Shown here one piece after another: positions 1-27,633 of a stretch of 27,633 nucleotides of DNA. Within the stretch, counting starts at the first letter, position 1; every line of letters begins with the position of its first letter. Location of the stretch: IMG/VR virus record IMGVR_UViG_2630968911_000005. One strand, given 5' to 3'. The position numbers and the translations under genes were made by a program. The notes beneath the pieces were generated by a model. It saw only the letters and a list, made by a program, of their open reading frames with translations. It was not told where the DNA came from and ran no database searches. This stretch comes from a virus (lineage: Duplodnaviria > Heunggongvirae > Uroviricota > Caudoviricetes).

Positions 1-1
1 A

Positions 2-1297
2 TTAATTTTTCATTGCTTCGTTATGGGGCATGGTTGGGGCAAACTCGCTTAACTGTGTATTTAACAAAGCTACCTGTGCATTATTGTTTTCAGACATCCA
101 TTTTCCGTATACCTGAAATACCATTTGCGCATCTGCATGGCCCATCTGGTTTGCTATAAATGCCGGGTTAGCACCAGCTGTCAGCGACCAGCAGGCATAA
201 GTATGTCTCGACTGATATGATTTTCGATGGCGGAGTCCGGCACGTTTTATCGCTGCGTCCCACATCTGCCTTATTGAGTCAACGGTAAAATGGTCACCAT
301 AATTTTTTACTCTCGCTGACACTTCAGGTTGAAAAACAAAGGTGCATTTATGTTTTTCTGTTCTGCCATACTCTCTGAGGTGAACATCAATGATATGCTC
401 TTTGCTCAGTCTCGTTAATGTCATCTGACTCCGGAGAGCGTCGATTGCTGGCTTAATAAGATGAATGACCCGATTGGTTCCCGCCTGTGTTTTTGGTACC
501 GTGAAACGGTCTTTTGCTAAATTTCTCCTGATCATCATTGTTCCATTTTTCAGATCTATGTCCTCCCATCCAAGTGCACACAGCTCACCAGGGCGAACGC
601 CAGTATAAACAGAAACACACCATAAATTTTTGGCTTGCTGATTTCTGCACGCATCGATAAGACGGATGAATTCCTCCCGCGAAAGAGGATCCGGAATGGT
701 TCTTGATTCCTTTAATGGCGAGATCCCCTTAAACGGGTTATCTGCCAGGTAACCGTTATCAACACCAAACTGGAACACGGCGTTAAGATTTGTCATGTAA
801 TTATTTACAGTTACAGCCGATCTCCCTGGTTGTGTAACAATATAGTTACTTTTGGGGATCTGGTATCCAGTCAGTAGCTCTTTACGAACCTCCAGTAATT
901 TTTCTTTATTAATCGATGAGGCAAGATTTTTTTCACCGATTATGCTCAGGATATTTTTGATGACGGCACGGTATGTGTTGAGTGATGTTTTTGCGACTTC
1001 AGTTTCTTTCAGTGCCAGAAATTTTTCAGCCAGTTCTTTTATGGTTAAATCTTGTCGAGTCTCACCAAATTTTTCCAGATTGCGTGAGGAGGGAAACTGT
1101 TTTGCATAGTCGAAAACACCAGTTTTTATTGCGTAACAAACAGAGGCGCGTAGCTCACCTGCAACGCGCCTGTTTTTTGCTGTGTCAGGAACCCCCAGGT
1201 TTTCCCTGACTCTTACGCCTTTATAAACAAACCAGATACGTAATTTCCCTCCATGGTTTTCCACGCCTGTCGGATATTTCATTTCAACTTCTCTCAT
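2..1297 (-). CDS. Phage tyrosine integrase (site-specific recombinase), apparently intact; alternative start at 1282 (MKYPTG...)
   Basis: 431-aa ORF with stop at 2-4. C-terminal region has tyrosine-recombinase-like motifs (SRHTYA ... MGHA ... VYGKW). Lies next to an Xis-like gene at the prophage end. Confidence 0.9.
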   Translation of the reverse strand: MREVEMKYPTGVENHGGKLRIWFVYKGVRVRENLGVPDTAKNRRVAGELRASVCYAIKTGVFDYAKQFPSSRNLEKFGETRQDLTIKELAEKFLALKETEVAKTSLNTYRAVIKNILSIIGEKNLASSINKEKLLEVRKELLTGYQIPKSNYIVTQPGRSAVTVNNYMTNLNAVFQFGVDNGYLADNPFKGISPLKESRTIPDPLSREEFIRLIDACRNQQAKNLWCVSVYTGVRPGELCALGWEDIDLKNGTMMIRRNLAKDRFTVPKTQAGTNRVIHLIKPAIDALRSQMTLTRLSKEHIIDVHLREYGRTEKHKCTFVFQPEVSARVKNYGDHFTVDSIRQMWDAAIKRAGLRHRKSYQSRHTYACWSLTAGANPAFIANQMGHADAQMVFQVYGKWMSENNNAQVALLNTQLSEFAPTMPHNEAMKN

Positions 1298-1316
1298 TAG
1301 TTAGTGTGGCTTTTAG

Positions 1317-1568
1317 TCAAGTAAGATGACGTCTTGGTCTTGCTGATGCCTGGCGCTCAATCCAGCGATCAATTTCTTCCAGGTTGTAAAAGCATGGACT
1401 GTTATCCCATGGCATACCGTCATGAGCGACATGCTTATATTCCCTTCCTTCCATAAACGATTTTTCCCGGGCCTTTTTTAACGTACCTTTTTTTATTCCT
1501 TTCAGCGCAATTAACTGCTCTTCGGATACCCATTTGCCGGGAGAGACAATCATGATTACTTCGCTCAT
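1317..1568 (-). CDS. Excisionase-like DNA-binding protein (Xis)
   Basis: 83-aa ORF directly upstream of int on the same strand. Contains GREYKHV, resembling the GREYLFH segment of lambda Xis as recalled. Confidence 0.65.
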   Translation of the reverse strand: MSEVIMIVSPGKWVSEEQLIALKGIKKGTLKKAREKSFMEGREYKHVAHDGMPWDNSPCFYNLEEIDRWIERQASARPRRHLT

Positions 1569-1640
1569 CGATTTCTTTATCTCTTACATCAGACGAGCGC
1601 CGGTTGCAGAATACCAGTCACAACCGGCGACAGTTGAACA

Positions 1641-2183
1641 TTAAGAATCAGCCTGACTCGGGATCAGTTTTTGCCAGATAACTGAAACGTATTTTGCCAG
1701 GTAACGGGCGTCATCAAGTGCATTATGGCGCTCACCTTCGAATGGAATAGCCGTTCTGGCATCGAAGTCTATGGCTTTCCCCAGCTCAACGATTGTGCGT
1801 ACATCGCGATCGTTGTAGTAACGCCACGGGCAGGGGATCCCCTGCCGTTCGTATGAACGGCGCAAAATCGTGTTGTCGAAGTTGGCTCCATTTCCCCAAA
1901 CCTGAACAAAAAATTCACCGGAGTTTTCGTCGATAAATTCTCGCAATTGTAACAGTGCATCATCTAACGGGATTTCATCGGTCATAATGGCAGATTGCGC
2001 TTCGCGTGATTGCTTAAGCCACCATTTAATGGTGTCCCGATCAATGACTCCGCCAGCAGTTTCCAGATCGATAGTCTTACTAAATTCCGGTCCCATATCT
2101 CCGGTTTGCGGATCGAAAAATATTGCACCTATTGAGATGATCGGGGCATCAGGATTTTTTCCCATGGTTTCAAGGTCGATCAT
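1641..2183 (-). CDS. DnaQ-like DEDDh 3'-5' exonuclease; start uncertain (longest ORF runs to 2333, overlapping the upstream gene)
   Basis: Exo I motif MIDLETMG and Exo III motif HNALDDARY are present. The internal ATG at 2181-2183 avoids overlap with the upstream gene, whose stop is at 2231. Confidence 0.8.
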   Translation of the reverse strand: MIDLETMGKNPDAPIISIGAIFFDPQTGDMGPEFSKTIDLETAGGVIDRDTIKWWLKQSREAQSAIMTDEIPLDDALLQLREFIDENSGEFFVQVWGNGANFDNTILRRSYERQGIPCPWRYYNDRDVRTIVELGKAIDFDARTAIPFEGERHNALDDARYLAKYVSVIWQKLIPSQADS

Positions 2184-2230
2184 TAGATGGTCACACGTCC
2201 TGCTGGTGGATGTGATTTCGTGATGACCGT

Positions 2231-4111
2231 TCACCTTAATTGGGTGATCTGCCGTCTCGCCAGTTTCATTATCGCTATTGTGATGCTGATTGCCGCCAGT
2301 GTTCTCCTTGTGTGGATGTTCAGCGCCTTCCATTTCCTCCGGATCATCTCCTGAACTTCAACCTGATACTCTTCATCGAATGTTTCTTGGTATGTTGCGT
2401 CGCCCATCACCGCGCCACAATCAGGGCAGTTGCCGCCGCCGGTCTGACCGCAGGCGGTGCAGGCTTTTTCCACTTCCTGTTGCGCCACTGGTTCAGGCTG
2501 TTTCGTTTCTGGCTCGTTTTGTAACGCATTTGGACTGTTTTGTTCCGCTTTTTGGTAGTTCCGTTCCGATTCATGCTGGTTCTGGTTCACAGAATCGCGG
2601 GTCTGGAGCCCCTTAACCCATTTCGGATCATTCGGGTCACTAATCCCTTCAACAAATTCACCACGTGATGCAGCAAGCAACTTATCGGCGTCAGGCTGGC
2701 TGATATTGGCTGCCTGCATAATTTTGTTTACTTCGTCAGCGGTAACTTTTATCGGCTCTGGTTGTTCTGAATCTTCAGCGGTATCTACATTTTGCGGTAA
2801 GCCCGTGTATGTGCCATTTTTTCGGGCAAAATATTCTTCTTTTGTGATTTCAGTGGCGCCAGCAGCCAGTGCCTTATCCAGACCAGAGAGTTTGTTTGCG
2901 CGACCGTATTTTTCTCCGTCCTTATCTGCGAAGAGGAAATAGAACGGCCCCTCACGCTCTACAGATGGTTCAGCTTCCGGCGCGGTTTCATTTTTTGGGA
3001 TATCAGATACCTCAGTTTCCACTGCATCAGTTTGTGTTTCTGATGACTGGAGAACATCAACAGTGCCCAGGTCTGTTTCTTCATTCTCAAACACGCCCTT
3101 TGTCGTCAGGTATTCGCAGATATATTTGTTCAGTGCTACGGGATCTTTGTGAATGTCGATCGGACGCTCACGGACAAGGCCAAAAATAGTTTGGCGGTCG
3201 TAGCGAAGGGCATCAGGCTGTTTGCGCATTGATGCCGAGATACGCTTCCAGTCTTCGCGGTCGTTGTCGATAACTTCTTTTTTTGCCCAGCGATGGATGC
3301 TGCCGTCAATGTTTCCGGCATCCACATCACTAGGCCAGAGAGCGTAGGCCAGTTCGTCATCCAGTGTTTTCCATGTCTGCTTGTATTCGCGATGAATGGC
3401 AGCAATGACCGGGCTGATTTTTCCTGTTGAATTTTCAGTGTACTGTTGATTGGCTCTGGCGCGGGCGAGATCAACAACAGACGTGTATTTTCCGGTTTCC
3501 TTGCGTTCACCTTCGCGACGTTTTTTCCAGATGCGCATCTCTGCCTGAATTTCGGGCCATTTAGCACCAGGAATACATTTATGCTTAACCCACCCAATGG
3601 CGTGCAACTTAAGCTCCGGATACATGGCGTTAACTTCTGGCATTTTCATCAACGCTTCAACGATATGTCCGTCGAATGTTGCCATGTCTTCCTGCAACAA
3701 TTCCTGTGCGCTAATAACCATATCAACGGTGATGTTTTCACATGTGTCGAACTTAACCATGACAGCGTTCTGTACTTCAGGGGCCAGCTTGTCAAAAGTG
3801 ACGTTCATCGGATCGGATTCAGTCTCAACCGGGACAAAAGAAGCAGACTCCTCATCCCAGCGGTTTTCCTGCATATATTCAGCATCCCATGAATCGAGGG
3901 CAGGGCGGGGTATGCCAGGTTTATCCTCGCAGACAATAAATTTATAAGCGCAGTCCTGAGCAGCCGGATAATGTTCCAGGAATTGCCAGTGAAATTTTGC
4001 TCGAGCACGGCGTTCGTCGCCAGCTTCAATGGCTGTGGCTACAGCCACAGCGCCTTCTTCCCTTGTTGCCAGTTCGTCAGGAATAGCGGCGCAAATAAAG
4101 ACTTTACTCAT
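2231..4111 (-). CDS. Large early-operon protein, RecE (exonuclease VIII) N-terminal-region-like, ending in a Cys4 zinc ribbon; no recognisable nuclease domain
   Basis: Long ORF; ATG at 4109-4111 (MSKVF...) is preceded by GAGG 9 nt upstream. Internal segment KLLAASRGEFVEGISDPNDPKWVKGLQTRD resembles RecE as recalled. C-terminus has CTACGQTGGGNCPDCG. The acidic central region is low complexity. Confidence 0.6.
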   Translation of the reverse strand: MSKVFICAAIPDELATREEGAVAVATAIEAGDERRARAKFHWQFLEHYPAAQDCAYKFIVCEDKPGIPRPALDSWDAEYMQENRWDEESASFVPVETESDPMNVTFDKLAPEVQNAVMVKFDTCENITVDMVISAQELLQEDMATFDGHIVEALMKMPEVNAMYPELKLHAIGWVKHKCIPGAKWPEIQAEMRIWKKRREGERKETGKYTSVVDLARARANQQYTENSTGKISPVIAAIHREYKQTWKTLDDELAYALWPSDVDAGNIDGSIHRWAKKEVIDNDREDWKRISASMRKQPDALRYDRQTIFGLVRERPIDIHKDPVALNKYICEYLTTKGVFENEETDLGTVDVLQSSETQTDAVETEVSDIPKNETAPEAEPSVEREGPFYFLFADKDGEKYGRANKLSGLDKALAAGATEITKEEYFARKNGTYTGLPQNVDTAEDSEQPEPIKVTADEVNKIMQAANISQPDADKLLAASRGEFVEGISDPNDPKWVKGLQTRDSVNQNQHESERNYQKAEQNSPNALQNEPETKQPEPVAQQEVEKACTACGQTGGGNCPDCGAVMGDATYQETFDEEYQVEVQEMIRRKWKALNIHTRRTLAAISITIAIMKLARRQITQLR

Positions 4112-4203
4112 TTGTTTTAACCTCATGACAGATTTAAGGATGAACAAATCCCTGCCATTGCTGGCATATAAGAATGAAACCGGATATTTATTACGGAACT
4201 GTT

Positions 4204-4395
4204 TTAAAGACCTGCCGGGATTTCGATATTATCCTGGTGAATAACTTTATCGACCGGGTAACAGTTACCGGGAATTTTCTGTTCGGTTGCTGCAGTCATA
4301 CACTCCTGCATTGTCCTGTGAACACTGACTGCAATATCAACTGGCTCTCCGGAAACAAGAAAAACTGTCAGAACAAGCACAAATGCTGAATTCAT
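4204..4395 (-). CDS. Small hypothetical protein with N-terminal signal-peptide-like hydrophobic segment
   Basis: 63-aa ORF (MNSAFVLVLTVFLVSG...). Its ATG overlaps the stop of the upstream gene (ATGA, 4392-4395), suggesting translational coupling. Confidence 0.5.
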   Translation of the reverse strand: MNSAFVLVLTVFLVSGEPVDIAVSVHRTMQECMTAATEQKIPGNCYPVDKVIHQDNIEIPAGL

Positions 4396-4580
4396 TGTGC
4401 ACATCCTTTTGGCATCAGACGTAAACGAGCCAGCATTGAAACAATGCATATTTTATTTAATAGCTCCCGTTCTTGTTTTCTCTTGTTAATGGCATCTTCA
4501 GTAAATACTGGGTTACTGATAGTGACACCAATTTCAAAACAACCTTCAGACGTATTAACGTTTGGTAATAACGTTTTCAT
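4392..4580 (-). CDS. Small hypothetical early-region protein (62 aa)
   Basis: ATG at 4578-4580 with GAGGA about 9 nt upstream. Sits where lambdoid phages carry kil/cIII-like small genes. Function not recognisable. Confidence 0.5.
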   Translation of the reverse strand: MKTLLPNVNTSEGCFEIGVTISNPVFTEDAINKRKQERELLNKICIVSMLARLRLMPKGCAQ

Positions 4581-4663
4581 TATCGCGTCCTCAACAATGA
4601 ATTTTGTGATGCAGTGCCTGGTGCCTCCAGGTGACGTTAACCAGTTAACAATTAACGCCGGAT

Positions 4664-4993
4664 ATGTGCTGTGGCAGCCGCATGTTCTGGTTCGATAAGT
4701 CTGACGAACGGGCGATATTCAGCGATATCAGAAAAGAAGGATACACATTACGCAATGGGAGACGCTTGATTATCAGCCCTGACATTATCGCAGATTTTCG
4801 TGCATTATCATTTGCAGACGCATCTTTTTCGATGGTTGTATTAGACCCTCCGCATCTTGAGAGTGTTGGTGATAACGCCTGGATGGGAAAGAAATATGGA
4901 CGGCTGAATAAAGATGCCTGGCGTGATGATTCGCGACAGAGATTTAAAGAAGCCTTTCGGGTGTTGAGGCCGCACGGCGTTCTGATTTTTTAA
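4664..4993 (+). pseudogene. Truncated DNA N6-adenine/N4-cytosine methyltransferase fragment (DPPH motif)
   Basis: ORF contains SFSMVVLDPPH followed by RVLRPHGVLIF, the pattern of amino-methyltransferase motif IV and a downstream block. It stops right after, with no continuation in any frame. Confidence 0.5.
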
Positions 4994-5415
4994 TGGAATG
5001 AAACGCAAATACCGGTAAGCCAGATTCTGGCACTGACAGACAGAAAACCTGTTATCTGTCAACGAACAGGGAAAAAACGATAAAACCCACTGGATTATTT
5101 TTATGAAAGAGGCATCCAGTGAGTAGATTCGTAAGGCTACAGATACGTATATCTGAATAATTAAATTCAGTTCTGTAAATAAAATTTAATCCTTAACCGG
5201 ATGGATTTCTGCACCCTCAGAACATCAGGAGGCCGCCCGAAAGGGCGGTAGTGAAATGCGAAAGTTCAAAATTATTATTGAAACGGGAATAGCTGGTGGA
5301 GATTTTGAGGATGTATTCGAAGTGGACGATGACGCAACACCTGAGGAAATTCATGACGGAGCATAAGAAATTTTCTTTAACTACTGCAATTACTCATACC
5401 ACGAAATAAAAGACG

Positions 5416-5607
5416 ATGAGGAAGAACAAAGTGGCTGATTTTTGTTCAGCTAAATATAACATCAGTTTTGAAGAGCGGGATGAACTATTAATGGACTATG
5501 GTGAGTTACGCGGTGGAAGTGCTGCTGATGTCGAATCCTAGCGTGATGACTATGAAGCGGGAAAAACTCCGGTCGAAGCATATTGTGATGAGTGGGGCGA
5601 TGAATGA
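5416..5607 (+). pseudogene. Small ORF with in-frame amber codon (TAG 5539-5541); read-through frame stays open to TGA 5605-5607
   Basis: Manual translation: MRKNKVADFCSAKYNISFEERDELLMDYGELRGGSAADVES-TAG-RDDYEAGKTPVEAYCDEWGDE. The extended frame ends in an ATGA overlap with the next ORF. Confidence 0.3.
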
Positions 5608-5891
5608 GCGAGATTAATTATCAGGAAGGGCATGAAACGGCGGGGCAAGCAAAACCAGTGGCATGGCGATATCGCTACGTGAAAAAAGGCGTTACGGACT
5701 TTCAGGGGAAGTAGTGGTCTGGTGACTGGAAATATGTACCGAAAAAAGAGGATTGTAACGACAGGCCGAACTATCAAATTCAGGCCTTATTCACTGCCTC
5801 ACCAGTCCCAGTTACATCAGAAGAACTGGTTAAAGCTGTGCACTTTTATGAACAACTAAAACGCGAAAATCCACCAACATCCGGCAACTAG
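5604..5891 (+). pseudogene. Small ORF with in-frame amber codon (TAG 5712-5714); 95-codon frame if read through
   Basis: Manual translation: MSEINYQEGHETAGQAKPVAWRYRYVKKGVTDFQGK-TAG-WSGDWKYVPKKEDCNDRPNYQIQALFTASPVPVTSEELVKAVHFYEQLKRENPPTSGN. The downstream segment reads like protein and has no stops for 58 codons. Confidence 0.3.
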
Positions 5892-6145
5892 ATTAATGGA
5901 TTAACTATGTCGGTTAAACGACCAGCCAACTGAAAAAGCGGAAACCTGATTACAGGTTGCCAGATAAGGCAATGAGCTACCTGGCGCGGAACGGACTGAT
6001 AAGTATGGGGAATGTTTTACGATGAACCTTTAGACTAAAGAGTTTGTAACGCTATGTAAGTGATTTTTTCTGGTTTAGATATTTATATGTCCGGCCAAAT
6101 TGAGGTGTGTTTAAATGTAATTGCACATTGATTGTAGGAGGAATA

Positions 6146-6325
6146 ATGAAAAACGCATTGCAGTTTTTGTTTGTTGCGTTCTGGTTGTTCGCATCATGTA
6201 TGCCCATCATCTTCACAGCAAGGTATATGGAAAAAGTTGATGTTTTGATATTAATATTTGGATATATAAATGCCCTTTTTTTAGGGGTGTTCATGGCGGT
6301 CATGTGCATTGAATACTGGCGGTAA
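6146..6325 (+). CDS. Small hydrophobic protein (59 aa, two predicted transmembrane segments)
   Basis: ATG at 6146 preceded by AGGAGG 6 nt upstream. Product MKNALQFLFVAFWLFASCMPIIFTARYMEKVDVLILIFGYINALFLGVFMAVMCIEYWR. Confidence 0.45.
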   Translation: MKNALQFLFVAFWLFASCMPIIFTARYMEKVDVLILIFGYINALFLGVFMAVMCIEYWR

Positions 6326-6659
6326 ATACAGCGAACTCCATTGGTTTAGTTGGATATTTACTGTGCTGGACAAAAACGGTTTGCGGGGAAATCTTAGTTA
6401 AGTAGAATGACTGCGGGTGCTTGAGGCTATCTGCCTCGGGCATGGACACCAACGGCAGATAGAGAAAAGCCCCAGTTAACATTACGCGTCCTGCAAGACG
6501 CTTAACATTAATCTGAGGCCAATTTCATGCTAGACACATGTAGGTTAGCCTCTTACGTGCCGAAAGGCACGGAGAAGCAGGCTATTGTTAACACCAAGCT
6601 GTAATGTCCCCTTTGAACCATTCTAAAATGTCCCCAGACAATTCTCTGGGGGATTTTTC

Positions 6660-7973
6660 ATGATCAAAGAGACTGTTACGATGAGTCATAAGGAACTCCA
6701 CCGACTTCAGATTATTCAGGAACAAGCTGCGGCACGCATTGGCATTTCTATTCGGCAGGTTAAACGTCTGGTGCAACGGTATAGAAATGAAGGGCCTTCT
6801 GGTCTGGTTTCCCACCGACGTGGAAAGCGTCCTAATAATTCCTTTTCTACTGAATTCAGAGCAACAGTAATTTCACTCCTCAAAGGCCGTTACGCTGATT
6901 TTGGACCTACGTTTGCGTGCGAAAAATTGCGCGAGATACACGGTTTATCTTTATCCGTTGAAACTCTCAGAAAGTGGATGATAGAAGAGGGGTTATGGCG
7001 TGAACGCCGTCGTAAAATTGCCCGTATATATCAACGCCGCATGCGACGACCATCTTACGGTGAACTGATCCAGATTGATGGCTCACCTCATGACTGGTTT
7101 GAAAATCGAGGCCCCAGATGTACACTGATCGTTTTCATTGATGATGCCACCAGTGCGTTGATGGCGTTGCGTTTTGTGCCTGCTGAAACAACCCGGGCTT
7201 ACATGGAAACCCTCCGGGGTTACCTTAATGATCATGGCGTACCGCTCGCTCTCTACTCTGATAGACACAGTATATTCAGGGTAAATAACCCAGAGCGGGA
7301 AGGTGAGCTGACCCAGTTCACTCGTGCGATAAAGACACTGGGCATCGAGCCAATCCATGCCAACAGCCCGCAGGCAAAAGGGCGGGTAGAGCGCGCCAAT
7401 CAGACACTACAGGACAGGCTGGTCAAAGAAATGCGGCTTCAGAATATCAGTGATATTGAAACAGCAAATGCATGGTTGCCGACCTTTATTGAAGCCTATA
7501 ACAACCGGTTCGCTACGTCGCCTCGTACTACTGATAATGCTCATCTTGATGTGCACCATTCTGAAGAGGAACTGGGTTATATCTTCAGCCTACAGGCGAA
7601 GCGCGTTCTGTCTAAAAATCTCACTTTCCAGTACAAAAGCAGTGCGTTTCAGGTACGCAGTGAGGGCCGGGGATATCGACTTAGGCATTCGGTTGTTACT
7701 GTATGCGAGAACTTTGACGGTGAAATTAACGTTCTGTATGACGGGAAAGCGCTGGGCTGGGAAAAGTATGTTGATGGCCCGGAGCCTATACCACTGGATG
7801 ATGAAAAGAGTGTCCATGAACGAGTGGATAATGCCCGTATTGATTTACGCTCAAAATACTATGTTAAACCTAAAGCTGACCATCCCTGGCTTACGCGCCG
7901 AACGCAAAGTCATCAGCAAGTTAAGCCCCCGAAGTTACCTAAAAAGAAGCCTGATCCCGATAAAAAAGATTGA
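6660..7973 (+). CDS. DDE transposase/integrase, rve superfamily with N-terminal HTH; IS481-family or ISNCY(IS1202-group)-like
   Basis: 437-aa ORF. N-terminal pattern RQVKRLVQRYRNEGPSGLVSHRRGKRP; catalytic D (IQIDGS), D (LYSDRHSIF) and E (GRVERANQTLQ). RBS GGGGGA upstream of ATG. Confidence 0.8.
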   Translation: MIKETVTMSHKELHRLQIIQEQAAARIGISIRQVKRLVQRYRNEGPSGLVSHRRGKRPNNSFSTEFRATVISLLKGRYADFGPTFACEKLREIHGLSLSVETLRKWMIEEGLWRERRRKIARIYQRRMRRPSYGELIQIDGSPHDWFENRGPRCTLIVFIDDATSALMALRFVPAETTRAYMETLRGYLNDHGVPLALYSDRHSIFRVNNPEREGELTQFTRAIKTLGIEPIHANSPQAKGRVERANQTLQDRLVKEMRLQNISDIETANAWLPTFIEAYNNRFATSPRTTDNAHLDVHHSEEELGYIFSLQAKRVLSKNLTFQYKSSAFQVRSEGRGYRLRHSVVTVCENFDGEINVLYDGKALGWEKYVDGPEPIPLDDEKSVHERVDNARIDLRSKYYVKPKADHPWLTRRTQSHQQVKPPKLPKKKPDPDKKD

Positions 7974-8005
7974 AACCAAGATCGATTCGGTTGAGTGCAT
8001 TGATC

Positions 8006-8896
8006 CTACCCACGTAATATGGACACAGGCCTAAGCGAGGTTCTGGTTTTCAATTGTTCCGGACTGAGGCCGCCACACCAACTGTGCCGCCGCCACCGAT
8101 TGTAATCACATTCGATATAATTAAATACCGTTGCCCGCATTATTTCCCGGCTGATAAAGTGTTTTCCATGGATACATTCCACTTTCAGCGAATGAAAGAA
8201 GCTTTCCACGCAGGCATTATCGTAGCAGCAACCTTTTGCGCTCATACTTCCACGCAGATTATGCCGCTTCAGTTGCGCCTGATAATCTGCTGAACAGTAC
8301 TGGCCTCCACGGTCCGTGTGAACGATAACGTTCCGGGGCCTCTTACGCCGCCACAGCGCCATCTGCAGGGCATCGCAGGCCAGTTGCGCCGTCATGCGTG
8401 GCGACATTGACCAGCCAATAACGGCACGTGACCACAGGTCAATGACCACTGCCAGATACAGCCAGCCTTCATCTGTACGTAAGTACGTGATGTCTCCTGC
8501 CCACTTCTGGTTCGGGCCACTGGCGTAAAAATCCTGCTCCAACAGATTTTCTGACACAGGCAGGCCGTGTGCGCGGTAGCTGACCGGGCTGAACTTCCGG
8601 GAGGCCTTTGCCCTCAGTCCCTGACGGCGCAGGCTTGCCGCCACGGTTTTTACGTTAAAGGGGTAACCCTGAGCACGCAGTTCATCCGTCAGGCGTGGGG
8701 CACCGTAACGCTGTTTTGACCGGGTAAAAGCCGCGAGGACAACGCTGTCGCAGTGTTGGCGGAACTGCTGACGCGTGCTTATCCTTGTCCGCCGCTGACA
8801 CCACGTATACCAGCCGCTGCGGGCCACCCGGAGCACGCGGCACATTGCTTTGATGCTGAACTCAGCCTGATGTTTTTCAATAAAGACATACTTCAT
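8006..8896 (-). CDS. insF: IS3 transposase OrfB (InsF), DDE integrase core
   Basis: Protein matches IS3 InsF as recalled ([21 protein letters not shown] ... DRGGQYCS ...) except at the extreme C-terminus. Confidence 0.9.
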
Positions 8897-9192
8897 TTCA
8901 GGCGCTTCGCGAAGTATGTCGCGGCCTTTTGGAGGATAGCCAGCTCTTCATCCCGTTCTGCCAGCTGGCGTTTGAGACGTGCAATCTCGGTAGACATCTC
9001 CAGTTCACGTTCAGAAGACGTCTGCTGATTTTGCTGTTTACTGCGCCAGTTGTAGAGCAGTGATTCATACAGGCTGAGTTCACGGGCTGCGGCAGTAACA
9101 CCGATGCGTTCAGCAAGCTTCAGGGCTTCACTGCGAAATTCAGGCGAATGCTGTTTACGGGGTTTTTTACTGGTTGATACTGTTTTTGTCAT
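8893..9192 (-). CDS. insE: IS3 transposase OrfA (InsE), HTH protein
   Basis: [32 protein letters not shown]... matches IS3 OrfA as recalled. The ORF track begins 3 codons upstream (9201). Confidence 0.9.
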
Positions 9193-9669
9193 GTGAGTCA
9201 CCTCTGACTGAGAGTTTACTCACTTAGCCGCGTGTCCACTATTGCTGGGTAAGATCACATATCCATTCATAGGGTAGATTCTTAAGTCGCGTTTCTGGTG
9301 TTCATTTTCGGGTGGTTTGTTACTTGTTTTACCGGGGATATGCCAGAAACGCGCTGAGTCAGTCTGGGCGGTGCGCGTAATGAGGCGTTATGGTAAATAG
9401 CCTATGCTAATGTCCGCTAAGAGCAAGAAGCGGAAGTTGGCAGTTTTGTGGACTGTCCCCACAAAAGTGACTACAGAAATAGTTGCAATTCATAATTGAT
9501 CATGGGTTGTCAGTTAAACTCGTGGCGATTTAAATAGACTAATTGGGAGTGCGTCCATTACTTATATCTTGTAATGTTAACTATCAGAAATGATACAAAG
9601 ATAATATGTCTTTAAAGAAAAGGCTGATGGCGAAAAGTGGCCCGATGAGGGCCACAATACGGCTGTCAC

Positions 9670-10002
9670 TTAGACGTAAATATCAATGGTGCCAGCGGTA
9701 TTTGTATCGTCTTTTTTCTCTTCTTTTTTATCAGGCTGAACTGTCGCGTCTTCATTCTTTTTCTCTGCCTGCTGCCTTAACAACTGCTCCAGTTGAGCCC
9801 AGAGGCTTTCAATTTGCTTCTGTACCAATGCAGCCATTTCTTTTTTCTGCTGTGTCGTCATCCCCTCTTCCGATGAGATTTTCCCAAGCTTTTCAGTCAG
9901 CACCTGAATTTGTCTTGTGATTTTGGCTATTTCTGATGTTCCTTCCGGGGCGGAGTTGTTTGAAATAACGGTTGAGGTATTTCCCTGAATTGTGACAGAC
10001 AT
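9670..10002 (-). CDS. flxA: FlxA-like protein (FliA-regulated prophage gene)
   Basis: 110-aa product matches E. coli K-12 FlxA as recalled. RBS AAGGAG upstream. Confidence 0.9.
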   Translation of the reverse strand: MSVTIQGNTSTVISNNSAPEGTSEIAKITRQIQVLTEKLGKISSEEGMTTQQKKEMAALVQKQIESLWAQLEQLLRQQAEKKNEDATVQPDKKEEKKDDTNTAGTIDIYV

Positions 10003-10025
10003 AGATTTCTCCTTTTAAAAAAGCA

Positions 10026-10052
10026 CTATCGGCATGCACAAAAAAATCTTTA
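10026..10052 (-). promoter_or_regulatory. Sigma-28 (FliA) class 3 flagellar-type promoter for flxA
   Basis: Minus strand reads TAAA-N15-GCCGATAG (consensus TAAA-N15-GCCGATAA), ending about 24 nt upstream of the flxA ATG. Confidence 0.6.
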
Positions 10053-10204
10053 ATCGTATTTCTTGTGTCATTAATTGTTTGATGTTCAGATTGTTTTCCT
10101 CGCGGGCTGGCGCGCCTCAGAAAGTAAAGCTTGTTGACAGGGGTAAACGTTCGGCAATAATTTTCTGCCGCATGCGGGTGTTGCATAAAACGTGTTACGT
10201 TCCT

Positions 10205-10510
10205 TTATCGACAGGTCAGGTCACCGCTCACCCGCCGACGAGAAAGCAACACTGACATGCTAAAGCAAAAAATAGATGAATAAGTTGAGTTGTGCATATG
10301 TAGCCTGACCGTCACAAAGTATATGGTGTCTGTACCAGTAAGATGATGGCCGGACTCTTTAAAAACGAGCTGACCTGCACAATACAGGATGGACTTAGCA
10401 ATGGCTGCTCCTGGCACAAAGCGGACAGTGATCACCGTTCTTACGACTACTTTCTGACTTCCTTCGTGACTTGCCCTAAGCATGTTGTAGTGCGATACTT
10501 GTAATGACAT
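10205..10510 (-). CDS. ydfV: Hypothetical protein (YdfV-like position and length, 101 aa); doubtful gene
   Basis: ORF divergent from relB, same position and length as K-12 ydfV. No clear RBS or motifs. Confidence 0.3.
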   Translation of the reverse strand: MSLQVSHYNMLRASHEGSQKVVVRTVITVRFVPGAAIAKSILYCAGQLVFKESGHHLTGTDTIYFVTVRLHMHNSTYSSIFCFSMSVLLSRRRVSGDLTCR

Positions 10511-10523
10511 TTGTAATTACAAG
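10471..10523 (+). promoter_or_regulatory. relBE promoter (TTGCCC-N17-GATACT) with overlapping operator repeats (relO)
   Basis: CTTGTAATGACATTTGTAATTACAAG at 10498-10523 has repeated TTGTAAT hexads with dyad symmetry, just upstream of relB. Confidence 0.6.
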
Positions 10524-10534
10524 AGGTGTAAGAC

Positions 10535-10774
10535 ATGGGTAGCATTAACCTGCGTATTGACGATGAACTTAAAGCGCGTTCTTACGCCGCGCTTGAAAAA
10601 ATGGGTGTAACTCCTTCTGAAGCGCTTCGTCTCATGCTCGAGTATATCGCTGACAATGAACGCTTGCCGTTCAAACAGACACTCCTGAGTGATGAAGATG
10701 CTGAACTTGTGGAGATAGTGAAAGAACGGCTTCGTAATCCTAAGCCAGTACGTGTGACGCTGGATGAACTCTGA
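10535..10774 (+). CDS. relB: RelB antitoxin
   Basis: 79-aa product matches K-12 RelB as recalled (MGSINLRIDDELKARSYA...). Stop overlaps relE start (TGATG). Confidence 0.95.
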   Translation: MGSINLRIDDELKARSYAALEKMGVTPSEALRLMLEYIADNERLPFKQTLLSDEDAELVEIVKERLRNPKPVRVTLDEL

Positions 10775-11061
10775 TGGCGTATTTTCTGGATTTTGACGAG
10801 CGGGCACTAAAGGAATGGCGAAAGCTGGGCTCGACGGTACGTGAACAGTTGAAAAAGAAGCTGGTTGAAGTACTTGAGTCACCCCGGATTGAAGCAAACA
10901 AGCTCCGTGGTATGCCTGATTGTTACAAGATTAAGCTCCGGTCTTCAGGCTATCGCCTTGTATACCAGGTTATAGACGAGAAAGTTGTCGTTTTCGTGAT
11001 TTCTGTTGGGAAAAGAGAACGCTCGGAAGTATATAGCGAGGCGGTCAAACGCATTCTCTGA
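10774..11061 (+). CDS. relE: RelE mRNA interferase toxin
   Basis: 95-aa product matches K-12 RelE as recalled (MAYFLDFDERALKEW...). Confidence 0.95.
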   Translation: MAYFLDFDERALKEWRKLGSTVREQLKKKLVEVLESPRIEANKLRGMPDCYKIKLRSSGYRLVYQVIDEKVVVFVISVGKRERSEVYSEAVKRIL

Positions 11062-11132
11062 ACCAAAGCATGACATCTCTGTTTCGCACCGAAGGTGACA
11101 CTTCTGCTTTGCGTTGACAGGAGAAGCAGGCT

Positions 11133-11288
11133 ATGAAGCAGCAAAAGGCGATGTTAATCGCCCTGATCGTCATCTGTTTAACCGTCATAGTGACGGCACT
11201 GGTAACGAGGAAAGACCTCTGCGAGGTACGAATCCGAACCGGCCAGACGGAGGTCGCTGTCTTCACAGCTTACGAACCTGAGGAGTAA
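11133..11288 (+). CDS. hokD: Hok-family small membrane toxin HokD (RelF), 51 aa
   Basis: Manual translation MKQQKAMLIALIVICLTVIVTALVTRKDLCEVRIRTGQTEVAVFTAYEPEE. Below the ORF-track size cutoff. RBS GGAGAAG upstream. Confidence 0.85.
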   Translation: MKQQKAMLIALIVICLTVIVTALVTRKDLCEVRIRTGQTEVAVFTAYEPEE

Positions 11289-11356
11289 GAGACCCGGCGG
11301 GGGAGAAATCCCTCGCCACCTCTGATGTGGCAGGCATCCTCAACGCACCCGCACTT

Positions 11357-11390
11357 AACCCGCTTCGGCGGGTTTTTGTTTTTATTTTCA
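11357..11390 (+). terminator. Rho-independent terminator after the relBE-hokD operon
   Basis: Stem CCCGC/GCGGG with TTCG loop, followed by TTTTTGTTTTTATTTT. Confidence 0.6.
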
Positions 11391-11504
11391 ACGCGTTTGA
11401 AGTTCTGGACGGTGCCGGAATAGAATCAAAAATACTTAAGTAGCGCGCAGGGATAAGAGGGATGGTCCCTTAAAGGGGAGAGCTAATTATCCGGAAGGAT
11501 TCTG

Positions 11505-11756
11505 ATGATGAACATCGAAGAACTGCGTAAAATTTTTTGTGAAGATGGCCTCTATGCTGTGTGCGTTGAAAATGGAAATCTTGTTAGTCATTACCGCATT
11601 ATGTGTTTGCGAAAGAATGGGGCTGCGTTAATTAATTTTGTGGATGCTCGGGTCACGGACGGATTTATCTTGCGCGAAGGTGAGTTTGTCACTTCATTAC
11701 AGGCATTGAAAGAGATCGGAATAAAAGCTGGCTTTTCTGCTTTTTCAGGAGAATAA
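11505..11756 (+). CDS. rem: Rem protein (function unknown)
   Basis: 83-aa product matches K-12 Rem as recalled (MMNIEELRKIFCEDGLYAVC...). Confidence 0.85.
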   Translation: MMNIEELRKIFCEDGLYAVCVENGNLVSHYRIMCLRKNGAALINFVDARVTDGFILREGEFVTSLQALKEIGIKAGFSAFSGE

Positions 11757-11822
11757 ACTCATCTACAATCTTGCGCGGGGCTGAACTCCCGCTGAGTAAC
11801 ACCGTGCCACCGGAGAAAACCG

Positions 11823-12101
11823 ATGGCACGCAACGCAAAATATTACAATTCTGATAATTCGCCCGTTCTTGCCTGCACGCACGGGCGGTATTCTCACGCA
11901 TTCAAGTCTGAATGGTTCCAGCACCCTCCATGCACTGCAGAACAGGCCGAATGGCTGATTCATTCTTACCGCAGGCGCGGGTTCGAGGTTAAGAAAGCTC
12001 TCAGTCTCGACTATCGGCACTGGATAATCTCTGTCAGGCTGCCTTATTCCGAACGCCCACCACGTGCGTCCCGCACTTTCCAGCAACGGATCTGGAGGTA
12101 A
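11823..12101 (+). CDS. Hypothetical protein (92 aa) immediately upstream of ydfU
   Basis: ORF ends 2 nt before the ydfU start. Cys/His-containing sequence. No homolog recognised. Confidence 0.4.
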   Translation: MARNAKYYNSDNSPVLACTHGRYSHAFKSEWFQHPPCTAEQAEWLIHSYRRRGFEVKKALSLDYRHWIISVRLPYSERPPRASRTFQQRIWR

Positions 12102-12102
12102 C

Positions 12103-13152
12103 GTGCGGGTATTACTTAGACCTGTTCTGGTGCCTGAGCTTGGGCTGGTGGTCCTTAAGCCGGGCCGTGAATCCATACAGATATTTCATAATCCTCGAGT
12201 GCTGGTGGAACCGGAACCAAAAAGCATGCGTAATCTGCCATCCGGAGTCGTTCCTGCCGTTCGCCAGCCGCTGGCGGAAGACAAAACATTGCTGCCGTTT
12301 TTTAGTAACGAACGGGTGATTCGTGCTGCTGGCGGCGTTGGCGCATTGTCCGACTGGCTATTACGTCATGTTACATCCTGCCAGTGGCCTAATGGCGATT
12401 ACCATCACACTGAAACAGTCATTCACCGTTATGGTACCGGCGCAATGGTGTTGTGCTGGCACTGCGACAACCAACTGCGTGACCAGACATCGGAATCACT
12501 GGAGCTGCTTGCTCAACAAAATCTGACAGCATGGGTGATTGACGTCATCCGTCACGCAATAAGCGGTACGCAGGAGCGGGAATTATCTTTGGCTGAATTA
12601 TCCTGGTGGGCGGTCTGCAATCAGGTGGTGGATGCACTACCTGAGGCTGTATCGCGTCGTTCGCTGGGATTACCAGCGGAAAAAATCTGCTCGGTGTACC
12701 GCGAAAGCGACATCGTACCGGGAGAGCAGACCGCCACCAGCATATTGAAACAACGCACAAAAAATCTTGCACCGTTGCCTTACGCCCACCAGCAACAAAA
12801 ATCACCACAGGAAAAGACGGTGGTAAGCATCACCGTTGATCCAGAGTCTCCGGAATCTTTCATGAAGCTGCCTAAACGTCGCCGCTGGGTTAAGGAGAAA
12901 TACACACGTTGGGTTAAGACACAGCCGTGTGCTTGCTGCGGTATGCCAGCCGACGATCCGCATCATCTGATTGGTCACGGGCAGGGCGGAATGGGAACAA
13001 AAGCACATGATCTCTTTGTGTTGCCTTTGTGCAGAAAGCATCACAACGAGCTGCATACGGATACAGTGGCATTTGAAGATAAGTATGGCTCCCAACTGGA
13101 GCTGATATTTCGTTTTATCGATCGCGCGCTGGCAATTGGCGTACTGGCGTAA
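12103..13152 (+). CDS. ydfU: YdfU-like protein with C-terminal HNH/zinc-binding-like motif
   Basis: GTG start at 12103 with GGAGG 5 nt upstream gives 349 aa. C-terminus has CACCGMPADDPHHLIGHGQGG ... CRKHHNELH. Confidence 0.8.
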   Translation: MRVLLRPVLVPELGLVVLKPGRESIQIFHNPRVLVEPEPKSMRNLPSGVVPAVRQPLAEDKTLLPFFSNERVIRAAGGVGALSDWLLRHVTSCQWPNGDYHHTETVIHRYGTGAMVLCWHCDNQLRDQTSESLELLAQQNLTAWVIDVIRHAISGTQERELSLAELSWWAVCNQVVDALPEAVSRRSLGLPAEKICSVYRESDIVPGEQTATSILKQRTKNLAPLPYAHQQQKSPQEKTVVSITVDPESPESFMKLPKRRRWVKEKYTRWVKTQPCACCGMPADDPHHLIGHGQGGMGTKAHDLFVLPLCRKHHNELHTDTVAFEDKYGSQLELIFRFIDRALAIGVLA

Positions 13153-13165
13153 GTGGAGAACGAGC

Positions 13166-13918
13166 ATGAACCTTGAAGCCTTACCAAAATATTACTCCCC
13201 AAAATCTCCAAAATTGAGCGATGACGCTCCAGCGACAGGCACCGGTTGTTTAACAATTACGGATGTAATGGCAGCGCAGGGGATGGTGCAGTCGAAAGCA
13301 CCACTTGGGTTGGCCTTATTTCTGGCAAAAGTTGGTGTTCAGGACCCTCAGTTTGCGATTGAAGGCCTGCTAAATTACGCGATGGCACTGGATAACCCGA
13401 CATTGAACAAATTGAGTGAAGAAATCCGGTTACAGATTATTCCTTACCTCGTGAGTTTTGCCTTTGCTGATTACTCCAGGTCTGCGGCAAGTAAGGCTCG
13501 CTGTGAGCATTGTTCAGGTACGGGATTTTATAATGTATTGCGCGAAGTGGTGAAACACTACAGACGCGGGGAATCTGTAATCAAGGAAGAATGGGTGAAG
13601 GAACTATGTCAGCATTGCCATGGTAAGGGCGAAGCCAGCACAGCGTGCAGAGGGTGTAAGGGTAAAGGGATTGTTCTGGATGAAAAAAGAACCCGGTTTC
13701 ATGGCGTACCGGTATATAAGATTTGTGGGCGTTGTAATGGAAACCGGTTTAGTCGTTTACCGACCACGCTGGCACGACGTCATGTCCAGAAGCTGGTACC
13801 AGACCTGACCGATTATCAGTGGTATAAGGGGTATGCGGACGTCATTGGTAAACTGGTAACAAAGTGCTGGCAGGAAGAAGCATACGCGGAAGCGCAATTG
13901 AGGAAGGTGACGAGATAA
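13166..13918 (+). CDS. quuQ: Late-gene antiterminator Q (lambdoid Q family)
   Basis: 250 aa from ATG 13166 (GGAG upstream). Contains zinc-finger-like CEHCSGTG / CQHCHGKG / CRGCKGKG. Followed by a promoter plus terminator unit. Confidence 0.85.
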   Translation: MNLEALPKYYSPKSPKLSDDAPATGTGCLTITDVMAAQGMVQSKAPLGLALFLAKVGVQDPQFAIEGLLNYAMALDNPTLNKLSEEIRLQIIPYLVSFAFADYSRSAASKARCEHCSGTGFYNVLREVVKHYRRGESVIKEEWVKELCQHCHGKGEASTACRGCKGKGIVLDEKRTRFHGVPVYKICGRCNGNRFSRLPTTLARRHVQKLVPDLTDYQWYKGYADVIGKLVTKCWQEEAYAEAQLRKVTR

Positions 13919-13949
13919 ATGATTTTTGCTGAAGATGGCGACATGATGT

Positions 13950-13978
13950 TTGCATTTTTCAAAAAATATGGATAAAAT
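13950..13978 (+). promoter_or_regulatory. PR'-like late promoter (TTGCAT-N17-TAAAAT) downstream of Q
   Basis: Near-consensus sigma-70 hexamers with 17-bp spacer; terminator about 50 nt downstream, as in lambda PR'/qut/tR'. Confidence 0.5.
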
Positions 13979-14023
13979 TTTTTCAACGATGGGCTTTGTA
14001 TACCCGACGTTAAGAAAAAGTAG

Positions 14024-14054
14024 AAAACCCGCTGATGAGCGGGTTTTGTGCTTT
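14024..14054 (+). terminator. Rho-independent terminator (tR'-like) ending a short leader transcript
   Basis: AAAACCCGCT-GATG-AGCGGGTTTTGTGCTTT: 6-bp GC stem followed by a T-run. Confidence 0.6.
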
Positions 14055-14339
14055 AAATGGGGCAATGGTAATGTTGAATCTCATCCCGGGACTCATGTCT
14101 GTTAACTTATTATTTAGCTGGTGACTTGGTTATTTGCCTGATGTTTAAAATGTTTTCTTCCAGTACAATGTCCCTAAACACAATGAGTCTGCTTATTATA
14201 TTATTAGCAGAGCTATTACGGCCAAAGTACAGCATAAGCTTTTAAAGCCAATCAACCAGTCATCAAGACAGACGGGGTTATTCATAAAAACTCTCCATGT
14301 GTGATCCGATGGGGCCTGAAATTAAAGCTTTAATATAGC

Positions 14340-14552
14340 TCATGAAAGGTAAACATTGGCAGCTGAAGGGCCACGCAGACCATTTATCCGGCAAAATTCC
14401 ACGCGTAATCCGGTGGTAATTTCTTCTGCATCGCGGAGATTGAGCGCTGAAACATGAAGCTGGACATCGATACGACCATCGGATGGGGTGATAAGACCCT
14501 TGCCGCTTTTGCCGTCAAAGGTTTTGACAATTCCTGTCATTTTACGGGACAA
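14340..14552 (-). CDS. cspF: Cold-shock protein family member CspF
   Basis: 70-aa cold-shock-domain protein ([26 protein letters not shown]...). Confidence 0.9.
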
Positions 14553-14852
14553 AAAAATTCCTTAATACTGATAACTTGGCGCACTATACACACGTTCCTG
14601 AAGAAAGCTATAGTTTTTTGATGGGGTTGAAGATGGCTGGATGTCTAAAATAAACATTGCTTCATATGTTCAACTATGCGTTAATGATTGCGTCGGTTTG
14701 AAGAACAGACGATATACGAAGTAGTTTACTAAAGCAGTTCTCATTTCAGGTGTTATTCACTTATTCCTTCTTTGAGTCTCTCCAATTAAGTACGAAGTCG
14801 TTTCTGTTATGCAAACCATTTATGCCGAAAGGCTCAAGTTAAGGAATGTAGA

Positions 14853-15068
14853 ATGTCAAATAAAATGACTGGTTTAGTAAAATGGTTTAACGCTGATAAA
14901 GGTTTCGGCTTTATTTCTCCTGTTGATGGTAGTAAAGATGTGTTTGTGCATTTTTCTGCGATTCAGAATGATAATTATCGAACCTTATTTGAAGGTCAAA
15001 AGGTTACCTTCTCTATAGAGAGTGGTGCTAAAGGTCCTGCAGCAGCAAATGTCATCATTACTGATTAA
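14853..15068 (+). CDS. cspB: Cold-shock protein CspB
   Basis: 71-aa product with RNP motifs (KGFGFI, VFVHF). Long AT-rich 5' leader upstream. Confidence 0.92.
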
Positions 15069-15347
15069 AATTCATCGCTCGTCTGTATACGATAACGAAG
15101 AAGGCTGATGCCTGAGTAGAGATACGGACAGAGTAGTGAATATTGGATCTCTTTAATAAAAAGTAAGGAGGTCCAATACATGAAACAATGGCTAGCATAT
15201 TTGGCAAAATCTTAATCAGGAAAAGTATGCTAACCATTGTGGTGAAGTGCAGGTTTGCTGCATGAATAGTTTTACAGCAGAAGCTAACTGCTGGCATGGC
15301 AAAACAAAGTGCGTAAGTGGATGACTCCCACAAAAAGCACCACAATC

Positions 15348-15375
15348 TCAAACCCGCTCAGGCGGGTTTTTTATT
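15348..15375. terminator. Bidirectional rho-independent terminator between cspB and ynfU
   Basis: AAACCCGC-TCAG-GCGGGTTTTTTATT: GC stem flanked by an A-tract and a T-tract. Confidence 0.6.
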
Positions 15376-15431
15376 ATCTGCTTTAAATATATTATTAAAA
15401 TATAAAAAATACTTGTTACTAATAAAATCAA

Positions 15432-15602
15432 TCAGGCTACAGCTTTAAGATTTGTCTGGAATACTTTGTTGCAATGAGGGCAGATCAAAAGGGCACCTTT
15501 TTGTACTCTTGAAAAACTGTGTTCTGACTCTTGGGTGCAGTTTGGGCAGGAACATTTAACGAGATAATTACGGCGTGATTTTGAGTTTTTACGTTCTGAC
15601 AT
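15432..15602 (-). CDS. ynfU: Small zinc-ribbon protein YnfU-like (56 aa)
   Basis: MSERKNSKSRRNYLVKCSCPNCTQESEHSFSRVQKGALLICPHCNKVF... has two CxxC-type pairs. The ORF track begins 17 codons upstream. Confidence 0.65.
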   Translation of the reverse strand: MSERKNSKSRRNYLVKCSCPNCTQESEHSFSRVQKGALLICPHCNKVFQTNLKAVA

Positions 15603-15821
15603 AGGCTTTTCCTGTATAAATGGCCGTATACAGTACACTAAATATGAAAACATTTCTCGTATTATTATTTTATATATGACTTTCTTTCAAAATAATTACC
15701 CACATTTTTAATGTGTATGTTTTTTTAGCGCCGTTGAGAACAACGTGTGCTGTCAAAACTACCCCGTAGACTCCGATCTTTTCAAACATATTGCACCATC
15801 CGTGTACATCGGGGTGAGGAT

Positions 15822-16037
15822 ATGAAATCAATGGATAAGTTAACAACAGGTGTTGCCTATGGCACATCGGCGGGTAATGCTGGTTTCTGGGCATTGCAGT
15901 TACTCGATAAAGTAACTCCGTCACAGTGGGCTGCAATCGGTGTGCTGGGTAGCCTGGTTTTTGGCCTGCTGACGTATCTGACAAATCTTTATTTCAAGAT
16001 TAAAGAAGACAGGCGTAAGGCTGCGAGAGGAGAGTAA
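15822..16037 (+). CDS. essQ: Phage-21-type pinholin (S21-like), dual-start motif MKSMDK
   Basis: 71 aa, [26 protein letters not shown]...[15 protein letters not shown]; resembles S21 pinholin as recalled. RBS GGGGTGAGGA upstream. Confidence 0.88.
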
Positions 16038-16041
16038 TCCA

Positions 16042-16349
16042 ATGACTCAAGACTATGAACTGGTTGTGAAAGGAGTCCGTAATTTTGAGAATAAAGTTAC
16101 GGTAACTGTAGCCTTACAGGACAAAGAACGCTTTGACGGTGAAATTTTTGACCTGGATGTCGCCATGGACCGTGTTGAAGGAGCTGCGCTGGAGTTTTAT
16201 GAGGCAGCAGCCAGAAGGAGCGTCCGGCAAGTCTTCCTGGAAGTAGCAGAAAAATTGTCAGAAAAAGTTGAGTCTTATCTGCAGCATCAGTACTCCTTTA
16301 AGATTGAAAATCCTGCCAATAAGCACGAGCGTCCTCATCATAAATATCT

Positions 16350-16353
<4 letters not shown>
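16042..16353 (+). CDS. ydfR: YdfR-like protein of unknown function between holin and endolysin
   Basis: 103-aa ORF; its stop overlaps the endolysin start (ATGA). Confidence 0.8.
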
Positions 16354-17377
<1,024 letters not shown>

Positions 17378-17739
17378 GGTAATATTAAATCGGAACATTT
17401 ACATCGCGGAATGTAAAATTTAAATAAAAAGGACTCTTCCATGAGCCAAAATTCCTGAAATCTTAAGGGTAAGATAAAAGGTCTTAATCAGAATGACACG
17501 TTTTATTAATAAATAAAGCTATTCTTTCATTGCTGTGTTTTTCTTTACAAAAGTAATCCTTGCTATGGGTGGTTAATCATGCGTTAATGGTGTTCTGGTT
17601 TGTTACAAATTTATCTGAAGCAGTCATTGTTATAATTTTATTATTTGTACCTCTTGAGATTTCCTTGTTGGTTTTTCTCTCTGATATTTTTTTTCGGACC
17701 ATTCTGCCCAAGGGCTAATTTCTTCAAAAGGTAATAATT

Positions 17740-17952
17740 ATGTCTAACAAAATGACTGGTTTAGTGAAATGGTTTAACCCTGAAAAAGGTTTTGGTTTCA
17801 TCACGCCGAAAGATGGCAGCAAAGATGTGTTTGTCCATTTCTCAGCAATTCAGAGCAACGATTTCAAAACATTAACTGAGAATCAGGAAGTTGAATTTGG
17901 TATTGAGAACGGACCTAAAGGTCCTGCCGCTGTTCATGTAGTGGCGCTTTGA
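17740..17952 (+). CDS. cspI: Cold-shock protein CspI
   Basis: 70-aa cold-shock-domain protein ([34 protein letters not shown]...). RBS AAGGTAA. About 350-nt AT-rich leader. Confidence 0.92.
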
Positions 17953-18156
17953 GGTAGACAATATTACAAACCATATTCACTTTAGATGCCCGTGTTGTCA
18001 TGGTTCCCAGTATAGAACATCATCTTTTGATGTTTCTGACATGAATCCTTTCGGGGCAAAATGTATCTTTTGTAAATCAATGATGATTACATTTGATAAT
18101 ATTTCACAATACTTAAATGCCAGCCGTCTGTCGTTGGATTTAAAAAAGTGAAAATG

Positions 18157-18180
18157 AAGGCTCCTTCGGGAGCTTTTTTG
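18157..18180 (+). terminator. Rho-independent terminator with UUCG tetraloop downstream of cspI
   Basis: AAGGCTCC-TTCG-GGAGC followed by TTTTTT. Confidence 0.55.
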
Positions 18181-18223
18181 CTTGGTGTCTATTCGATGGA
18201 TACTCACATACTACGGTAACATC

Positions 18224-18454
18224 ATGAAAAAAATCATAGTTTTTTTTAACTCTGAACCAGCAGTGGTAGTGCCAGCGATGACTGGAGTTAACACCATCAT
18301 GCGTGAATATCCAAATGGCGAAAAAACACACCTTACTGTAATGGCCGCAGGGTTTCCATCTCTGACCGGAGATCATAAAGTCATTTATGTAGCCGCGGAT
18401 CGACATGTTACTTCAGAAGAAATTCTGGAAGCAGCAATAAGGCTCTTGAGTTGA
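18224..18454 (+). CDS. Hypothetical protein (start uncertain; the K-12 neighbour at this position, ynfN, is shorter)
   Basis: ORF MKKIIVFFNSEPAVVVPAMTGVNTIMREYPNGEKTHLTVMAAG.... Alternative ATG at 18299 has GGAG upstream. Confidence 0.45.
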   Translation: MKKIIVFFNSEPAVVVPAMTGVNTIMREYPNGEKTHLTVMAAGFPSLTGDHKVIYVAADRHVTSEEILEAAIRLLS

Positions 18455-18625
18455 TTTGATGCTATTGCATTGATAATTCAGGAAAATTCTCTTTGTCTGT
18501 TTGTGTAAAATTTAGACTATCGTATGTTGATTATTGCGATGTTTCATCTTATCTTTTACACGTTTGCACCATATAATCGACTTACTGTGTAACTGGAAAG
18601 TCATAACAGACTAAAAGAGGAAATG

Positions 18626-18799
18626 ATGAATATTGAAAACTTAAAAACAAAAGCAGAAGCAGATATTTCTGAATATATAACAAAAAAAATTATTGAACTT
18701 AAGAAAAAGACCGGGAAAGAAGTTACCAGTATTCAGTTTACCGCACGGGAAAAAATGACGGGTCTTGAAAGCTATGATGTCAAGATTAATTTAATCTGA
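18626..18799 (+). CDS. gnsB: GnsA/GnsB-family small protein
   Basis: Manual translation MNIENLKTKAEADISEYITKKIIELKKKTGKEVTSIQFTAREKMTGLESYDVKINLI. Below the ORF-track cutoff. RBS AAAGAGGAAA. Confidence 0.8.
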   Translation: MNIENLKTKAEADISEYITKKIIELKKKTGKEVTSIQFTAREKMTGLESYDVKINLI

Positions 18800-18950
18800 T
18801 GTATTCAATAATAAAATTTATCCATAAACCTCGTTTTTACGGGGTTTTGTTATATTTGAATGGTTCCGAATATCTAAATCACAATTGTTGATGGTTTTTA
18901 TTAAACCAATGCAGTCCGGCTCAGGAGTGAGAGAAGCCGGACGTTATGGT

Positions 18951-19376
18951 TTAGCGTGGTAAGATCTGTGTAGTTTTCTGGATGCTTTCAGTAAATAGTA
19001 ATGAATTATCAAAGGTATAGTAATATCTTTTTTGTTCGTGGATATTTGTAACCCACCGAAAAACTCCTGCTTTAGCAAGGTTTCTTCTGTATTCCTGAAA
19101 TGTGATCTCTCTGGATTTCAGCTTATTAGAGGTCGTTTCTATAAGATGCCTATCCTTTGAAAATTTGACAGACACAATGTTTTTTAGGCCCTTTAATAAC
19201 ACTGTATTATCATTTTTTAATACAATATGAACATTCTCTGTGGCTAAATAGTAAATGTAATGTGAGACATTGTGACGTTTTAGCTCAGAATAAAACCATT
19301 GATAGTTTAAATCGTTTCGAACTTTATCAAATATTTGTTTAAAAATGACTACCTGATCCATAGATAAACCGTCCAT
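18951..19376 (-). CDS. ydfO: YdfO-like protein; alternative start at 19361
   Basis: 141-aa ORF matching the position and length of K-12 ydfO. Confidence 0.75.
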
Positions 19377-19418
19377 GTGATATGAGGGGGCGTAGTCTGC
19401 ACGATTATCTAAATTGCT

Positions 19419-19652
19419 TCAATCTGGTCTGACCTGTTTTCTGAGCAATTCAGTAATGTCACTCTTTTCTTTGTTTGCTTCAGAAGAAACTCTTTTTTCT
19501 GAGCACAGTCTCCGGCGGCAGGCTTCAATGACCCAGGCTGAGAAATTCCCGGACCCTTTTTGCTCAAGAGCGATGTTAATTTGTTCAATCATTTGGTTAG
19601 GAAAGCGGATGTTGCGGGTTGTTGTTCTGCGGGTTCTGTTCTTCGTTGACAT
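19419..19652 (-). CDS. ynfO: YnfO-like small protein, possibly ribbon-helix-helix DNA-binding
   Basis: 77-aa basic protein; RNIRFPNQMIEQINIALEQKG resembles a beta-strand plus helix DNA-binding N-terminus. Confidence 0.7.
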   Translation of the reverse strand: MSTKNRTRRTTTRNIRFPNQMIEQINIALEQKGSGNFSAWVIEACRRRLCSEKRVSSEANKEKSDITELLRKQVRPD

Positions 19653-19851
19653 GAGGTTGCCCCGTATTCAGTGTCGCTGATTTGTATTGTCTGAAGTTGT
19701 TTTTACGTTAAGTTGATGCAGATCAATTAATACGATACCTGCGTCATAATTGATTATTTGACGTGGTTTGATGGCCTCCACGCACGTTGTGATATGTAGA
19801 TGATAATCATTATCACTTTACGGGTCCTTTCCGGTGATCCGACAGGTTACG

Positions 19852-19863
19852 GGGCGGCGACCT
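19852..19863 (+). other. cosN: lambda-type 12-nt cohesive-end sequence GGGCGGCGACCT
   Basis: CCGACAGGTTACG-GGGCGGCGACCT-CGCGGGTTTTCGCTATTTATGAAAATTTTCC matches the lambda cos junction as recalled. Confidence 0.85.
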
Positions 19864-19903
19864 CGCGGGTTTTCGCTATTTATGAAAATTTTCCGGTTTA
19901 AGG

Positions 19904-20011
19904 CGTTTCCGTTCTTCTTCGTCGTAACTTAATGTTTTTATTTAAAATACCCCCTAAAAAGAAAGGAAACGACAGGTGCTGAAAACGAACTTTTGGGCCT
20001 CTGTCGTTTCC
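19904..20011 (+). promoter_or_regulatory. cosB: terminase Nu1 binding elements R3, R2, R1 with intervening IHF-site-like AT tract
   Basis: CGTTTCC at 19904-19910, GGAAACG at 19965-19971 (inverted), CGTTTCC at 20005-20011, in lambda-like arrangement upstream of Nu1. Confidence 0.75.
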
Positions 20012-20040
20012 TTTCTCTGTTTTTGGCCGTGGAATGAACA

Positions 20041-20562
20041 ATGGAAGTCAACAAAAAGCAGCTGGCTGACATTTTCGGTGCGAGTATCCGTACCATTCAG
20101 AACTGGCAGGAACAGGGAATGCCCGTTCTGCGAGGCGGTGGCAAGGGTAATGAGGTGCTTTATGACTCTGCCGCCGTTATAAGATGGTATGCCGAAAGGG
20201 ATGCTGAAATTGAGAACGAAAAGCTGCGCCGGGAAGTTGAAGAACTGCGGCGGGCCAGCGAGACAGATCTCCAGCCAGGGACTATTGAGTACGAACGCCA
20301 TCGACTTACGCGTGCGCAGGCCGACGCACAGGAGCTGAAAAATGCCAGAGACTCCGCTGAAGTGGTGGAAACCGCATTCTGTACTTTCGTGCTGTCGCGG
20401 ATCGCAGGTGAAATTGCCAGTATTCTCGACGGGATCCCCCTGTCGGTGCAGCGGCGTTTTCCGGAACTGGAAAACCGACATGTTGATTTCCTGAAACGGG
20501 ATATCATCAAAGCCATGAACAAAGCAGCCGCGCTGGATGAACTGATACAGCATGGACGTTGA
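20041..20562 (+). CDS. nohQ: Terminase small subunit Nu1 homolog; C-terminal about 11 residues replaced at a deletion junction
   Basis: [42 protein letters not shown]... matches lambda Nu1 through ...AAALDELI, then ends QHGR. Confidence 0.9.
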
Positions 20563-23500
20563 GTACGGTCAGTACAGCGTTATTCTGTTGGTGGAGGGAT
20601 TCCCGCCGTCACATGCCGGGACCATCACCGTGTATGAAGATTCTCAACCCGGTACGCTGAATGATTTTCTCGGTGCCATGACGGAGGATGATGCCCGTCC
20701 GGAGGCACTGCGTCGTTTTGAACTGATGGTGGAAGAGGTGGCGCGTAACGCGTCCGTGGTGGCACAGAACACGGCAGCCGCAAAGAAGTCAGCCAGTGAT
20801 GCCAGCACATCTGCCAGTGAGGCGGCAACCCGTGCGACTGATGCTGCAGATTCAGCACGTGCAGCCAGCACGTCAGCCGGACAGGCCGCGTCGTCGGCTC
20901 AGTCAGCGTCTTCCAGCGCAGGAACGGCATCAACAAAGGCCACTGAAGCCTCAAAAAGTGCTGCCGCTGCAGAGTCCTCAAAAAGCGCGGCGGCTACCAG
21001 TGCCGGTGCGGCGAAAACGTCAGAAACGAATGCGGCAGCGTCAGAACAATCAGCCGCCACTTCTGCATCCACCGCGACCACGAAAGCGTCAGAAGCTGCC
21101 ACCTCAGCCAGGGATGCGTCGGCTTCAAAAGAGGCGGCAAAATCATCAGAAACGAGCGCAGCCTCGAGCGCCAGTCGTGCAGCCTCCTCGGCAACAGCGG
21201 CAGGAACTTCCGCGAAGGCGGCAAAAACGTCCGAGACGAACGCAAAGTCTTCTGAGACGGCAGCGGGACAGAGTGCCTCCGCAGCAGCAGACTCAAAAAC
21301 AGCGGCTGCCTCATCTGCCAGCGCCGCGTCAACAAATGCCGGGCAGGCCTCAGCCAGTGCCACCGCTGCCGGAAAGTCGGCAGAAAGCGCCGCATCATCC
21401 GCTTCAACAGCCACAACGAAGGCTGGCGAAGCCACTGAACAGGCCACGGTAGCAGCGAGGTCAGCTTCCGCAGCGAAGACATCCGAAACGAACGCGAAAG
21501 CGTCGGAAACCAGCGCAGAATCCTCAAAAACGGCTGCCGCATCGTCAGCCAGTTCGGCGGCGTCATCGGCATCATCGGCGTCTGCTTCAAAAGATGAGGC
21601 GACCAGACAGGCGTCAGCAGCGAAGGGCAGCGCCACGACGGCATCCACGAAGGCGACAGAGGCAGCTGGCAGTGCGACGGCGGCAGCTCAGAGCAAAAGT
21701 ACGGCGGAATCCGCGGCAACGCGCGCCGAGACAGCAGCAAAACGGGCAGAGGATATTGCATCCGCCGTGGCGCTTGAGGATGCGAGCACGACGAAAAAGG
21801 GGATAGTACAGCTCAGCAGTGCGACCAACAGTACGTCTGAAACGCTGGCGGCAACGCCAAAGGCAGTAAAATCAGCCTATGACAATGCAGAGAAACGTCT
21901 GCAGAAAGACCAGAACGGCACTGATATACCCGATAAGGGACGCTTCCTGAACAACATTAACGCGGTCAGTAAAATAGACTTTGCTGATAAGCGTGGTATG
22001 CGTTATGTGCGGGTTAACGCTCCTGCAGGTGCAACATCTGGAAAATATTACCCTGTTGTTGTTATGCGTTCTGCTGGCTCAGTAAGCGAACTGGCATCAA
22101 GGGTCATTATCACCACGGCAACGCGAACCGCAGGCGATCCGATGAATAACTGCGAGTTTAACGGATTTGTTATGCCTGGTGGCTGGACTGACAGGGGGCG
22201 TTATGCTTATGGAATGTTCTGGCAATATCAAAACAATGAACGAGCCATCCACTCAATAATGATGAGTAATAAGGGCGATGATTTGCGCTCTGTGTTCTAT
22301 GTTGATGGCGCTGCTTTCCCTGTTTTTGCGTTTATCGAAGATGGCCTGTCAATATCCGCACCTGGTGCTGATCTCGTTGTTAATGATACGACCTATAAGT
22401 TTGGGGCAACAAATCCAGCGACTGAATGTATCGCGGCGGACGTTATCCTTGATTTTAAGAGTGGGCGTGGTTTTTATGAGTCTCATTCGTTAATCGTTAA
22501 CGATAATTTGTCGTGCAAAAAACTTTTTGCCACAGACGAAATTGTAGCGCGTGGTGGTAATCAGATTCGAATGATAGGTGGGGAGTATGGTGCATTATGG
22601 CGTAATGATGGCGCTAAAACTTACCTGCTGCTTACCAATCAAGGTGATGTTTATGGTGGCTGGAATACATTAAGACCGTTTGCTATTGATAACGCAACCG
22701 GCGAACTGGTTATTGGAACCAAACTGTCCGCAAGTCTGAACGGTAATGCATTAACAGCAACAAAGCTGCAAACGCCAAGACGGGTTTCTGGTGTTGAGTT
22801 TGATGGTTCCAAAGATATTACTTTAACCGCCGCGCATGTGGCTGCTTTTGCCAGAAGGGCAACGGATACATATGCCGATGCGGATGGTGGCGTTCCCTGG
22901 AATGCCGAATCAGGTGCTTACAATGTCACCCGCTCTGGCGACAGCTATATTCTGGTTAACTTCTATACCGGAGTCGGAAGTTGCCGGACCTTGCAGATGA
23001 AGGCGCATTACAGAAATGGTGGTCTGTTCTACCGTTCTTCAAGAGACGGTTATGGTTTTGAGGATGACTGGGCAGAAGTTTATACCTCGAAAAATCTTCC
23101 ACCAGAAAGCTACCCAGTCGGCGCACCAATCCCGTGGCCATCAGATACCGTTCCGTCTGGCTATGCCCTGATGCAGGGGCAGACTTTTGACAAATCTGCA
23201 TACCCGAAACTTGCAGTGGCTTATCCGTCAGGCGTTATTCCTGATATGCGTGGCTGGACGATTAAGGGCAAGCCCGCCAGTGGTCGTGCCGTATTGTCTC
23301 AGGAACAGGACGGCATTAAATCGCACACCCACAGCGCCAGCGCATCCAGTACGGATTTGGGGACGAAAACCACATCATCGTTTGATTACGGCACTAAATC
23401 CACGAATAACACTGGTGCACATACCCATAGTGTTAGCGGTACGGCTGCTTCAGCCGGTGCACATACCCATTCGATGACATTTGTTTCAGGTGGTTCCAGT

Positions 23501-23752
23501 GGTGCTCCGGGAAGTGGATCACCTGATTATTCTAAATACAGTGTTAACACTTCTTCTGCAGGCGCTCATACGCACTCTGTATCGGGTACTGCTGCAAGCG
23601 CAGGTGCACACGCACATACTGTCGGTATTGGTGCTCATACGCACTCCGTTGCGATTGGCTCACATGGACACACCATCACCGTTAACGCTGCTGGTAACGC
23701 GGAAAACACCGTCAAAAACATCGCATTTAACTATATTGTGAGGCTTGCATAA
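20552..23752 (+). CDS. stfQ: Side tail fibre protein (lambda Stf family), N-terminally truncated by deletion
   Basis: Begins at lambda Stf internal [12 protein letters not shown]. Long Ala/Ser/Thr repeats (AAKTSETNA...). C-terminal GAHTHS repeats and ...[14 protein letters not shown]. Confidence 0.9.
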
Positions 23753-24327
23753 TGGCATTCAGAATGAGTGAACAACCACGGACCATAACAATTTATAATC
23801 TGCTGGCCGGAACTAATGAATTTATTGGTGAAGGTGATGCATATATTCCGCCTCATACAGGTCTGCCAGCAAACAGTACCGATATTGCACCGCCAGATAT
23901 TCCGGCTGGCTTCGTGGCTGTTTTCAACAGTGATGAGTCATCGTGGCATCTCGTTGAAGATCATCGGGGTAAAACGGTTTATGACGTGGCTTCCGGCGAC
24001 GCGTTATTTATTTCTGAACTCGGTCCGTTACCGAAAAATGTTACCTGGTTATCGCCGGAAGGGGAGTTTCAGAAGTGGAACGGCACAGCCTGGGTGAAGG
24101 ATACGGAAGCAGAAAAACTGTTCCGGATCCGGGAGGCGGAAGAAACAAAAAACAACCTGATGCAGGTAGCCAGTGAGCATATTGCGCCGCTTCAGGATGC
24201 TGCAGATCTGGAAATTGCAACGGAGGAAGAAATCTCGTTGCTGGAAGCATGGAAAAAGTATCGGGTATTGCTGAACCGTGTTGATACGTCAACTGCACAG
24301 GATATTGAATGGCCAGCACTGCCGTAG
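23752..24327 (+). CDS. tfaQ: Tail fibre assembly protein (Tfa)
   Basis: 191-aa ORF overlapping the stf stop (TAATG). N-terminus [26 protein letters not shown]. Confidence 0.85.
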
Positions 24328-24424
24328 GGTAAAACATATAAATTCTTTAATTAGATGTATCTTTCCATTTACGGCAAGGAAGGGGGCTTGGAAGACGTAA
24401 AGCATCTCACACCGAGATTATTTT

Positions 24425-25015
24425 TTATATGTCAGGTGTCTGAAGTTTTGCTTTGGCTCTTAAAATGGTTTGCCGCGAGGTTTTGAATTCCCGGGCAATG
24501 GCACTTATACTTACACCTGACTTAATTCGTTCGAATACCACCTGTTTCTGTTCTTCATTTAACACAGGTGGTCGACCAAAACGTTTCCCTGCGCCGCGGG
24601 CTCTTACTATCCCGGAATGAGTGCGTTCAAGTAAAAGGTCTCGTTCAAATTCAGCAACTGCTGAAATTACTTGCATCATCATTTTTCCTGTTGGACTGGT
24701 CAAGTCAATGCCCCCCAATGCTAAGCAATGTACTCTGATACCTGTTTCGGTCAGTTGTTCCACTGTTTTCCTGATATCCATTGCATTACAACCAAGGCGA
24801 TCCAGTTTTGTCACAATCAATTGATCACCACATTTCAGGCGAGCAAGCAACCGGTTAAAACTAGGACGCTCACTGGTTGCTGCTGAGCCGCTAATGTGTT
24901 CTTCGATTATTTGCTGAGGTTTGATTTTAAAACCTGCACTTTCGATTTCCCGGCGTTGATTTTCGGTGGTCTGATCCAGCGTTGATATCCGACAGTAAGC
25001 AAAAATTCGAGACAT
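24425..25015 (-). CDS. pinQ: Serine recombinase DNA invertase (Pin/Gin/Hin family)
   Basis: [20 protein letters not shown]... with the catalytic serine in the RIST motif. C-terminal HTH. Confidence 0.92.
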
Positions 25016-25331
25016 AGTGAGACTCTATACGAAATTGGTGTTCATATCATAATGCATCGCAGAAAATAATTTTGATTATTTTTGTGCATATTTGTATGTA
25101 CACGTTCGAAAATAAACGAATGCGTATGCAACCCCGTAATTTTGGTGAGACCCAAAATCGATTTTGTGAAAAATGGCTTTAACTCGGTTTGTTTTTCGAG
25201 TTCCGGGCGGACTCAAGGAAGAAGAATAGTGTTTCGTGTTATTTTAACCAGATTTTAAGTTGTTTGGTCGTGGAAAAGTGGAGCAAAATGTTGTTAAAGT
25301 GGAAAAATGATAAAAAAGTAAGTTTATTATA

Positions 25332-25565
25332 TTACATTTTACCATTTAAATTTTGGTTGTCTTTAAGAACTGATATCGCTGTTTGTAATAATTCTTTGTT
25401 ATCCAGCCATGATTTTTTCTTTATGTTTCCTTCAATGTAATCAAGCAATGTTCTGGTATTGATAGGTCTTCCCTGTTTTGCTACTTCCACTACAGCATCC
25501 CCTAGGATAATTCTTACTTCAGGAAGCTGCGCAGGGAACCACTTTAGGGTGTCTTTTGATTTCAT
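25332..25565 (-). CDS. ydfK: YdfK/YnaE-like small protein (77 aa)
   Basis: ATG at 25563-25565 with AAGGAA about 8 nt upstream. The ORF track begins 11 codons upstream. Confidence 0.75.
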   Translation of the reverse strand: MKSKDTLKWFPAQLPEVRIILGDAVVEVAKQGRPINTRTLLDYIEGNIKKKSWLDNKELLQTAISVLKDNQNLNGKM

Positions 25566-26349
25566 GAAGATATTCCTTAAAATATTATTGATTTTCATTG
25601 CGATATTGTATGTCTGATTCAGGATATGTTGACTTATACATCGGTTTTGTCTGGGTTATTGGATATGCCAATCCCTAATTTTATTAGGGCATGACTAAAA
25701 ATGCTGAATATGATAAGGAGAGAAGTGATTATCAGTATGCTGTTCATATAGCCTCGAATTAGTAATGTGTTATATATGATATAGTTGACAATTTTTATCT
25801 TGGGTGTTCTTAAAGTTCGTAGATAAACATTGTCGTTTCAGGTATACAGGAATGCTAACAGGTGGCAGCAAAAATCAGGCGGTTATGGCGCAAGCTGAAG
25901 CGGCAACTGCAAACTATCTTATGCAGAGACTCTACACGGATTGGGTTTAAAAGTATACATAGATAACAGTTTTTATCTGAAAAAGAAAAATATCAAGGTG
26001 ATATAGCCTATATGCCTTTGATGCGGAGGAATGAATGTGATGGGAGTGATGTATCTGAATAGTTGAAAAACCGCAGACACGCCTTATGCAAGAACGTGCT
26101 GCGGTTGGCTGGTAAATTTTTCGATAGTGTGAGTATTGAATGATTTCCAGCCGTTCTTGATTTTACGCATAAATCCATGAAAAAACTACTTATCTGTTGG
26201 GGAGTTTTTTTGGGGCATATATGGGACAGAAATAGGCCCCAGATAGACACTGAGATCGAACTTAGGATGCTTTTTAAAAAATGCAACTATCTGAAAAAAC
26301 CTAGAAAACGCCAAGGAAACCACAGGATGGGAAAAAACACCTGTGAATT

Positions 26350-27633
26350 ATGGATTTCCAGTTATATTCGCTCGGCGCAGCGTTAGTGTTTCATGAAATA
26401 TTTTTTCCTGAATCATCAACGGCAATGGCGTTAATTCTGGCAATGGGAACCTACGGTGCAGGTTATGTGGCGCGTATTGTCGGAGCATTTATTTTCGGCA
26501 AAATGGGCGACAGAATAGGGCGTAAAAAAGTGCTCTTTTTTACCATCACCATGATGGGGATCTGTACCACCTTAATTGGTGTGTTACCGACCTATGCACA
26601 GATTGGTGTTTTTGCACCCATCTTGCTGGTGACGTTGCGTATTATTCAGGGGTTGGGTGCAGGTGCGGAAATTTCCGGTGCCGGTACGATGCTGGCGGAA
26701 TATGCGCCAAAAGGTAAGCGCGGAATTATCTCCTCATTTGTGGCTATGGGAACTAACTGCGGAACCTTGAGCGCAACGGCAATCTGGGCCTTTATGTTCT
26801 TCATTCTCAGTAAAGAGGAACTGCTGGCGTGGGGATGGCGTATACCGTTCCTGGCGAGCGTTGTCGTGATGGTCTTTGCTATCTGGTTGCGTATGAATCT
26901 GAAAGAAAGCCCGGTCTTTGAGAAGGTTAACGACAGTAACCAACCGACAGCAAAACCTGCACCTGCTGGTAGCATGTTCCAGAGCAAATCCTTCTGGCTG
27001 GCAACAGGGCTGCGTTTTGGTCAGGCGGGTAACTCCGGGTTAATTCAGACTTTCCTTGCAGGCTATTTAGTGCAGACGTTATTGTTTAACAAAGCAATTC
27101 CAACAGATGCATTGATGATCAGTTCGATTCTCGGCTTTATGACCATTCCGTTCCTTGGTTGGTTATCCGATAAAATTGGTCGCCGGATCCCGTATATTAT
27201 TATGAATACCTCCGCGATTGTGCTGGCATGGCCAATGCTTTCTATCATTGTAGATAAAAGCTATGCCCCGAGCACCATTATGGTTGCACTGATTGTGATT
27301 CATAACTGTGCGGTGCTGGGATTATTTGCTCTGGAAAACATTACCATGGCAGAAATGTTCGGCTGTAAAAACCGCTTTACCCGGATGGCTATTTCTAAAG
27401 AAATTGGTGGTCTTATCGCTTCCGGTTTTGGTCCTATCCTGGCGGGTATTTTCTGCACCATGACGGAATCCTGGTATCCGATCGCCATTATGATCATGGC
27501 ATATTCAGTGATTGGTTTAATCTCTGCGCTGAAAATGCCAGAGGTGAAAGACCGTGATTTAAGTGCGCTGGAAGACGCTGCGGAAGATCAACCGCGTGTT
27601 GTAAGAGCTGCGCAACCTTCCAGAAGTCTGTAA
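26350..27633 (+). CDS. ydfJ: MFS transporter, metabolite:H+ symporter family, 5'-truncated at the prophage junction
   Basis: GKMGDRIGRKK loop motif lies at residue about 50; by comparison with ProP as recalled the frame starts mid-TM1. In-frame TGA two codons upstream of the first ATG. Confidence 0.85.
   Translation: MDFQLYSLGAALVFHEIFFPESSTAMALILAMGTYGAGYVARIVGAFIFGKMGDRIGRKKVLFFTITMMGICTTLIGVLPTYAQIGVFAPILLVTLRIIQGLGAGAEISGAGTMLAEYAPKGKRGIISSFVAMGTNCGTLSATAIWAFMFFILSKEELLAWGWRIPFLASVVVMVFAIWLRMNLKESPVFEKVNDSNQPTAKPAPAGSMFQSKSFWLATGLRFGQAGNSGLIQTFLAGYLVQTLLFNKAIPTDALMISSILGFMTIPFLGWLSDKIGRRIPYIIMNTSAIVLAWPMLSIIVDKSYAPSTIMVALIVIHNCAVLGLFALENITMAEMFGCKNRFTRMAISKEIGGLIASGFGPILAGIFCTMTESWYPIAIMIMAYSVIGLISALKMPEVKDRDLSALEDAAEDQPRVVRAAQPSRSL

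Follow-up and report, generated by a model that had tools for sequence, protein, structure and literature searches.

A published classification of the His-Me finger nucleases places YdfU, by name, in group 7 as its E. coli member; the group comprises DUF968 and DUF1364 (Jablonska et al. 2017, PMC5714182). That study does not discuss an N-terminal Cys/His domain in the protein or a small gene upstream. DUF968 proteins of Gram-positive bacteria have been described as an Orf(NinB)-like domain fused to an HNH domain (Curtis et al. 2014, PMC4118853). Rho keeps the whole stretch that carries ydfU silent in K-12, and a strong Rho-dependent terminator is reported upstream of the gene (PMC9160355). Our survey of the literature found no biochemical report on YdfU or on any DUF968 protein, and searches by coordinate, accession or PHROG identifier found nothing relevant.

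We analysed a 27,633-nucleotide stretch of viral DNA (the window), the source of which is the cryptic prophage Qin of E. coli K-12. Its nin-like region carries, from 5′ to 3′, relBE, hokD, rem, a 92-aa ORF, ydfU and a Q antiterminator (Table 1). We consider it likely that the ORF and ydfU form a two-gene nin-like (replication-to-Q) cassette of a Qin-type lambdoid prophage, in which a small basic PHROG 1212 protein is coupled to the HNH nuclease YdfU. The earlier note had placed the pair where lambdoid phages carry nin-region genes, and this placement was correct: intact relatives have O/P replication genes (lambda P-like) upstream and RusA and/or Q downstream. The pair moves as a single module, as indicated by shared mosaic breakpoints at 11806 and 13152 that flank both genes and by a YdfU of 348–352 aa located one base downstream of the small ORF in almost every one of 92 Escherichia-type sequences (the window plus 91 loci, picked through the small ORF). 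The first of these breakpoints, slightly upstream of the small ORF, is where the homology block common to other prophages begins. No Rfam family was found in positions 10000–14800, and a promoter and terminator scan gave counts at chance level, with the hok terminator as the only convincing one.

Table 1. Features of the rem–ydfU–Q region, in window coordinates.
Feature	Position	Strand	Remarks
rem	11505..11756	+	Upstream context gene
GGAG, likely Shine-Dalgarno sequence of the small ORF	11811..11814	+	8 nt before the ATG; read from the sequence
92-aa small ORF	11823..12101	+	ATG, 92 codons, TAA at 12099-12101; RefSeq WP_012304870.1 'hypothetical protein'; PHROG 1212
Escherichia-specific N-terminal extension, aa 1-26	11823..11900	+	Variable, predicted disordered
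Conserved 66-aa core, aa 27-92	11901..12098	+	Predicted β-α-β-β domain and basic Pro/Arg tail
Predicted mRNA hairpin	12070..12109	+	CCCGCAC-UUUCCAG would pair with CUGGAGG-(UAAC bulge)-GUGCGGG; the Shine-Dalgarno sequence and start codon of ydfU would be sequestered
Junction GGAGG-TAA-C-GTG	12094..12105	+	ydfU Shine-Dalgarno sequence in the last small-ORF codons, stop, one spacer base, ydfU start
ydfU (b1560), 349 aa, DUF968 protein	12103..13152	+	Pfam PF06147, E 1.4e-76; PHROG 96, E 2.8e-171; RefSeq annotation
YdfU N-terminal domain, aa 1-155	12103..12567	+	Conserved C93, H101, C118, C121; codons at 12379, 12403, 12454, 12463
Flexible linker, aa 228-261, and mosaic recombination breakpoint	12784..12885	+	pLDDT <50 at residues 228-241
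C-terminal His-Me (HNH) finger domain, aa 262-349	12886..13149	+	C276-x2-C279, D284-D285-P-H287-H288, K300, D303, C310-x3-H314-x3-H318
quuQ/ydfT, Q-type antiterminator	13166..13918	+	Pfam Antiterm, E 3.6e-54, and annotation; end marker of the nin-like region

The ydfU gene has the same length as b1560 in NC_000913.3 and evolves under constraint, with a dN/dS of 0.17 overall and 0.15 in the HNH domain. An earlier start at the GTG at 12064 was rejected: the codon is not conserved, and relatives read CGT CCG there. The earlier note had seen an HNH or zinc-finger nuclease motif at the C terminus, and the peptides that it quoted are all present exactly (CACCG, aa 276–280; DDPHHLIGHGQGG, aa 284–296; CRKHHNELH, aa 310–318). 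This proposal was borne out on four independent lines, among them the Pfam DUF968 match, the PHROG 96 match and the alignment of the C-domain profile; the profile searches that the note had called for thus did find an HNH relationship. The DUF968 match scores 256.8 bits against a cut-off of 27.8 and aligns residues 160–346 with positions 1–171 of the 171 in the model, PHROG 96 ('HNH endonuclease') matches the protein over its full length, and HNHc_6 falls near threshold (26.3 bits versus 26.6). A profile of the C-terminal domain reached YbcO at E 0.015, and its HH and C..H..H residues aligned to HNH residues of YbcO, McrA and IscB. Sequence searches of the PDB with full-length YdfU, its C-terminal 95 residues or a whole-protein profile returned nothing significant.

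Judged by these matches and its motifs, the C terminus of YdfU is an HNH (His-Me finger) nuclease domain of the Ref/YbcO/DUF968 type, with the β-β-α-metal fold by which the His-Me superfamily is recognized. Among 82 diverse homologues, the motif residues were kept in 72 (C276), 59 (C279), 75 (H287), 76 (H288), 76 (K300), 81 (D303), 67 (C310), 70 (H314) and 69 (H318). The candidate catalytic histidine is H288 of the DPHH motif, which the profile alignment matches to the HH of McrA and IscB and to the corresponding YbcO histidine; it would act as the general base. H314 and H318, on the helix, would bind the catalytic metal, and CxxC and CxxxH would pair as a zinc knuckle, a prediction with which the conservation of C276/C279, C310/H314 and H318 (59–72 of 82) is consistent.

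The remainder of YdfU is less familiar. Among the representatives that cover the N-terminal domain, C93 was conserved in 73 of 76, position 101 was H or C in 72 of 76, C118 was conserved in 73 of 76 and position 121 was C or H in 73 of 76. These residues form a putative, and probable, structural zinc site beside a β-β-α element that AF2 predicts at aa 105–125. The domain had no Pfam, PDB or internal-repeat match. We considered whether the Cys/His β-β-α element might be a second, degenerate HNH, but this was unsupported (hhalign probability 0.6%; no PDB match with an N-domain profile). Fusions of the N-terminal domain to tail fibre, portal and capsid proteins were discarded as leads to function, being chimeric gene calls or prophage decay. 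The middle of the protein is predicted to be helical and then to run into a flexible linker; in many prophages and phages, homology ends at 12853 or starts only from 12835.

YdfU would most likely be a DNA endonuclease that acts on phage recombination or replication intermediates, as suggested by its kinship and by its position, where Rap/NinG, YbcO and RusA have that role in other lambdoid phages. No match at E ≤ 1 was found between YdfU and the Pfam models YbcO (PF07102) and NinG (PF05766), which score E 1e-41 to 1e-82 on proteins of mEp237, phiES15 and Gifsy-2. Against RecA_dep_nuc (PF16786), YdfU scored 17.8 bits, below the cut-off of 26.9; we therefore did not file it as a member of the Ref family, to which the fold alone is close.

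The small ORF upstream of ydfU was annotated by PGAP and is absent from the annotation of NC_000913.3. Its dN/dS was 0.27 in frame, compared with 1.88 and 1.08 in the other two frames, and its variable sites fell 33/36/65 over the three codon positions. All 26 distinct alleles that we collected were open over 90–92 codons, with in-frame indels only, and Escherichia and Shigella contain 129 homologues of 90–92 aa. Because purifying selection acts in its own frame only and that frame is always open, the small ORF is a genuine, conserved phage gene. The earlier note had made its claim depend on finding the ORF in related prophages, and every Qin-type relative has it, with the junction unchanged. 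An antisense 137-aa ORF over the same DNA was rejected, as it contains 2–4 stops in relatives. YnfS and YnfU, which are named small proteins of K-12, both map elsewhere and were rejected as candidates for the small ORF.

Homology searches and gene comparisons place the small protein in PHROG 1212, a widespread, uncharacterized and very basic phage family. Residues 27–92 match positions 1–66 of the 66 in the PHROG 1212 model (E 1.7e-35), and homologues of 66–67 aa from nine other genera align end to end; 66-aa homologues with 30–50% identity occur in about ten other genera. These homologues begin at the equivalent of residue 27 (MKKSWFQH...), whereas the Escherichia ORF has lost this ancestral start and gained the 26-residue N-terminal extension, for which dN/dS is 0.53 and pLDDT is below 50 at residues 1–23. 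The core is predicted with confidence (AF2 pLDDT ~88), ends in the tail motif LPxSxxPPRxxRT[FY]QQRxW[RG] and is strongly constrained, with a dN/dS of 0.16 in codons 29–66 and 0.11 in codons 67–92. The pI is listed as 10.5 for the core and 10.2 for the small protein. A search with the predicted fold matched nothing informative; its sole significant viral match was Orf QD1 of N15 (E 1e-3, 32% identity). A PDB sequence search with the small ORF returned nothing significant, and no match to Pfam, including NinE, NinF and NinH, was found at E ≤ 1. Scanning 25 family members singly gave five isolated weak matches, none of them to a nin family, and hhalign against the NinE of DLP12 gave a probability of 0.05%. 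NCBIfam holds no model for the small ORF or for YdfU. A further protein search for relatives of the small ORF returned Citrobacter only.

The two genes meet at a tight junction. The GGAGG at 12094–12098 lies within the final two sense codons of the small ORF (TGG AGG), and a single base, C12102, separates the stop from the GTG at 12103. The abutment described in the earlier note was confirmed in this form, with the stop just before the GTG and its GGAGG; the gap given there as 2 nt is one base, depending on how it is counted. None of the 91 related loci that we collected, nor any of 7 additional loci from Escherichia/Shigella genomes, departs from this junction, and nucleotide diversity drops there from about 0.2 to 0.01. 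RNAfold predicts a hairpin over the junction, with −16 to −19 kcal/mol and z of −1.9 to −2.8 in 7 divergent alleles; since these show almost no covariation, the hairpin is predicted from its energy and invariance alone. In these predictions, the ydfU Shine-Dalgarno sequence is unpaired with a probability of 0.05 and the GTG with a probability of 0.01 (95–99% paired). One allele, L088, loses one hairpin pair, and the equivalent junctions of other genera do not all show a hairpin-like structure.

Tight abutment is the norm among nin-region genes and carries little specific information alone. The geometry here is that of a coupled pair, with the upstream stop near the downstream start and the downstream Shine-Dalgarno sequence inside the upstream ORF, and the small ORF and ydfU are probably translated in tandem and translationally coupled. 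The Shine-Dalgarno sequence is in the last two codons of the small ORF and, like the ydfU start, is predicted to pair with the codons before them; a ribosome that reaches the end of the small ORF would thus probably melt the hairpin and then reinitiate on ydfU. The suggestion that the two may be co-translated is thus plausible and is strengthened by the invariant junction and the predicted hairpin, which make coupling an expectation from the sequence.

The same features would be expected if the small ORF were a translated leader only, one that encodes a functionless peptide and whose translation exposes the ribosome-binding site of ydfU or holds off Rho. The reported Rho-dependent terminator, a region of the ORF that is C-rich over G and the fast-evolving N-terminal 26 residues would also fit such a leader. 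However, the amino acids are conserved across residues 29–92, 30–50% identity is kept across genera in which both the downstream gene and the junction differ, and the AF2 core is compact and confident. We regard a pure leader as very unlikely and favour a coupled gene with a functional product.

An HNH nuclease behind a small coupled gene also recalls some nuclease–immunity pairs, and the two genes might then be a toxin/immunity-like or anti-phage defence module, composed of an HNH toxin and an upstream inhibitor, with no function in recombination. The toxin–antitoxin loci relBE and hokD are nearby, and ydfU has been listed among the 'toxic prophage genes' silenced by Rho (PMC9160355). PADLOC models, however, gave no meaningful match for either protein, and most YdfU homologues lack such an upstream gene. 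Immunity proteins of HNH colicins are acidic and mimic DNA, whereas the small protein is strongly basic. The cassette moreover occupies a conserved recombination slot in temperate phages that are functional, HannyBb and PhiR42_1 among them, and we hold a toxin or defence module to be highly improbable.

Within the favoured nin-like cassette, we take the small protein most likely to be an independent factor of the nin region, one that accompanies junction nucleases and is not an obligatory subunit of them. The 66-aa core family is widespread in enterobacterial temperate phages and usually lies directly upstream of a junction nuclease (NinG, YbcO, RusA or DUF968). It is found 1–3 nt upstream of, or overlapping, NinG in Gifsy-2, SPN3UB and GF-2, YbcO in mEp237, phiES15 and a Klebsiella phage, and DUF968 in E. 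coli and Klebsiella; elsewhere it precedes RusA and then DUF968 (Citrobacter and others). This recurrence would fit a protein dedicated to the His-Me nucleases of the nin region as an accessory or regulatory partner, held at a fixed ratio to YdfU by coupling and possibly a subunit that targets DNA or modulates activity. The strongly conserved basic tail, which is predicted to be unstructured as is typical of an interaction motif, and a pI suited to nucleic-acid binding point the same way. Against this, 64 of 80 YdfU homologues of other species lack the small ORF, an unrelated NinE fills the slot upstream of the DLP12 YbcO, the small gene adjoins exonucleases or unknown genes in PY54 and N15-type phages, and other genes lie between it and NinG in Erwinia, Pantoea and Hafnia phages. 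The order of lambdoid nin genes can also be conserved without physical interaction. A dedicated partnership therefore seems unlikely to us.

A bolder version, to which we give somewhat less credence still, holds that the PHROG 1212 protein is an unrecognized dedicated cofactor of NinG/Rap, YbcO and DUF968/YdfU that, at a stoichiometry fixed by coupling, targets or restrains these enzymes, which would otherwise be non-specific, on recombination intermediates, and that in Qin its translation decides Rho termination before ydfU and Q. Whichever role applies, a family that recurs beside three families of junction nucleases across Enterobacterales is a cheap candidate for a new accessory factor of phage recombination.

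The locus is ordinary and largely known. The HNH assignment of YdfU was already made, and the small gain in annotation is the omitted gene: NC_000913.3, the reference of the most studied genome, treats a selected 92-codon gene between rem and ydfU as intergenic. The omission bears on how Rho-terminator and transcriptome data are interpreted in the rem–ydfU stretch. For ydfU, which belongs to the 'y-ome', a concrete and testable activity is offered by the conserved catalytic set together with the link that structure provides to Ref and YbcO. Qin is defective and ydfU may never be expressed in K-12; the stakes are modest, and the view of HNH nucleases and lambdoid phages is unchanged.

Compared with described nucleases, YdfU is the same protein as the E. 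coli member of DUF968/group 7, and its prophage setting by RusA and Q is that described in PMC5714182. The Gram-positive DUF968 proteins belong to the same Pfam family and share the C-terminal zinc-finger HNH motif; an Orf/NinB-like N-terminal domain was not found in YdfU. P1 Ref, a RecA-dependent HNH nuclease (PDB 3PLW), has a short basic N terminus where YdfU instead has ~260 extra residues. Unlike YdfU, YbcO of the DLP12 prophage (PDB 3G27; YbcO/DUF1364) is a 96-aa stand-alone domain. Rap/NinG of lambda, a structure-specific D-loop and junction endonuclease of His-Me group 24, takes the position of YdfU in the nin region and is a member of its superfamily, but the architectures of the two proteins differ; in Gifsy-2, SPN3UB and GF-2, NinG is preceded by the same small-protein family as ydfU.

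The window is the right-hand early region of Qin, a cryptic lambdoid prophage of E. coli K-12. An earlier note had described an HNH-like motif at the C terminus of YdfU and an abutting 92-aa ORF, possibly co-translated, where lambdoid phages carry nin-region genes. Our analysis confirmed this observation and supported its interpretation; the coordinates and peptide strings were exact (CACCG, residues 276–280; DDPHHLIGHGQGG, residues 284–296; CRKHHNELH, residues 310–318). A GTG at 12064, an earlier candidate ydfU start from an ORF listing, was rejected because relatives do not conserve that codon. Elsewhere, hokD is followed by a clean intrinsic-terminator hairpin (11357–11374, AACCCGC-TTCG-GCGGGTT, then a T-run), and quuQ carries a DnaJ-type CXXCXGXG zinc-finger segment (residues 148–193, Pfam E 1.3e-8) beside its Antiterm domain. 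No Rfam family, hok/sok-type RNAs included, scored above threshold in 10000–14800.

Genes and candidate sites around ydfU, in window coordinates
Feature	Position	Remark
relB-relE	10535-11061	
hokD	11133-11288	
rem	11505-11756	
92-codon ORF	11823-12101	
ydfU	12103-13152	GTG start, 349 aa
YdfU aa 93-121, four candidate zinc ligands	12379-12465	conservation
quuQ/ydfT (Q antiterminator)	13166-13918	

We found that the small ORF is a genuine gene under selection that is absent from the reference K-12 annotation: NC_000913.3 has no gene at 1644305–1644650, and PGAP annotates the ORF in a K-12 derivative (WP_012304870.1) and an O157-type strain (WP_010917803.1). Its 129 homologues in Escherichia/Shigella are 90–92 aa long, diverge to 63% identity and contain only in-frame indels. 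Among seven divergent alleles, dN/dS was 0.27 in its own frame versus 1.88 and 1.08 in the alternative frames, and fell from 0.53 (codons 1–28) to 0.16 (29–66) and 0.11 (67–92); variable sites at codon positions 1, 2 and 3 numbered 33, 36 and 65. An antisense 137-aa ORF over the same stretch was dismissed as a gene, being interrupted in relatives. Phage records ON470583.1, ON470612.1 and ON470619.1 label the region 'toxin to Rem' or 'mobile element protein', labels for which this analysis found no support.

Residues 27–92 of the small protein match the entire PHROG 1212 model (E 1.7e-35), placing it in a widespread 66-aa phage family found alongside junction nucleases. Family members are 66–67 aa long in Citrobacter, Enterobacter, Klebsiella, Pluralibacter, Buttiauxella, Atlantibacter and Scandinavium, and in phages of Salmonella, Cronobacter, Hafnia, Edwardsiella, Yersinia, Erwinia and Pantoea. 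In these hosts and phages the proteins begin MKKSWFQH, their first residue corresponding to E. coli residue 27; this indicates that the Escherichia form exchanged the ancestral start for a 26-residue extension, which evolves fast and has a disorder prediction. AlphaFold2 (AF2) modelled a confident beta-alpha-beta-beta core (residues 29–74, pLDDT about 88), followed by a tail, LPYSERPPRASRTFQQRIWR, of low confidence and high conservation. With a pI of 10.2, the small protein is very basic.

At the junction the sequence is TGG AGG TAA C GTG: GGAGG falls within the last two sense codons of the small ORF, whose stop is followed, after a single base, by the ydfU start. Across 91 loci collected via the small ORF, the 21-nt junction ATCTGGAGGTAACGTGCGG was invariant, and the only variation near it was a synonymous third base in an Arg codon. 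Pairwise nucleotide diversity dropped from roughly 0.2 through 0.08 to 0.01 between a point 40 nt before the small ORF's end and one 20 nt into ydfU. RNAfold predicted that 12070–12083 pairs with the Shine-Dalgarno (SD) sequence (12092–12098) and GTGCGGG (12103–12109); for the seven alleles, energies ran from -16 to -19 kcal/mol (z -1.9 to -2.8 against dinucleotide shuffles), and predicted pairing, in a 130-nt context, was 95% for the SD and 99% for the GTG. Variable bases lie in the loop or retain pairing as G-U, and one allele loses a pair; true covariation is absent, so we treat the hairpin as a prediction only. Junction, predicted hairpin and diversity drop fit termination–reinitiation coupling, in which ribosomes finishing the small ORF would open the hairpin and then reinitiate on ydfU. 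A plausible SD-sequestering hairpin is one gain of this analysis, alongside the proof of selection on a gene missing from the reference annotation, its family membership and a probable second YdfU zinc site. Equivalent junctions in other genera were structured in some cases only. One contig encodes an in-frame small ORF–YdfU fusion (P0122, ...RTFQQR|MRVLLRP...) that removes the IWR-stop-spacer junction.

Chhakchhuak and Sen 2022 (PMC9160355) class the terminator 5' of ydfU as one of the strongest that depend on Rho in E. coli ('very strong'). In that study's table, mutation of nusG or rho, or bicyclomycin, raised ydfU (2.36, 1.95, 1.4, 2.77, 1.76) but not rem (0.54, 0.41, 0.08, -0.52, 0.04), so Rho acts between the two, where the unannotated ORF lies. 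The terminator must fall in 11757–12103 (NC_000913.3 1644305–1644650), 'intergenic' in the reference annotation. This stretch is richer in C than G, with GC skew down to -0.29, and rem is G-rich. Terminators are classical features of lambdoid nin regions, with which one upstream of ydfU is consistent. Rho termination here implies that the small ORF–ydfU cassette is silent in uninduced K-12.

The HNH-like nuclease motif was borne out by several searches. Residues 160–346 of YdfU are DUF968 (Pfam, E 1.4e-76), with a near-threshold HNHc_6 and a weak RecA_dep_nuc match; PHROG 96, annotated 'HNH endonuclease', covers the protein end to end. A profile from its C-terminal 88 residues matched YbcO (E 0.015), and in its alignments to McrA and IscB DPHH and C-x3-H-x3-H fall on their canonical HNH positions. 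Over 82 representatives of at most 50% mutual identity, the zinc/helix residues C276 (72), C279 (59), C310 (67), H314 (70) and H318 (69) and the motif residues H287 (75), H288 (76), K300 (76) and D303 (81) were retained, and a dN/dS of 0.15 shows purifying selection on the domain. The HNH interpretation is correct yet not new, because the YdfU accession had been listed under His-Me finger group 7 with DUF968 and DUF1364/YbcO (Jablonska et al. 2017, PMC5714182) and the DUF968 zinc-finger HNH motif had been noted (Curtis et al. 2014, PMC4118853); the assignment already stands in Pfam and PHROG. A literature search for biochemistry on any DUF968 protein found no study. Variant zinc/HH groups occur in the homologue alignment A2 (P0284, P0302, P0323, P0343, P0365, P0354, P0370; P0331, P0386, P0319): some lack the second and third zinc cysteines (PCVVTG..., PL[HRA]) and retain HH, and a smaller group lacks HH too and is therefore probably catalytically dead.

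Full-length YdfU architecture persists to ~28% identity (2885 representatives at E<=1e-3), and the AF2 model reached pLDDT 85 (36 homologues, identity down to 26%). Residues 1–155 had no match in Pfam, PDB or internal-repeat searches; an Orf/NinB-like N-domain, described in Gram-positive DUF968 proteins, is not detectable in YdfU. In 76 diverse homologues, C93 (73), position 101 (H 47, C 25), C118 (73) and position 121 (C 37, H 36) resemble zinc ligands around a beta-beta-alpha element (residues 105–125, AF2), a pattern suggesting a probable structural zinc site. Residues 228–241 are predicted to be disordered. Mosaic breakpoints recur in thousands of E. coli prophages at 11806, just 5' of the small ORF ribosome-binding site, at 12835–12853, in the YdfU linker ahead of the HNH domain, and at 13152, the ydfU stop. 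Many phages, including mEp460, SfV and Stx2c-type partners, share DNA solely from 12835 onward and others solely up to 12853; the HNH domain and Q are therefore swapped as one block. Fusions of the N-domain to tail-tip, tail-fibre, portal or capsid domains (P0265, P0309, P0310, P0376, P0245, P0293) and of YdfU to Q (P0123-P0126, 607 aa) are most likely decaying-prophage deletions or gene-calling/assembly artefacts. Enterobacterial prophage contigs with ydfU homologues binned as Veillonella parvula, Vagococcus sp. and Actinomycetes bacterium (L093, L127, L134) probably reflect contamination or mis-binning.

Several observations favour a functional small ORF–YdfU unit. In every Escherichia-type locus selected by the small ORF, YdfU follows one base 3'; 55 of 57 distinct downstream genes encode 348–352 aa, the other two being truncated, and mosaic homology blocks start at 11806 and finish at the ydfU stop. 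In phages, the 66-aa gene directly precedes junction nucleases of differing families, confirmed with Pfam: NinG, itself a His-Me finger (Gifsy-2, SPN3UB, GF-2), YbcO (mEp237, phiES15, a Klebsiella phage), RusA then DUF968 (Citrobacter and others) and DUF968 (E. coli, Klebsiella). Other observations speak against such a unit. In other species, 64 of 80 homologues of YdfU lack the small gene and have antirepressor-like proteins, RusA or a methyltransferase 5' instead, as identified by eye and from the mEp460 annotation. The 66-aa gene of PY54, N15-type, Erwinia, Pantoea and Hafnia phages has a different gene directly next to it. In our reading, the small protein belongs to the recombination cluster of the nin region and is linked to junction nucleases, though not obligatory for them; a dedicated nuclease cofactor is possible at low probability. 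A further point against a functional pair comes from DLP12, where the same slot before YbcO is occupied by NinE, which is unrelated to the small protein.

Follow-up and report, generated by a model that had tools for sequence, protein, structure and literature searches.

The DNA analysed here (the window, 27,633 nucleotides long, whose coordinates are used throughout) is the Qin prophage of Escherichia coli K-12, and its positions 12729–18246 are identical to MG1655. Qin is cryptic in K-12, so its late circuit may never fire there. The region considered runs from quuQ/ydfT to a lysis cassette, with a block of accessory genes in between (Table 1). QuuQ matches Pfam PF03589 at E 4e-54 and also PF00684; it is a member of the lambda Q family that, compared with lambda Q itself (33% identity), has an additional zinc-finger region of the DnaJ type (CXXCXGXG). 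It is 92–100% identical to the Q proteins of mEp460, Stx2c phages and PhiR42_1, and a literature search on the function of quuQ/ydfT found nothing. The lysis cassette opens with essQ (15822–16037, + strand), encoding a P21-type pinholin with an MKSM dual-start motif, followed by ydfR (DUF1327), rrrQ (lysozyme) and rzpQ (DUF2514), the last annotated with an embedded lipoprotein gene, rzoQ.

Table 1. Features of the Qin late region, in window coordinates.
Feature	Position	Strand	Evidence
quuQ/ydfT, late antiterminator Q, 250 aa	13166–13918	+	Pfam PF03589, PF00684, RefSeq
Putative late promoter (pR' equivalent): TTGCAT 13950–13955, 17-bp spacer TTTTCAAAAAATATGGA, TAAAAT 13973–13978	13950–13978	+	
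Predicted +1 (13985), then putative sigma70 pause element: -10-like AACGAT (+1 to +6), GGG (+7 to +9)	13985–13993	+	
Predicted 5' hairpin of the short leader RNA	13985–14011	+	Fold
tR' equivalent: hairpin 14024–14047, + strand tail TTTTGTGCTTT	14024–14054		Scan, folds, Term-seq
Cargo (moron) block between late terminator and lysis cassette, about 1.7–1.8 kb	14055–15793		
ynfS, encoding 29 aa, located 3' of cspF and co-oriented with it	14196–14285	-	RefSeq b4750
cspF, cold-shock-domain protein, antisense to late transcription	14340–14552	-	Pfam CSD (E 6e-22), annotation
cspB, CDS 14853–15068, with long 5' UTR from about 14692	14692–15068	+	Rfam, Pfam
Stable hairpin lacking a U tract, where cspB mRNA mainly ends in vivo	15141–15183	+	
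GC hairpin 15350–15369 plus TTTTTTATT on the + strand; predicted intrinsic terminator separating cspB from the lysis genes	15350–15375		
ynfU, 56-aa putative zinc-binding protein, antisense to late transcription	15432–15602	-	Pfam PF23499 (E 6e-31), RefSeq b4776
Lysis cassette: essQ, ydfR, rrrQ, rzpQ	15822–17377	+	Pfam PF04971, PF07041, PF00959, PF10721; annotation

An earlier note on this DNA had placed cspF, cspB and ynfU ahead of the pinholin gene. Their coordinates and the antisense orientation of cspF and ynfU were confirmed, but the note had missed ynfS, whose product has been detected by epitope tagging (PMC6001520). The cspB gene, which is sense to late transcription and whose product matches the Pfam CSD family at E 1e-31, carries a 5' UTR of the cspA thermoregulator type (Rfam RF01766, 158.8 bits over 14692–15084), and a published Term-seq RNA 3' end lies within this UTR at 14773. 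The main Term-seq 3' ends of cspB have the highest scores of the region and map to MG1655 1641226/1641224(-), that is, window 15181/15183, at the stable hairpin downstream of the gene (fold -18.4 kcal/mol, z -4.8). The earlier note had instead given cspB a terminator of its own at 15348–15375. A hairpin with a good T tract on the + strand is indeed located there, but cspB transcripts end mainly upstream of it, Term-seq lists no + strand 3' end for it, and the 3' end that it does mark is that of the ynfU transcript (1641060(+), window 15347(-)). Rfam returned sub-threshold matches to isrK, Trp leader and P9 at the same hairpin, which we treated as terminator noise; the sole isrK signal (15294–15372) reached 18 bits against a gathering score of 50 and is most likely due to the terminator. 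Together, the abundant cspB 3' ends and the ynfU 3' end document expression of the block in uninduced K-12.

The putative late promoter begins 32 nt beyond the quuQ stop codon. It had been described as near-consensus, which holds for the -10 hexamer (5/6 matches) and not for the -35, which is poor (3/6, or 4/6 if read as TTTGCA with an 18-bp spacer). By themselves the hexamers are no better than chance: in our scan of 12500–17500, 9/12 matches occurred ten times versus 8.7 expected. The surroundings are more informative. The site aligns hexamer for hexamer with the lambda late promoter, TTGACT-N17-TAAATT, and the 9-mer AACGATGGG (13985–13993) starts exactly 6 nt past the -10; it is identical to positions +1 to +9 of lambda pR', at equal distance from the -10. 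The composite pattern occurred once in the window, versus zero expected. The elements of lambda pR' and its sigma70-dependent pause at +16/+17 have been described (PMC5001585), and by analogy with them transcription in Qin would start at 13985 and pause around 13997–14001. No entry for a start at MG1655 1642422(-) is found in the ROSE and RNET-seq supplements; a start upstream on the + strand is implied by an RNA 3' end 66 nt downstream of the predicted +1 (see below).

Sequence comparison supports the same assignment. The pause element AACGATGGG is nearly invariant across 120 viral contigs, which were selected by the promoter 20-mer and are thus uninformative on the conservation of the 20-mer itself. 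Eight relatives retrieved by similarity agree exactly in the -35 core GCAT and in the spacer up to and including TATGG; only the last base of the spacer varies. This spacer, TTTTCAAAAAATATGGA, is the presumed Q-binding region of the promoter. It differs from the lambda spacer, as expected since the two Q proteins share only a third of their residues. In lambda, a -35-like TTGACT between the -10 and +1 is reported (Nickels et al. 2002) to contribute to Q engagement; it is not conserved in Qin, which has TTTTTC there, so the details of Q loading may differ. The promoter element is present in 1,422 of the 5,426 complete E. coli genomes, and none of these 1,422 carries an annotated feature at the site. 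When one genome per species was scanned for exact copies of the 20-mer, only the matches in Escherichia and Shigella were plausible, and those in unrelated phyla are taken to be chance matches of an AT-rich word.

The terminator that the earlier note saw just downstream of the promoter was borne out by an in vivo RNA end. Term-seq places a 3' end at MG1655 1642356(-), window 14051(+), behind the hairpin at 14024–14047 and within the T-rich tail that extends to 14054; it is listed for all three conditions with scores of 55,000–123,000. The homologous hairpin is annotated as a terminator in the SfV and Ayreon records. Given a correct start prediction, a terminated RNA of about 67 nt is therefore made, ending at 14051. 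The leader, folded as 72 nt, has a minimum free energy of -30.4 kcal/mol (z -6.4), with a 5' hairpin ahead of the terminator hairpin. In an alignment of 19 variants, 98.7% of the cells of the 5' hairpin pair, with one-sided changes only and no better than shuffles; for the leader and terminator hairpins taken together, 94% of cells pair versus 27–58% in slid controls, and covariation was again no better than in column shuffles. The 5' hairpin is thus compatible with the data, but not proven. The terminator hairpin also has a T tract on the - strand, which makes it a candidate bidirectional terminator that may end the cspF-ynfS unit as well, although Term-seq lists no - strand 3' end for it.

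How the module relates to its neighbours became evident from relatives. Promoter, pause element and terminator form a unit with the Q gene: they are conserved 3' of Q genes that are 90–94% identical, with unrelated genes downstream, and they accompany Q in SfV, mEp460, Ayreon, Stx2c phages and many prophages. At least eight cargo configurations follow the same promoter; besides the cold-shock genes, these include a DNA methylase, stx2 or almost nothing. The spacing to the lysis genes is correspondingly variable: in 83 viral contigs the promoter lies 0.4–4.5 kb (400–4500 nt) upstream of five types of holin or lysin, and in one Stx2c record the holin is about 8.7 kb from the module. In another record, that of the Stx2c phage examined, a methylase gene, two tRNAs and stx2AB follow the module. 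A natural hybrid joins a Qin-type Q and promoter to the lambda 6S/tR'/S/R segment at the shared pause element.

The boundaries of the Qin block are sharp. On the left, at about 14054, alignments with SfV, Stx2c phages, mEp460 and prophages stop within a few bases of the terminator tail; on the right, holin homology begins at 15794–15831. Across 415 phage records, homology of holin genes starts no more than 28 nt before the ATG, so these genes share no conserved holin promoter. The entire block recurs in PhiR42_1, HannyBb, PhiR63_1 and 2H10, and part of it in Tritos and one further relative. The order Q-cspF-cspB-holin is found in the deposited phage genomes 2H10, Tritos, HannyBb, PhiR42_1 and PhiR63_1, of which 2H10, Tritos and HannyBb are presumably plaque-forming isolates, judging by their database records. 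The cold-shock genes had been regarded as inserted between the late terminator and the lysis genes. Since no empty site was seen, it is more apt to speak of a hot spot that several alternative cassettes can occupy, this block being one of them.

The layout has close counterparts in known systems. The lambda late region likewise combines a PF03589 Q protein with a promoter close behind the Q stop codon, the same -35/17-bp/-10 geometry, the 6-nt gap to +1 and AACGATGGG, an intrinsic terminator that yields a short RNA, and lysis genes downstream. It differs in the spacer and in the TTGACT motif discussed above, and also in scale: the Qin terminator lies at about +40 to +70, whereas lambda terminates at +194 to give the 194-nt 6S RNA, and about 1.8 kb with four genes separate terminator and holin in Qin, compared with about 400 nt in lambda. 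Stx phages (933W, Sakai Sp5/Sp15, Stx2c) resemble Qin in this latter respect. There, pR'-tR' is followed by tRNAs and stxAB and then by the S holin gene, so that accessory genes occupy the interval between late terminator and holin, where Q-modified polymerase traverses them; the lysogen likewise produces a short terminated RNA. Stx2c phages even share the promoter/terminator module, with a Q 94% identical to QuuQ. The Qin cargo, in contrast, consists of cold-shock genes without a toxin, and two of its three transcription units are antisense to late transcription. The short RNA StxS differs from the Qin RNA in coming from another type of Q and in having been shown to be functional.

Morons are units of promoter, gene and terminator that are expressed from the prophage, a concept of Juhala and Hendrix. 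The Qin cargo shares with them the cspB gene with a regulated 5' UTR and a predicted terminator after it, the position of the block at a module boundary, and the variation of the block among otherwise homologous phages. With its own promoters and terminators, it is expressed from the prophage independently of late transcription, just as morons are. Unlike a simple moron, it is a composite of three transcription units distributed over both strands, and the phage late terminator serves as one of its fences. The DLP12 prophage of K-12, which carries quuD, then nmpC (antisense), then essD-rrrD-rzpD, parallels Qin in having a Q gene, accessory genes including an antisense one, and a lysis cassette of the same type; it differs in its Q family (about 126 aa) and its cargo. 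At one further locus, with a layout comparable to that of DLP12, the cargo encodes a lipocalin, YbgA and an HTH protein. Gifsy-1 IsrK, a short RNA transcribed from a phage promoter under antitermination control (cited in PMC7547250), is similar in concept, as a short RNA upstream of an antiterminated phage operon, without a sequence relationship at the Qin late promoter.

Taken together, 13950–14054 is probably the lambda-type late regulatory module of Qin, from which transcription would read through the cargo to the lysis genes. The site is non-random because of the AACGATGGG spacing, the conservation of the module behind Q genes of 90–94% identity and the in vivo 3' end. The separation of the late promoter and terminator from the lysis genes by cargo is confirmed, and the view that Q-antiterminated transcription would have to read through this cargo is supported by comparative data and the published 3' ends. 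In this scheme, sigma70 RNA polymerase would initiate at about 13985 and stall roughly a dozen nucleotides further on, because sigma70 binds again, this time to the -10-like AACGAT and the GGG of the initially transcribed region. Without Q, transcription would terminate at the hairpin and release the RNA of about 67 nt. We expect QuuQ, once made, to contact the spacer of the promoter and associate with the paused polymerase, which would thereby become resistant to terminators. Transcription could then cross the cargo, first antisense to ynfS and cspF, next in the sense direction of cspB and past the 15141–15183 hairpin and the 15350 terminator, and finally antisense to ynfU, and the modified polymerase would arrive at essQ-ydfR-rrrQ-rzpQ. 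The cargo genes have their own promoters and are fenced by hairpins at both ends, and therefore would not read into Q or the lysis genes in a lysogen. Direct observations cover the sequence elements, their conservation, the block junctions and the in vivo 3' end. That QuuQ lets polymerase pass the terminator and express the lysis genes is inferred from the gene order, the deposited phages of equal layout and holin genes without a conserved promoter; the start site, the pause and the binding of Q are predictions too. The layout is standard for lambda-like phages and involves no new mechanism.

The existence of the short RNA raises the question of its own role. In K-12, the promoter-terminator pair might mainly be a stand-alone gene for a regulatory RNA, with the late function being vestigial. 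We consider this unlikely, although several observations fit. The 14051 end appears under each of the three growth conditions and outscores those of hokD, the predicted fold places an A-rich single-stranded stretch (AAGAAAAAGUAGAAAA) between the 5' hairpin and the terminator hairpin, and StxS, which originates similarly, acts via Hfq (PMC7547250). However, we found no target, Hfq-binding or phenotype data, no Rfam family matches the RNA, its U tail is short (UUUUG), and the stretch linking its two hairpins varies among relatives. Moreover, a regulatory RNA would be compatible with the late module, which the deposited phage genomes retain.

It is distinctly unlikely that the lysis genes depend on a sigma70 promoter of their own, silenced by H-NS and independent of the promoter next to Q. 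The case for it comes from genomic SELEX (Shimada et al. 2014, PMC3946193), which lists TTTATA-16-AATAAT in the spacer between ynfU and essQ (15669–15696) as a constitutive promoter of essQ-ydfR-rrrQ-ydfP with an H-NS mark. Our scan recovers this pair as a 9/12 match, and peaks of minor sigma factors also fall in the cspB-essQ spacer. A promoter immediately upstream of essQ had been named in the earlier note as an observation that would speak against late control from the Q side, and this putative entry is what corresponds to it; it is weak. The RpoD peak has a low intensity (0.07), and its centre (U00096.2 1639234, about window 15197) lies 470 nt away from the hexamers and about 625 nt upstream of the essQ ATG. 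SELEX-chip carries no strand information, ynfU was unannotated at the time, and a stronger 10/12 match at the same AT-rich spot (TTGAAA-18-AATAAT, 15690–15661 on the - strand) faces ynfU. Since the spacer at 15654–15793 is part of the csp cargo and does not precede the homologous holin genes of other phages, it does not represent a general late promoter; a weak additional essQ promoter would in any case be compatible with Q control. That the promoter match is fortuitous and the hairpin merely the terminator of the opposite-strand cspF-ynfS unit is scarcely credible: the chance frequency of 9/12 matches in this AT-rich region and the good - strand T tract would allow it, but hairpin and promoter are conserved beside Q in phages lacking cspF, the 9-mer equals the lambda pause element at the correct spacing, and the mapped 3' end is on the + strand with none listed on the other, for which reason we rejected the hairpin as a cspF terminator alone.

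Two wider readings follow from the short RNA and the cold-shock cargo. The RNA could be a constitutive, unannotated K-12 sRNA, encoded in about a quarter of the complete E. coli genomes and able to act in trans like StxS, which we regard as rather improbable; if true, the A-rich single-stranded stretch flanked by two hairpins would suit Hfq. In a more remote variant, transcription from the strong cspB promoter at low temperature, aided by Csp-mediated antitermination, would run beyond the 15350 hairpin and reach the lysis genes, so that cold shock would be coupled to prophage lysis functions.

On the preferred reading, the late module of Qin is a regulatory element that lacks a RefSeq feature in K-12 and in the 1,422 complete E. 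coli genomes, and it explains the 'orphan' Term-seq 3' end at 14051. Behind an almost identical Q and promoter, cspB and cspF occupy the slot of the late operon that holds stx2 in Stx2c phages. Qin thus offers a simple K-12 model for the read-through of cargo by this type of Q, with possible relevance to the expression of Stx2c.

This part of the window is the cryptic prophage Qin: a nucleotide similarity search found 100% identity between the 3.3 kb surrounding the late module (predicted promoter, pause element and terminator) and many E. coli chromosomes, and window 12729–18246 equals MG1655 (U00096.3) base for base, window x being 1656407 − x and the window plus strand the MG1655 minus strand. 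A single base differs at 12728, and from 18247 on the window is out of register, which indicates an indel or rearrangement there; the window thus comes from a K-12-like source other than MG1655. The gene order is already annotated in K-12. It, the hexamers and the terminator were all found where the earlier note had placed them. QuuQ has 250 aa versus 207 aa in lambda Q, and the extra length is a DnaJ-type zinc-finger region with four CXXC(X)G motifs matching PF00684, the DnaJ central domain.

Features of the Qin late region and further Rfam matches in the window
Feature	Position	Strand	Remarks
sok antitoxin	6415–6586		Rfam, above gathering score; adjoins hokD
ydfU			first of the listed genes, before ydfT/quuQ
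ydfT/quuQ	13166–13918	+	PF03589 (Q-lambda family) plus DnaJ-type CXXCXGXG region
Predicted promoter	13950–13978	+	TTGCAT-N17-TAAAAT
Pause element	13985–13993	+	AACGATGGG
Late terminator	14024–14054	+	
ynfS	14196–14285	-	tiny; only listed gene without Pfam confirmation
Obstacle 1	14219	+	weak hairpin, 3' end; one condition only
cspF	14340–14552	-	Pfam
Obstacle 2	14773	+	3' end within cspB 5' UTR
cspB	14853–15068	+	Pfam
Obstacle 3	15181/15183	+	cspB mRNA 3' ends, very abundant; foot of 15-bp hairpin, no U tract
Obstacle 4	15350–15369	+	GC hairpin, then TTTTTTATT
ynfU	15432–15602	-	Pfam
Obstacle 5		opposite	head-on transcription, cspF-ynfS and ynfU
essQ	15822–16037	+	Pfam, P21 holin family
ydfR, rrrQ, rzpQ, cspI			in this order after essQ; Pfam; RrrQ a phage lysozyme
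cspA-type thermoregulator	17594–17979		Rfam, above gathering score; second of its type, at cspI
IS009	24095–24293		Rfam, above gathering score

The promoter had been called near-consensus. Its hexamers are present, but the -35 matches at only 3/6 positions (4/6 in the adjacent register picked by the scanner). Moreover, 9/12 hexamer matches in this AT-rich stretch occur at chance level (10 observed versus 8.7 expected from shuffles). For these two reasons, hexamer quality cannot carry the promoter call. The site becomes convincing through the sequence after the -10: AACGATGGG lies exactly six bases 3' of TAAAAT, and lambda pR' shares this geometry (TTGACT-N17-TAAATT, six bases, then the same AACGATGGG). 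The window holds the composite promoter/pause pattern a single time; none of 100 shuffles contains it, even when three mismatches are tolerated. Lambda reportedly carries a -35-like TTGACT between -10 and +1 (Nickels et al. 2002), whereas Qin has TTTTTC at that place. Details of Q engagement may thus differ, which would fit a QuuQ just 33% identical to lambda Q and extended by the zinc-finger region. In lambda, AACGAT (+1 to +6) is a -10-like sequence re-bound by sigma70 and GGG (+7 to +9) a discriminator-like element; the two together are responsible for the +16/+17 pause, where Q is loaded (PMC5001585).

Q genes 90–94% identical to quuQ are found in SfV, mEp460, Ayreon, 118970_sal3, fifteen Stx2c-converting phages and many prophages. 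In all of them, nucleotide homology to the window spans promoter, pause element and terminator and ends at 14047–14054; the homologous hairpin is annotated as a terminator in the SfV and Ayreon records. Homology of the holin genes starts at 15794–15831, at most 28 nt before the ATG (415 phage records), so that 14055–15793 is a discrete block. By these boundaries, the late module goes with Q, whereas the cargo can be exchanged. A natural hybrid of Q-type and lambda modules was seen in the IMG/VR UViG L094 (promoter at locus 3779, minus strand). There, a QuuQ-type Q (93.6% identical) with its promoter is joined to lambda 6S RNA/tR'/S/R at or adjoining the shared AACGATGGG, and the downstream part is 95.9% identical to lambda across 1.6 kb, which suggests that Q-specific and downstream modules recombine at the pause element. 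In phage HannyBb (2324–2500 and 3979–4228), a Q with 93% identity to QuuQ precedes a diverged copy of the promoter/terminator region. Some 1.6 kb further on lie the final ~58 nt of another Q gene, an intact Qin-type promoter/terminator and the csp cargo; with two copies, the late module is duplicated. PhiR63_1 has two matches as well.

An IMG/VR scan with the promoter-spacer 20-mer as query gave 120 contigs, in 83 of which a downstream lysis gene was placed. The cspF-cspB-ynfU cargo puts a P21-type holin ~+1850 to +1900 from the predicted +1 (37 contigs), and a DNA methylase cargo, with or without extra ORFs, puts the holin at ~+1650 or +2350 to +2400 (24 contigs). Eight contigs have almost no cargo (holin at ~+400 to +500); without a cargo-probe match, three have a lambda/SfV-type S at ~+600 and two a holin at ~+4350 to +4500. 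The stx2A start of one further contig (L060) lies 357 nt past the -35; one Stx2c phage has a 141-aa ORF, DNA methylase, tRNA-Met, tRNA-Arg and stx2A/B downstream of the module, and another Stx2c record ~8.7 kb from module to holin. Given so many alternative contents after the late terminator, the slot is a hot spot. The earlier note had described the cargo as inserted; a block does stand between terminator and lysis genes, but 'one of several cassettes' fits better, as no truly empty site was seen among the contigs and relatives compared. A few viral contigs (L112, L125, L036) have other sequence (..CCCGCCATCAAGTAGGTATTTTG..) in place of the 3' half of the late terminator hairpin, ~55–70 nt past the predicted +1; their cargo junction falls within the terminator loop, and the hairpin seems to be broken up.

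The order Q, cspF (-), cspB (+), holin recurs in phages 2H10 (an ICTV species), Tritos, HannyBb, PhiR42_1 and PhiR63_1, with cargo 96–100% identical to the window. If these phages are infectious isolates, a status taken from database records, this implies that late transcription is able to cross the csp block. Tritos is without about 14092–14349, and contig L085 has wholly lost ynfS-cspF by a deletion between ATGGGG repeats; since each lacks a part, the block is composite. The divergent cspF-cspB pair with its intergenic region (14350–14967) is ~77% identical to cspH-cspG, present in nearly all E. coli chromosomes. Downstream of cspG comes ymcF-ymcE-gnsA, in parallel to ynfQ-ynfR-ynfN-gnsB after cspI in Qin. 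The chromosomal locus may therefore be what is left of a late region of Qin type.

For the predicted transcript 13985–14056, folding (-30.4 kcal/mol, z = -6.4) gives two hairpins, one at the 5' end and the GC-rich one of the terminator, with a stem of 10 bp. Term-seq data contain an 'orphan' RNA 3' end at 1642356(-) in 3/3 condition lists, with scores of 103591, 55368 and 123305 (Adams et al. 2021, PMC7815308, Supplementary file 1). The flanking sequence printed for it is the late terminator hairpin itself, and the position equals window 14051, four bases past the stem. In K-12 without induction, this hairpin is thus where a late-strand RNA ends; the RNA would be 67 nt long if it starts at the predicted 13985. 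Because T tracts flank it on both sides, the terminator could equally end cspF-ynfS transcripts before Q. The linker 14012–14023 (+), single-stranded in the fold, reads UAAGAAAAAGUAGAAAA and holds several A-R-N triplets of the kind bound by the Hfq distal face; SfV-type relatives have a different linker. That the constitutive ~67-nt RNA has an sRNA function like that of StxS is unlikely; its apparent abundance and its fold are what points to it. In leaders of Qin type, SfV type and lambda, the AACG(A) start can pair with a downstream (U)CGUU, and the predicted hairpin includes the pause-element sequence (Qin 13985–14011 (+), lambda pR' +1 to +23). Every 3'-side change among 19 leader variants keeps pairing, via G-U or U-A; the 5' hairpin gained no statistical support from these variants, as their 5' side is fixed. 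A further Term-seq 3' end, in 3/3 conditions, lies just upstream of ydfU at window ~11835 (+; MG1655 1644572(-)), where a small annotated ORF starts; it may bear on the question of whether K-12 transcribes Q at all.

Term-seq 3' ends, folds and gene orientation place five obstacles on the plus strand after the late terminator (see table). The dominant cspB 3' end (hairpin 15141–15183, scores of 0.6–2.5 million), 113 nt past the stop codon, has more the look of an end made by processing or protected by the hairpin than of an intrinsic terminator. The stretch 15348–15375, previously assigned as cspB's own terminator, is a good predicted intrinsic terminator, but the published Term-seq data have no plus-strand 3' end at its hairpin; opposite-strand ynfU RNA ends at 15347. 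In the lysogen, this hairpin likely blocks transcripts that pass the cspB 3' hairpin before they reach the holin, and likely keeps transcripts of ynfU from entering cspB in the antisense direction.

An independent sigma70 promoter could instead be the main driver of lysis-gene expression. Just upstream of essQ, where the earlier note held that a mapped late promoter would speak against its reading, we found only a weak SELEX-listed candidate: a 'constitutive' promoter TTTATA-16-AATAAT for essQ-ydfR-rrrQ-ydfP, marked H-NS-bound (Shimada et al. 2014, PMC3946193), which is a 9/12 match at 15669–15696 in our hexamer scan. However, its peak centre at 1639234 (U00096.2) is window ~15197, just past cspB, the intensity is low (0.07) and the method does not resolve strands. 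At this spot the better match, 10/12, points towards ynfU, a gene not yet known when the study was done. The ynfU-essQ spacer is part of the csp cargo, absent before homologous holins elsewhere. We consider such a driver very unlikely.

Transcription from the late module is the preferred reading, and the arrangement is the textbook lambdoid layout, shared with pR'/tR'/6S RNA of lambda and with Stx phages, which carry tRNAs and stx in the interval from tR' to S (PMC6266700, PMC7547250, PMC8065619). The late promoter/pause/terminator itself appears unrecorded: no feature lies beneath it in the K-12 record shown or in any listed row for the 1,422 complete E. coli genomes carrying it, its Term-seq 3' end is classed as orphan, and our literature search found no paper on quuQ function. 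The analysis shows the sequence elements and how they are conserved, the cargo junctions and the RNA 3' end. From these, we infer for Qin that RNA polymerase would start at about 13985, pause through sigma70 re-binding to AACGAT-GGG and, without Q, terminate at 14051. Once expressed, QuuQ would bind the spacer region, engage the paused complex and make it terminator-resistant. Polymerase would then cross the cargo to essQ-ydfR-rrrQ-rzpQ and further. The late message would include cspB, and transcripts antisense to ynfS/cspF and to ynfU would arise.

Follow-up and report, generated by a model that had tools for sequence, protein, structure and literature searches.

The stretch of DNA analysed here, which we call the window (27,633 nucleotides; IMG/VR record IMGVR_UViG_2630968911_000005), matches positions 2220358-2247992 of the chromosome of Escherichia coli G4/9 at 99.975% identity, with 5 substitutions and two 1-base indels. 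The G4/9 annotation places rspB on one side and a truncated ydfJ on the other, matching the boundaries of Qin in K-12. In the PGAP annotation of G4/9, rspB is followed by int, xis, an exonuclease gene, ydfD and dicB, then by IS fragments, flxA, relBE, hokD, rem, ydfU and ydfT (Q), then by cspF/B, essD, ydfR, rrrQ, rzpQ, cspI, gnsB, ydfO and ynfO, and finally by a gene for a 'DNA-packaging protein', a truncated tail fibre gene, tfaQ, pinQ, ydfK and the truncated ydfJ. The Qin gene set present thus comprises dicB, ydfD, relBE, hokD, ydfT, cspB/F/I, essD-rrrQ-rzpQ, ynfO, nohA, tfaQ, pinQ and ydfK, and the K-12 counterparts of its last part (nohA, stfQ, tfaQ and pinQ) are annotated within 'cryptic prophage Qin'. 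A direct-repeat search found two copies of a Qin-type att core, TTATGGATTTC, which bound 26,396 bp (54% of lambda); the right copy lies at 26348..26358, at the truncated ydfJ, and the left one about 45 bp before window position 1. At the left end, on the minus strand, are an intact integrase open reading frame (2..1297; Pfam Arm-DNA-bind_2 and Phage_integrase, a tyrosine recombinase in G4/9) and an excisionase gene (1317..1568; Pfam DUF1233, putative excisionase, E=1.6e-31; also annotated in G4/9). These features identify the window as Qin, a cryptic prophage of E. coli; very probably, the region of cos and Nu1 is the end of its late operon at one stage of deletional decay.

Qin of K-12 (cos-nohA-stfQ-tfaQ-pinQ, b1545-b1548) shares with the window the rspB/ydfJ site, the gene order and a near-identical cos and Nu1 homologue. 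The two differ in size (26.4 kb for the window's Qin, 20.5 kb for that of K-12) and in the state of intQ, which is a disrupted pseudogene in K-12, whereas the window carries intact int and xis. K-12 Qin also has dicA, dicC and dicF; in contrast, neither dicA nor dicC is annotated in the 99.975%-identical G4/9 record, and DicF RNA was looked for in the window's Qin and not detected.

The cos site follows that of lambda very closely. Base pair 1 of lambda (NC_001416) aligns with window position 19852, and an earlier note's description of cosQ, cosN and cosB as almost base-for-base those of lambda agrees with our alignment, in which cosN, I2 and R1-R3 are unchanged. The 345 bp to the left of cosN (19507..19851, plus strand) correspond to lambda 48158-48502 except for a single base close to the left end of the homologous stretch, while the part at 19800-19851 has zero mismatches, so that cosQ is identical to that of lambda whatever its exact position. 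We take cosQ to be GGGTCCT at lambda 48473-48479, which would place it at 19822-19828. This element is required for the termination of packaging (PMC4856287, PMC4669245). The 12-nt cohesive-end sequence of cosN, GGGCGGCGACCT, occupies 19852..19863 on the plus strand with the same flanks (symmetric bases) as in lambda, and it did not vary across the nine cos sites that we aligned, namely the window site, those of six deposited lambda-like phage genomes, and those of Qin in K-12 and in strain 1303. I2, which spans lambda bp 18-50 and in which bp 30-35 are critical (PMC4856287), lies unaltered at 19869..19901 (plus strand). It is followed by R3 at 19901..19916 (plus strand; AGGCGTTTCCGTTCTT, lambda bp 50-65, coordinates from PMC9026076), by R2, the inverted R element, at 19960..19975 (minus strand; AGAAAGGAAACGACAG, lambda bp 109-124), and by R1 at 20001..20016 (plus strand; CTGTCGTTTCCTTTCT, lambda bp 151-166), all three the same as in lambda. 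Lambda bp 1-72 are unchanged and free of indels, which preserves the I2 spacer and the cosN-R3 spacing, a requirement of cos (PMC4856287, PMC9026076).

The changes within lambda bp 1-190 are 73 A>G, 102 T>C, 105 G>A, 134 G>A, 138/139 GG>A (one base lost), 145 T>G and 176 T>G, and all of the cos differences sit in spacers. Three of them, at 73, 102 and 105, fall in the R3-R2 interval that contains the IHF site I1 (19917..19959, plus strand; lambda bp 66-108), and IHF is dispensable for lambda (PMC4856287). The changes at 73 and 102 are shared with deposited phage genomes, but 105 G>A, which lies on the margin of the IHF region, 4 bp away from R2, was found in our alignment only in the window and in strain 1303; every other cosB variant also occurs in PhiR26_1, PhiR49_1, 2H10 or Kati. 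The cosB of PhiR26_1 differs from that of the window at two positions, and K-12 Qin, unlike the window, carries the R3 change G54>A. A chance resemblance to cos is ruled out by 97% identity to lambda over 246 bp, including 100% identity in the 52 bases left of cosN. Equally, aligning the region to lambda cos, the check that had been suggested for this site, revealed no altered essential position in cosN, I2 or the R sites. Judged by its sequence, the cos is very probably functional for a terminase of lambda specificity.

Of the 5,426 complete E. coli genomes searched, 3,983 carry a lambda-type cos of this kind (at least 80% coverage of the 246-bp query), at a median of two places per genome, where it almost always adjoins a gene annotated nohA or nohD. 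Upstream of cosN, at 19708..19731, we could read directly the site TTAAGTTGATGCAGATCAATTAAT reported upstream of nohA/nohB in K-12, where FNR binding was detected by ChIP-chip and EMSA, with weak activity in promoter fusions (PMC1802558).

To the right of cos, a plus-strand open reading frame of 173 aa (20041..20562) encodes a truncated, nohA-type Nu1 by alignment, Pfam and the G4/9 annotation; Nu1 of lambda has 181 aa. It consists of residues 1-169, 165 of which are those of lambda Nu1 (the changes being K48R, Q71R, A75T and L132I), so the near-complete Nu1 gene that had been noted after cos is indeed there. The last 12 residues of the C-terminus (PGLLSEYIEQSG) are lost, with four foreign residues, QHGR, in their place. 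Residues 1-47 are identical to lambda; the match to lambda and Pfam indicates that the N-terminal winged-helix DNA-binding domain and the central oligomerisation region are retained, and the Pfam Phage_Nu1 model is fully covered (positions 1-164 of 164, E=6e-101). As a small terminase, the protein has an incomplete C-terminal TerL-binding region, and its cognate TerL gene, A, is missing.

The absence of the large terminase subunit and of the head and tail shaft genes, remarked on earlier, was confirmed by blastn of lambda 1-25000 against the window, in which only 1-698, 19794-20803, 21245-21523, 21824-22538 and 24162-24256 match. Lambda bp 699-19793, from A through lom, have no match in the window, so that A, W, B, C, Nu3, D, E, FI, FII, Z, U, V, G, T, H, M, L, K, I, J and lom are all absent by this search; likewise, PGAP annotates no head or tail-shaft gene in the near-identical G4/9 record. 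What comes next is stf, the side tail fibre gene (20552..23752, plus strand), which starts at an internal ATG overlapping the stop codon of the truncated Nu1 gene. Its first ~144 nt are missing by blastn, its Pfam phage_tail_N match is restricted to model positions 51-134, and G4/9 annotates it as 'missing N-terminus'. The tail fibre assembly gene tfaQ (23752..24327, plus strand) and the serine invertase gene pinQ (24425..25015, minus strand), both assigned from the G4/9 annotation and Pfam, complete this end of the prophage.

Comparison with Qin of strain 1303, together with overlapping blastn segments, locates the deletion junction at a TAC microhomology (20546..20548), where lambda bp 698, in Nu1 codon 170, meets nt ~148 of stf (codon ~50). 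Over 10 kb the window and strain 1303 Qin are 100% identical save for one 2,833-bp gap, whose ends in strain 1303 read ...GAACTGATAC/CGGGG in Nu1 and ...GGGCGTTAC/AGCATGG in stf (here and below, a slash within a junction marks the break). The window thus arose from a 1303-like state through an illegitimate deletion at this 3-bp microhomology. A 301-bp query centred on the junction found a one-piece match in 1 of 5,426 complete genomes, that of G4/9. On these genome comparisons, the Nu1-stf layout is a recent deletion private to one lineage. Such an event in a prophage that decays differently in each lineage agrees with the range of Qin sizes, 11-97 kb across 189 strains (PMC6379469).

Other Qin prophages are found at other points of the same process. 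That of strain 1303 still carries an entire Nu1 and stf, with 411 codons of A, the 3' end of E, FI, FII and a Z stub between them; in that of ET490, Nu1 and 488 codons of A are left, along with a lom fragment and stf; in 19SZHZ713Rt, 44 codons of Nu1 are joined to the 3' half of J; and in K-12, lambda bp 720 is joined to the last third of stf, leaving a nohA of 189 aa and an stfQ of 320 aa, in contrast to the join of bp 698 to stf codon ~50 in the window. The sister remnant DLP12, with cos-nohD (nohB), likewise has a Nu1 homologue after a cos of lambda type and has had its morphogenetic genes deleted, but it sits at argU, and in K-12 it retains full-length Nu1 and 282 bp of A. We propose that an ancestral lambda-like prophage in ydfJ shed its morphogenetic genes stepwise, the final step in the window's lineage being the 2,833-bp illegitimate deletion at TAC, from Nu1 codon 170 to stf codon ~50. 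The cos site and Nu1 residues 1-169 would then have survived through their position just left of the deletion and not through a design for mobilisation. Qin here is most likely a decaying remnant rather than a helper-packaged mobile element.

The layout had been taken for that of a cos-packageable element that a helper lambdoid phage could package in trans, and this idea holds in its first half: recognition and nicking by a terminase supplied in trans are to be expected, but packaging and movement as an element are not, given the single cos, the size and the lack of replication. An intact cos with lambda-type R sites should be recognised and nicked by a trans-acting terminase of lambda specificity, and because cosN and cosB are both of the lambda type, the helper must have lambda (or N15-like) specificity. 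The phage-21-type helper that was also suggested is unfit for this role, as the R sites are those of lambda, and lambda and 21 discriminate between cosB sites more than 1000-fold (PMC4669245). From the sequence, a helper of lambda specificity would probably cut the Qin cos and begin one-way packaging without the ability to finish it. No replication genes or module are annotated in the element in the G4/9 record, and so no concatemers would be formed. The monomer of 26.4 kb corresponds to 54% of lambda and a dimer of 52.8 kb to 109%. The packaging range of lambda is ~75-105% (Feiss et al. 1977; Feiss and Siegele 1979), and both monomer and dimer are outside it. The G4/9 chromosome has only one place that matches cos, Nu1 or stf, and over 54.8 kb rightward from cosN every cosN-like site has at least 2 mismatches to the 12-mer. 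Cos terminases require a second cos to finish, and protruding uncut DNA blocks tail joining (PMC6687093); without termination, packaging continues, which is lethal for the particle (PMC4856287).

What could happen at this locus may be outlined as follows. Without a helper, Qin is presumably inert, as it encodes no TerL and has a terminator-like hairpin between the lysis genes and cos. With a helper of lambda cosB specificity, by analogy with lambda biology, the helper terminase would bind R3, R2 and R1 and nick cosN in the chromosome, and translocation would then run rightward through stf, tfaQ, pinQ, the truncated ydfJ and ydfI towards marRAB, the lsr operon and hipBA. For want of a cosQ-cosN further downstream the terminal cut would not be made, leaving particles that are dead ends or of the doc type and have one cohesive end. 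This expectation draws on the doc particles of unexcised lambda prophages, in which the terminase reportedly cuts one chromosomal cos and packages one way into host DNA with no terminal cos. In that system the prophage supplies terminase and heads and replication amplifies the region, whereas for Qin the helper must supply everything. The likely consequences would be a break in the chromosome and stimulated phage recombination that rescues the Qin cos and late genes into phage genomes; the DNA on the right-hand side of cos would be transferred rarely at most, and Qin is not expected to move as a whole. For the sister remnant DLP12, stimulated recombination has experimental backing: 10 of 19 junctions of DLP12-lambda recombinants adjoin cos, and the DLP12 nu1 works in lambda (PMC3945230).

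It is tempting to speculate that Qin is instead a mobilisable element, satellite- or cosmid-like, which a lambdoid helper packages in trans and transfers as a whole unit. The intact cos of lambda specificity would suit such an element, as would the intact integrase and excisionase open reading frames; indeed, with int and xis intact here, unlike in K-12, excision is possible as far as the sequence goes, and an excised circle could recombine with the genome of a helper and ride along as a cointegrate. There is also a precedent in the cos-type PICIs, islands with only cosQ/cosN that hijack lambda-like helpers (PMC9026076, PMC6739421) and of which EcCICFT073 / PICI-A likewise has int and a lambda-like cosQ/cosN adjoining a TerS-like gene while lacking TerL and capsid genes. 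However, PICIs, unlike Qin here, have their own replication module, an Rpp that retargets the helper TerS, a size of ~10-15 kb and no lambda cosB R sites, and they are excised on induction by a helper (PMC9026076, PMC6092414). No primase or replication module, Rpp-like redirecting protein or AlpA is annotated in Qin; the gene adjoining cos is Nu1 rather than Rpp, cosB is that of lambda, and its 26.4 kb retain a lysis cassette and tail fibre genes (stf, tfa) that PICIs are without. We therefore rejected membership of the satellites or PICIs, against which the replication module, Rpp, the size and the gene content all speak. Cosmids, too, carry only cos and depend wholly on a helper for packaging, but they need a cos-cos interval of ~38-51 kb and the Qin locus offers one cos. 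Moreover, monomer and dimer fall outside the packaging range, the junction is private to one lineage, and the deletion end points in sister strains are unrelated, one of them destroying Nu1. Mobilisation as a unit thus appears very improbable.

Within the decay of Qin, the position of the break in Nu1 deserves attention. Dozens of independent deletions, of 0.05-21 kb, begin at lambda bp 697-699 (...CTGATA/CCGGGG), and they always lose the gene A side and keep cos with Nu1(1-169). Their junction partners have little in common beyond a TA dinucleotide. Deletions that begin at nearly one and the same nucleotide, in different prophages and strains, are seen in the window (...GATAC/AGCATGG), PEC41 (...GATA/TGGCAG), F9792 (...GATA/TCGGTGCC), DETEC-P169 (...GATA/AAGCGCAGG), BL21 DLP12 (...GATACC/CGAACACGG), FG31-1 (...GATACCGGGGTT/CCCGCC) and K-12 Qin (...GAATATA/ACCGCG). 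TA lies directly left of the join in every partner that can be placed on lambda, and some partner sites reappear in junctions without Nu1. We mapped where identity to lambda Nu1 ends in the best 120 of 459 Nu1 relatives in a protein collection. Among these 120, identity ends at residue 169 in 33 cluster representatives, whose tails are of at least 18 kinds, at residues 170-173 in 7, 5, 3 and 2 representatives (6, 4, 3 and 2 distinct tails) and at residues 139-141 in 9, and between 142 and 168 it ends no more than twice at any one residue. The tails that follow residue 169 come from portal, E, FI, a Big_2 domain, Lom, Tfa, integrase and A out of frame, and several have no Pfam match.

At the nucleotide level, an exact-pattern scan of IMG/VR for the 21-mer up to lambda 697 with a non-native next base gave 15 loci, of which 11 were junctions (8 kinds) and 4 a C>T SNP; the same scan gave 0, 0, 0 and 0 at four control positions and 1 at bp 610. 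The mirror scan of IMG/VR, for a foreign base followed by CCGGGGTTGCTG..., gave 0 loci, and a metagenome scan added further kinds of junction. Among the matches listed, 135 IMG/VR loci carry the 20-mer (with an intact class of at least 120), and lambda homology ends at bp 697-708 in 13 of them and over the next 2,290 bp in 14. A hairpin causing slippage was rejected, as the DNA fold has z=-0.02 and there is no inverted repeat at the site. By-eye comparison of ...GAACTGATA/CCGGGGTTG and its partners with a Pin/Hin-type crossover site, Chi, an IS91 target, an IHF site, the lambda Int core, CCNGG restriction cleavage and RusA (which cuts 5' of CC) produced no candidate that fits all junctions.

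We tentatively propose, as a plausible though not yet a probable reading, that the truncation of Nu1 at 169 is one case of a sharp, one-directional deletion hotspot in the lambdoid prophages of E. coli, implying either a site-directed break or replication block or selection for a tail-less TerS. Our leading guess is a site-directed nick or replication block at ...GATA/CCGGGG, with a terminase nick at the cosN-like TAC/GGGG motif as a candidate source of the break; selection for a TerS without its C-terminal tail is a possible alternative. We found no earlier description of the hotspot in the literature within reach of our search. Since the left ends coincide at Nu1 codon 169, the retention of cos and Nu1(1-169) may be not purely passive.

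This coincidence could also be read as domestication, with the cos-Nu1(1-169) module kept or repeatedly created for the benefit of the host, either because a tail-less TerS binds cosB, co-assembles with the Nu1 of an incoming phage and disturbs lambda-type packaging, or because the chromosomal cos acts as a decoy. Such a function would explain the many distinct fusion tails directly after residue 169, deletions that always keep the cos/Nu1 side (11 IMG/VR loci against 0) and the intact DNA-binding and oligomerisation parts of Nu1, with residues 1-47 as in lambda. It would also be in line with a TerL-binding determinant in the C-terminal ~40 residues of TerS, and with the PICI Rpp proteins, which are TerS-like without that tail (PMC9026076). 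Here, however, only 12 residues are missing, and a TerS without 30 residues still weakly binds TerL. The fusion variants are mostly rare, with 1-9 members against 300-2,868 in the clusters of intact 181-aa Nu1, which points to frequent mutation, that is a high rate of formation, rather than to long-term selection. In addition, most genomes (3,367 of 5,426) retain Nu1 with at least 1.2 kb of A, the weak promoter fusions of the FNR site (PMC1802558) argue against a selected function, and one Qin variant, that of 19SZHZ713Rt, has lost Nu1 past codon 44. We thus consider a domesticated function unlikely, and favour deletional decay with a recurrent breakpoint.

That cos and nohA/nohD lie together in Qin and DLP12 is already known from the K-12 annotation and holds for about three quarters of complete E. 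coli genomes, so the arrangement described here is an ordinary finding of small consequence; its breakpoint hotspot may merit follow-up. Chromosomal lambda-type cos sites that seem fully functional are nearly ubiquitous in E. coli, and infection by a phage of lambda specificity therefore probably breaks the chromosome at defined places. Such breaks matter for phage-prophage recombination, and they may allow DNA on the right-hand side of cos, here including marRAB, the lsr operon and hipBA, to be transferred at a low level and in a polarised manner. Finally, the codon-169 breakpoint is a clean case of non-random prophage decay and, if it is site-directed, the hotspot would account for the many remnants that keep exactly cos and a tail-less TerS.

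The Nu1 gene of the window contains a sharp deletion hotspot at 20544-20549 (lambda bp 694-699; Nu1 codon 169), which acts in one direction and is represented at loci L014-L048, L059 and L130 of the prophages compared. At least 19 different DNA junctions were found, each beginning directly 3' of ...GGATGAACTGATA, and at the protein level at least 18 different fusion tails start after the same codon, among the best 120 of 459 Nu1 relatives. Between 0.05 and 21 kb has been lost, always rightward, and the deletion partners have in common a TA at the join. None of the four control positions gave a junction in the exact-pattern scan of IMG/VR that was used for this site, and neither did the mirror orientation of the pattern.

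A second, smaller group of breakpoints was found in the same gene, as nine fusion clusters among the best 120 of the 459 relatives end at Nu1 residues 139-141; this group may be partly an edge effect because it lies close to the score cut-off of the list. The sequence GGCGTTTTCCGG (window 20453-20464; lambda ~603-614; codons 138-142), which resembles the R3 core of cos, GGCGTTTCCG, plus one T, coincides in position with this cluster. On the other side of the deletions, a right end in the 3' third of stf, starting at ACCGCG(C/T)TGACAG, is common to three different left ends, namely lambda bp 720 in K-12 Qin (L004), 697 in L025 and 880 in L131. Sites in genes A (bp 2179) and Z (bp 8059-8067) are likewise reused in unrelated junctions. 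Since end points in stf, A and Z recur, right-hand hotspots exist too.

The truncated stf ORF of the window starts at an internal ATG (MDVEYGQY...) and overlaps the new stop codon of Nu1', the truncated Nu1 gene, by 11 nt (20552-20562), an arrangement in which translational coupling to Nu1' could produce a tail fibre that lacks the N-terminal ~50 residues. Upstream, a terminator-like hairpin on the + strand (18826-18847) separates cos from the lysis genes and gnsB, and only with antitermination by Q would late transcripts get past it to Nu1'. An FNR site upstream of nohA/nohB, the Nu1 homologues of K-12, has been shown there by ChIP-chip and EMSA (PMC1802558); it is kept without change at window 19708-19731, ~120-145 bp to the left of cosN, and the surrounding DNA is identical in lambda as well. 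In K-12 Qin, R3 carries a G>A change at bp 54, adjoining the TerS-contacted segment (bp 55-63), and judging from this sequence difference the K-12 cos may be weaker than that of the window.

The immunity region (~4200-9300) is rearranged: ydfD and dicB are retained, while dicA, dicC and ydfA-C are missing, as is the DicF RNA, for which an Rfam search of the window gave no match. In their place are a fragment of an ISNCY transposase and a copy of IS3. Rfam also placed a sok-type antitoxin RNA at 6415-6586, distant from the annotated hokD, cspA-type thermoregulator leaders ahead of both cspB and cspI (14692-15084 and 17594-17979), and an IS009 RNA within the 3' end of tfaQ (24095-24293).

Compared with the E. 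coli G4/9 record, the window has five substitutions and two single-base deletions (~2349 and ~8052). The deletion at 2349, which may reflect either a genuine frameshift or a homopolymer sequencing error, splits the gene for an 823-aa exonuclease into ORFs 1641-2333 and 2231-4147. The integrase and excisionase ORFs (2-1568) are intact. In K-12 Qin, by contrast, IS2 interrupts intQ and makes it a pseudogene; the Qin copy of the window, with both of these ORFs intact, might still be able to excise.

Follow-up and report, generated by a model that had tools for sequence, protein, structure and literature searches.

Illegitimate recombination between short homologies in E. coli has hot spots at which one endpoint is fixed at an origin nick or a terminator; the M13 and pC194 origins and terB are examples. 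Two joints of E. coli K-12 are close in kind to the one described here. The nohA/stfQ joint (b1548/b1547), located in the same prophage, Qin, and at the same chromosomal site, links a lambda-like nu1 to stf, all head and tail genes being gone. Its left break is at lambda 719, nine bases into gene A. The K-12 stfQ gene (320 codons) is annotated as beginning at the GTG that starts gene A (L003 7840-7848), and hence StfQ consists of the first three gpA codons followed by the last 317 Stf codons. In the K-12 prophage DLP12 a large internal deletion has likewise brought a lambda-like packaging remnant up against tail fibre genes (nohD-aaaD'-tfaD'). Fur and FNR sites upstream of K-12 nohA have been demonstrated experimentally (PMC2189734, PMC1802558), the role of PinQ has been addressed (PMC12529663), and lambdoid prophages readily exchange the nu1 and stf/tfa regions (PMC3945230).

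We studied a stretch of 27,633 nucleotides (IMG/VR record IMGVR_UViG_2630968911_000005), further referred to as the window, whose sequence identifies it as the cryptic E. coli prophage Qin. Most of its length aligns with Qin of K-12 MG1655 in several blocks of 98.9-100% identity, its right end enters ydfJ, as at the Qin insertion site, and it contains the Qin gene set of dicB, relBE, hokD, cspB/F/I, ydfK, pinQ, tfaQ, stf' and nu1'. The identity with E. coli G4/9 is 99.97% over 27.3 kb, and the annotation of that genome also names int, xis, an exonuclease, lysis genes, ydfO and ynfO.

Several features are particular to this variant. Nothing in the window matches the K-12 immunity segment (ydfX, dicC, dicA, ydfA-C, dicF); positions 4665-7788 are occupied by other DNA with a methyltransferase gene, pseudogenes and a partial ISNCY transposase. 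A sok-like Rfam match lies at 6415-6586, and no DicF RNA was found in the window. IS3 at 8001-9257 is not present in K-12. The integrase, excisionase and 2.5-kb exonuclease genes at positions 1-4112 are apparently intact, whereas in K-12 Qin intQ and ydfE are pseudogenes interrupted by IS2. Rfam leaders of the cspA thermoregulator type were matched at 14692-15084, upstream of cspB, and at 17594-17979, upstream of cspI.

The features around the joint of nu1 and stf are as follows.

19852..19863, plus strand: cosN cohesive end GGGCGGCGACCT (lambda 1-12), placed by sequence and by BLAST, window 19852 corresponding to lambda 1
19864..20040, plus strand: cosB region, from cosN to the nu1 start codon (lambda 13-190, 97.6%)
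20041..20562, plus strand: truncated nu1 (nohA-like), 173 aa, from the open reading frame, Pfam and the G4/9 annotation ("DNA-packaging protein")
20546..20548, strand not applicable: joint TAC, common to nu1 (lambda 696-698) and stf (lambda 19794-19796)
20546..23752, plus strand: 5'-truncated stf (stfQ-like), first 48 codons missing, from the open reading frame, alignment and Pfam
23752..24327, plus strand: tfaQ, tail fibre assembly, intact, from the open reading frame, Pfam (Caudo_TAP) and the G4/9 annotation
24425..25015, minus strand: pinQ serine invertase, beside tfaQ, from the G4/9 annotation (L001 24126-24716 with an offset of 299)

In BLAST comparison with lambda, window 19852-20548 matches lambda 1-698 (cos and nu1) with 97.6% identity, and window 20546-21306 matches lambda 19794-20554 (stf) with 85.8% identity. 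The two blocks overlap by 3 bp, the TAC at 20546-20548, which both parents carry, and the crossover lies inside it. Aligned with lambda nu1/A, the nu1 parent reads GAACTGATAC^CGGGGTTGC across the joint (^ marks the break), with CGGGG directly after the break; the intact stf parent reads GGGCGTTAC^AGCATGGACG, with AGCATGG directly after the break; and the window contains the product GAACTGATAC^AGCATGGACG. Thus nu1 base 508 is joined to stf base 145-147 via TAC. Relative to lambda, the window lacks 699-19793 (19,095 bp in lambda equivalents), a segment with gene A, every head and tail gene, lom and stf codons 1-48.

The nu1 and stf blocks are collinear with lambda, have the same orientation, abut at TAC and bracket exactly the morphogenesis genes, as a simple deletion would leave them. 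The flanks share the 3-bp TAC, with no inserted DNA between them. An adjacent deletion mediated by an IS element was considered and rejected: nu1 is continuous up to the joint, tail-fibre sequence follows directly, and there is no IS end. The initial annotation had proposed such a deletion of morphogenesis genes with a joint confined to about 3 bp, and both points hold; its estimate of roughly 20 kb was right in order of size, the computed value being somewhat less. The alignment revealed no foreign sequence between the blocks, which would have spoken against that proposal, and placed the joint where it had been claimed. The same joint occurs in E. coli G4/9, the only one of 5,426 complete E. 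coli genomes to contain it as one uninterrupted match, and in IMG/VR contig L192, which is 99.97% identical to the window over 6.5 kb with the joint included. Therefore it is not an assembly artefact.

On the left of the joint, the lambda-homologous block containing nu1 begins at cosN (19852). Inverted R-site repeats, which we take to be the Nu1-binding sites, were found by a repeat search at the counterpart of cosB in lambda. The product of the truncated gene has 169 residues of Nu1, the last codon being ATA at 20545-20547, followed by QHGR (CAG CAT GGA CGT) and the TGA stop codon at 20560-20562. Pfam Phage_Nu1 (PF07471) is matched in full, at positions 1-164 of 164 (E = 6e-101, 335 bits at a cut-off of 30); the C-terminal 12 residues of lambda Nu1, PGLLSEYIEQSG, which lie beyond the profile, are lost. 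Hence a Nu1 protein without its last 12 residues would still be encoded behind an intact cos. It is the C-terminal part of Nu1 that contacts gpA and carries the specificity of this binding. In the window, cosN and nu1 are closely preceded by an FNR site, TTGATGCAGATCAA, at 19713-19726 and a Fur box, GATGATAATCATTATC, at about 19799-19815. Since the sites of K-12 nohA are thus retained, the nu1 remnant may be transcribed under host control.

On the right, the stf frame is closed upstream by TGA at 20543-20545, is open from 20546 (TAC AGC ATG GAC GTT GAG TAC, or YSMDVEY) and has its first in-frame ATG at 20552, giving an open reading frame of 1066 aa ending at 23752. The N-terminal domain (Pfam PF08400, phage_tail_N) is incomplete, with only profile positions 51-134 matched. 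Residues 1-48 of intact Stf relatives are absent from the aligned window protein, and PGAP lists the gene in G4/9 as a pseudogene with a "missing N-terminus". The domain affected is thought to attach the fibre to the tail. From the ATG at 20552 the frame shares 11 nt with the end of nu1', and no clear ribosome-binding site was seen upstream of that codon, so that expression would be weak: at best, Stf lacking its 48-50 N-terminal residues could be translated from this codon at a low level. Both reading frames are as the initial annotation had described them, with Nu1 running through the ATA codon to QHGR and stop, and with Stf resuming at YSMDVEY behind the TGA. Its notion of a nu1-stf fusion applies to the DNA only. 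Since the Nu1 frame runs out of register into QHGR and a stop codon, and the stf frame is closed upstream, no fusion protein is formed. An Rfam match to the IS009 sRNA was also observed within tfaQ, at window 24095-24293.

With gpA and the head and tail genes all gone, this Qin variant would be unable to form particles; presumably it can neither package DNA nor build virions and is cryptic for that reason. The scar itself is without an activity of its own. It is an allele not seen before of a well-known type of prophage scar, and as a feature it is ordinary.

The nearest explanation would be that the joint is the K-12 nohA/stfQ event inherited by descent. The prophage, the locus and the gene pair are the same, and from window 9258 the window is 99.94% identical to K-12. 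However, this identity stops exactly at 20548. After lambda 698, K-12 has 21 more nu1/A bases, CGGGGTTGCTGAGTGAATATA, followed by distal stf, ACCGCGCTGACAG; the window does not carry nu1/A through lambda 719 followed by ACCGCGCTGACAG. The left breaks are therefore different, 719 in K-12 and 698 in the window, and the right break in K-12 is about 2.2 kb deeper in stf. K-12 retains the last 317 codons of stf only, whereas the window begins at codon 49 and retains all except the first 48. K-12 thus retains nu1/A bases absent from the window, which in turn retains about 2.2 kb of stf absent from K-12. As both forms of Qin contain DNA missing from their counterpart, a simple deletion cannot turn either joint into the other, and hence Qin has lost its morphogenesis genes at least two times. 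The alignments refute common descent of the two joints, for which we see practically no chance; the window deletion is independent of that in K-12 Qin. The comparison with K-12 that the initial annotation had called for thus agrees in prophage and gene pair and differs in the joint. The K-12 type of joint was found in at most 375 of the 5,426 complete E. coli genomes, and the window type in one.

The joint could also have been made in another defective prophage and imported ready-made by homologous recombination in the nu1 and stf/tfa flanks. Lambdoid prophages readily trade these regions (PMC3945230). In the stf arm of the window, identity reaches 99.5% with Salmonella phage SPF_0923 and 97.8% with Escherichia phage PhiR29_1, and the matching segment of K-12 is divergent; being far closer to a Salmonella phage than to K-12 stfQ, this arm leaves room for import. 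In addition, nu1 of locus L007 is a mosaic with a lambda-like 3' half. On the other hand, no other prophage with the joint was found, the copies in G4/9 and L192 being the same Qin element, and import bears only on where the deletion happened, not on its nature. We regard it as unlikely.

The interest of the locus lies in the recurrent nu1 endpoint rather than in the scar itself. The breakpoint in nu1 coincides with a sharp deletion hot spot, GATA^CC, at lambda 697-699, which precedes the start codon of gene A by 12-14 bp and has its counterpart in the window at GATAC, 20544-20548. About 27 distinct joints, that of the window among them, have their left end within lambda 696-705, with sharp maxima after A697 and C699 (loci L004-L014, L043-L057, L099, L139, L161 and L186-L199; lambda reference L002).

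These joints were collected in several ways. The first set contained nine defective prophages with nu1 near lom or stf, from different strains and loci (the DLP12 site, the intS site, the potB site and others), in which the breaks were placed against lambda. For the second set, we searched with lambda 400-1400 and sampled records down the whole ranking. The joints at the hot spot in these two sets are listed below, together with that of the window.

L004: nu1 break at lambda 697, partner lom (..STFSG), first set
L007: nu1 break at lambda 697, partner lom (MAYSRV), first set
L009 and L010: nu1 break at lambda 697, partner the stf start codon, first set
Window: nu1 break at lambda 698, partner stf codon 49
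L005: nu1 break at lambda 700, partner lom (KYRYEF), with 6-bp ATACCG in common, first set
L006: nu1 break at lambda 705, partner stf (GFPPSH), first set
L014: nu1 break at lambda 697, partner another tail-fibre gene, second set
L012: nu1 break at lambda 698, partner portal gene B, second set
L013: nu1 break at lambda 699, partner gene J, second set

Left ends outside the hot spot in the search with lambda 400-1400 were at 520, 913, 960, 1018 (K-12 DLP12) and 1240. In complete E. coli genomes, left ends were found at 697 in four joints that differ in their partners, at 698 in two, and at 699, 700 and 705. Among the listed loci, L004 5742-6476 (E. coli L725) is an in-frame Nu1-Lom fusion open reading frame whose first 169 residues are Nu1, annotated simply as an outer-membrane protein of the Ail/Lom family.

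An IMG/VR sample anchored 440 bp upstream of the hot spot (lambda 239-258) yielded 25 internal breaks within lambda 260-2600, about 23 of them distinct. Six of these approximately 23 fall in lambda 697-703, against about 0.07 expected per 7-nt window. The others are at 261, 347, 425/427, 528, 583, 623, 720, 880 (twice), 960, 1540, 1877, 2179, 2268/2271 and 2359/2362. IMG/VR was also scanned base by base for nu1 that continues up to a given position and then gives way to a non-native base; mere point variants of the intact gene were removed. For last nu1 bases 695, 696, 697, 698, 699, 700 and 701, the numbers of distinct joints were 0, 1, 8, 1, 4, 1 and 0, respectively, and a metagenome scan for breaks at 697 added ten further partners. 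Both kinds of scan require an exact nu1 match of 21-25 nt, and the counts refer to distinct joints rather than to dated events. Two metagenome contigs, L053 and L055, were left out of the counts because they match by a 22-mer only. They share the exact 22-nt GCCGCGCTGGATGAACTGATA, their remainder cannot be aligned with lambda nu1 without gaps, and they may be divergent small-terminase genes or chance matches. In GTDB, the scan for hot-spot joints returned mostly lambda spike-in contamination and nothing new. A lambda nu1 20-mer occurs there in unrelated assemblies (Kitasatospora, Bradyrhizobium, Paenibacillus, Shewanella and others; L018-L041) on contigs that are short or about 48.5 kb long, most likely contamination with lambda control DNA.

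The right partners are diverse and include gene A (2179, 2248, 2489), W/B (2694, 2941), E (6595), head-tail genes (8065), I/J (15018 to about 18143), lom, stf and further genes for tail fibres. Several nu1 haplotypes are represented among the left arms, and every one of these haplotypes also occurs with intact nu1-A; this argues for repeated events over a single left end passed on by descent. For joints with an available intact partner sequence, the microhomology is 0-6 bp and nearly always includes T696-A697 (TA, ATA, GATA, TAC, TACC, ATACCG). Some of the joints at the hot spot could be secondary deletions from older joints rather than fresh events: in L049 the K-12 partner is joined at 697 instead of 719, with the 22-nt difference flanked by ATA repeats, and L004 equals L007 minus 17 nt. 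Endpoints are reused on the right side as well. The distal-stf partner ACCGCG(C/T)TGACAGACAATACGCAGGGGG occurs with three left ends, lambda 697, 719 and 880 (L049, K-12 L003 at 7840, and L141), perhaps through successive trims of one old joint.

A recurrent cut after residue 169 of Nu1 would also be expected if the truncated protein were selected, for example because it acted as a dominant-negative small terminase and kept superinfecting lambda-like phages from being packaged. The full Nu1 domain is kept while the tail that binds gpA in lambda terminase genetics is lost, and the Fur and FNR sites described for nohA (PMC2189734, PMC1802558) are kept too. Nevertheless, selection on the protein should tolerate a range of endpoints, and the observed profile is sharp when resolved into single bases. 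The tails that follow I169 are from 3 to more than 118 residues long, with no excess of short tails or in-frame fusions. Moreover, about eight further joints, all distinct, have their break well within nu1 (lambda 261-623), and thus the integrity of nu1 is not required. Selection of this kind appears improbable to us.

A site-specific recombinase, either a Pin invertase or a prophage integrase acting at a pseudo-site, is a further candidate for a fixed endpoint. The pinQ gene, which is context here and lies outside the joint, is about 1.7 kb downstream, and nu1 contains ATACC-GG-GGTTG, which we liken to the inner core AAACC-NN-GGTTT of the Gin/Hin/Pin crossover site. However, such an enzyme would be expected to cross over at lambda 699-701, not at 697, and the outer half-sites match at 5-6 of 12 positions. 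None of the approximately 27 right partners resembles an invertase site, and the prophages carry different integrases. Recognisable recombinase sites were not seen at the joint partners. We consider this explanation very improbable.

Other possible causes of the hot spot were also looked for. A module boundary at about 697 was rejected, because intact phages align continuously across lambda 400-1400. DNA hairpins on both strands of lambda 640-780 and 880-960 had z-scores from -0.4 to +1.5, like those of shuffled sequences, and a search of lambda 1-2800 for direct and inverted repeats gave nothing at the hot spot. No true Chi occurs in nu1 of the window. The nearest Chi-like octamer, GCTGGATG, which ends 8 nt before the hot spot, has two mismatches and was rejected; such an octamer precedes only 3 of 7 break clusters, which is not significant. 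The likeness to cosN (TACCG^GGG versus TTACG^GGG) is too loose, and neither the partners nor the other break clusters have it. Both parents of the window joint have a FokI-type GGATG at 9 nt upstream, which is not a general feature. To the right of the joints, imperfect homology amounts to a mean match of about 2.9 of 10 versus 2.5 expected, i.e. no effect. No IS element was seen at any of the hot-spot joints. Neither a nickase site nor an origin or replication barrier was found at lambda 697-699, and we know of none there.

Left ends also recur elsewhere with different partners (880/880 and 913/915/915). Small clusters in gene A, at 880, 913-915, 2265-2271 and 2359-2362, each consist of 2-3 joints that share the left end within 0-3 nt (L008, L011, L015, L121, L141, L079, L168, L112 and L170). 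Lambda 1-2700 contains just two copies of GATACC, at 694 and 2265, each of which is a break cluster, the second being that at 2268/2271. This pattern was noticed with the data in hand and therefore counts as a lead only.

Taken together, we estimate at roughly 0.85 the probability that the scar results from one illegitimate, microhomology-mediated deletion in the lambda-like ancestor of Qin, independent of that in K-12 and with a left end that was probably nonrandom. A local lesion, for instance a nick, break or stalled 3' end, would recur at lambda 697-699, and its end would then be joined to any downstream site with 0-6 bp of homology including TA; in the window, nu1 base 508 would have been joined to stf 145-147 through the common TAC. 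We infer a lesion of this kind, which most likely seeds the illegitimate joining, because one endpoint is fixed within 2-3 bases while the other is variable, and because the homologies are short. More tentatively, and with somewhat more doubt than confidence, GATA^CC may be an undescribed sequence-specific fragile site, at which a nick, break or stall seeds one-sided deletions of lambdoid morphogenesis genes. Such a lesion could be made by a phage or host nuclease, possibly terminase. No description of the hot spot was found in the searchable literature, a body from which most subscription journals are absent.

The window joint documents the loss of the virion genes in one variant of Qin. If the hot spot is true, the decay of prophages is not a random walk and would be channelled by a specific DNA lesion, and if the fragile site is true, it would be a major route to defective lambdoid prophages. 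The hot spot is relevant to the speed at which temperate phages become disarmed in E. coli and to which remnants (cos, nu1 and tail-fibre genes) are left for reuse by the host.

Among the described systems, the DLP12 joint of K-12 differs from that of the window in its left end, which is at lambda 1018 inside gene A, in its right end, which is in tfa, and in its locus. In the form of its endpoints the nu1 hot spot resembles the deletion hot spots at the M13 and pC194 origins and at terB, where one endpoint is likewise fixed within a few bases, the other is variable, and the homology at the joint is 0-6 bp.

Follow-up and report, generated by a model that had tools for sequence, protein, structure and literature searches.

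The window analysed here, a 27,633-nucleotide stretch of DNA recorded as viral (IMG/VR record IMGVR_UViG_2630968911_000005), was found to be 100% identical to the chromosome of E. coli G4/9, where it falls inside the Qin cryptic prophage. The gene order of Qin around the window is int...dicB...relBE...cspBFI...nohA-stf-tfaQ-pinQ-ydfK-ydfJ. Judged from its sequence, the feature under study belongs to this defective prophage and encodes a side tail fibre of the StfR type. It lies within the following set of genes:

20041..20562, + strand: nu1 remnant, a nohA-like terminase small subunit gene (Pfam Phage_Nu1, E 6e-101)
20552..23752, + strand: side tail fibre ORF of StfR type, 1066 aa (RefSeq: pseudogene without N-terminus)
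23752..24327, + strand: tfaQ, tail fibre assembly chaperone, 191 aa (Pfam Caudo_TAP)
24425..25015, − strand: pinQ, serine recombinase adjoining the fibre module (Pfam Resolvase and HTH_7; RefSeq pinQ)

The nu1 remnant, given the product name ‘DNA-packaging protein’ in RefSeq, encodes 173 aa and, when compared with lambda nu1, has lost the C-terminus after ...AALDELI. The chaperone gene is directly downstream of the fibre gene, the start of tfaQ coinciding with the stf stop codon, and its product is of the Tfa type, with 94% identity to lambda Tfa and 99% to K-12 TfaQ but merely 29% to T4 gp38. Genes J and lom have been deleted at the window locus; both are present upstream of a near-identical stf in strain 19SZHZ713Rt and in phage 2H10.

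Relatives of the fibre gene

StfR of the K-12 Rac prophage (b1372, 1120 aa) gave one BLASTP alignment with the window protein, at 95.2% identity over StfR 51–1120. The order of modules is the same in both, and directly after stfR there are likewise a Tfa, with 98% identity, and a Pin recombinase; the window copy differs in being without residues 1–50, in residing in Qin rather than Rac and in carrying another tip cassette. Gp23 of the lambdoid phage 2H10 (Glaedevirus), with which the fibres of mEp332, ev099, PhiR34_1 and Kati were grouped, showed 95.7% identity over 1066 aa (gp23 51–1117). Phage 2H10 has the same downstream tfa, invertase and ydfK-like genes, with lom and a J-type central tail fibre gene directly upstream, but its fibre is full length (1117 aa) and ends in a tip cassette unlike that of the window. 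Given 95% identity to both StfR and 2H10 gp23, what had been described as a mosaic fibre is the known StfR architecture, already represented in the K-12 reference genome and in sequenced lambdoid phages. This architecture, the defective state of the prophage and the N-terminal truncation of the gene were all absent from the original prediction.

Two further comparisons place the gene in a wider setting. The fibres of the virulent phages 9g and JenK1 are collinear with the window protein at 46–50% identity. At the same Qin locus of K-12, StfQ (b1547, 320 aa) has nohA upstream and tfaQ and pinQ downstream and is N-terminally deleted too; it keeps the last 320 aa only, matches window aa 826–1066 at 76% identity and differs in its pre-collar domain and tip cassette.

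The proximal rod

The proximal part of the fibre is occupied by a single repetitive feature:

20741..21769, + strand: Ala/Ser/Thr-rich proximal rod, aa 64–406, 49 heptads

The N-terminal third of the protein had been described as Ala/Ser/Thr repeats, and this proved to be far above chance: the residue identity at lag 7 was 0.44, shuffles giving 0.226 ± 0.022, and every multiple of 7 showed a peak. Residues 85–400, about a third of the protein, consist of 37% A, 25% S and 13% T. The repeats of 14–15 residues that were originally reported are real, but each of them comprises two heptads, and the true unit is the seven-residue x-(T/S)-S-A-(T/S)-x-A, of which aa 64–406 comprise 49 copies in an unbroken series. 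Alanine was found at heptad position 7 in 45 of 45 cases and at position 4 in 32 of 45, and the heptad KTSETNA was seen at aa 155, 225 and 309. The start originally proposed for the feature, position 20750, lies 66 codons inside the ORF that begins at 20552, but corresponds roughly to the point where low complexity begins.

Tandem repetition of the DNA was rejected as the basis of this region. TRF returned two trivial arrays only, and the repeats visible at the DNA level are degenerate (60–85% identity) and spaced mostly by multiples of 21 nt, while the periodicity itself is at the protein level. The heptads would form a trimeric coiled-coil rod with an alanine core, and would give the protein the long proximal rod expected of the Stf/StfR family.

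The central block and its shaft modules

The window protein was compared with Ur-lambda Stf (774 aa) using MAFFT and BLASTP. The published map of Ur-lambda Stf comprises a collar (1–91), a coiled coil (102–393), a hinge, a distal coiled coil (423–525) and a gp37-like receptor-binding domain (PMC12617516). Relative to this protein the window fibre falls into three segments: the first is collinear, the second dissimilar and the third 68% identical. Specifically, lambda 51–389 has its collinear counterpart in aa 1 to about 439, save for 105 extra coiled-coil residues, by which the lambda rod is 15 heptads shorter; identity in the Ala-core heptad coiled coil is 83% across the first 276 aa, and the collar and the hinge motif are common to both proteins. 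Collinearity stops within the hinge region at about aa 439, and aa 440–855 showed no significant similarity to lambda 390–525. The claim that some 400 central residues do not resemble lambda Stf was thus borne out by the domain-wise alignment, in which the centre was not collinear. These 416 residues, a beta-rich shaft, stand where lambda has a distal coiled-coil segment of about 136 aa. The features that make up this part of the protein are:

21770..21976, + strand: hinge and conserved '[26 protein letters not shown]' motif, aa 407–475
21869..23116, + strand: central block of shaft modules, aa 440–855, in place of lambda Stf 390–525
21995..22471, + strand: conserved beta-sandwich shaft domain without solved homologue, aa about 482–640
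22388..22735, + strand: Gp34_trimer-type domain, aa 613–728 (Pfam PF21446, E 3e-27)
22835..23122, + strand: domain homologous to Mu S' 321–415, aa 762–857 (PDB 8JU3; 47.7% identity by BLASTP)

Homologues of several of these modules are found in the long fibres of Mu and T4. The constant part of Mu S (Sc) ends in a stretch homologous to the hinge region, Mu S 91–176 being aligned with aa 391–475, and the boundary of the Mu G segment lies at S codon 170 or thereabouts. The Gp34_trimer-type domain matched both T4 gp34, in its C-terminal trimerisation domain (4UXE, 5NXF), and Mu S 268–336. Overall, the stretches S 56–170, S 271–336 and S' 323–408 of Mu (PDB 5YVQ, 8JU3) were homologous to the window protein at 44–48% identity. 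Based on these homologies, the block that differs from lambda appears to be an extension of the shaft.

The beta-sandwich domain was also seen in siphophages and myophages of Escherichia, Vibrio and Aeromonas, where it forms part of long fibres. An AF2 monomer model of aa 430–870 was unusable (mean pLDDT 42.9), while that of aa 470–665 was of moderate quality (pLDDT 68, pTM 0.73). A Foldseek search of the latter against the PDB gave no match at E<1e-3, the only fold matches being tail-fibre models in BFVD, and a PDB profile search with alignment A2 added nothing for this domain. That the modelled domain is globular and beta-sandwich or jelly-roll-like, and that it occurs widely among long fibres with strong conservation, could suggest a lateral, auxiliary site at which surface glycans are bound, in which case StfR-type fibres would be bivalent, binding through both the shaft and the gp37-like tip. 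We consider such a site quite unlikely, given that all the fold matches are weak and that conservation across differing tips and hosts suits a structural knob better than an element of specificity.

N-terminal truncation

Two features describe the 5' end of the gene:

20546..20548, + strand: nu1/stf deletion junction with 3-bp microhomology (TAC); the RefSeq pseudogene starts at 20546
20552..20803, + strand: C-terminal part only of the tail-attachment (collar) domain (Pfam phage_tail_N, 51–134 of 134)

The junction was mapped by lining up the window with lambda nu1, lambda stf and 2H10 stf. The deletion fuses nu1 to stf at about codon 50–51, with the result that residues 1–50 of the full-length protein are gone and that all head and tail genes between nu1 and stf are missing at this locus. 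Alignments with lambda Stf, StfR and 2H10 gp23 all begin at residue 51, and residues 51–94 of PDB 9E7M chain Ta match aa 1–44 of the window protein. On the tail, the collar consists of residues 1–91 of Ur-lambda StfN (PMC12617516). The N-terminal collar domain (PF08400) of the window protein is incomplete, which makes it a truncated member of the Stf/StfR family. An illegitimate deletion at the TAC microhomology would have joined nu1 to stf at the cost of half of this domain. The exact junction was found in one of 5426 complete E. coli genomes and is strain-specific; other strains carry other nested deletions, with full-length stf upstream remnants.

As it stands, the truncated gene would presumably be unable to supply a virion with fibres in situ, and would be a recent pseudogene or remnant. 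The frame of 1066 codons is nevertheless still open and its ATG at 20552 overlaps the nu1 stop, so that some truncated protein may be made. With tfaQ intact downstream, one could also envisage a gene that still functions, coupled to the nu1 stop and yielding, with TfaQ, a free trimeric fibre for a cellular role or for use in trans by a helper phage. Such continued function appears very unlikely: half of the domain that docks onto the tail is absent, no Shine-Dalgarno-like sequence was seen upstream of the ATG, and a scan of 19400–24500 for promoters and terminators gave counts no higher than those in shuffles. In addition, the same locus in K-12 holds an even shorter remnant, and with the junction present in a single genome the open frame is most simply explained by recency. 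Synonymous codon changes outnumbered non-synonymous ones at 88:40 relative to StfR and at 77:40 relative to 2H10, an excess that reflects the history of the family and not necessarily that of the window copy. For the remnant itself, the most plausible remaining role would be that of a recombination stock for incoming lambdoid phages, lambda being able to pick up DNA from the stf-tfa regions of Qin and Rac at about 2e-6. For annotation purposes, this stf is best regarded as a remnant truncated at its N-terminus.

The receptor-binding needle and its tip

The protein's C-terminal part contains two nested features:

23102..23749, + strand: receptor-binding module of T4 gp37/lambda Stf type, aa 851–1066 (Pfam Collar, Phage_fiber)
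23441..23548, + strand: hypervariable tip cassette, aa 964–999 (36 residues)

The lambda-like character that had been noted for the C-terminus was evident over aa 854–1066, where the window protein is 68% identical to lambda Stf 530–774. The module, a collar domain followed by a needle, also matched the T4 gp37 tip structure 2XGF with an E value of 1.6e-88, and its 216 aa are 69.7% identical to gp37 812–1026 over 221 columns. As in T4 gp37, the collar domain is accompanied by seven HxH motifs (aa 925, 957, 971, 1006, 1020, 1029 and 1038) and by a chaperone gene directly downstream; the motifs are predicted to coordinate iron along the needle in the manner of gp37. Residues 974–999 align with the gp37 tip subdomain 932–959, the sequence of which is not conserved in the window protein, and the remainder of gp37 is unrelated save for a weak repeat match.

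Differences between the window protein and both StfR and 2H10 gp23 cluster at aa 964–999, and lambda Stf likewise has a different cassette. Homologues sharing the central module contained 24 distinct cassette sequences between conserved flanks, which we sorted into at least eight unrelated types, and divergence in the family of receptor-binding proteins of roughly 215 aa was found mainly at this cassette. In gp37, tip residues 932–959 carry the contacts to LPS and OmpC, according to the tip definition and mutagenesis reported in PMC6957217. Taken from these comparisons, receptor specificity most likely sits in the C-terminal gp37-like needle, at the tip cassette. Receptor data on the near-identical fibres of phages such as mEp332 were looked for in the library searched, and none turned up.

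The original prediction had instead placed specificity in the central block, as a receptor-binding module exchanged relative to lambda. Although lambda Stf 390–525 is not homologous to it, its boundaries are sharp and it holds a conserved globular beta-sandwich domain, we find this reading highly unlikely, in that aa 476–837 are 100% identical to K-12 StfR and to 2H10 gp23 in spite of their different tips, the same module stands upstream of at least eight unrelated tip cassette types, its most conserved domain also precedes several unrelated C-terminal ends (Mu/P2-like, Peptidase_S74 and another type), parts of it are homologous to the shafts of Mu S/S' and T4 gp34, and a complete gp37-type receptor-binding needle follows it. 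The original prediction as a whole was confirmed in its description of the fibre, and in its interpretation it was partly supported (the term mosaic tail fibre and the spurious ORFs hold) but for the most part wrong. What we propose instead, an N-terminally truncated StfR-type fibre with a shaft-type centre and specificity in the tip cassette, is in our view very probably the best overall explanation.

In its full-length form, such a fibre would be clamped onto the tail by its N-terminal collar domain, from which a long coiled-coil rod, trimeric and built from (x-T/S-S-A-T/S-x-A) heptads around a core of alanines, would lead to the hinge. Beyond the hinge there would follow about 415 residues of beta-rich shaft modules, common to Mu S/S' and T4 gp34, and then distally an iron-stapled needle like that of T4 gp37, folded with the help of TfaQ. 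Which surface receptor of the OmpC/LPS type is bound would be set by a small loop cassette (aa about 964–999) located at the needle's distal pole. For host-range prediction and fibre engineering, efforts are best directed at the tip cassette of 36 residues, together with the Tfa that matches it, and not at the central block. The locus is otherwise a textbook example of modular tail fibres and of a prophage decaying step by step, with little import beyond correct annotation.

Search for an invertible segment

A serine recombinase gene, pinQ, adjoins the fibre-chaperone pair, as is also the case in Mu. An invertible segment driven by pinQ, of the Mu G, P1 C or e14 P type, was considered and rejected. 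Inverted repeats found in 21700–25200 were short and imperfect only: none exceeded 21 nt, and none of at least 16 nt was above 88% complementarity. Dyad symmetry was absent from the DNA at the codons equivalent to Mu gix, and the window has no gix-like repeats. There was no second fibre-tip/chaperone cassette in the opposite orientation, since a single tfa is present and no antisense fibre fragment was found in the 97-nt gap between tfaQ and pinQ. In contrast with Mu, the window is without an S'v-U' cassette, and its C-terminal domain is of the gp37 type.

Off-frame reading frames in the rod DNA

Four long reading frames overlap the DNA of the rod:

20625..20981, − strand: spurious 118-aa antisense ORF, without Pfam match above threshold
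20796..21452, + strand: spurious 218-aa ORF in the +1 frame of the coiled-coil DNA, without Pfam match
20899..21648, − strand: spurious 249-aa antisense ORF, its sole Pfam match below threshold
20994..21761, − strand: spurious 255-aa antisense ORF, without Pfam match above threshold

It had been suggested that low complexity generates long false ORFs on both strands here, and this was upheld. Merely one or two stops occur in three of the five alternative frames of the low-complexity DNA, and codon shuffling gave open runs with a mean of 281 codons as compared with the 262 observed. As codon shuffles reproduce the off-frame ORFs, these are artefacts of composition. A Pfam scan of these ORFs returned none above threshold, and on both grounds they were ruled out as real genes; ORFs lying off-frame within 20625–21761 should not be called as genes in annotation. 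Lastly, a database ‘tail protein’ (P0124) was observed to have an N-terminus derived from the antisense frame of such coiled-coil DNA; its gene lies at the edge of a draft contig, and the arrangement is either a real inversion or an assembly artefact.

Genomic context of the fibre gene

A megablast search of complete E. coli genomes returned a 100% match between window 19900-25100 and the chromosome of strain G4/9, and the neighbourhood is the Qin cryptic prophage. Its layout is as follows:

26350-27633 and 2-1297: prophage ends, both within the window
Annotated Qin genes: integrase, xis, exonuclease, dicB, relBE, hokD, cspB/F/I, lysis genes, ydfO and ynfO
Then, in order: DNA-packaging (Nu1) gene, fibre gene, tfaQ, pinQ, ydfK and the interrupted host gene ydfJ
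20041-20562: nu1 remnant
20546-20548: nu1/stf junction
20552-23752 (+): side tail fibre (stf) ORF, 1066 codons
20741-21769: predicted coiled-coil rod, alanine at both core positions throughout
24425-25015 (-): pinQ serine recombinase gene, beside tfaQ

At the left prophage end the tyrosine integrase gene is an apparently intact 431-aa ORF, and at the right end the annotation has the host transporter gene ydfJ without its N-terminus. Inside the prophage there are also transposase genes of IS3 and ISNCY. The fibre start previously proposed at 20750 falls 66 codons inside the ORF, and in RefSeq the gene (window 20546-23752) is already labelled a pseudogene.

When the window was compared with the nu1 and stf genes of lambda and with the stf of lambdoid phage 2H10, the nu1/stf junction fell at a shared TAC, a 3-bp microhomology, where Nu1 ends after ...AALDELI and stf resumes inside codon ~50. 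Everything between the two genes, gpA through J and lom, has been deleted. Every alignment with full-length Stf-type proteins starts at their residue 51, and only positions 51-134 of the Pfam phage_tail_N profile were matched. In the Ur-lambda structure, residues 1-91 make up a collar that holds the fibre on the tail where gpV meets gpM (PMC12617516); PDB 9E7M chain Ta spans this domain, and just its residues 51-94 match the window protein, which therefore lacks over half of the docking domain. The Qin prophage of G4/9 has no tail for the fibre to dock to.

When 5426 complete genomes were searched with a 240-nt probe across the junction, it was found intact in one, G4/9 itself. Other strains carry different nested deletions at the same site:

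Strain 1303: retains nohA, gpA and E fragments, FI, FII, a tail gene fragment and full-length stf
Strain 19SZHZ713Rt: retains a nu1 stub, a J fragment, lom and full-length stf
K-12: retains nohA fused to the last 320 codons of stf

Across these three strains and G4/9 the nu1-stf deletions are independent and nested. That the 1066-codon frame is still open in G4/9 is most simply explained by a recent deletion.

An StfR-type fibre

The fibre had originally been described as a mosaic relative to lambda Stf, with a centre that does not resemble it. We aligned it by MAFFT and BLASTP with the 774-aa Ur-lambda-type Stf, taken from a lambda record with a frameshift-free gene, and the description proved accurate. 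Residues 1 to ~439 are collinear with lambda Stf 51-389, the first 276 being 83% identical, and residues 854-1066 share 68% identity with lambda 530-774. Between them, residues 440-855 (416 aa; the central block) take the place of lambda 390-525 (136 aa), to which they show no significant similarity, so that the centre is not collinear.

BLASTP showed 95.2% identity to StfR, the Rac side tail fibre of K-12 (1120 aa), over StfR 51-1120, and 95.7% identity to the 2H10 fibre gp23 (1117 aa). The "mosaic" is therefore the standard StfR architecture, already known from the E. coli reference genome and sequenced lambdoid phages. By tblastn of phage genomes, the same fibre (92-96% identity) occurs in 2H10, mEp332, ev099, PhiR34_1, Kati and others, and 9g and JenK1, which are virulent phages of Nonagvirus, encode collinear fibres that are 46-50% identical. 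The original prediction had overlooked that the gene is truncated, that it lies in a prophage and that its product is nearly identical to StfR.

Central block and tip cassette

The central block was mapped by PDB sequence search, BLASTP against Mu and T4 proteins, and Pfam:

aa 348-475: matches Mu S 56-176, the last stretch of the constant part (S codon ~170 marks the edge of the Mu G segment)
aa 613-728: Gp34_trimer domain, matching T4 gp34 ~1043-1120 and Mu S 268-336
aa 762-857: matches Mu S' 321-415
aa 851-1066: matches the T4 gp37 tip

For aa ~476-640 no solved relative was detected by these searches. A strongly conserved beta-sandwich domain lies here (aa ~482-640, window 21995-22471) and, among phages of Escherichia, Vibrio and Aeromonas, is widespread in the long tail fibres.

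It had been suggested that the centre is an exchanged receptor-binding module, and this was not supported. Residues 476-837 match StfR and 2H10 gp23 at 100% identity, and the beta-sandwich domain also stands upstream of entirely different C-terminal ends (Mu S/P2-like, Peptidase_S74-type and a third type). Variation was instead found at the tip, where database proteins similar to the central block carry 24 distinct sequence forms between two conserved HxH flanks. Given the invariant centre, these tip forms and the unrelated C-terminal ends, the central block is probably a shaft rather than a receptor-binding module. As judged from its sequence matches, it would add length and articulation to the fibre in place of lambda's short distal coiled coil.

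We grouped the 24 forms into at least eight unrelated types of 63-84 aa, and the window tip cassette (aa 964-999), where the differences from StfR and 2H10 gp23 concentrate, is one recurrent type among them. The C-terminal 216 aa, with seven HxH motifs, are 69.7% identical to T4 gp37 812-1026. In gp37 the tip subdomain 932-959 is inserted in the stem, makes up the distal pole and has residues required for LPS and OmpC binding (PMC6957217); the 2XGF alignment pairs it with window aa 974-999. A survey of this ~215-aa RBP family likewise found divergence centred on the tip region, with a chaperone gene always next (PMC9659904). Here tfaQ, the chaperone gene, begins at the stop codon of stf; its product shares 94% identity with lambda Tfa and 29% with T4 gp38. 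The tip cassette is thus probably the specificity element of the fibre.

Recombinase and recombination

In Mu, P1 and e14, gin, cin and pin adjoin the fibre-chaperone pair, as pinQ adjoins tfaQ here. An invertible shufflon was nevertheless rejected: the pinQ locus lacks a second tip-chaperone cassette in inverted orientation, 21700-25200 contains only short, imperfect inverted repeats with none resembling a crossover site, and there is no dyad symmetry at the codons that correspond to the Mu gix site. PinQ appears to be an orphan recombinase.

The fibre gene cannot supply a fibre to a Qin virion, because head and tail genes are absent and the docking domain is broken. No Shine-Dalgarno-like sequence was found upstream of the fibre ATG and promoter-like sites were not in excess. 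Recombination is a documented fate of such prophage remnants: the stf-tfa regions of Qin and Rac donate markers to lambda at ~2e-6 per phage, mostly via Red-beta (PMC3945230). Rescue of the module into an incoming lambdoid phage is therefore possible, and could proceed via flanking homology in the coiled-coil region upstream and tfa downstream.

Heptad rod and off-frame ORFs

The low-complexity repeats are real, although the proposed 14-15-residue "unit" is two heptads. In residues 85-400, Ala makes up 37%, Ser 25% and Thr 13%, and when the sequence was stacked in sevens, 49 heptads followed one another without skip or stutter (aa 64-406). Their consensus is x-(T/S)-S-A-(T/S)-x-A, with Ala at position 7 in 45/45, Ala at position 4 in 32/45 and Ser at position 3 in 35/45. 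Lag-7 residue identity was 0.44 vs 0.226 +/- 0.022 in shuffles, with a peak at each multiple of 7 up to 77, and larger blocks of KTSETNA type repeat at 10- and 12-heptad spacing. TRF reported almost nothing on the repeat DNA, because its copies are just 60-85% alike and phased mostly at multiples of 21 nt. The rod exceeds lambda's by 105 aa, exactly 15 heptads; this in-register change suggests expansion via multi-heptad block duplication.

Off-frame ORFs are present on the plus (218 aa) and minus (249, 255 and 118 aa) strands, and three of the five alternative frames contain 0-2 stop codons in the low-complexity DNA. Codon shuffles gave equal or longer open runs (mean 281 codons vs 262 observed), and none of the four ORFs matched Pfam above threshold. 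They are, as originally predicted, spurious by-products of GCN/TCN/ACN-rich coding sequence. In P0124, a database "phage tail protein", the central block is preceded by an N-terminus translated from an antisense frame of the Ala/Ser coiled-coil DNA. In the encoding DNA (positions 1-2248 of a Rac-region sequence from a draft E. coli assembly), window 20923-21385 is inverted and joined to window 22013; at this contig edge the arrangement may reflect either a genuine inversion or faulty assembly. P0124 is an example of spurious frames ending up annotated.

Follow-up and report, generated by a model that had tools for sequence, protein, structure and literature searches.

A gene annotated as a Pin-type DNA invertase, pinQ, stands beside the tail-fibre genes in a 27,633-nt stretch of prophage DNA (hereafter the window), and the question raised by this locus is which DNA the enzyme could act on, and whether the palindromes upstream of the gene are its site. 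As set out below, pinQ is quite probably the tnpR gene of a decayed ISYps3-like transposon of the Tn3 family, with the palindromes lying outside the transposon and likely to be incidental.

The window is the right-hand end of Qin, a cryptic E. coli prophage, with the gene order nohA-stfQ-tfaQ and pinQ-ydfK-ynfT, followed by ydfJ'. Positions 23700-26400 match several E. coli chromosomes at 100%, at the Qin end that carries tfaQ, pinQ, ydfK, ynfT and the truncated ydfJ. On the plus strand, a nohA-like gene (20041-20562) precedes stfQ (20552-23752), which at 1066 aa is much longer in this strain than the stfQ of K-12, and tfaQ (23752-24327; Pfam Caudo_TAP, E = 6.9e-43; PGAP name tfaQ). The pinQ gene (24425-25015), an intact 196-aa ORF with the Pfam domains Resolvase and HTH_7, lies on the minus strand and is convergent with tfaQ; a spacer of 54 bp (24328-24381) extends from the tfaQ stop codon to the outer end of a transposon inverted repeat (vide infra). 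Upstream of pinQ, the neighbouring gene on the same strand is ydfK (25332-25598, minus strand; PHROG 2718), encoding the cold-shock protein YdfK. This range represents the longest ORF, of 267 nt, and the ydfK annotated by PGAP in a 100% identical locus is a 234-nt ORF at approximately 25332-25565. The distal part of the pinQ-ydfK spacer (25096-25331) is phage-specific DNA, and ydfJ' begins at 26350. PinQ of K-12 (b1545) differs from the PinQ of the window at three amino acids, with Cys76 in both, and shares its upstream region and palindrome; of 5,426 complete E. coli genomes, 2,801 carry this upstream region. The Pin name is historical.

The first-pass annotation of this DNA had reported a single tfa and no hix- or gix-like crossover sites, and had suggested both a dedicated crossover-site search and the possibility that the invertase is orphaned. 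The count of tfa genes is confirmed, as Tfa gives a single tblastn match within the window and is the sole tail-fibre assembly gene there. The Stf C-terminus also gives a single match within the window, and no alternative, oppositely oriented cassette of fibre C-terminus and tfa was detected there by tblastn. In Din systems, two inverted sites are expected to flank the invertible segment, with a 26-bp consensus of approximately TTCNCNNAAACC-NN-GGTTTNNGNGAA; a further hallmark of these systems is a recombinational enhancer, dependent on Fis, within or close to the 5' end of the invertase gene. This consensus, searched as TTCNCNNAAACCNNGGTTTNNGNGAA with up to three mismatches, has no match in the window, and the core AAACCNNGGTTT (AAACC-NN-GGTTT) occurs there at chance frequency. 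No meaningful inverted repeats flank stf-tfa or stf-tfa-pin between 20000 and 26400; the longest inverted pairs in this interval (20-27 nt, 73-80% complementary) are scatter-like and bear no relation to gene boundaries. The search thus agrees with the earlier report, revealing no hix-, gix-, cix- or pix-type site and no inverted pair flanking stf-tfa. A dimeric site of the type used by PinQ's own family is likewise absent across the 27.6 kb at any plausible spacing when a half-site matrix is applied, with the best 26-bp dimer scoring 5.5 bits, compared with 23-27 bits for site I of the relatives and approximately 8 bits for the best dimer in shuffled sequences. The view that the recombinase is orphaned in cis is therefore supported. 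Its premise is not, as the gene appears to be a remnant of a Tn3-family tnpR, which would never have had an invertible segment, and not a Pin/Din invertase that has lost its segment. No invertible segment is to be expected, because enzymes of PinQ's lineage resolve cointegrates at res and do not flip tail-fibre cassettes.

The assignment to this lineage comes from a comparison of PinQ with its relatives. The best PDB matches are Gin (1.9e-28) and gamma-delta resolvase (1.7e-21; approximately 2e-21 for gamma-delta/Tn3 resolvase). Din-family invertases are approximately 60-70% identical to one another; PinQ does not share this high mutual identity, with 38% to PinE and, by tblastn, 35-38% to Gin of Mu, Cin of P1 and the invertases of phi80 and other phages. 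Among phage records, 11 lambdoid phages encode a 98.5-99.5% identical protein, followed by matches at 61% in an Erwinia phage and at 44%. Relatives at 57-78% identity came from a scan of species-representative genomes, and relatives at 77-84% from a protein cluster search. The closest are found on E. coli plasmids (84%, up to 512 contigs) and in Shewanella and Erwinia (77-78%).

The neighbours of these relatives are divergently transcribed genes for proteins of 994-995 aa with DUF4158 and DDE_Tnp_Tn3 domains. The 84% relative is divergent from a 994-aa transposase with both domains, separated from it by a 160-bp spacer, in a transposon unit (L033) bounded by 39-bp inverted repeats; relatives in Shewanella (77%), Oxalobacteraceae and Parasedimentitalea have a transposase neighbour of the same kind, and on one annotated plasmid a PinQ homologue is labelled "Tn3 family ... 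ISYps3". Wherever the neighbours of the close relatives sampled are readable, the gene is a transposon resolvase or stands alone, and it never lies beside an invertible segment. The closest non-prophage relatives, to which PinQ is orthologous, are TnpR proteins adjoining a Tn3-family transposase. A stretch of 21 residues in the PinQ helix-turn-helix corresponds to SISAIAREF(N/S/R)TTRQTILRV(K/R) in the relatives, with the DNA-binding helix almost unchanged. Membership of the Din family was considered and rejected, given 38% identity to PinE versus 77-84% to transposon resolvases, and neither a Din site nor a second cassette. By its sequence, PinQ belongs to the TnpR (Tn3-family resolvase) lineage of small serine recombinases and not to the Din-family invertases.

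Upstream of the tnpR start codon, all close relatives share a stereotyped array of half-sites with the sequence TGT(A/C)CGAAA, a motif that resembles the classical gamma-delta/Tn3 half-site. In this res array, site I is a 12-2-12 palindrome with half-sites at approximately -115(+) and -101(-), site II has half-sites at approximately -75(+) and -55(-), and site III at approximately -37(-) and -24(-); a TATAAT or TATGAT box separates site II from site III. In Tn3 and gamma-delta, resolvase resolves cointegrates at site I and represses both tnpA and tnpR. The half-site matrix was built from 36 half-sites of the relatives, and true half-sites score 8-16 bits.

When the window is read from 25095 to 24386, it aligns with the plasmid transposon L033 in one BLAST match (81.7% over 712 nt), which spans the site II homologue, the -10 box, site III, the whole of pinQ and the terminal inverted repeat. 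The upstream end of the match to L033, L014 and L016 falls at 25094-25095. At the other end, approximately 5 nt past the pinQ stop codon, the remnant of a Tn3-family terminal inverted repeat, GGGGGCTTGGAAGACGTAAAGCATCTCACACCGAGATT, occupies 24382-24419 (plus strand, outer to inner). When aligned, with one 3-nt gap, to the 39-nt inverted repeat GGGGTCCGCTTGGAAAACGGAAAATATCCCACGCTAAGA present at both ends of L033, it agrees at 28 of 36 positions. Terminal repeats of the Tn3 family are approximately 38 bp long and begin with GGGG at the element end; by this alignment the stretch belongs among them, as the one survivor of the two repeats.

The homologue of res subsite III (25026-25047, minus strand) lies between the -10 box and the ATG, and aligns with ATATGTACACCCATTTCGTACA of L033. 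Its half-site TATACGAAAT at 25026-25035 is well preserved, scoring 10.1 bits (empirical p = 7e-5 in the window, where all other positions score at most 5.3 bits), and its partner at 25038-25047 is eroded. The hexamer TATGAT on the pin strand at 25046-25051 is likely to be the -10 box of the predicted pinQ promoter, given its position and the presence of TATAAT or TATGAT at the equivalent position upstream in L014, L016, L018, L015, L017 and L033. The 32-nt homologue of subsite II (25057-25088, minus strand) falls inside the BLAST match to L033, L014 and L016, with both half-sites eroded: TGCACAAAAA takes the place of TGTCCGAAAG, and TTTTCTGCGA that of CTTTCGGATA, with scores of 2.3 and -4.9 bits against 8-16 in the relatives. 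Five of the six res half-sites are eroded in the window, and subsite I, the crossover site, is not recognizable there (best candidates at most 5 bits, compared with 23-27); the full three-subsite res that marks a Tn3 module, crossover subsite included, is not found in the window. A transposase gene (tnpA) is absent from the window, and a second transposon inverted repeat is not detectable. There is no detectable homology between 25096-25331 and the tnpA-leader/site I region of L033, with a Smith-Waterman score of 15 versus 15.8 +/- 2.2 for shuffled sequences.

In a plasmid collection, the proximal part of the upstream region matches 1,762 records. The distal spacer (25096-25331) has only five matches in that collection, all E. 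coli, three of them chromosome-sized (4.8-4.9 Mb) and none typed as mobilizable. On the opposite side, the 3' end of tfa together with the full 54-bp spacer is found only in the 11 pin-carrying phage records, and in other lambdoid phages the match stops 6 nt past the tfa stop codon. No empty site (tfa without pin) that would give the insertion point was found, the 54-bp spacer occurring only together with pin. The block consisting of the tfa remnant, spacer, inverted repeat, pin, upstream region and ydfK is present in the 11 phage records, deposited as complete phage genomes, some of which have unrelated fibre genes.

The probable history begins with the insertion of an ISYps3-like Tn3-family transposon approximately 55 bp downstream of tfa in a lambdoid phage of the Rac/Qin type. 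Subsequent decay would have left the parts recognized by homology, namely one inverted repeat (24382-24419), tnpR (now pinQ) and res subsites III and II (25026-25088), so that the surviving res would be the tnpR-proximal two thirds of the array, around the -10 box. The DNA-binding domain of PinQ is almost identical to those of its transposon relatives, and its predicted half-site is therefore TGT(A/C)CGAAA. Since the sole surviving half-site lies between the promoter and the ATG, what PinQ would most likely still do in cis is bind weakly close to the pinQ promoter, which, by analogy with Tn3/gamma-delta TnpR, might result in autoregulation. The erosion of the partner half-site in subsite III weakens the case for autoregulation.

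The active site of PinQ differs from that of its relatives at one position. The complete catalytic set, in Tn3 numbering, is Y6, R8, S10, D36, R68 and R71. PinQ has Tyr7, Arg9, Ser11, Arg73 and Glu39 (the last is Glu throughout the subfamily), and the set is incomplete in that the equivalent of R71 is Cys76. In structure-based alignments, this cysteine is opposite the arginine (R71) of the LDRLGR motif of Gin and gamma-delta resolvase, and in an alignment with ten relatives, position 76 is Arg in all but PinQ. Among the 120 closest cluster representatives, 114 have Arg and five, all PinQ/PinR-type clusters, have Cys, with one giving no match to the search pattern. The five Cys clusters comprise approximately 3,950 member sequences, and all those of known context are in prophages; one lineage among them, at just 84% identity, likewise adjoins tfa. 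The PinQ/PinR prophage clade has Cys at the position where all the transposon relatives have Arg. In Tn3 resolvase, the R71A and R71K substitutions abolish recombination and lower cleavage by approximately 1000-fold or more (PMC2794168), and on the strength of these mutants Cys76 predicts strongly reduced strand cleavage. The dN/dS ratio is 0.33 when the two Cys76 lineages are compared with each other and 0.14-0.19 in comparisons with the transposon gene, which indicates that the PinQ/PinR prophage clade is under relaxed but still purifying selection.

The palindromes upstream of pin do exist, although not quite at 25142-25175, where the first-pass annotation had placed them. They occupy 25140-25166, with TTTTGG (25140-25145), TGAGAC (25146-25151) and CCAAAA (25152-25157) overlapping a perfect 14-mer palindrome, CAAAATCGATTTTG (25153-25166). 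The proposal that they are an operator or a degenerate recombination site was not borne out: they are outside the transposon DNA, score poorly, are no better conserved than their flanks and occur in single copy. They lie 45-70 bp beyond the demonstrably transposon-derived DNA, and their halves score 1.2 and -5.2 bits on the family half-site matrix, compared with the 8-16 bits of true half-sites. They are also statistically unremarkable: perfect palindromes of at least 14 bp number three in the window, where sequences simulated with a first-order (Markov-1) model have 1.9 on average, and CAAAATCGATTTTG at up to three mismatches has four matches in the window, against 3.0 expected; no other copy of the palindrome motif was found in the window. 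The exact 22-mer around the palindrome is present in 112 viral contigs, with a single copy in each, and the palindrome therefore has no partner site. Among 94 copies, which represent 39 distinct upstream haplotypes (35 of them usable), the palindrome varies as much as its flanks across the 35. Phylogenetic footprinting within E. coli phages has little power, the copies being mostly at least 97% identical; in the one 89.5% variant, changes are average or above average within the palindrome. The 2H10-type haplotype has a symmetric change of the outermost pair of the 14-bp palindrome from C..G to A..T, which hints at selection for symmetry; however, the case for such selection is weak, because haplotypes changed on one side only also exist. 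The palindromes at 25140-25166 are thus probably incidental, and might yet serve as an operator for some protein other than PinQ.

Two attempts to derive the palindromes from res were rejected. As a res site I split by a 21-bp insertion (approximately 70% over 30 nt), the region does no better than shuffled sequences (Smith-Waterman 15 versus 15.8). As for three CAAAAT motifs that might be eroded half-sites, matches at 8 or more of 11 positions occur at background frequency, without excess clustering.

That the palindrome nevertheless binds PinQ, as a degenerate or re-specified crossover site or as an operator, where dimers would control the expression of pinQ or ydfK or form a synapse with a distant site, is very unlikely. 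The 24-bp element TTTCACAAAAT-CG-ATTTTGGGTCT (25148-25171) does have the layout of a serine-recombinase site, with half-sites around a 2-bp centre, a third similar motif, TCACCAAAAT, adjoins it, and its position 125-156 bp upstream of the ATG is roughly that of site I in the relatives (-115 to -90). Yet the spacing is 24 bp and not the 26 bp of the relatives' site I, and the distal region has no significant homology to the site I region of the transposon. The resemblance of AGACCCAAAAT to the left half of L033 site I, TGACCGAAAAT (9 of 11 positions), and of TCACCAAAATT (8 of 11) is offset by 107 matches of at least 8 of 11 to the L033 motif in the window, against 95 expected, with no excess clustering. 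All three motifs also lack G6, which is invariant in the half-sites of close relatives, and score at most 1.2 bits. In a distant Erwinia phage, the half-sites have T in place of G6. A by-eye comparison of the 26-mer with the layout of the e14 pix consensus gave 14 of 24 half-site positions. The symmetric change in the 2H10-type haplotype would favour a binding site, but variation among the 35 haplotypes is not below that of the flanks, one-sided haplotypes occur, and there is a single copy per phage. It is also quite doubtful that the palindromes are a host or phage regulator site unrelated to PinQ, or a signal for transcription stop or processing downstream of ydfK. A perfect dyad flanked by two co-oriented genes, in AT-rich intergenic DNA, would suit such a role, as would the 8-bp stem with a 6-nt loop that is possible in RNA; however, the region as RNA folds no better than shuffled sequences (z = -0.64), no U-run follows the stem, no terminator was called there, no Rfam family matches it, and the motif has no other copy in the window and is not specially conserved.

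A challenge to this reading of PinQ comes from a 2025 NAR paper (PMC12529663), in which over-production of PinQ raises inversion of the e14 P segment from approximately 30% to approximately 88%. Its authors conclude that PinQ functions as an active invertase, with the pix sites of e14 as its target in trans, and report that no inversions were found in Qin or Rac and that a pinE mutant was locked in one orientation. A term search of the main text of PMC12529663 gave no in vitro reaction, no catalytic(-serine) mutant and no mention of Cys76 or of a kinship with resolvases. In a PLoS Biology paper of 2026, the result is only cited. If the e14 P segment (pix) were the natural substrate, PinQ would need no site in Qin and the palindrome would be irrelevant or an operator; this reading is unlikely, but it has experimental points in its favour. 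Plasmid-borne pinQ gives 88% inversion, deletion of pinQ lowers inversion, and the effect is lost in stfP or stfE deletions or without e14 (PMC12529663); the PinQ sequence is also slightly nearer to Gin than to gamma-delta resolvase. Against this, PinQ and PinE are only 38% identical (PMC12529663), the resolvase-type domain is suited to TGT(A/C)CGAAA, a sequence that the pix half-site TTCTCCCAAACC does not resemble, the catalytic Arg is replaced by Cys, and the nearest relatives are all in tnpA-res-tnpR units. The locked pinE mutant (PMC12529663) implies that chromosomal PinQ alone does not invert the segment, and the main text, by the same term search, has neither an in vitro assay nor a catalytic mutant. 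The reported result fits poorly with a resolvase-type DNA-binding domain and an absent catalytic Arg. Direct catalysis by PinQ at pix is, at present, unproven but not refuted.

It is conceivable, though rather unlikely, that PinQ/PinR is a domesticated resolvase, which lost efficient catalysis through the Arg to Cys change and which lambdoid phages retained for its sequence-specific DNA binding. Such a protein could occupy the res sites of newly arriving ISYps3-like transposons and plasmids, as a repressor or dominant-negative partner. It could instead modulate another recombinase, for example PinE, and this would produce the reported orientation bias of the e14 P segment without PinQ cutting DNA.

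The decayed transposon origin of pinQ would, by itself, be an ordinary finding; the added interest lies in a common gene, its usual annotation as an invertase and a functional claim. Roughly half of the complete E. coli genomes carry pinQ/pinR, which pass for prophage DNA invertases in annotation and discussion alike, and an anti-phage mechanism put forward recently is built on PinQ as an invertase (PMC12529663). Both that paper and the 2026 PLoS Biology paper treat PinQ as an invertase, with the transposon origin and Cys76 unmentioned. A resolvase origin, the absence of a crossover site of its own and Cys76 change the substrates and mechanisms that are plausible for PinQ, and these features, read from sequence, make its direct catalytic role worth re-testing. 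For annotation, the lesson is that a recombinase beside tail-fibre genes is not necessarily an invertase.

Three known systems bear comparison with this locus. PinQ and PinR of E. coli K-12 (b1545 and b1374) are the same gene, with no difference of substance. The Din invertases (Gin of Mu, Cin of P1, Hin of Salmonella and PinE of e14) are like PinQ in size, domain layout and tail-fibre neighbourhood, but are only approximately 38-40% identical to it, and the PinQ locus differs in having neither 26-bp sites nor a fibre cassette and in the convergent orientation of pinQ and tfa. The Tn3-family TnpR/res systems, with Tn3 and gamma-delta as the paradigm and ISYps3-like elements on enterobacterial plasmids, such as L033, as the closest, share 77-84% protein identity and the same helix-turn-helix with PinQ; the terminal inverted repeat of its locus is homologous to theirs, and so are the -10 box and res subsites II and III. 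In contrast to these elements, the window has no transposase, second inverted repeat or subsite I, and PinQ itself has Cys for the catalytic Arg and is embedded beside tfa in 11 deposited lambdoid phage genomes.

The tfa remnant, the inverted repeat, pin and ydfK form one mobile block that is independent of the fibre module. Phages HannyBb (L002), Tritos and PhiR63_1 have differing tail-fibre genes, and despite this all three retain the final ~100 nt of tfa and the 54-bp spacer beside pin, which argues that the block moves as a unit.

Exchange with a plasmid transposon is suggested by the prophage pin gene of E. coli GCA_910593615 (L117:5620-6700), which adjoins a ynaE-like gene and a tfa interrupted by an IS66 element. 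The 5' ~540 nt of this pin gene and the neighbouring part of res are nearly or fully identical to the tnpR region of the ISYps3-like plasmid transposon, with identity in every one of the 60-nt windows compared, and Arg76 lies within this tnpR-like part. The 3' end of the gene and the distal upstream region are of the prophage type. This mosaic implies gene conversion between the prophage pin and the plasmid transposon tnpR. Further pin copies are found within the same genomes in Shigella flexneri (L024) and E. coli ECGI0523 (L025), and these additional copies appear to be pseudogenes. The extra copy in ECGI0523 loses its reading frame past approximately codon 13, and the upstream palindrome is also broken at this locus (CAAAATGGATTTTC).

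Two Erwinia loci carry members of the PinQ family. The member from Erwinia phage LS-2018a (L003:5880-6606; 60% identity) is flanked by putative terminase-like and portal-like ORFs, assigned by position only. All six half-sites of the array are present, with the half-site TGTACTAAA, in which a T replaces a G that is invariant in the other relatives; this change is possibly a case of protein-site co-variation. In Erwinia oleae contig83 (L018:1268-2652), two divergent PinQ-family recombinase genes share one 203-bp spacer. A lone 12-2-12 site I lies at its centre, with mirrored half-site arrays on either side, an unusual layout for a res serving two resolvase genes.

Within the window, a partial match to the Rfam RNA family RF02111 (IS009), clipped at the start of the searched range (91.9 bits, E = 4.5e-21), overlaps the tfa coding sequence at the 3' end of tfaQ (24200-24293, + strand). 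Further upstream (20041-23752), the end of the nohA-like small-terminase gene is overlapped by the stf ORF (1066 aa), which is flagged by PGAP as missing its N-terminus. It follows from this overlap and the N-terminal loss that a deletion has removed the entire head and tail region, which lay between the packaging genes and those for the side tail fibre. At 1066 aa, this StfQ far exceeds its K-12 counterpart, which has about 320 aa.

Follow-up and report, generated by a model that had tools for sequence, protein, structure and literature searches.

Prophages at ydfJ and the window analysed

The ydfJ gene is a very common lambdoid integration site. Qin integrates site-specifically at its 5' end, with the loss of the promoter and 28 N-terminal codons of the gene (Ramisetty and Sudhakari, 2019; PMC6379469), and ydfJ is listed as a Qin or lambda-like integration site in genome papers (PMC3032704; PMC2608844). 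The attP of a ydfJ prophage was determined by PCR on its excised form, and the att was given as 18 or 19 bp (Nakamura et al., 2021; PMC8112680, S7 Fig legend). In Escherichia coli K-12, the feature "cryptic prophage Qin" (NC_000913.3, 1632277..1652745) overlaps ydfJ by the 9-nt ATGGATTTC, and ynfP is annotated. The ydfJ junction is already known from this K-12 annotation and from both of these reports (Ramisetty and Sudhakari, 2019; Nakamura et al., 2021).

The window, i.e., the whole stretch of 27,633 nucleotides analysed here (IMG/VR record IMGVR_UViG_2630968911_000005), matches E. coli G4/9 (NZ_CP060073.1) over its full length with 99.975% identity (5 mismatches and 2 gaps). It is colinear with the K-12 cryptic prophage Qin and has the gene content of a Qin or PPydfJ-type prophage, with 99–100% identity to K-12 Qin in relBE, hokD, cspB/F/I, the lysis genes, nohA-stf, tfaQ, pinQ, ydfK, and ynfT. 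It represents a defective E. coli lambdoid prophage of the Qin family. The PGAP annotation of G4/9 gives the gene order as integrase, excisionase, exonuclease, ydfD, and dicB at the left end; a stretch riddled with IS; flxA, ydfV, relBE, hokD, rem, ydfU, ydfT, cspF, and cspB; the lysis genes, cspI, gnsB, and ydfO; a packaging-gene fragment fused to a long tail-fibre ORF; and, at the right end, tfaQ, pinQ, ydfK, ynfT, "ydfJ, incomplete; missing N-terminus", and ydfI. Deletion has been extensive: the prophage lacks head and tail genes, contains inserted IS elements, and has lost its immunity region.

K-12 Qin shares with this element the integration site, the core, the attR sequence (99.3% identity over 25000–26500), the ydfK-ynfT-pinQ-tfaQ end, and the 427-aa ydfJ remnant. 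However, the element in the window is ~26.4 kb (20.5 kb in K-12), keeps an intact integrase, excisionase, and exonuclease (in K-12, intQ is a pseudogene disrupted by IS2), and carries a long stf, IS3, and an ISNCY fragment, but not dicA, dicC, dicF, or ydfABC. The free phages mEp460_ev081, HannyBb, Tritos, and PhiR42_1 are also very close, their integrases being 99.1–99.5% identical (99.5% in mEp460_ev081) and their attP 98–99.6% identical over 25600–26358, while they are complete (45–49 kb) with an unrecombined attP and the window is an integrated, deleted derivative. The PPydfJ prophages of STEC (PMC8112680) likewise have their attB in ydfJ, and the ydfJ prophage of the Stx2_499 record has the same 140-bp P arm, but dinI and effector (nleC) cargo lie beside attR instead of ydfK/ynfT, and these prophages often occur in tandem clusters.

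The integration functions are ordered as in phage lambda, with attL-int-xis at one end of the prophage and the P arm at the opposite end. Also as in the lambda module, the integrase appears heterobivalent with an arm-binding domain, repeated motifs are found in both arms, and a terminator-like hairpin lies shortly past the P arm on the downstream side of int. Unlike in lambda, the core and the arm motif (TGGGRCA) are other sequences, and attB lies within a coding sequence that the phage does not restore. The arm motif and the hairpin, both described below, are small additions to what is known of this site; neither was found in the papers cited here, which were read for Qin and the ydfJ site.

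The att sites and the occupancy of ydfJ

A sequence-only reading of the window had placed a prophage-host junction inside ydfJ with an att core near 26340–26350, had expected the matching junction and the 5' part of ydfJ left of position 1, beyond an integrase at the opposite end, and had proposed an alignment of both junctions and a comparison with an uninterrupted ydfJ allele. We compared an empty attB (strain M217), attP (free phages mEp460_ev081 and HannyBb), attL (G4/9), and attR (the window) in a four-way alignment. The sites are exact reciprocal recombinants, base for base, as in lambda-type integration around a short common core: attL is attB left of the core plus attP right of it, and attR is attP left plus attB right. 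The 11-bp TTATGGATTTC (26348–26358), identical in all four att sites, is the only sequence that they have in common, and by this alignment the crossover lies within it. The junction inside ydfJ was thereby borne out, and the core was nearly where it had been sought: its first 3 nt fall within the proposed range, but the exact core overlaps the ATG of the transporter frame.

The boundary of the prophage in the window is 26358, and the right end adjoins ydfJ from codon 29 onward, and then ydfI; every base here agrees with the right half of attB. The core contains the ATG (26350) that encodes Met29 of YdfJ and extends 9 nt into the ORF. Its imperfect flanks extend the att to TGAATTATGGATTTCCAG (26344–26361), which has the form TGAATT(T)ATGGATTTC(C/A)AG and is 18 bp long here and 19 bp, with one extra T, on the attB/attL side, in agreement with the published definition (PMC8112680). 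The in-frame TGA (26344–26346) is phage-derived. In the free phages mEp460_ev081, HannyBb, Tritos, and PhiR42_1, the segment corresponding to 25600–26358 of the window is joined directly to the 3' end of int.

The left junction lies outside the window, and its structure is taken from genomes at least 99.9% identical to it. In G4/9, the attL core lies 37–47 nt left of window position 1 and is preceded by ydfJ codons 1–31 and rspB; this arrangement with a duplicated core was found in G4/9 and 2707 genomes. The interval of G4/9 from rspB to the integrase stop, ATGACAATAGAA...GAATTTATGGATTTC, encodes MTIEKHERSTKDLVKAAVSGWLGTALEFMDF and then phage DNA, and the left flank in the source genome of the window would be expected to read ...GCGCTTGAATTTATGGATTTCAAGAGTCATACGTGTCAACTATTTGATAAATATTAA with rspB before it. 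The mini-ORF at attL is of the ynfP type, with 42 aa in G4/9 and 36 aa in K-12, where ynfP is YdfJ residues 1–31 plus 5 phage codons. Joining the 5' piece of G4/9 to window position 26359 onward yields an uninterrupted frame of 1368 nt encoding 455 aa; the uninterrupted allele of M217 is likewise a 1368-nt gene (WP_000151243.1) directly after rspB. What had been expected to the left of position 1 is thus present in a 99.975%-identical genome, and the integrase does occupy the opposite end of the window (2–1297, minus strand).

Of 5426 complete E. coli genomes, 2009 contain the empty site, queried as a 375-nt reconstruction of uninterrupted rspB-ydfJ, many of them at 100% identity, and in the empty-site genomes the hits of the two junction queries (attR and attL) break off at the core borders. 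The attR junction was found in 3169 and the attL junction in 2707 of the same 5426 genomes. The ydfJ site is occupied in ~58% of complete E. coli genomes, and it is used in Enterobacter too. Taken together, we put at about 97% the probability that the right end of the window is the attR side of a Qin-family prophage inserted in ydfJ by Int-mediated site-specific recombination.

In this explanation, attP was recombined with an attB spanning ydfJ codons 27–32 by an Int of the lambda type, whose reverse reaction uses Xis, and the strands were exchanged within the common TTATGGATTTC. The first 31 codons of ydfJ remain beside rspB at attL and read into phage DNA to give the ynfP-type mini-ORF, and codons 29–455 are found at attR behind phage DNA, which supplies the in-frame TGA two codons before the ATG of the core. 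The remnant is promoterless, and its Met29 start is an accident of the core sequence. Because the phage carries no replacement for the 5' end of the gene, integration splits ydfJ in two. K-12 Qin is unable to excise itself because intQ is a pseudogene, whereas int, xis, and both cores (the left one as read in G4/9) are intact in this variant; precise excision, if it happened, would regenerate full-length ydfJ.

The ydfJ remnant

The 3' part of ydfJ (26350–27633, plus strand) comprises codons 29–455 plus the stop of a 455-aa MHS-family MFS transporter. The ATG at 26350–26352 starts a 427-codon frame that is open to the last base of the window, and a single codon (ATT) separates it from the in-frame TGA at 26344–26346, just as the sequence-only reading had described (an ATG two codons after a TGA). 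That reading had also held that the gene is 5'-truncated and that its frame starts in the middle of TM1. Compared with full-length YdfJ (455 aa), the ORF at 26350 has neither a complete N-terminus nor an entire TM1. In the alignment to TIGR00883, the NCBIfam model for metabolite/H+ symporters, it starts at position 7 of 400, and in that to the NCBIfam ShiA model at position 37 of 438; when the 28 upstream codons are restored, the alignments start at 1 and 12, respectively. In the hydropathy profile of the restored protein, residues 1–12 are polar and the first hydrophobic span covers about residues 16–46, with Met29 in its middle. Hydropathy and the family profiles thus place the Met29 start in mid-TM1, as had been proposed. 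An AlphaFold2 model of full-length YdfJ from a shallow 13-sequence alignment (pLDDT 38) was too poor to place the TM1 boundaries and was left unused, and a sequence search of the PDB gave no relative at E ≤ 1e-5.

The truncation itself was confirmed by comparison with intact genes. The 455-aa YdfJ is encoded in the 2009 empty-site E. coli genomes, and orthologues of 455–458 aa occur in Citrobacter, Enterobacter, Lelliottia, and Pantoea, all of which keep the N-terminal 28 residues, with residues 12–28 almost invariant. The remnant has neither its own promoter nor the first 28 codons, and the conserved acidic residue E27 is absent from the 427-aa form. No Shine-Dalgarno-like sequence was seen by direct reading 5–12 nt upstream of the ATG at 26350, and a promoter and terminator scan of 25300–26500 gave counts no higher than in shuffled sequences.

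A 427-aa YdfJ might still be made from the ATG of the core and retain some transport function. The ORF is intact and keeps its ATG, its TIGR00883 score (451.3) is above the cut-off (443.45), and the frame is open in many lineages, its cluster (P0001) having 3723 member sequences. We nevertheless consider a functional remnant unlikely, given the lost native promoter (PMC6379469), the empty Shine-Dalgarno interval, a promoter signal in 25300–26500 that does not rise above chance, and a protein from which half of TM1 and the acidic E27 are missing. Loss of function is likely because there is no Shine-Dalgarno-like sequence near the ATG and promoter-like sites occur at chance frequency; with the promoter, the ribosome-binding site, and the first half of TM1 lost, the truncated ydfJ is most likely inactive. 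The value of recognizing the ydfJ ORF of this genome as a prophage-truncated remnant lies mainly in correct annotation.

The K-12 RefSeq annotation keeps the 427-aa ydfJ ORF (b1543) as a CDS, and 427-aa homologues are also found in Enterobacter, as would be the case if ydfJ were natively 427 aa long from 26350 and the AT-rich DNA upstream were ordinary intergenic or island DNA. The 455-aa form in 2009 E. coli genomes and four other genera, with nearly invariant residues 12–28, speaks strongly against this, as does the PGAP flag of a missing N-terminus on the identical G4/9 sequence. The sequence-only reading had named a full-length homologue with its N-terminus at 26350 as the observation that would count against it. 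The homologues of 427 aa starting with MDFQLYS are the K-12-type E. coli cluster and Enterobacter forms such as E. kobei P0101. In each of the three contigs encoding P0101 that were examined, prophage genes (tail fibre, DinI, S24 peptidase, gtrABC) precede the gene, and the sequence resembling the P arm of E. coli phages stops at ...ATGGATTTC, precisely where it does in the window. The Enterobacter homologues were accordingly rejected as native short forms; with such neighbours and such an end point, we regard them as independent prophage truncations at the same codon. The interpretation of a truncated gene survives, the MDFQLYS-start homologues themselves adjoining prophage genes, and a native 427-aa ydfJ is so improbable that we give it practically no weight. 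Equally negligible is a junction made by deletion or illegitimate recombination at a decaying prophage edge, without a true att core, which the heavy deletions, inserted IS elements, and lost immunity region might suggest: the phage side of both junctions is the free phage attP to the base, the break points are identical in thousands of genomes, and the same ones occur in Stx-associated and Enterobacter prophages with different arms.

The spacer and the integration module

Between pinQ and the core, the genes of the right end are ydfK (25332–25565, minus strand), a cold-shock protein gene of the prophage, and, upstream of it on the same strand, ynfT (25634–25747), the annotated small gene of this region that encodes a 37-aa protein of the YnaM/YnfT family (PF23676, E 6.5e-28). 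The DNA in front of the transporter frame is AT-rich, as had been noted from the sequence, with a GC content of 0.30–0.40 across 25200–26300 vs. 0.45–0.51 within ydfJ. There is no further gene between ydfK/ynfT and the core; this spacer contains the shared ydfK-ynfT upstream region, a terminator-like hairpin, and the P arm.

A short ORF that the sequence-only reading had pointed out in this spacer at 25851–25949 does exist, but its coordinates were one base off (25852–25950, plus strand, 32 aa) and the significance implied for it does not hold. It is open only through a 1-nt deletion (TT at 25883–25884, TTT in K-12, mEp460, HannyBb, and 2H10); in these four relatives the frame from this ATG closes after 15 codons, and K-12 and 2H10 also carry stops in the downstream frame. 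It has no Pfam match and is annotated in none of the G4/9, K-12, or free-phage records checked. It was rejected as a small-protein gene, being a lineage-specific frameshift artefact. The ORFs at 26008–26286 (minus strand) and 26177–26386 (plus strand) have no Pfam match either, and the latter was rejected as a conserved phage gene of the integrated state, since it crosses the att core. An Rfam search of 25300–26450 gave nothing at the gathering score, with a weak CssrB match (25 bits vs. a cut-off of 76) and a spurious miRNA match.

A hairpin followed by a U-run, with the appearance of an intrinsic terminator, is encoded at 26064–26106 on the minus strand (ΔG −20.7 kcal/mol, z −4.2). The promoter and terminator scan missed it, as its 13-nt loop exceeds the limit of the scan. 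In the free phage it lies ~240 nt past the att core, downstream in the direction of int transcription, which is the position of tI/sib relative to int in lambda. By this analogy, the hairpin resembles tI/sib and may act as a terminator for int transcripts.

Near 26190, the window ceases to resemble phage 2H10, whose integration module is different and which has dinI at this point. The phage side of attR, i.e., the P arm of attP (26208–26347), also occurs at the right end of the Stx2_499 prophage, an end that otherwise differs, and it can be bounded at ~140 bp because the similarity of that ydfJ-integrated prophage covers only 26208–26347 plus ydfJ. In the free phages mEp460_ev081 and HannyBb, the P arm is contiguous with int.

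At the other end of the window, the tyrosine integrase (2–1297, minus strand) is intact, with an ORF of 431 aa (426 aa from the PGAP start) and an N-terminal Arm-DNA-bind_2 domain (PF12167, E 5.6e-24), a SAM-like domain, and a catalytic domain (PF00589, E 3.9e-18). An excisionase of the DUF1233 family (1317–1568, minus strand; E 1.6e-31) is adjacent to it, and together they have the composition of a heterobivalent lambda-type module.

When the attP of the free phage was searched for repeats, both arms proved to have repeats containing TGGGGCA. In the window, these correspond to TGGGGCATATATGGGACA in the P arm (26211–26228, plus strand), with two TGGGRCA copies at 11-bp spacing, and to TGGGGCATGGTTGGGGCA in the P' arm (24–41, plus strand), which falls in the 3' end of int at a distance of ~60 nt from the core of attL. 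The pattern TGGGRCA-N4-TGGGRCA, which was defined after inspection of the data, has exactly these two matches in the window and none in 100 shuffles. Enterobacter ydfJ prophages have P arms that are otherwise unrelated to this one, and the P-arm pair is among the few blocks that they conserve. Moreover, phi330 and CharmingMan, whose integrases are ~62% identical and whose cores are different, have the same layout, with a pair inside the 3' end of int and 3–4 copies 146–215 nt past the int stop, at 11-bp spacing throughout. The paired TGGGRCA motifs are likely arm-type Int-binding sites, because of this layout and conservation and the arm-binding domain of the integrase.

Two further steps could be taken from here: that the paired motifs may be previously undescribed arm-type sites of an enterobacterial lambdoid integrase clade that includes integrases of Stx-phage records, and that this variant may excise precisely and rebuild a functional 455-aa ydfJ, i.e., a reversible on/off switch. 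We put these two readings forward very tentatively and consider them unlikely. The arm-site motif and the intact int and xis might be of use for excision studies of Qin-type or STEC PPydfJ prophages. A second repeat, CAACTATYTGAWAAA, is present at 26284–26298 of the window, with its other copy in the P' arm, 15 nt beyond the core. The Stx2_499 record retains this repeat and Enterobacter does not, and it is a candidate IHF, Xis, or Int site.

Integration at ydfJ across genera

Prophages in the Enterobacter contigs L010-L012 (junction at locus 2990-3010) sit in ydfJ at the same codon as in E. coli, with a quite different cargo including gtrABC, DinI and an S24 peptidase. Because the same codon is used by Enterobacter prophages carrying different cargo, we conclude that the ydfJ attB is a hotspot for integration across genera.

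Candidate protein-binding sites in the attP arms

Each attP arm carries one pair of TGGGRCA motifs with 11-bp spacing, located at window positions 24-41 and 26211-26228. The same layout was found in L013 and L014, loci of phages whose integrases are merely ~62% identical and whose core sites are different; there, TGGGRCA occurs at the int 3' end and 146-215 nt beyond the int stop codon, again with 11-bp spacing. The paired motifs probably serve this integrase clade as its arm-type sites.

A further repeat, CAACTATYTGAWAAA, is found on either side of the core and thus occurs in both arms: at window positions 26284-26298, and outside the window 15-29 nt to the right of the attL core (this copy at 2277-2291 in L006, the locus carrying that core). 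A partial, inverted copy is present at about 26057-26065. The repeat is kept in the Stx2_499 record, which contains another ydfJ-integrated prophage, and was not conserved in the Enterobacter ydfJ prophages compared. It may be a site for IHF, Xis or additional Int binding.

A terminator-like hairpin beyond the P arm

A strong hairpin with a U-run (26064-26106, minus strand; dG -20.7 kcal/mol, z -4.2) lies, in the free phage, just past the P arm and downstream of int. In lambda, tI/sib occupies this same position. The same element is found after dinI in phage 2H10, which has a different integration module. On the plus strand, 25966-26103 weakly matches the Rfam family CssrB, an sRNA encoded on the Shigella chromosome (25.3 bits, below the gathering score of 76; E 0.0085); paralogous prophage-end sequence may be its source.

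Gene content compared with K-12 Qin

Compared with K-12 Qin (L004 17150-19526), this Qin variant lacks dicA, dicC, ydfX, ydfABC and dicF at window positions 4664-9258, where they are replaced by a SAM-methyltransferase gene, DUF7167 and other pseudogenes, a fragment of an ISNCY transposase and one copy of IS3 (8006-9201). It retains dicB and ydfD while lacking the repressor and promoter region that these two genes have in K-12. At 20041-23752, a fragment of a DNA-packaging (nohA-like) gene leads directly into a 1066-codon tail-fibre ORF, whose N-terminus PGAP flags as missing. The head and tail genes have all been deleted from this element, as they have from K-12 Qin, whose stf part is much shorter.

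Four Rfam matches in the window exceeded the gathering score: IS009 RNA within the tfaQ 3' end (24095-24293), two cspA-type thermoregulator leaders, of cspB (14692-15084) and cspI (17594-17979), and sok, the antitoxin RNA that pairs with hokD in this toxin-antitoxin locus (6415-6586).
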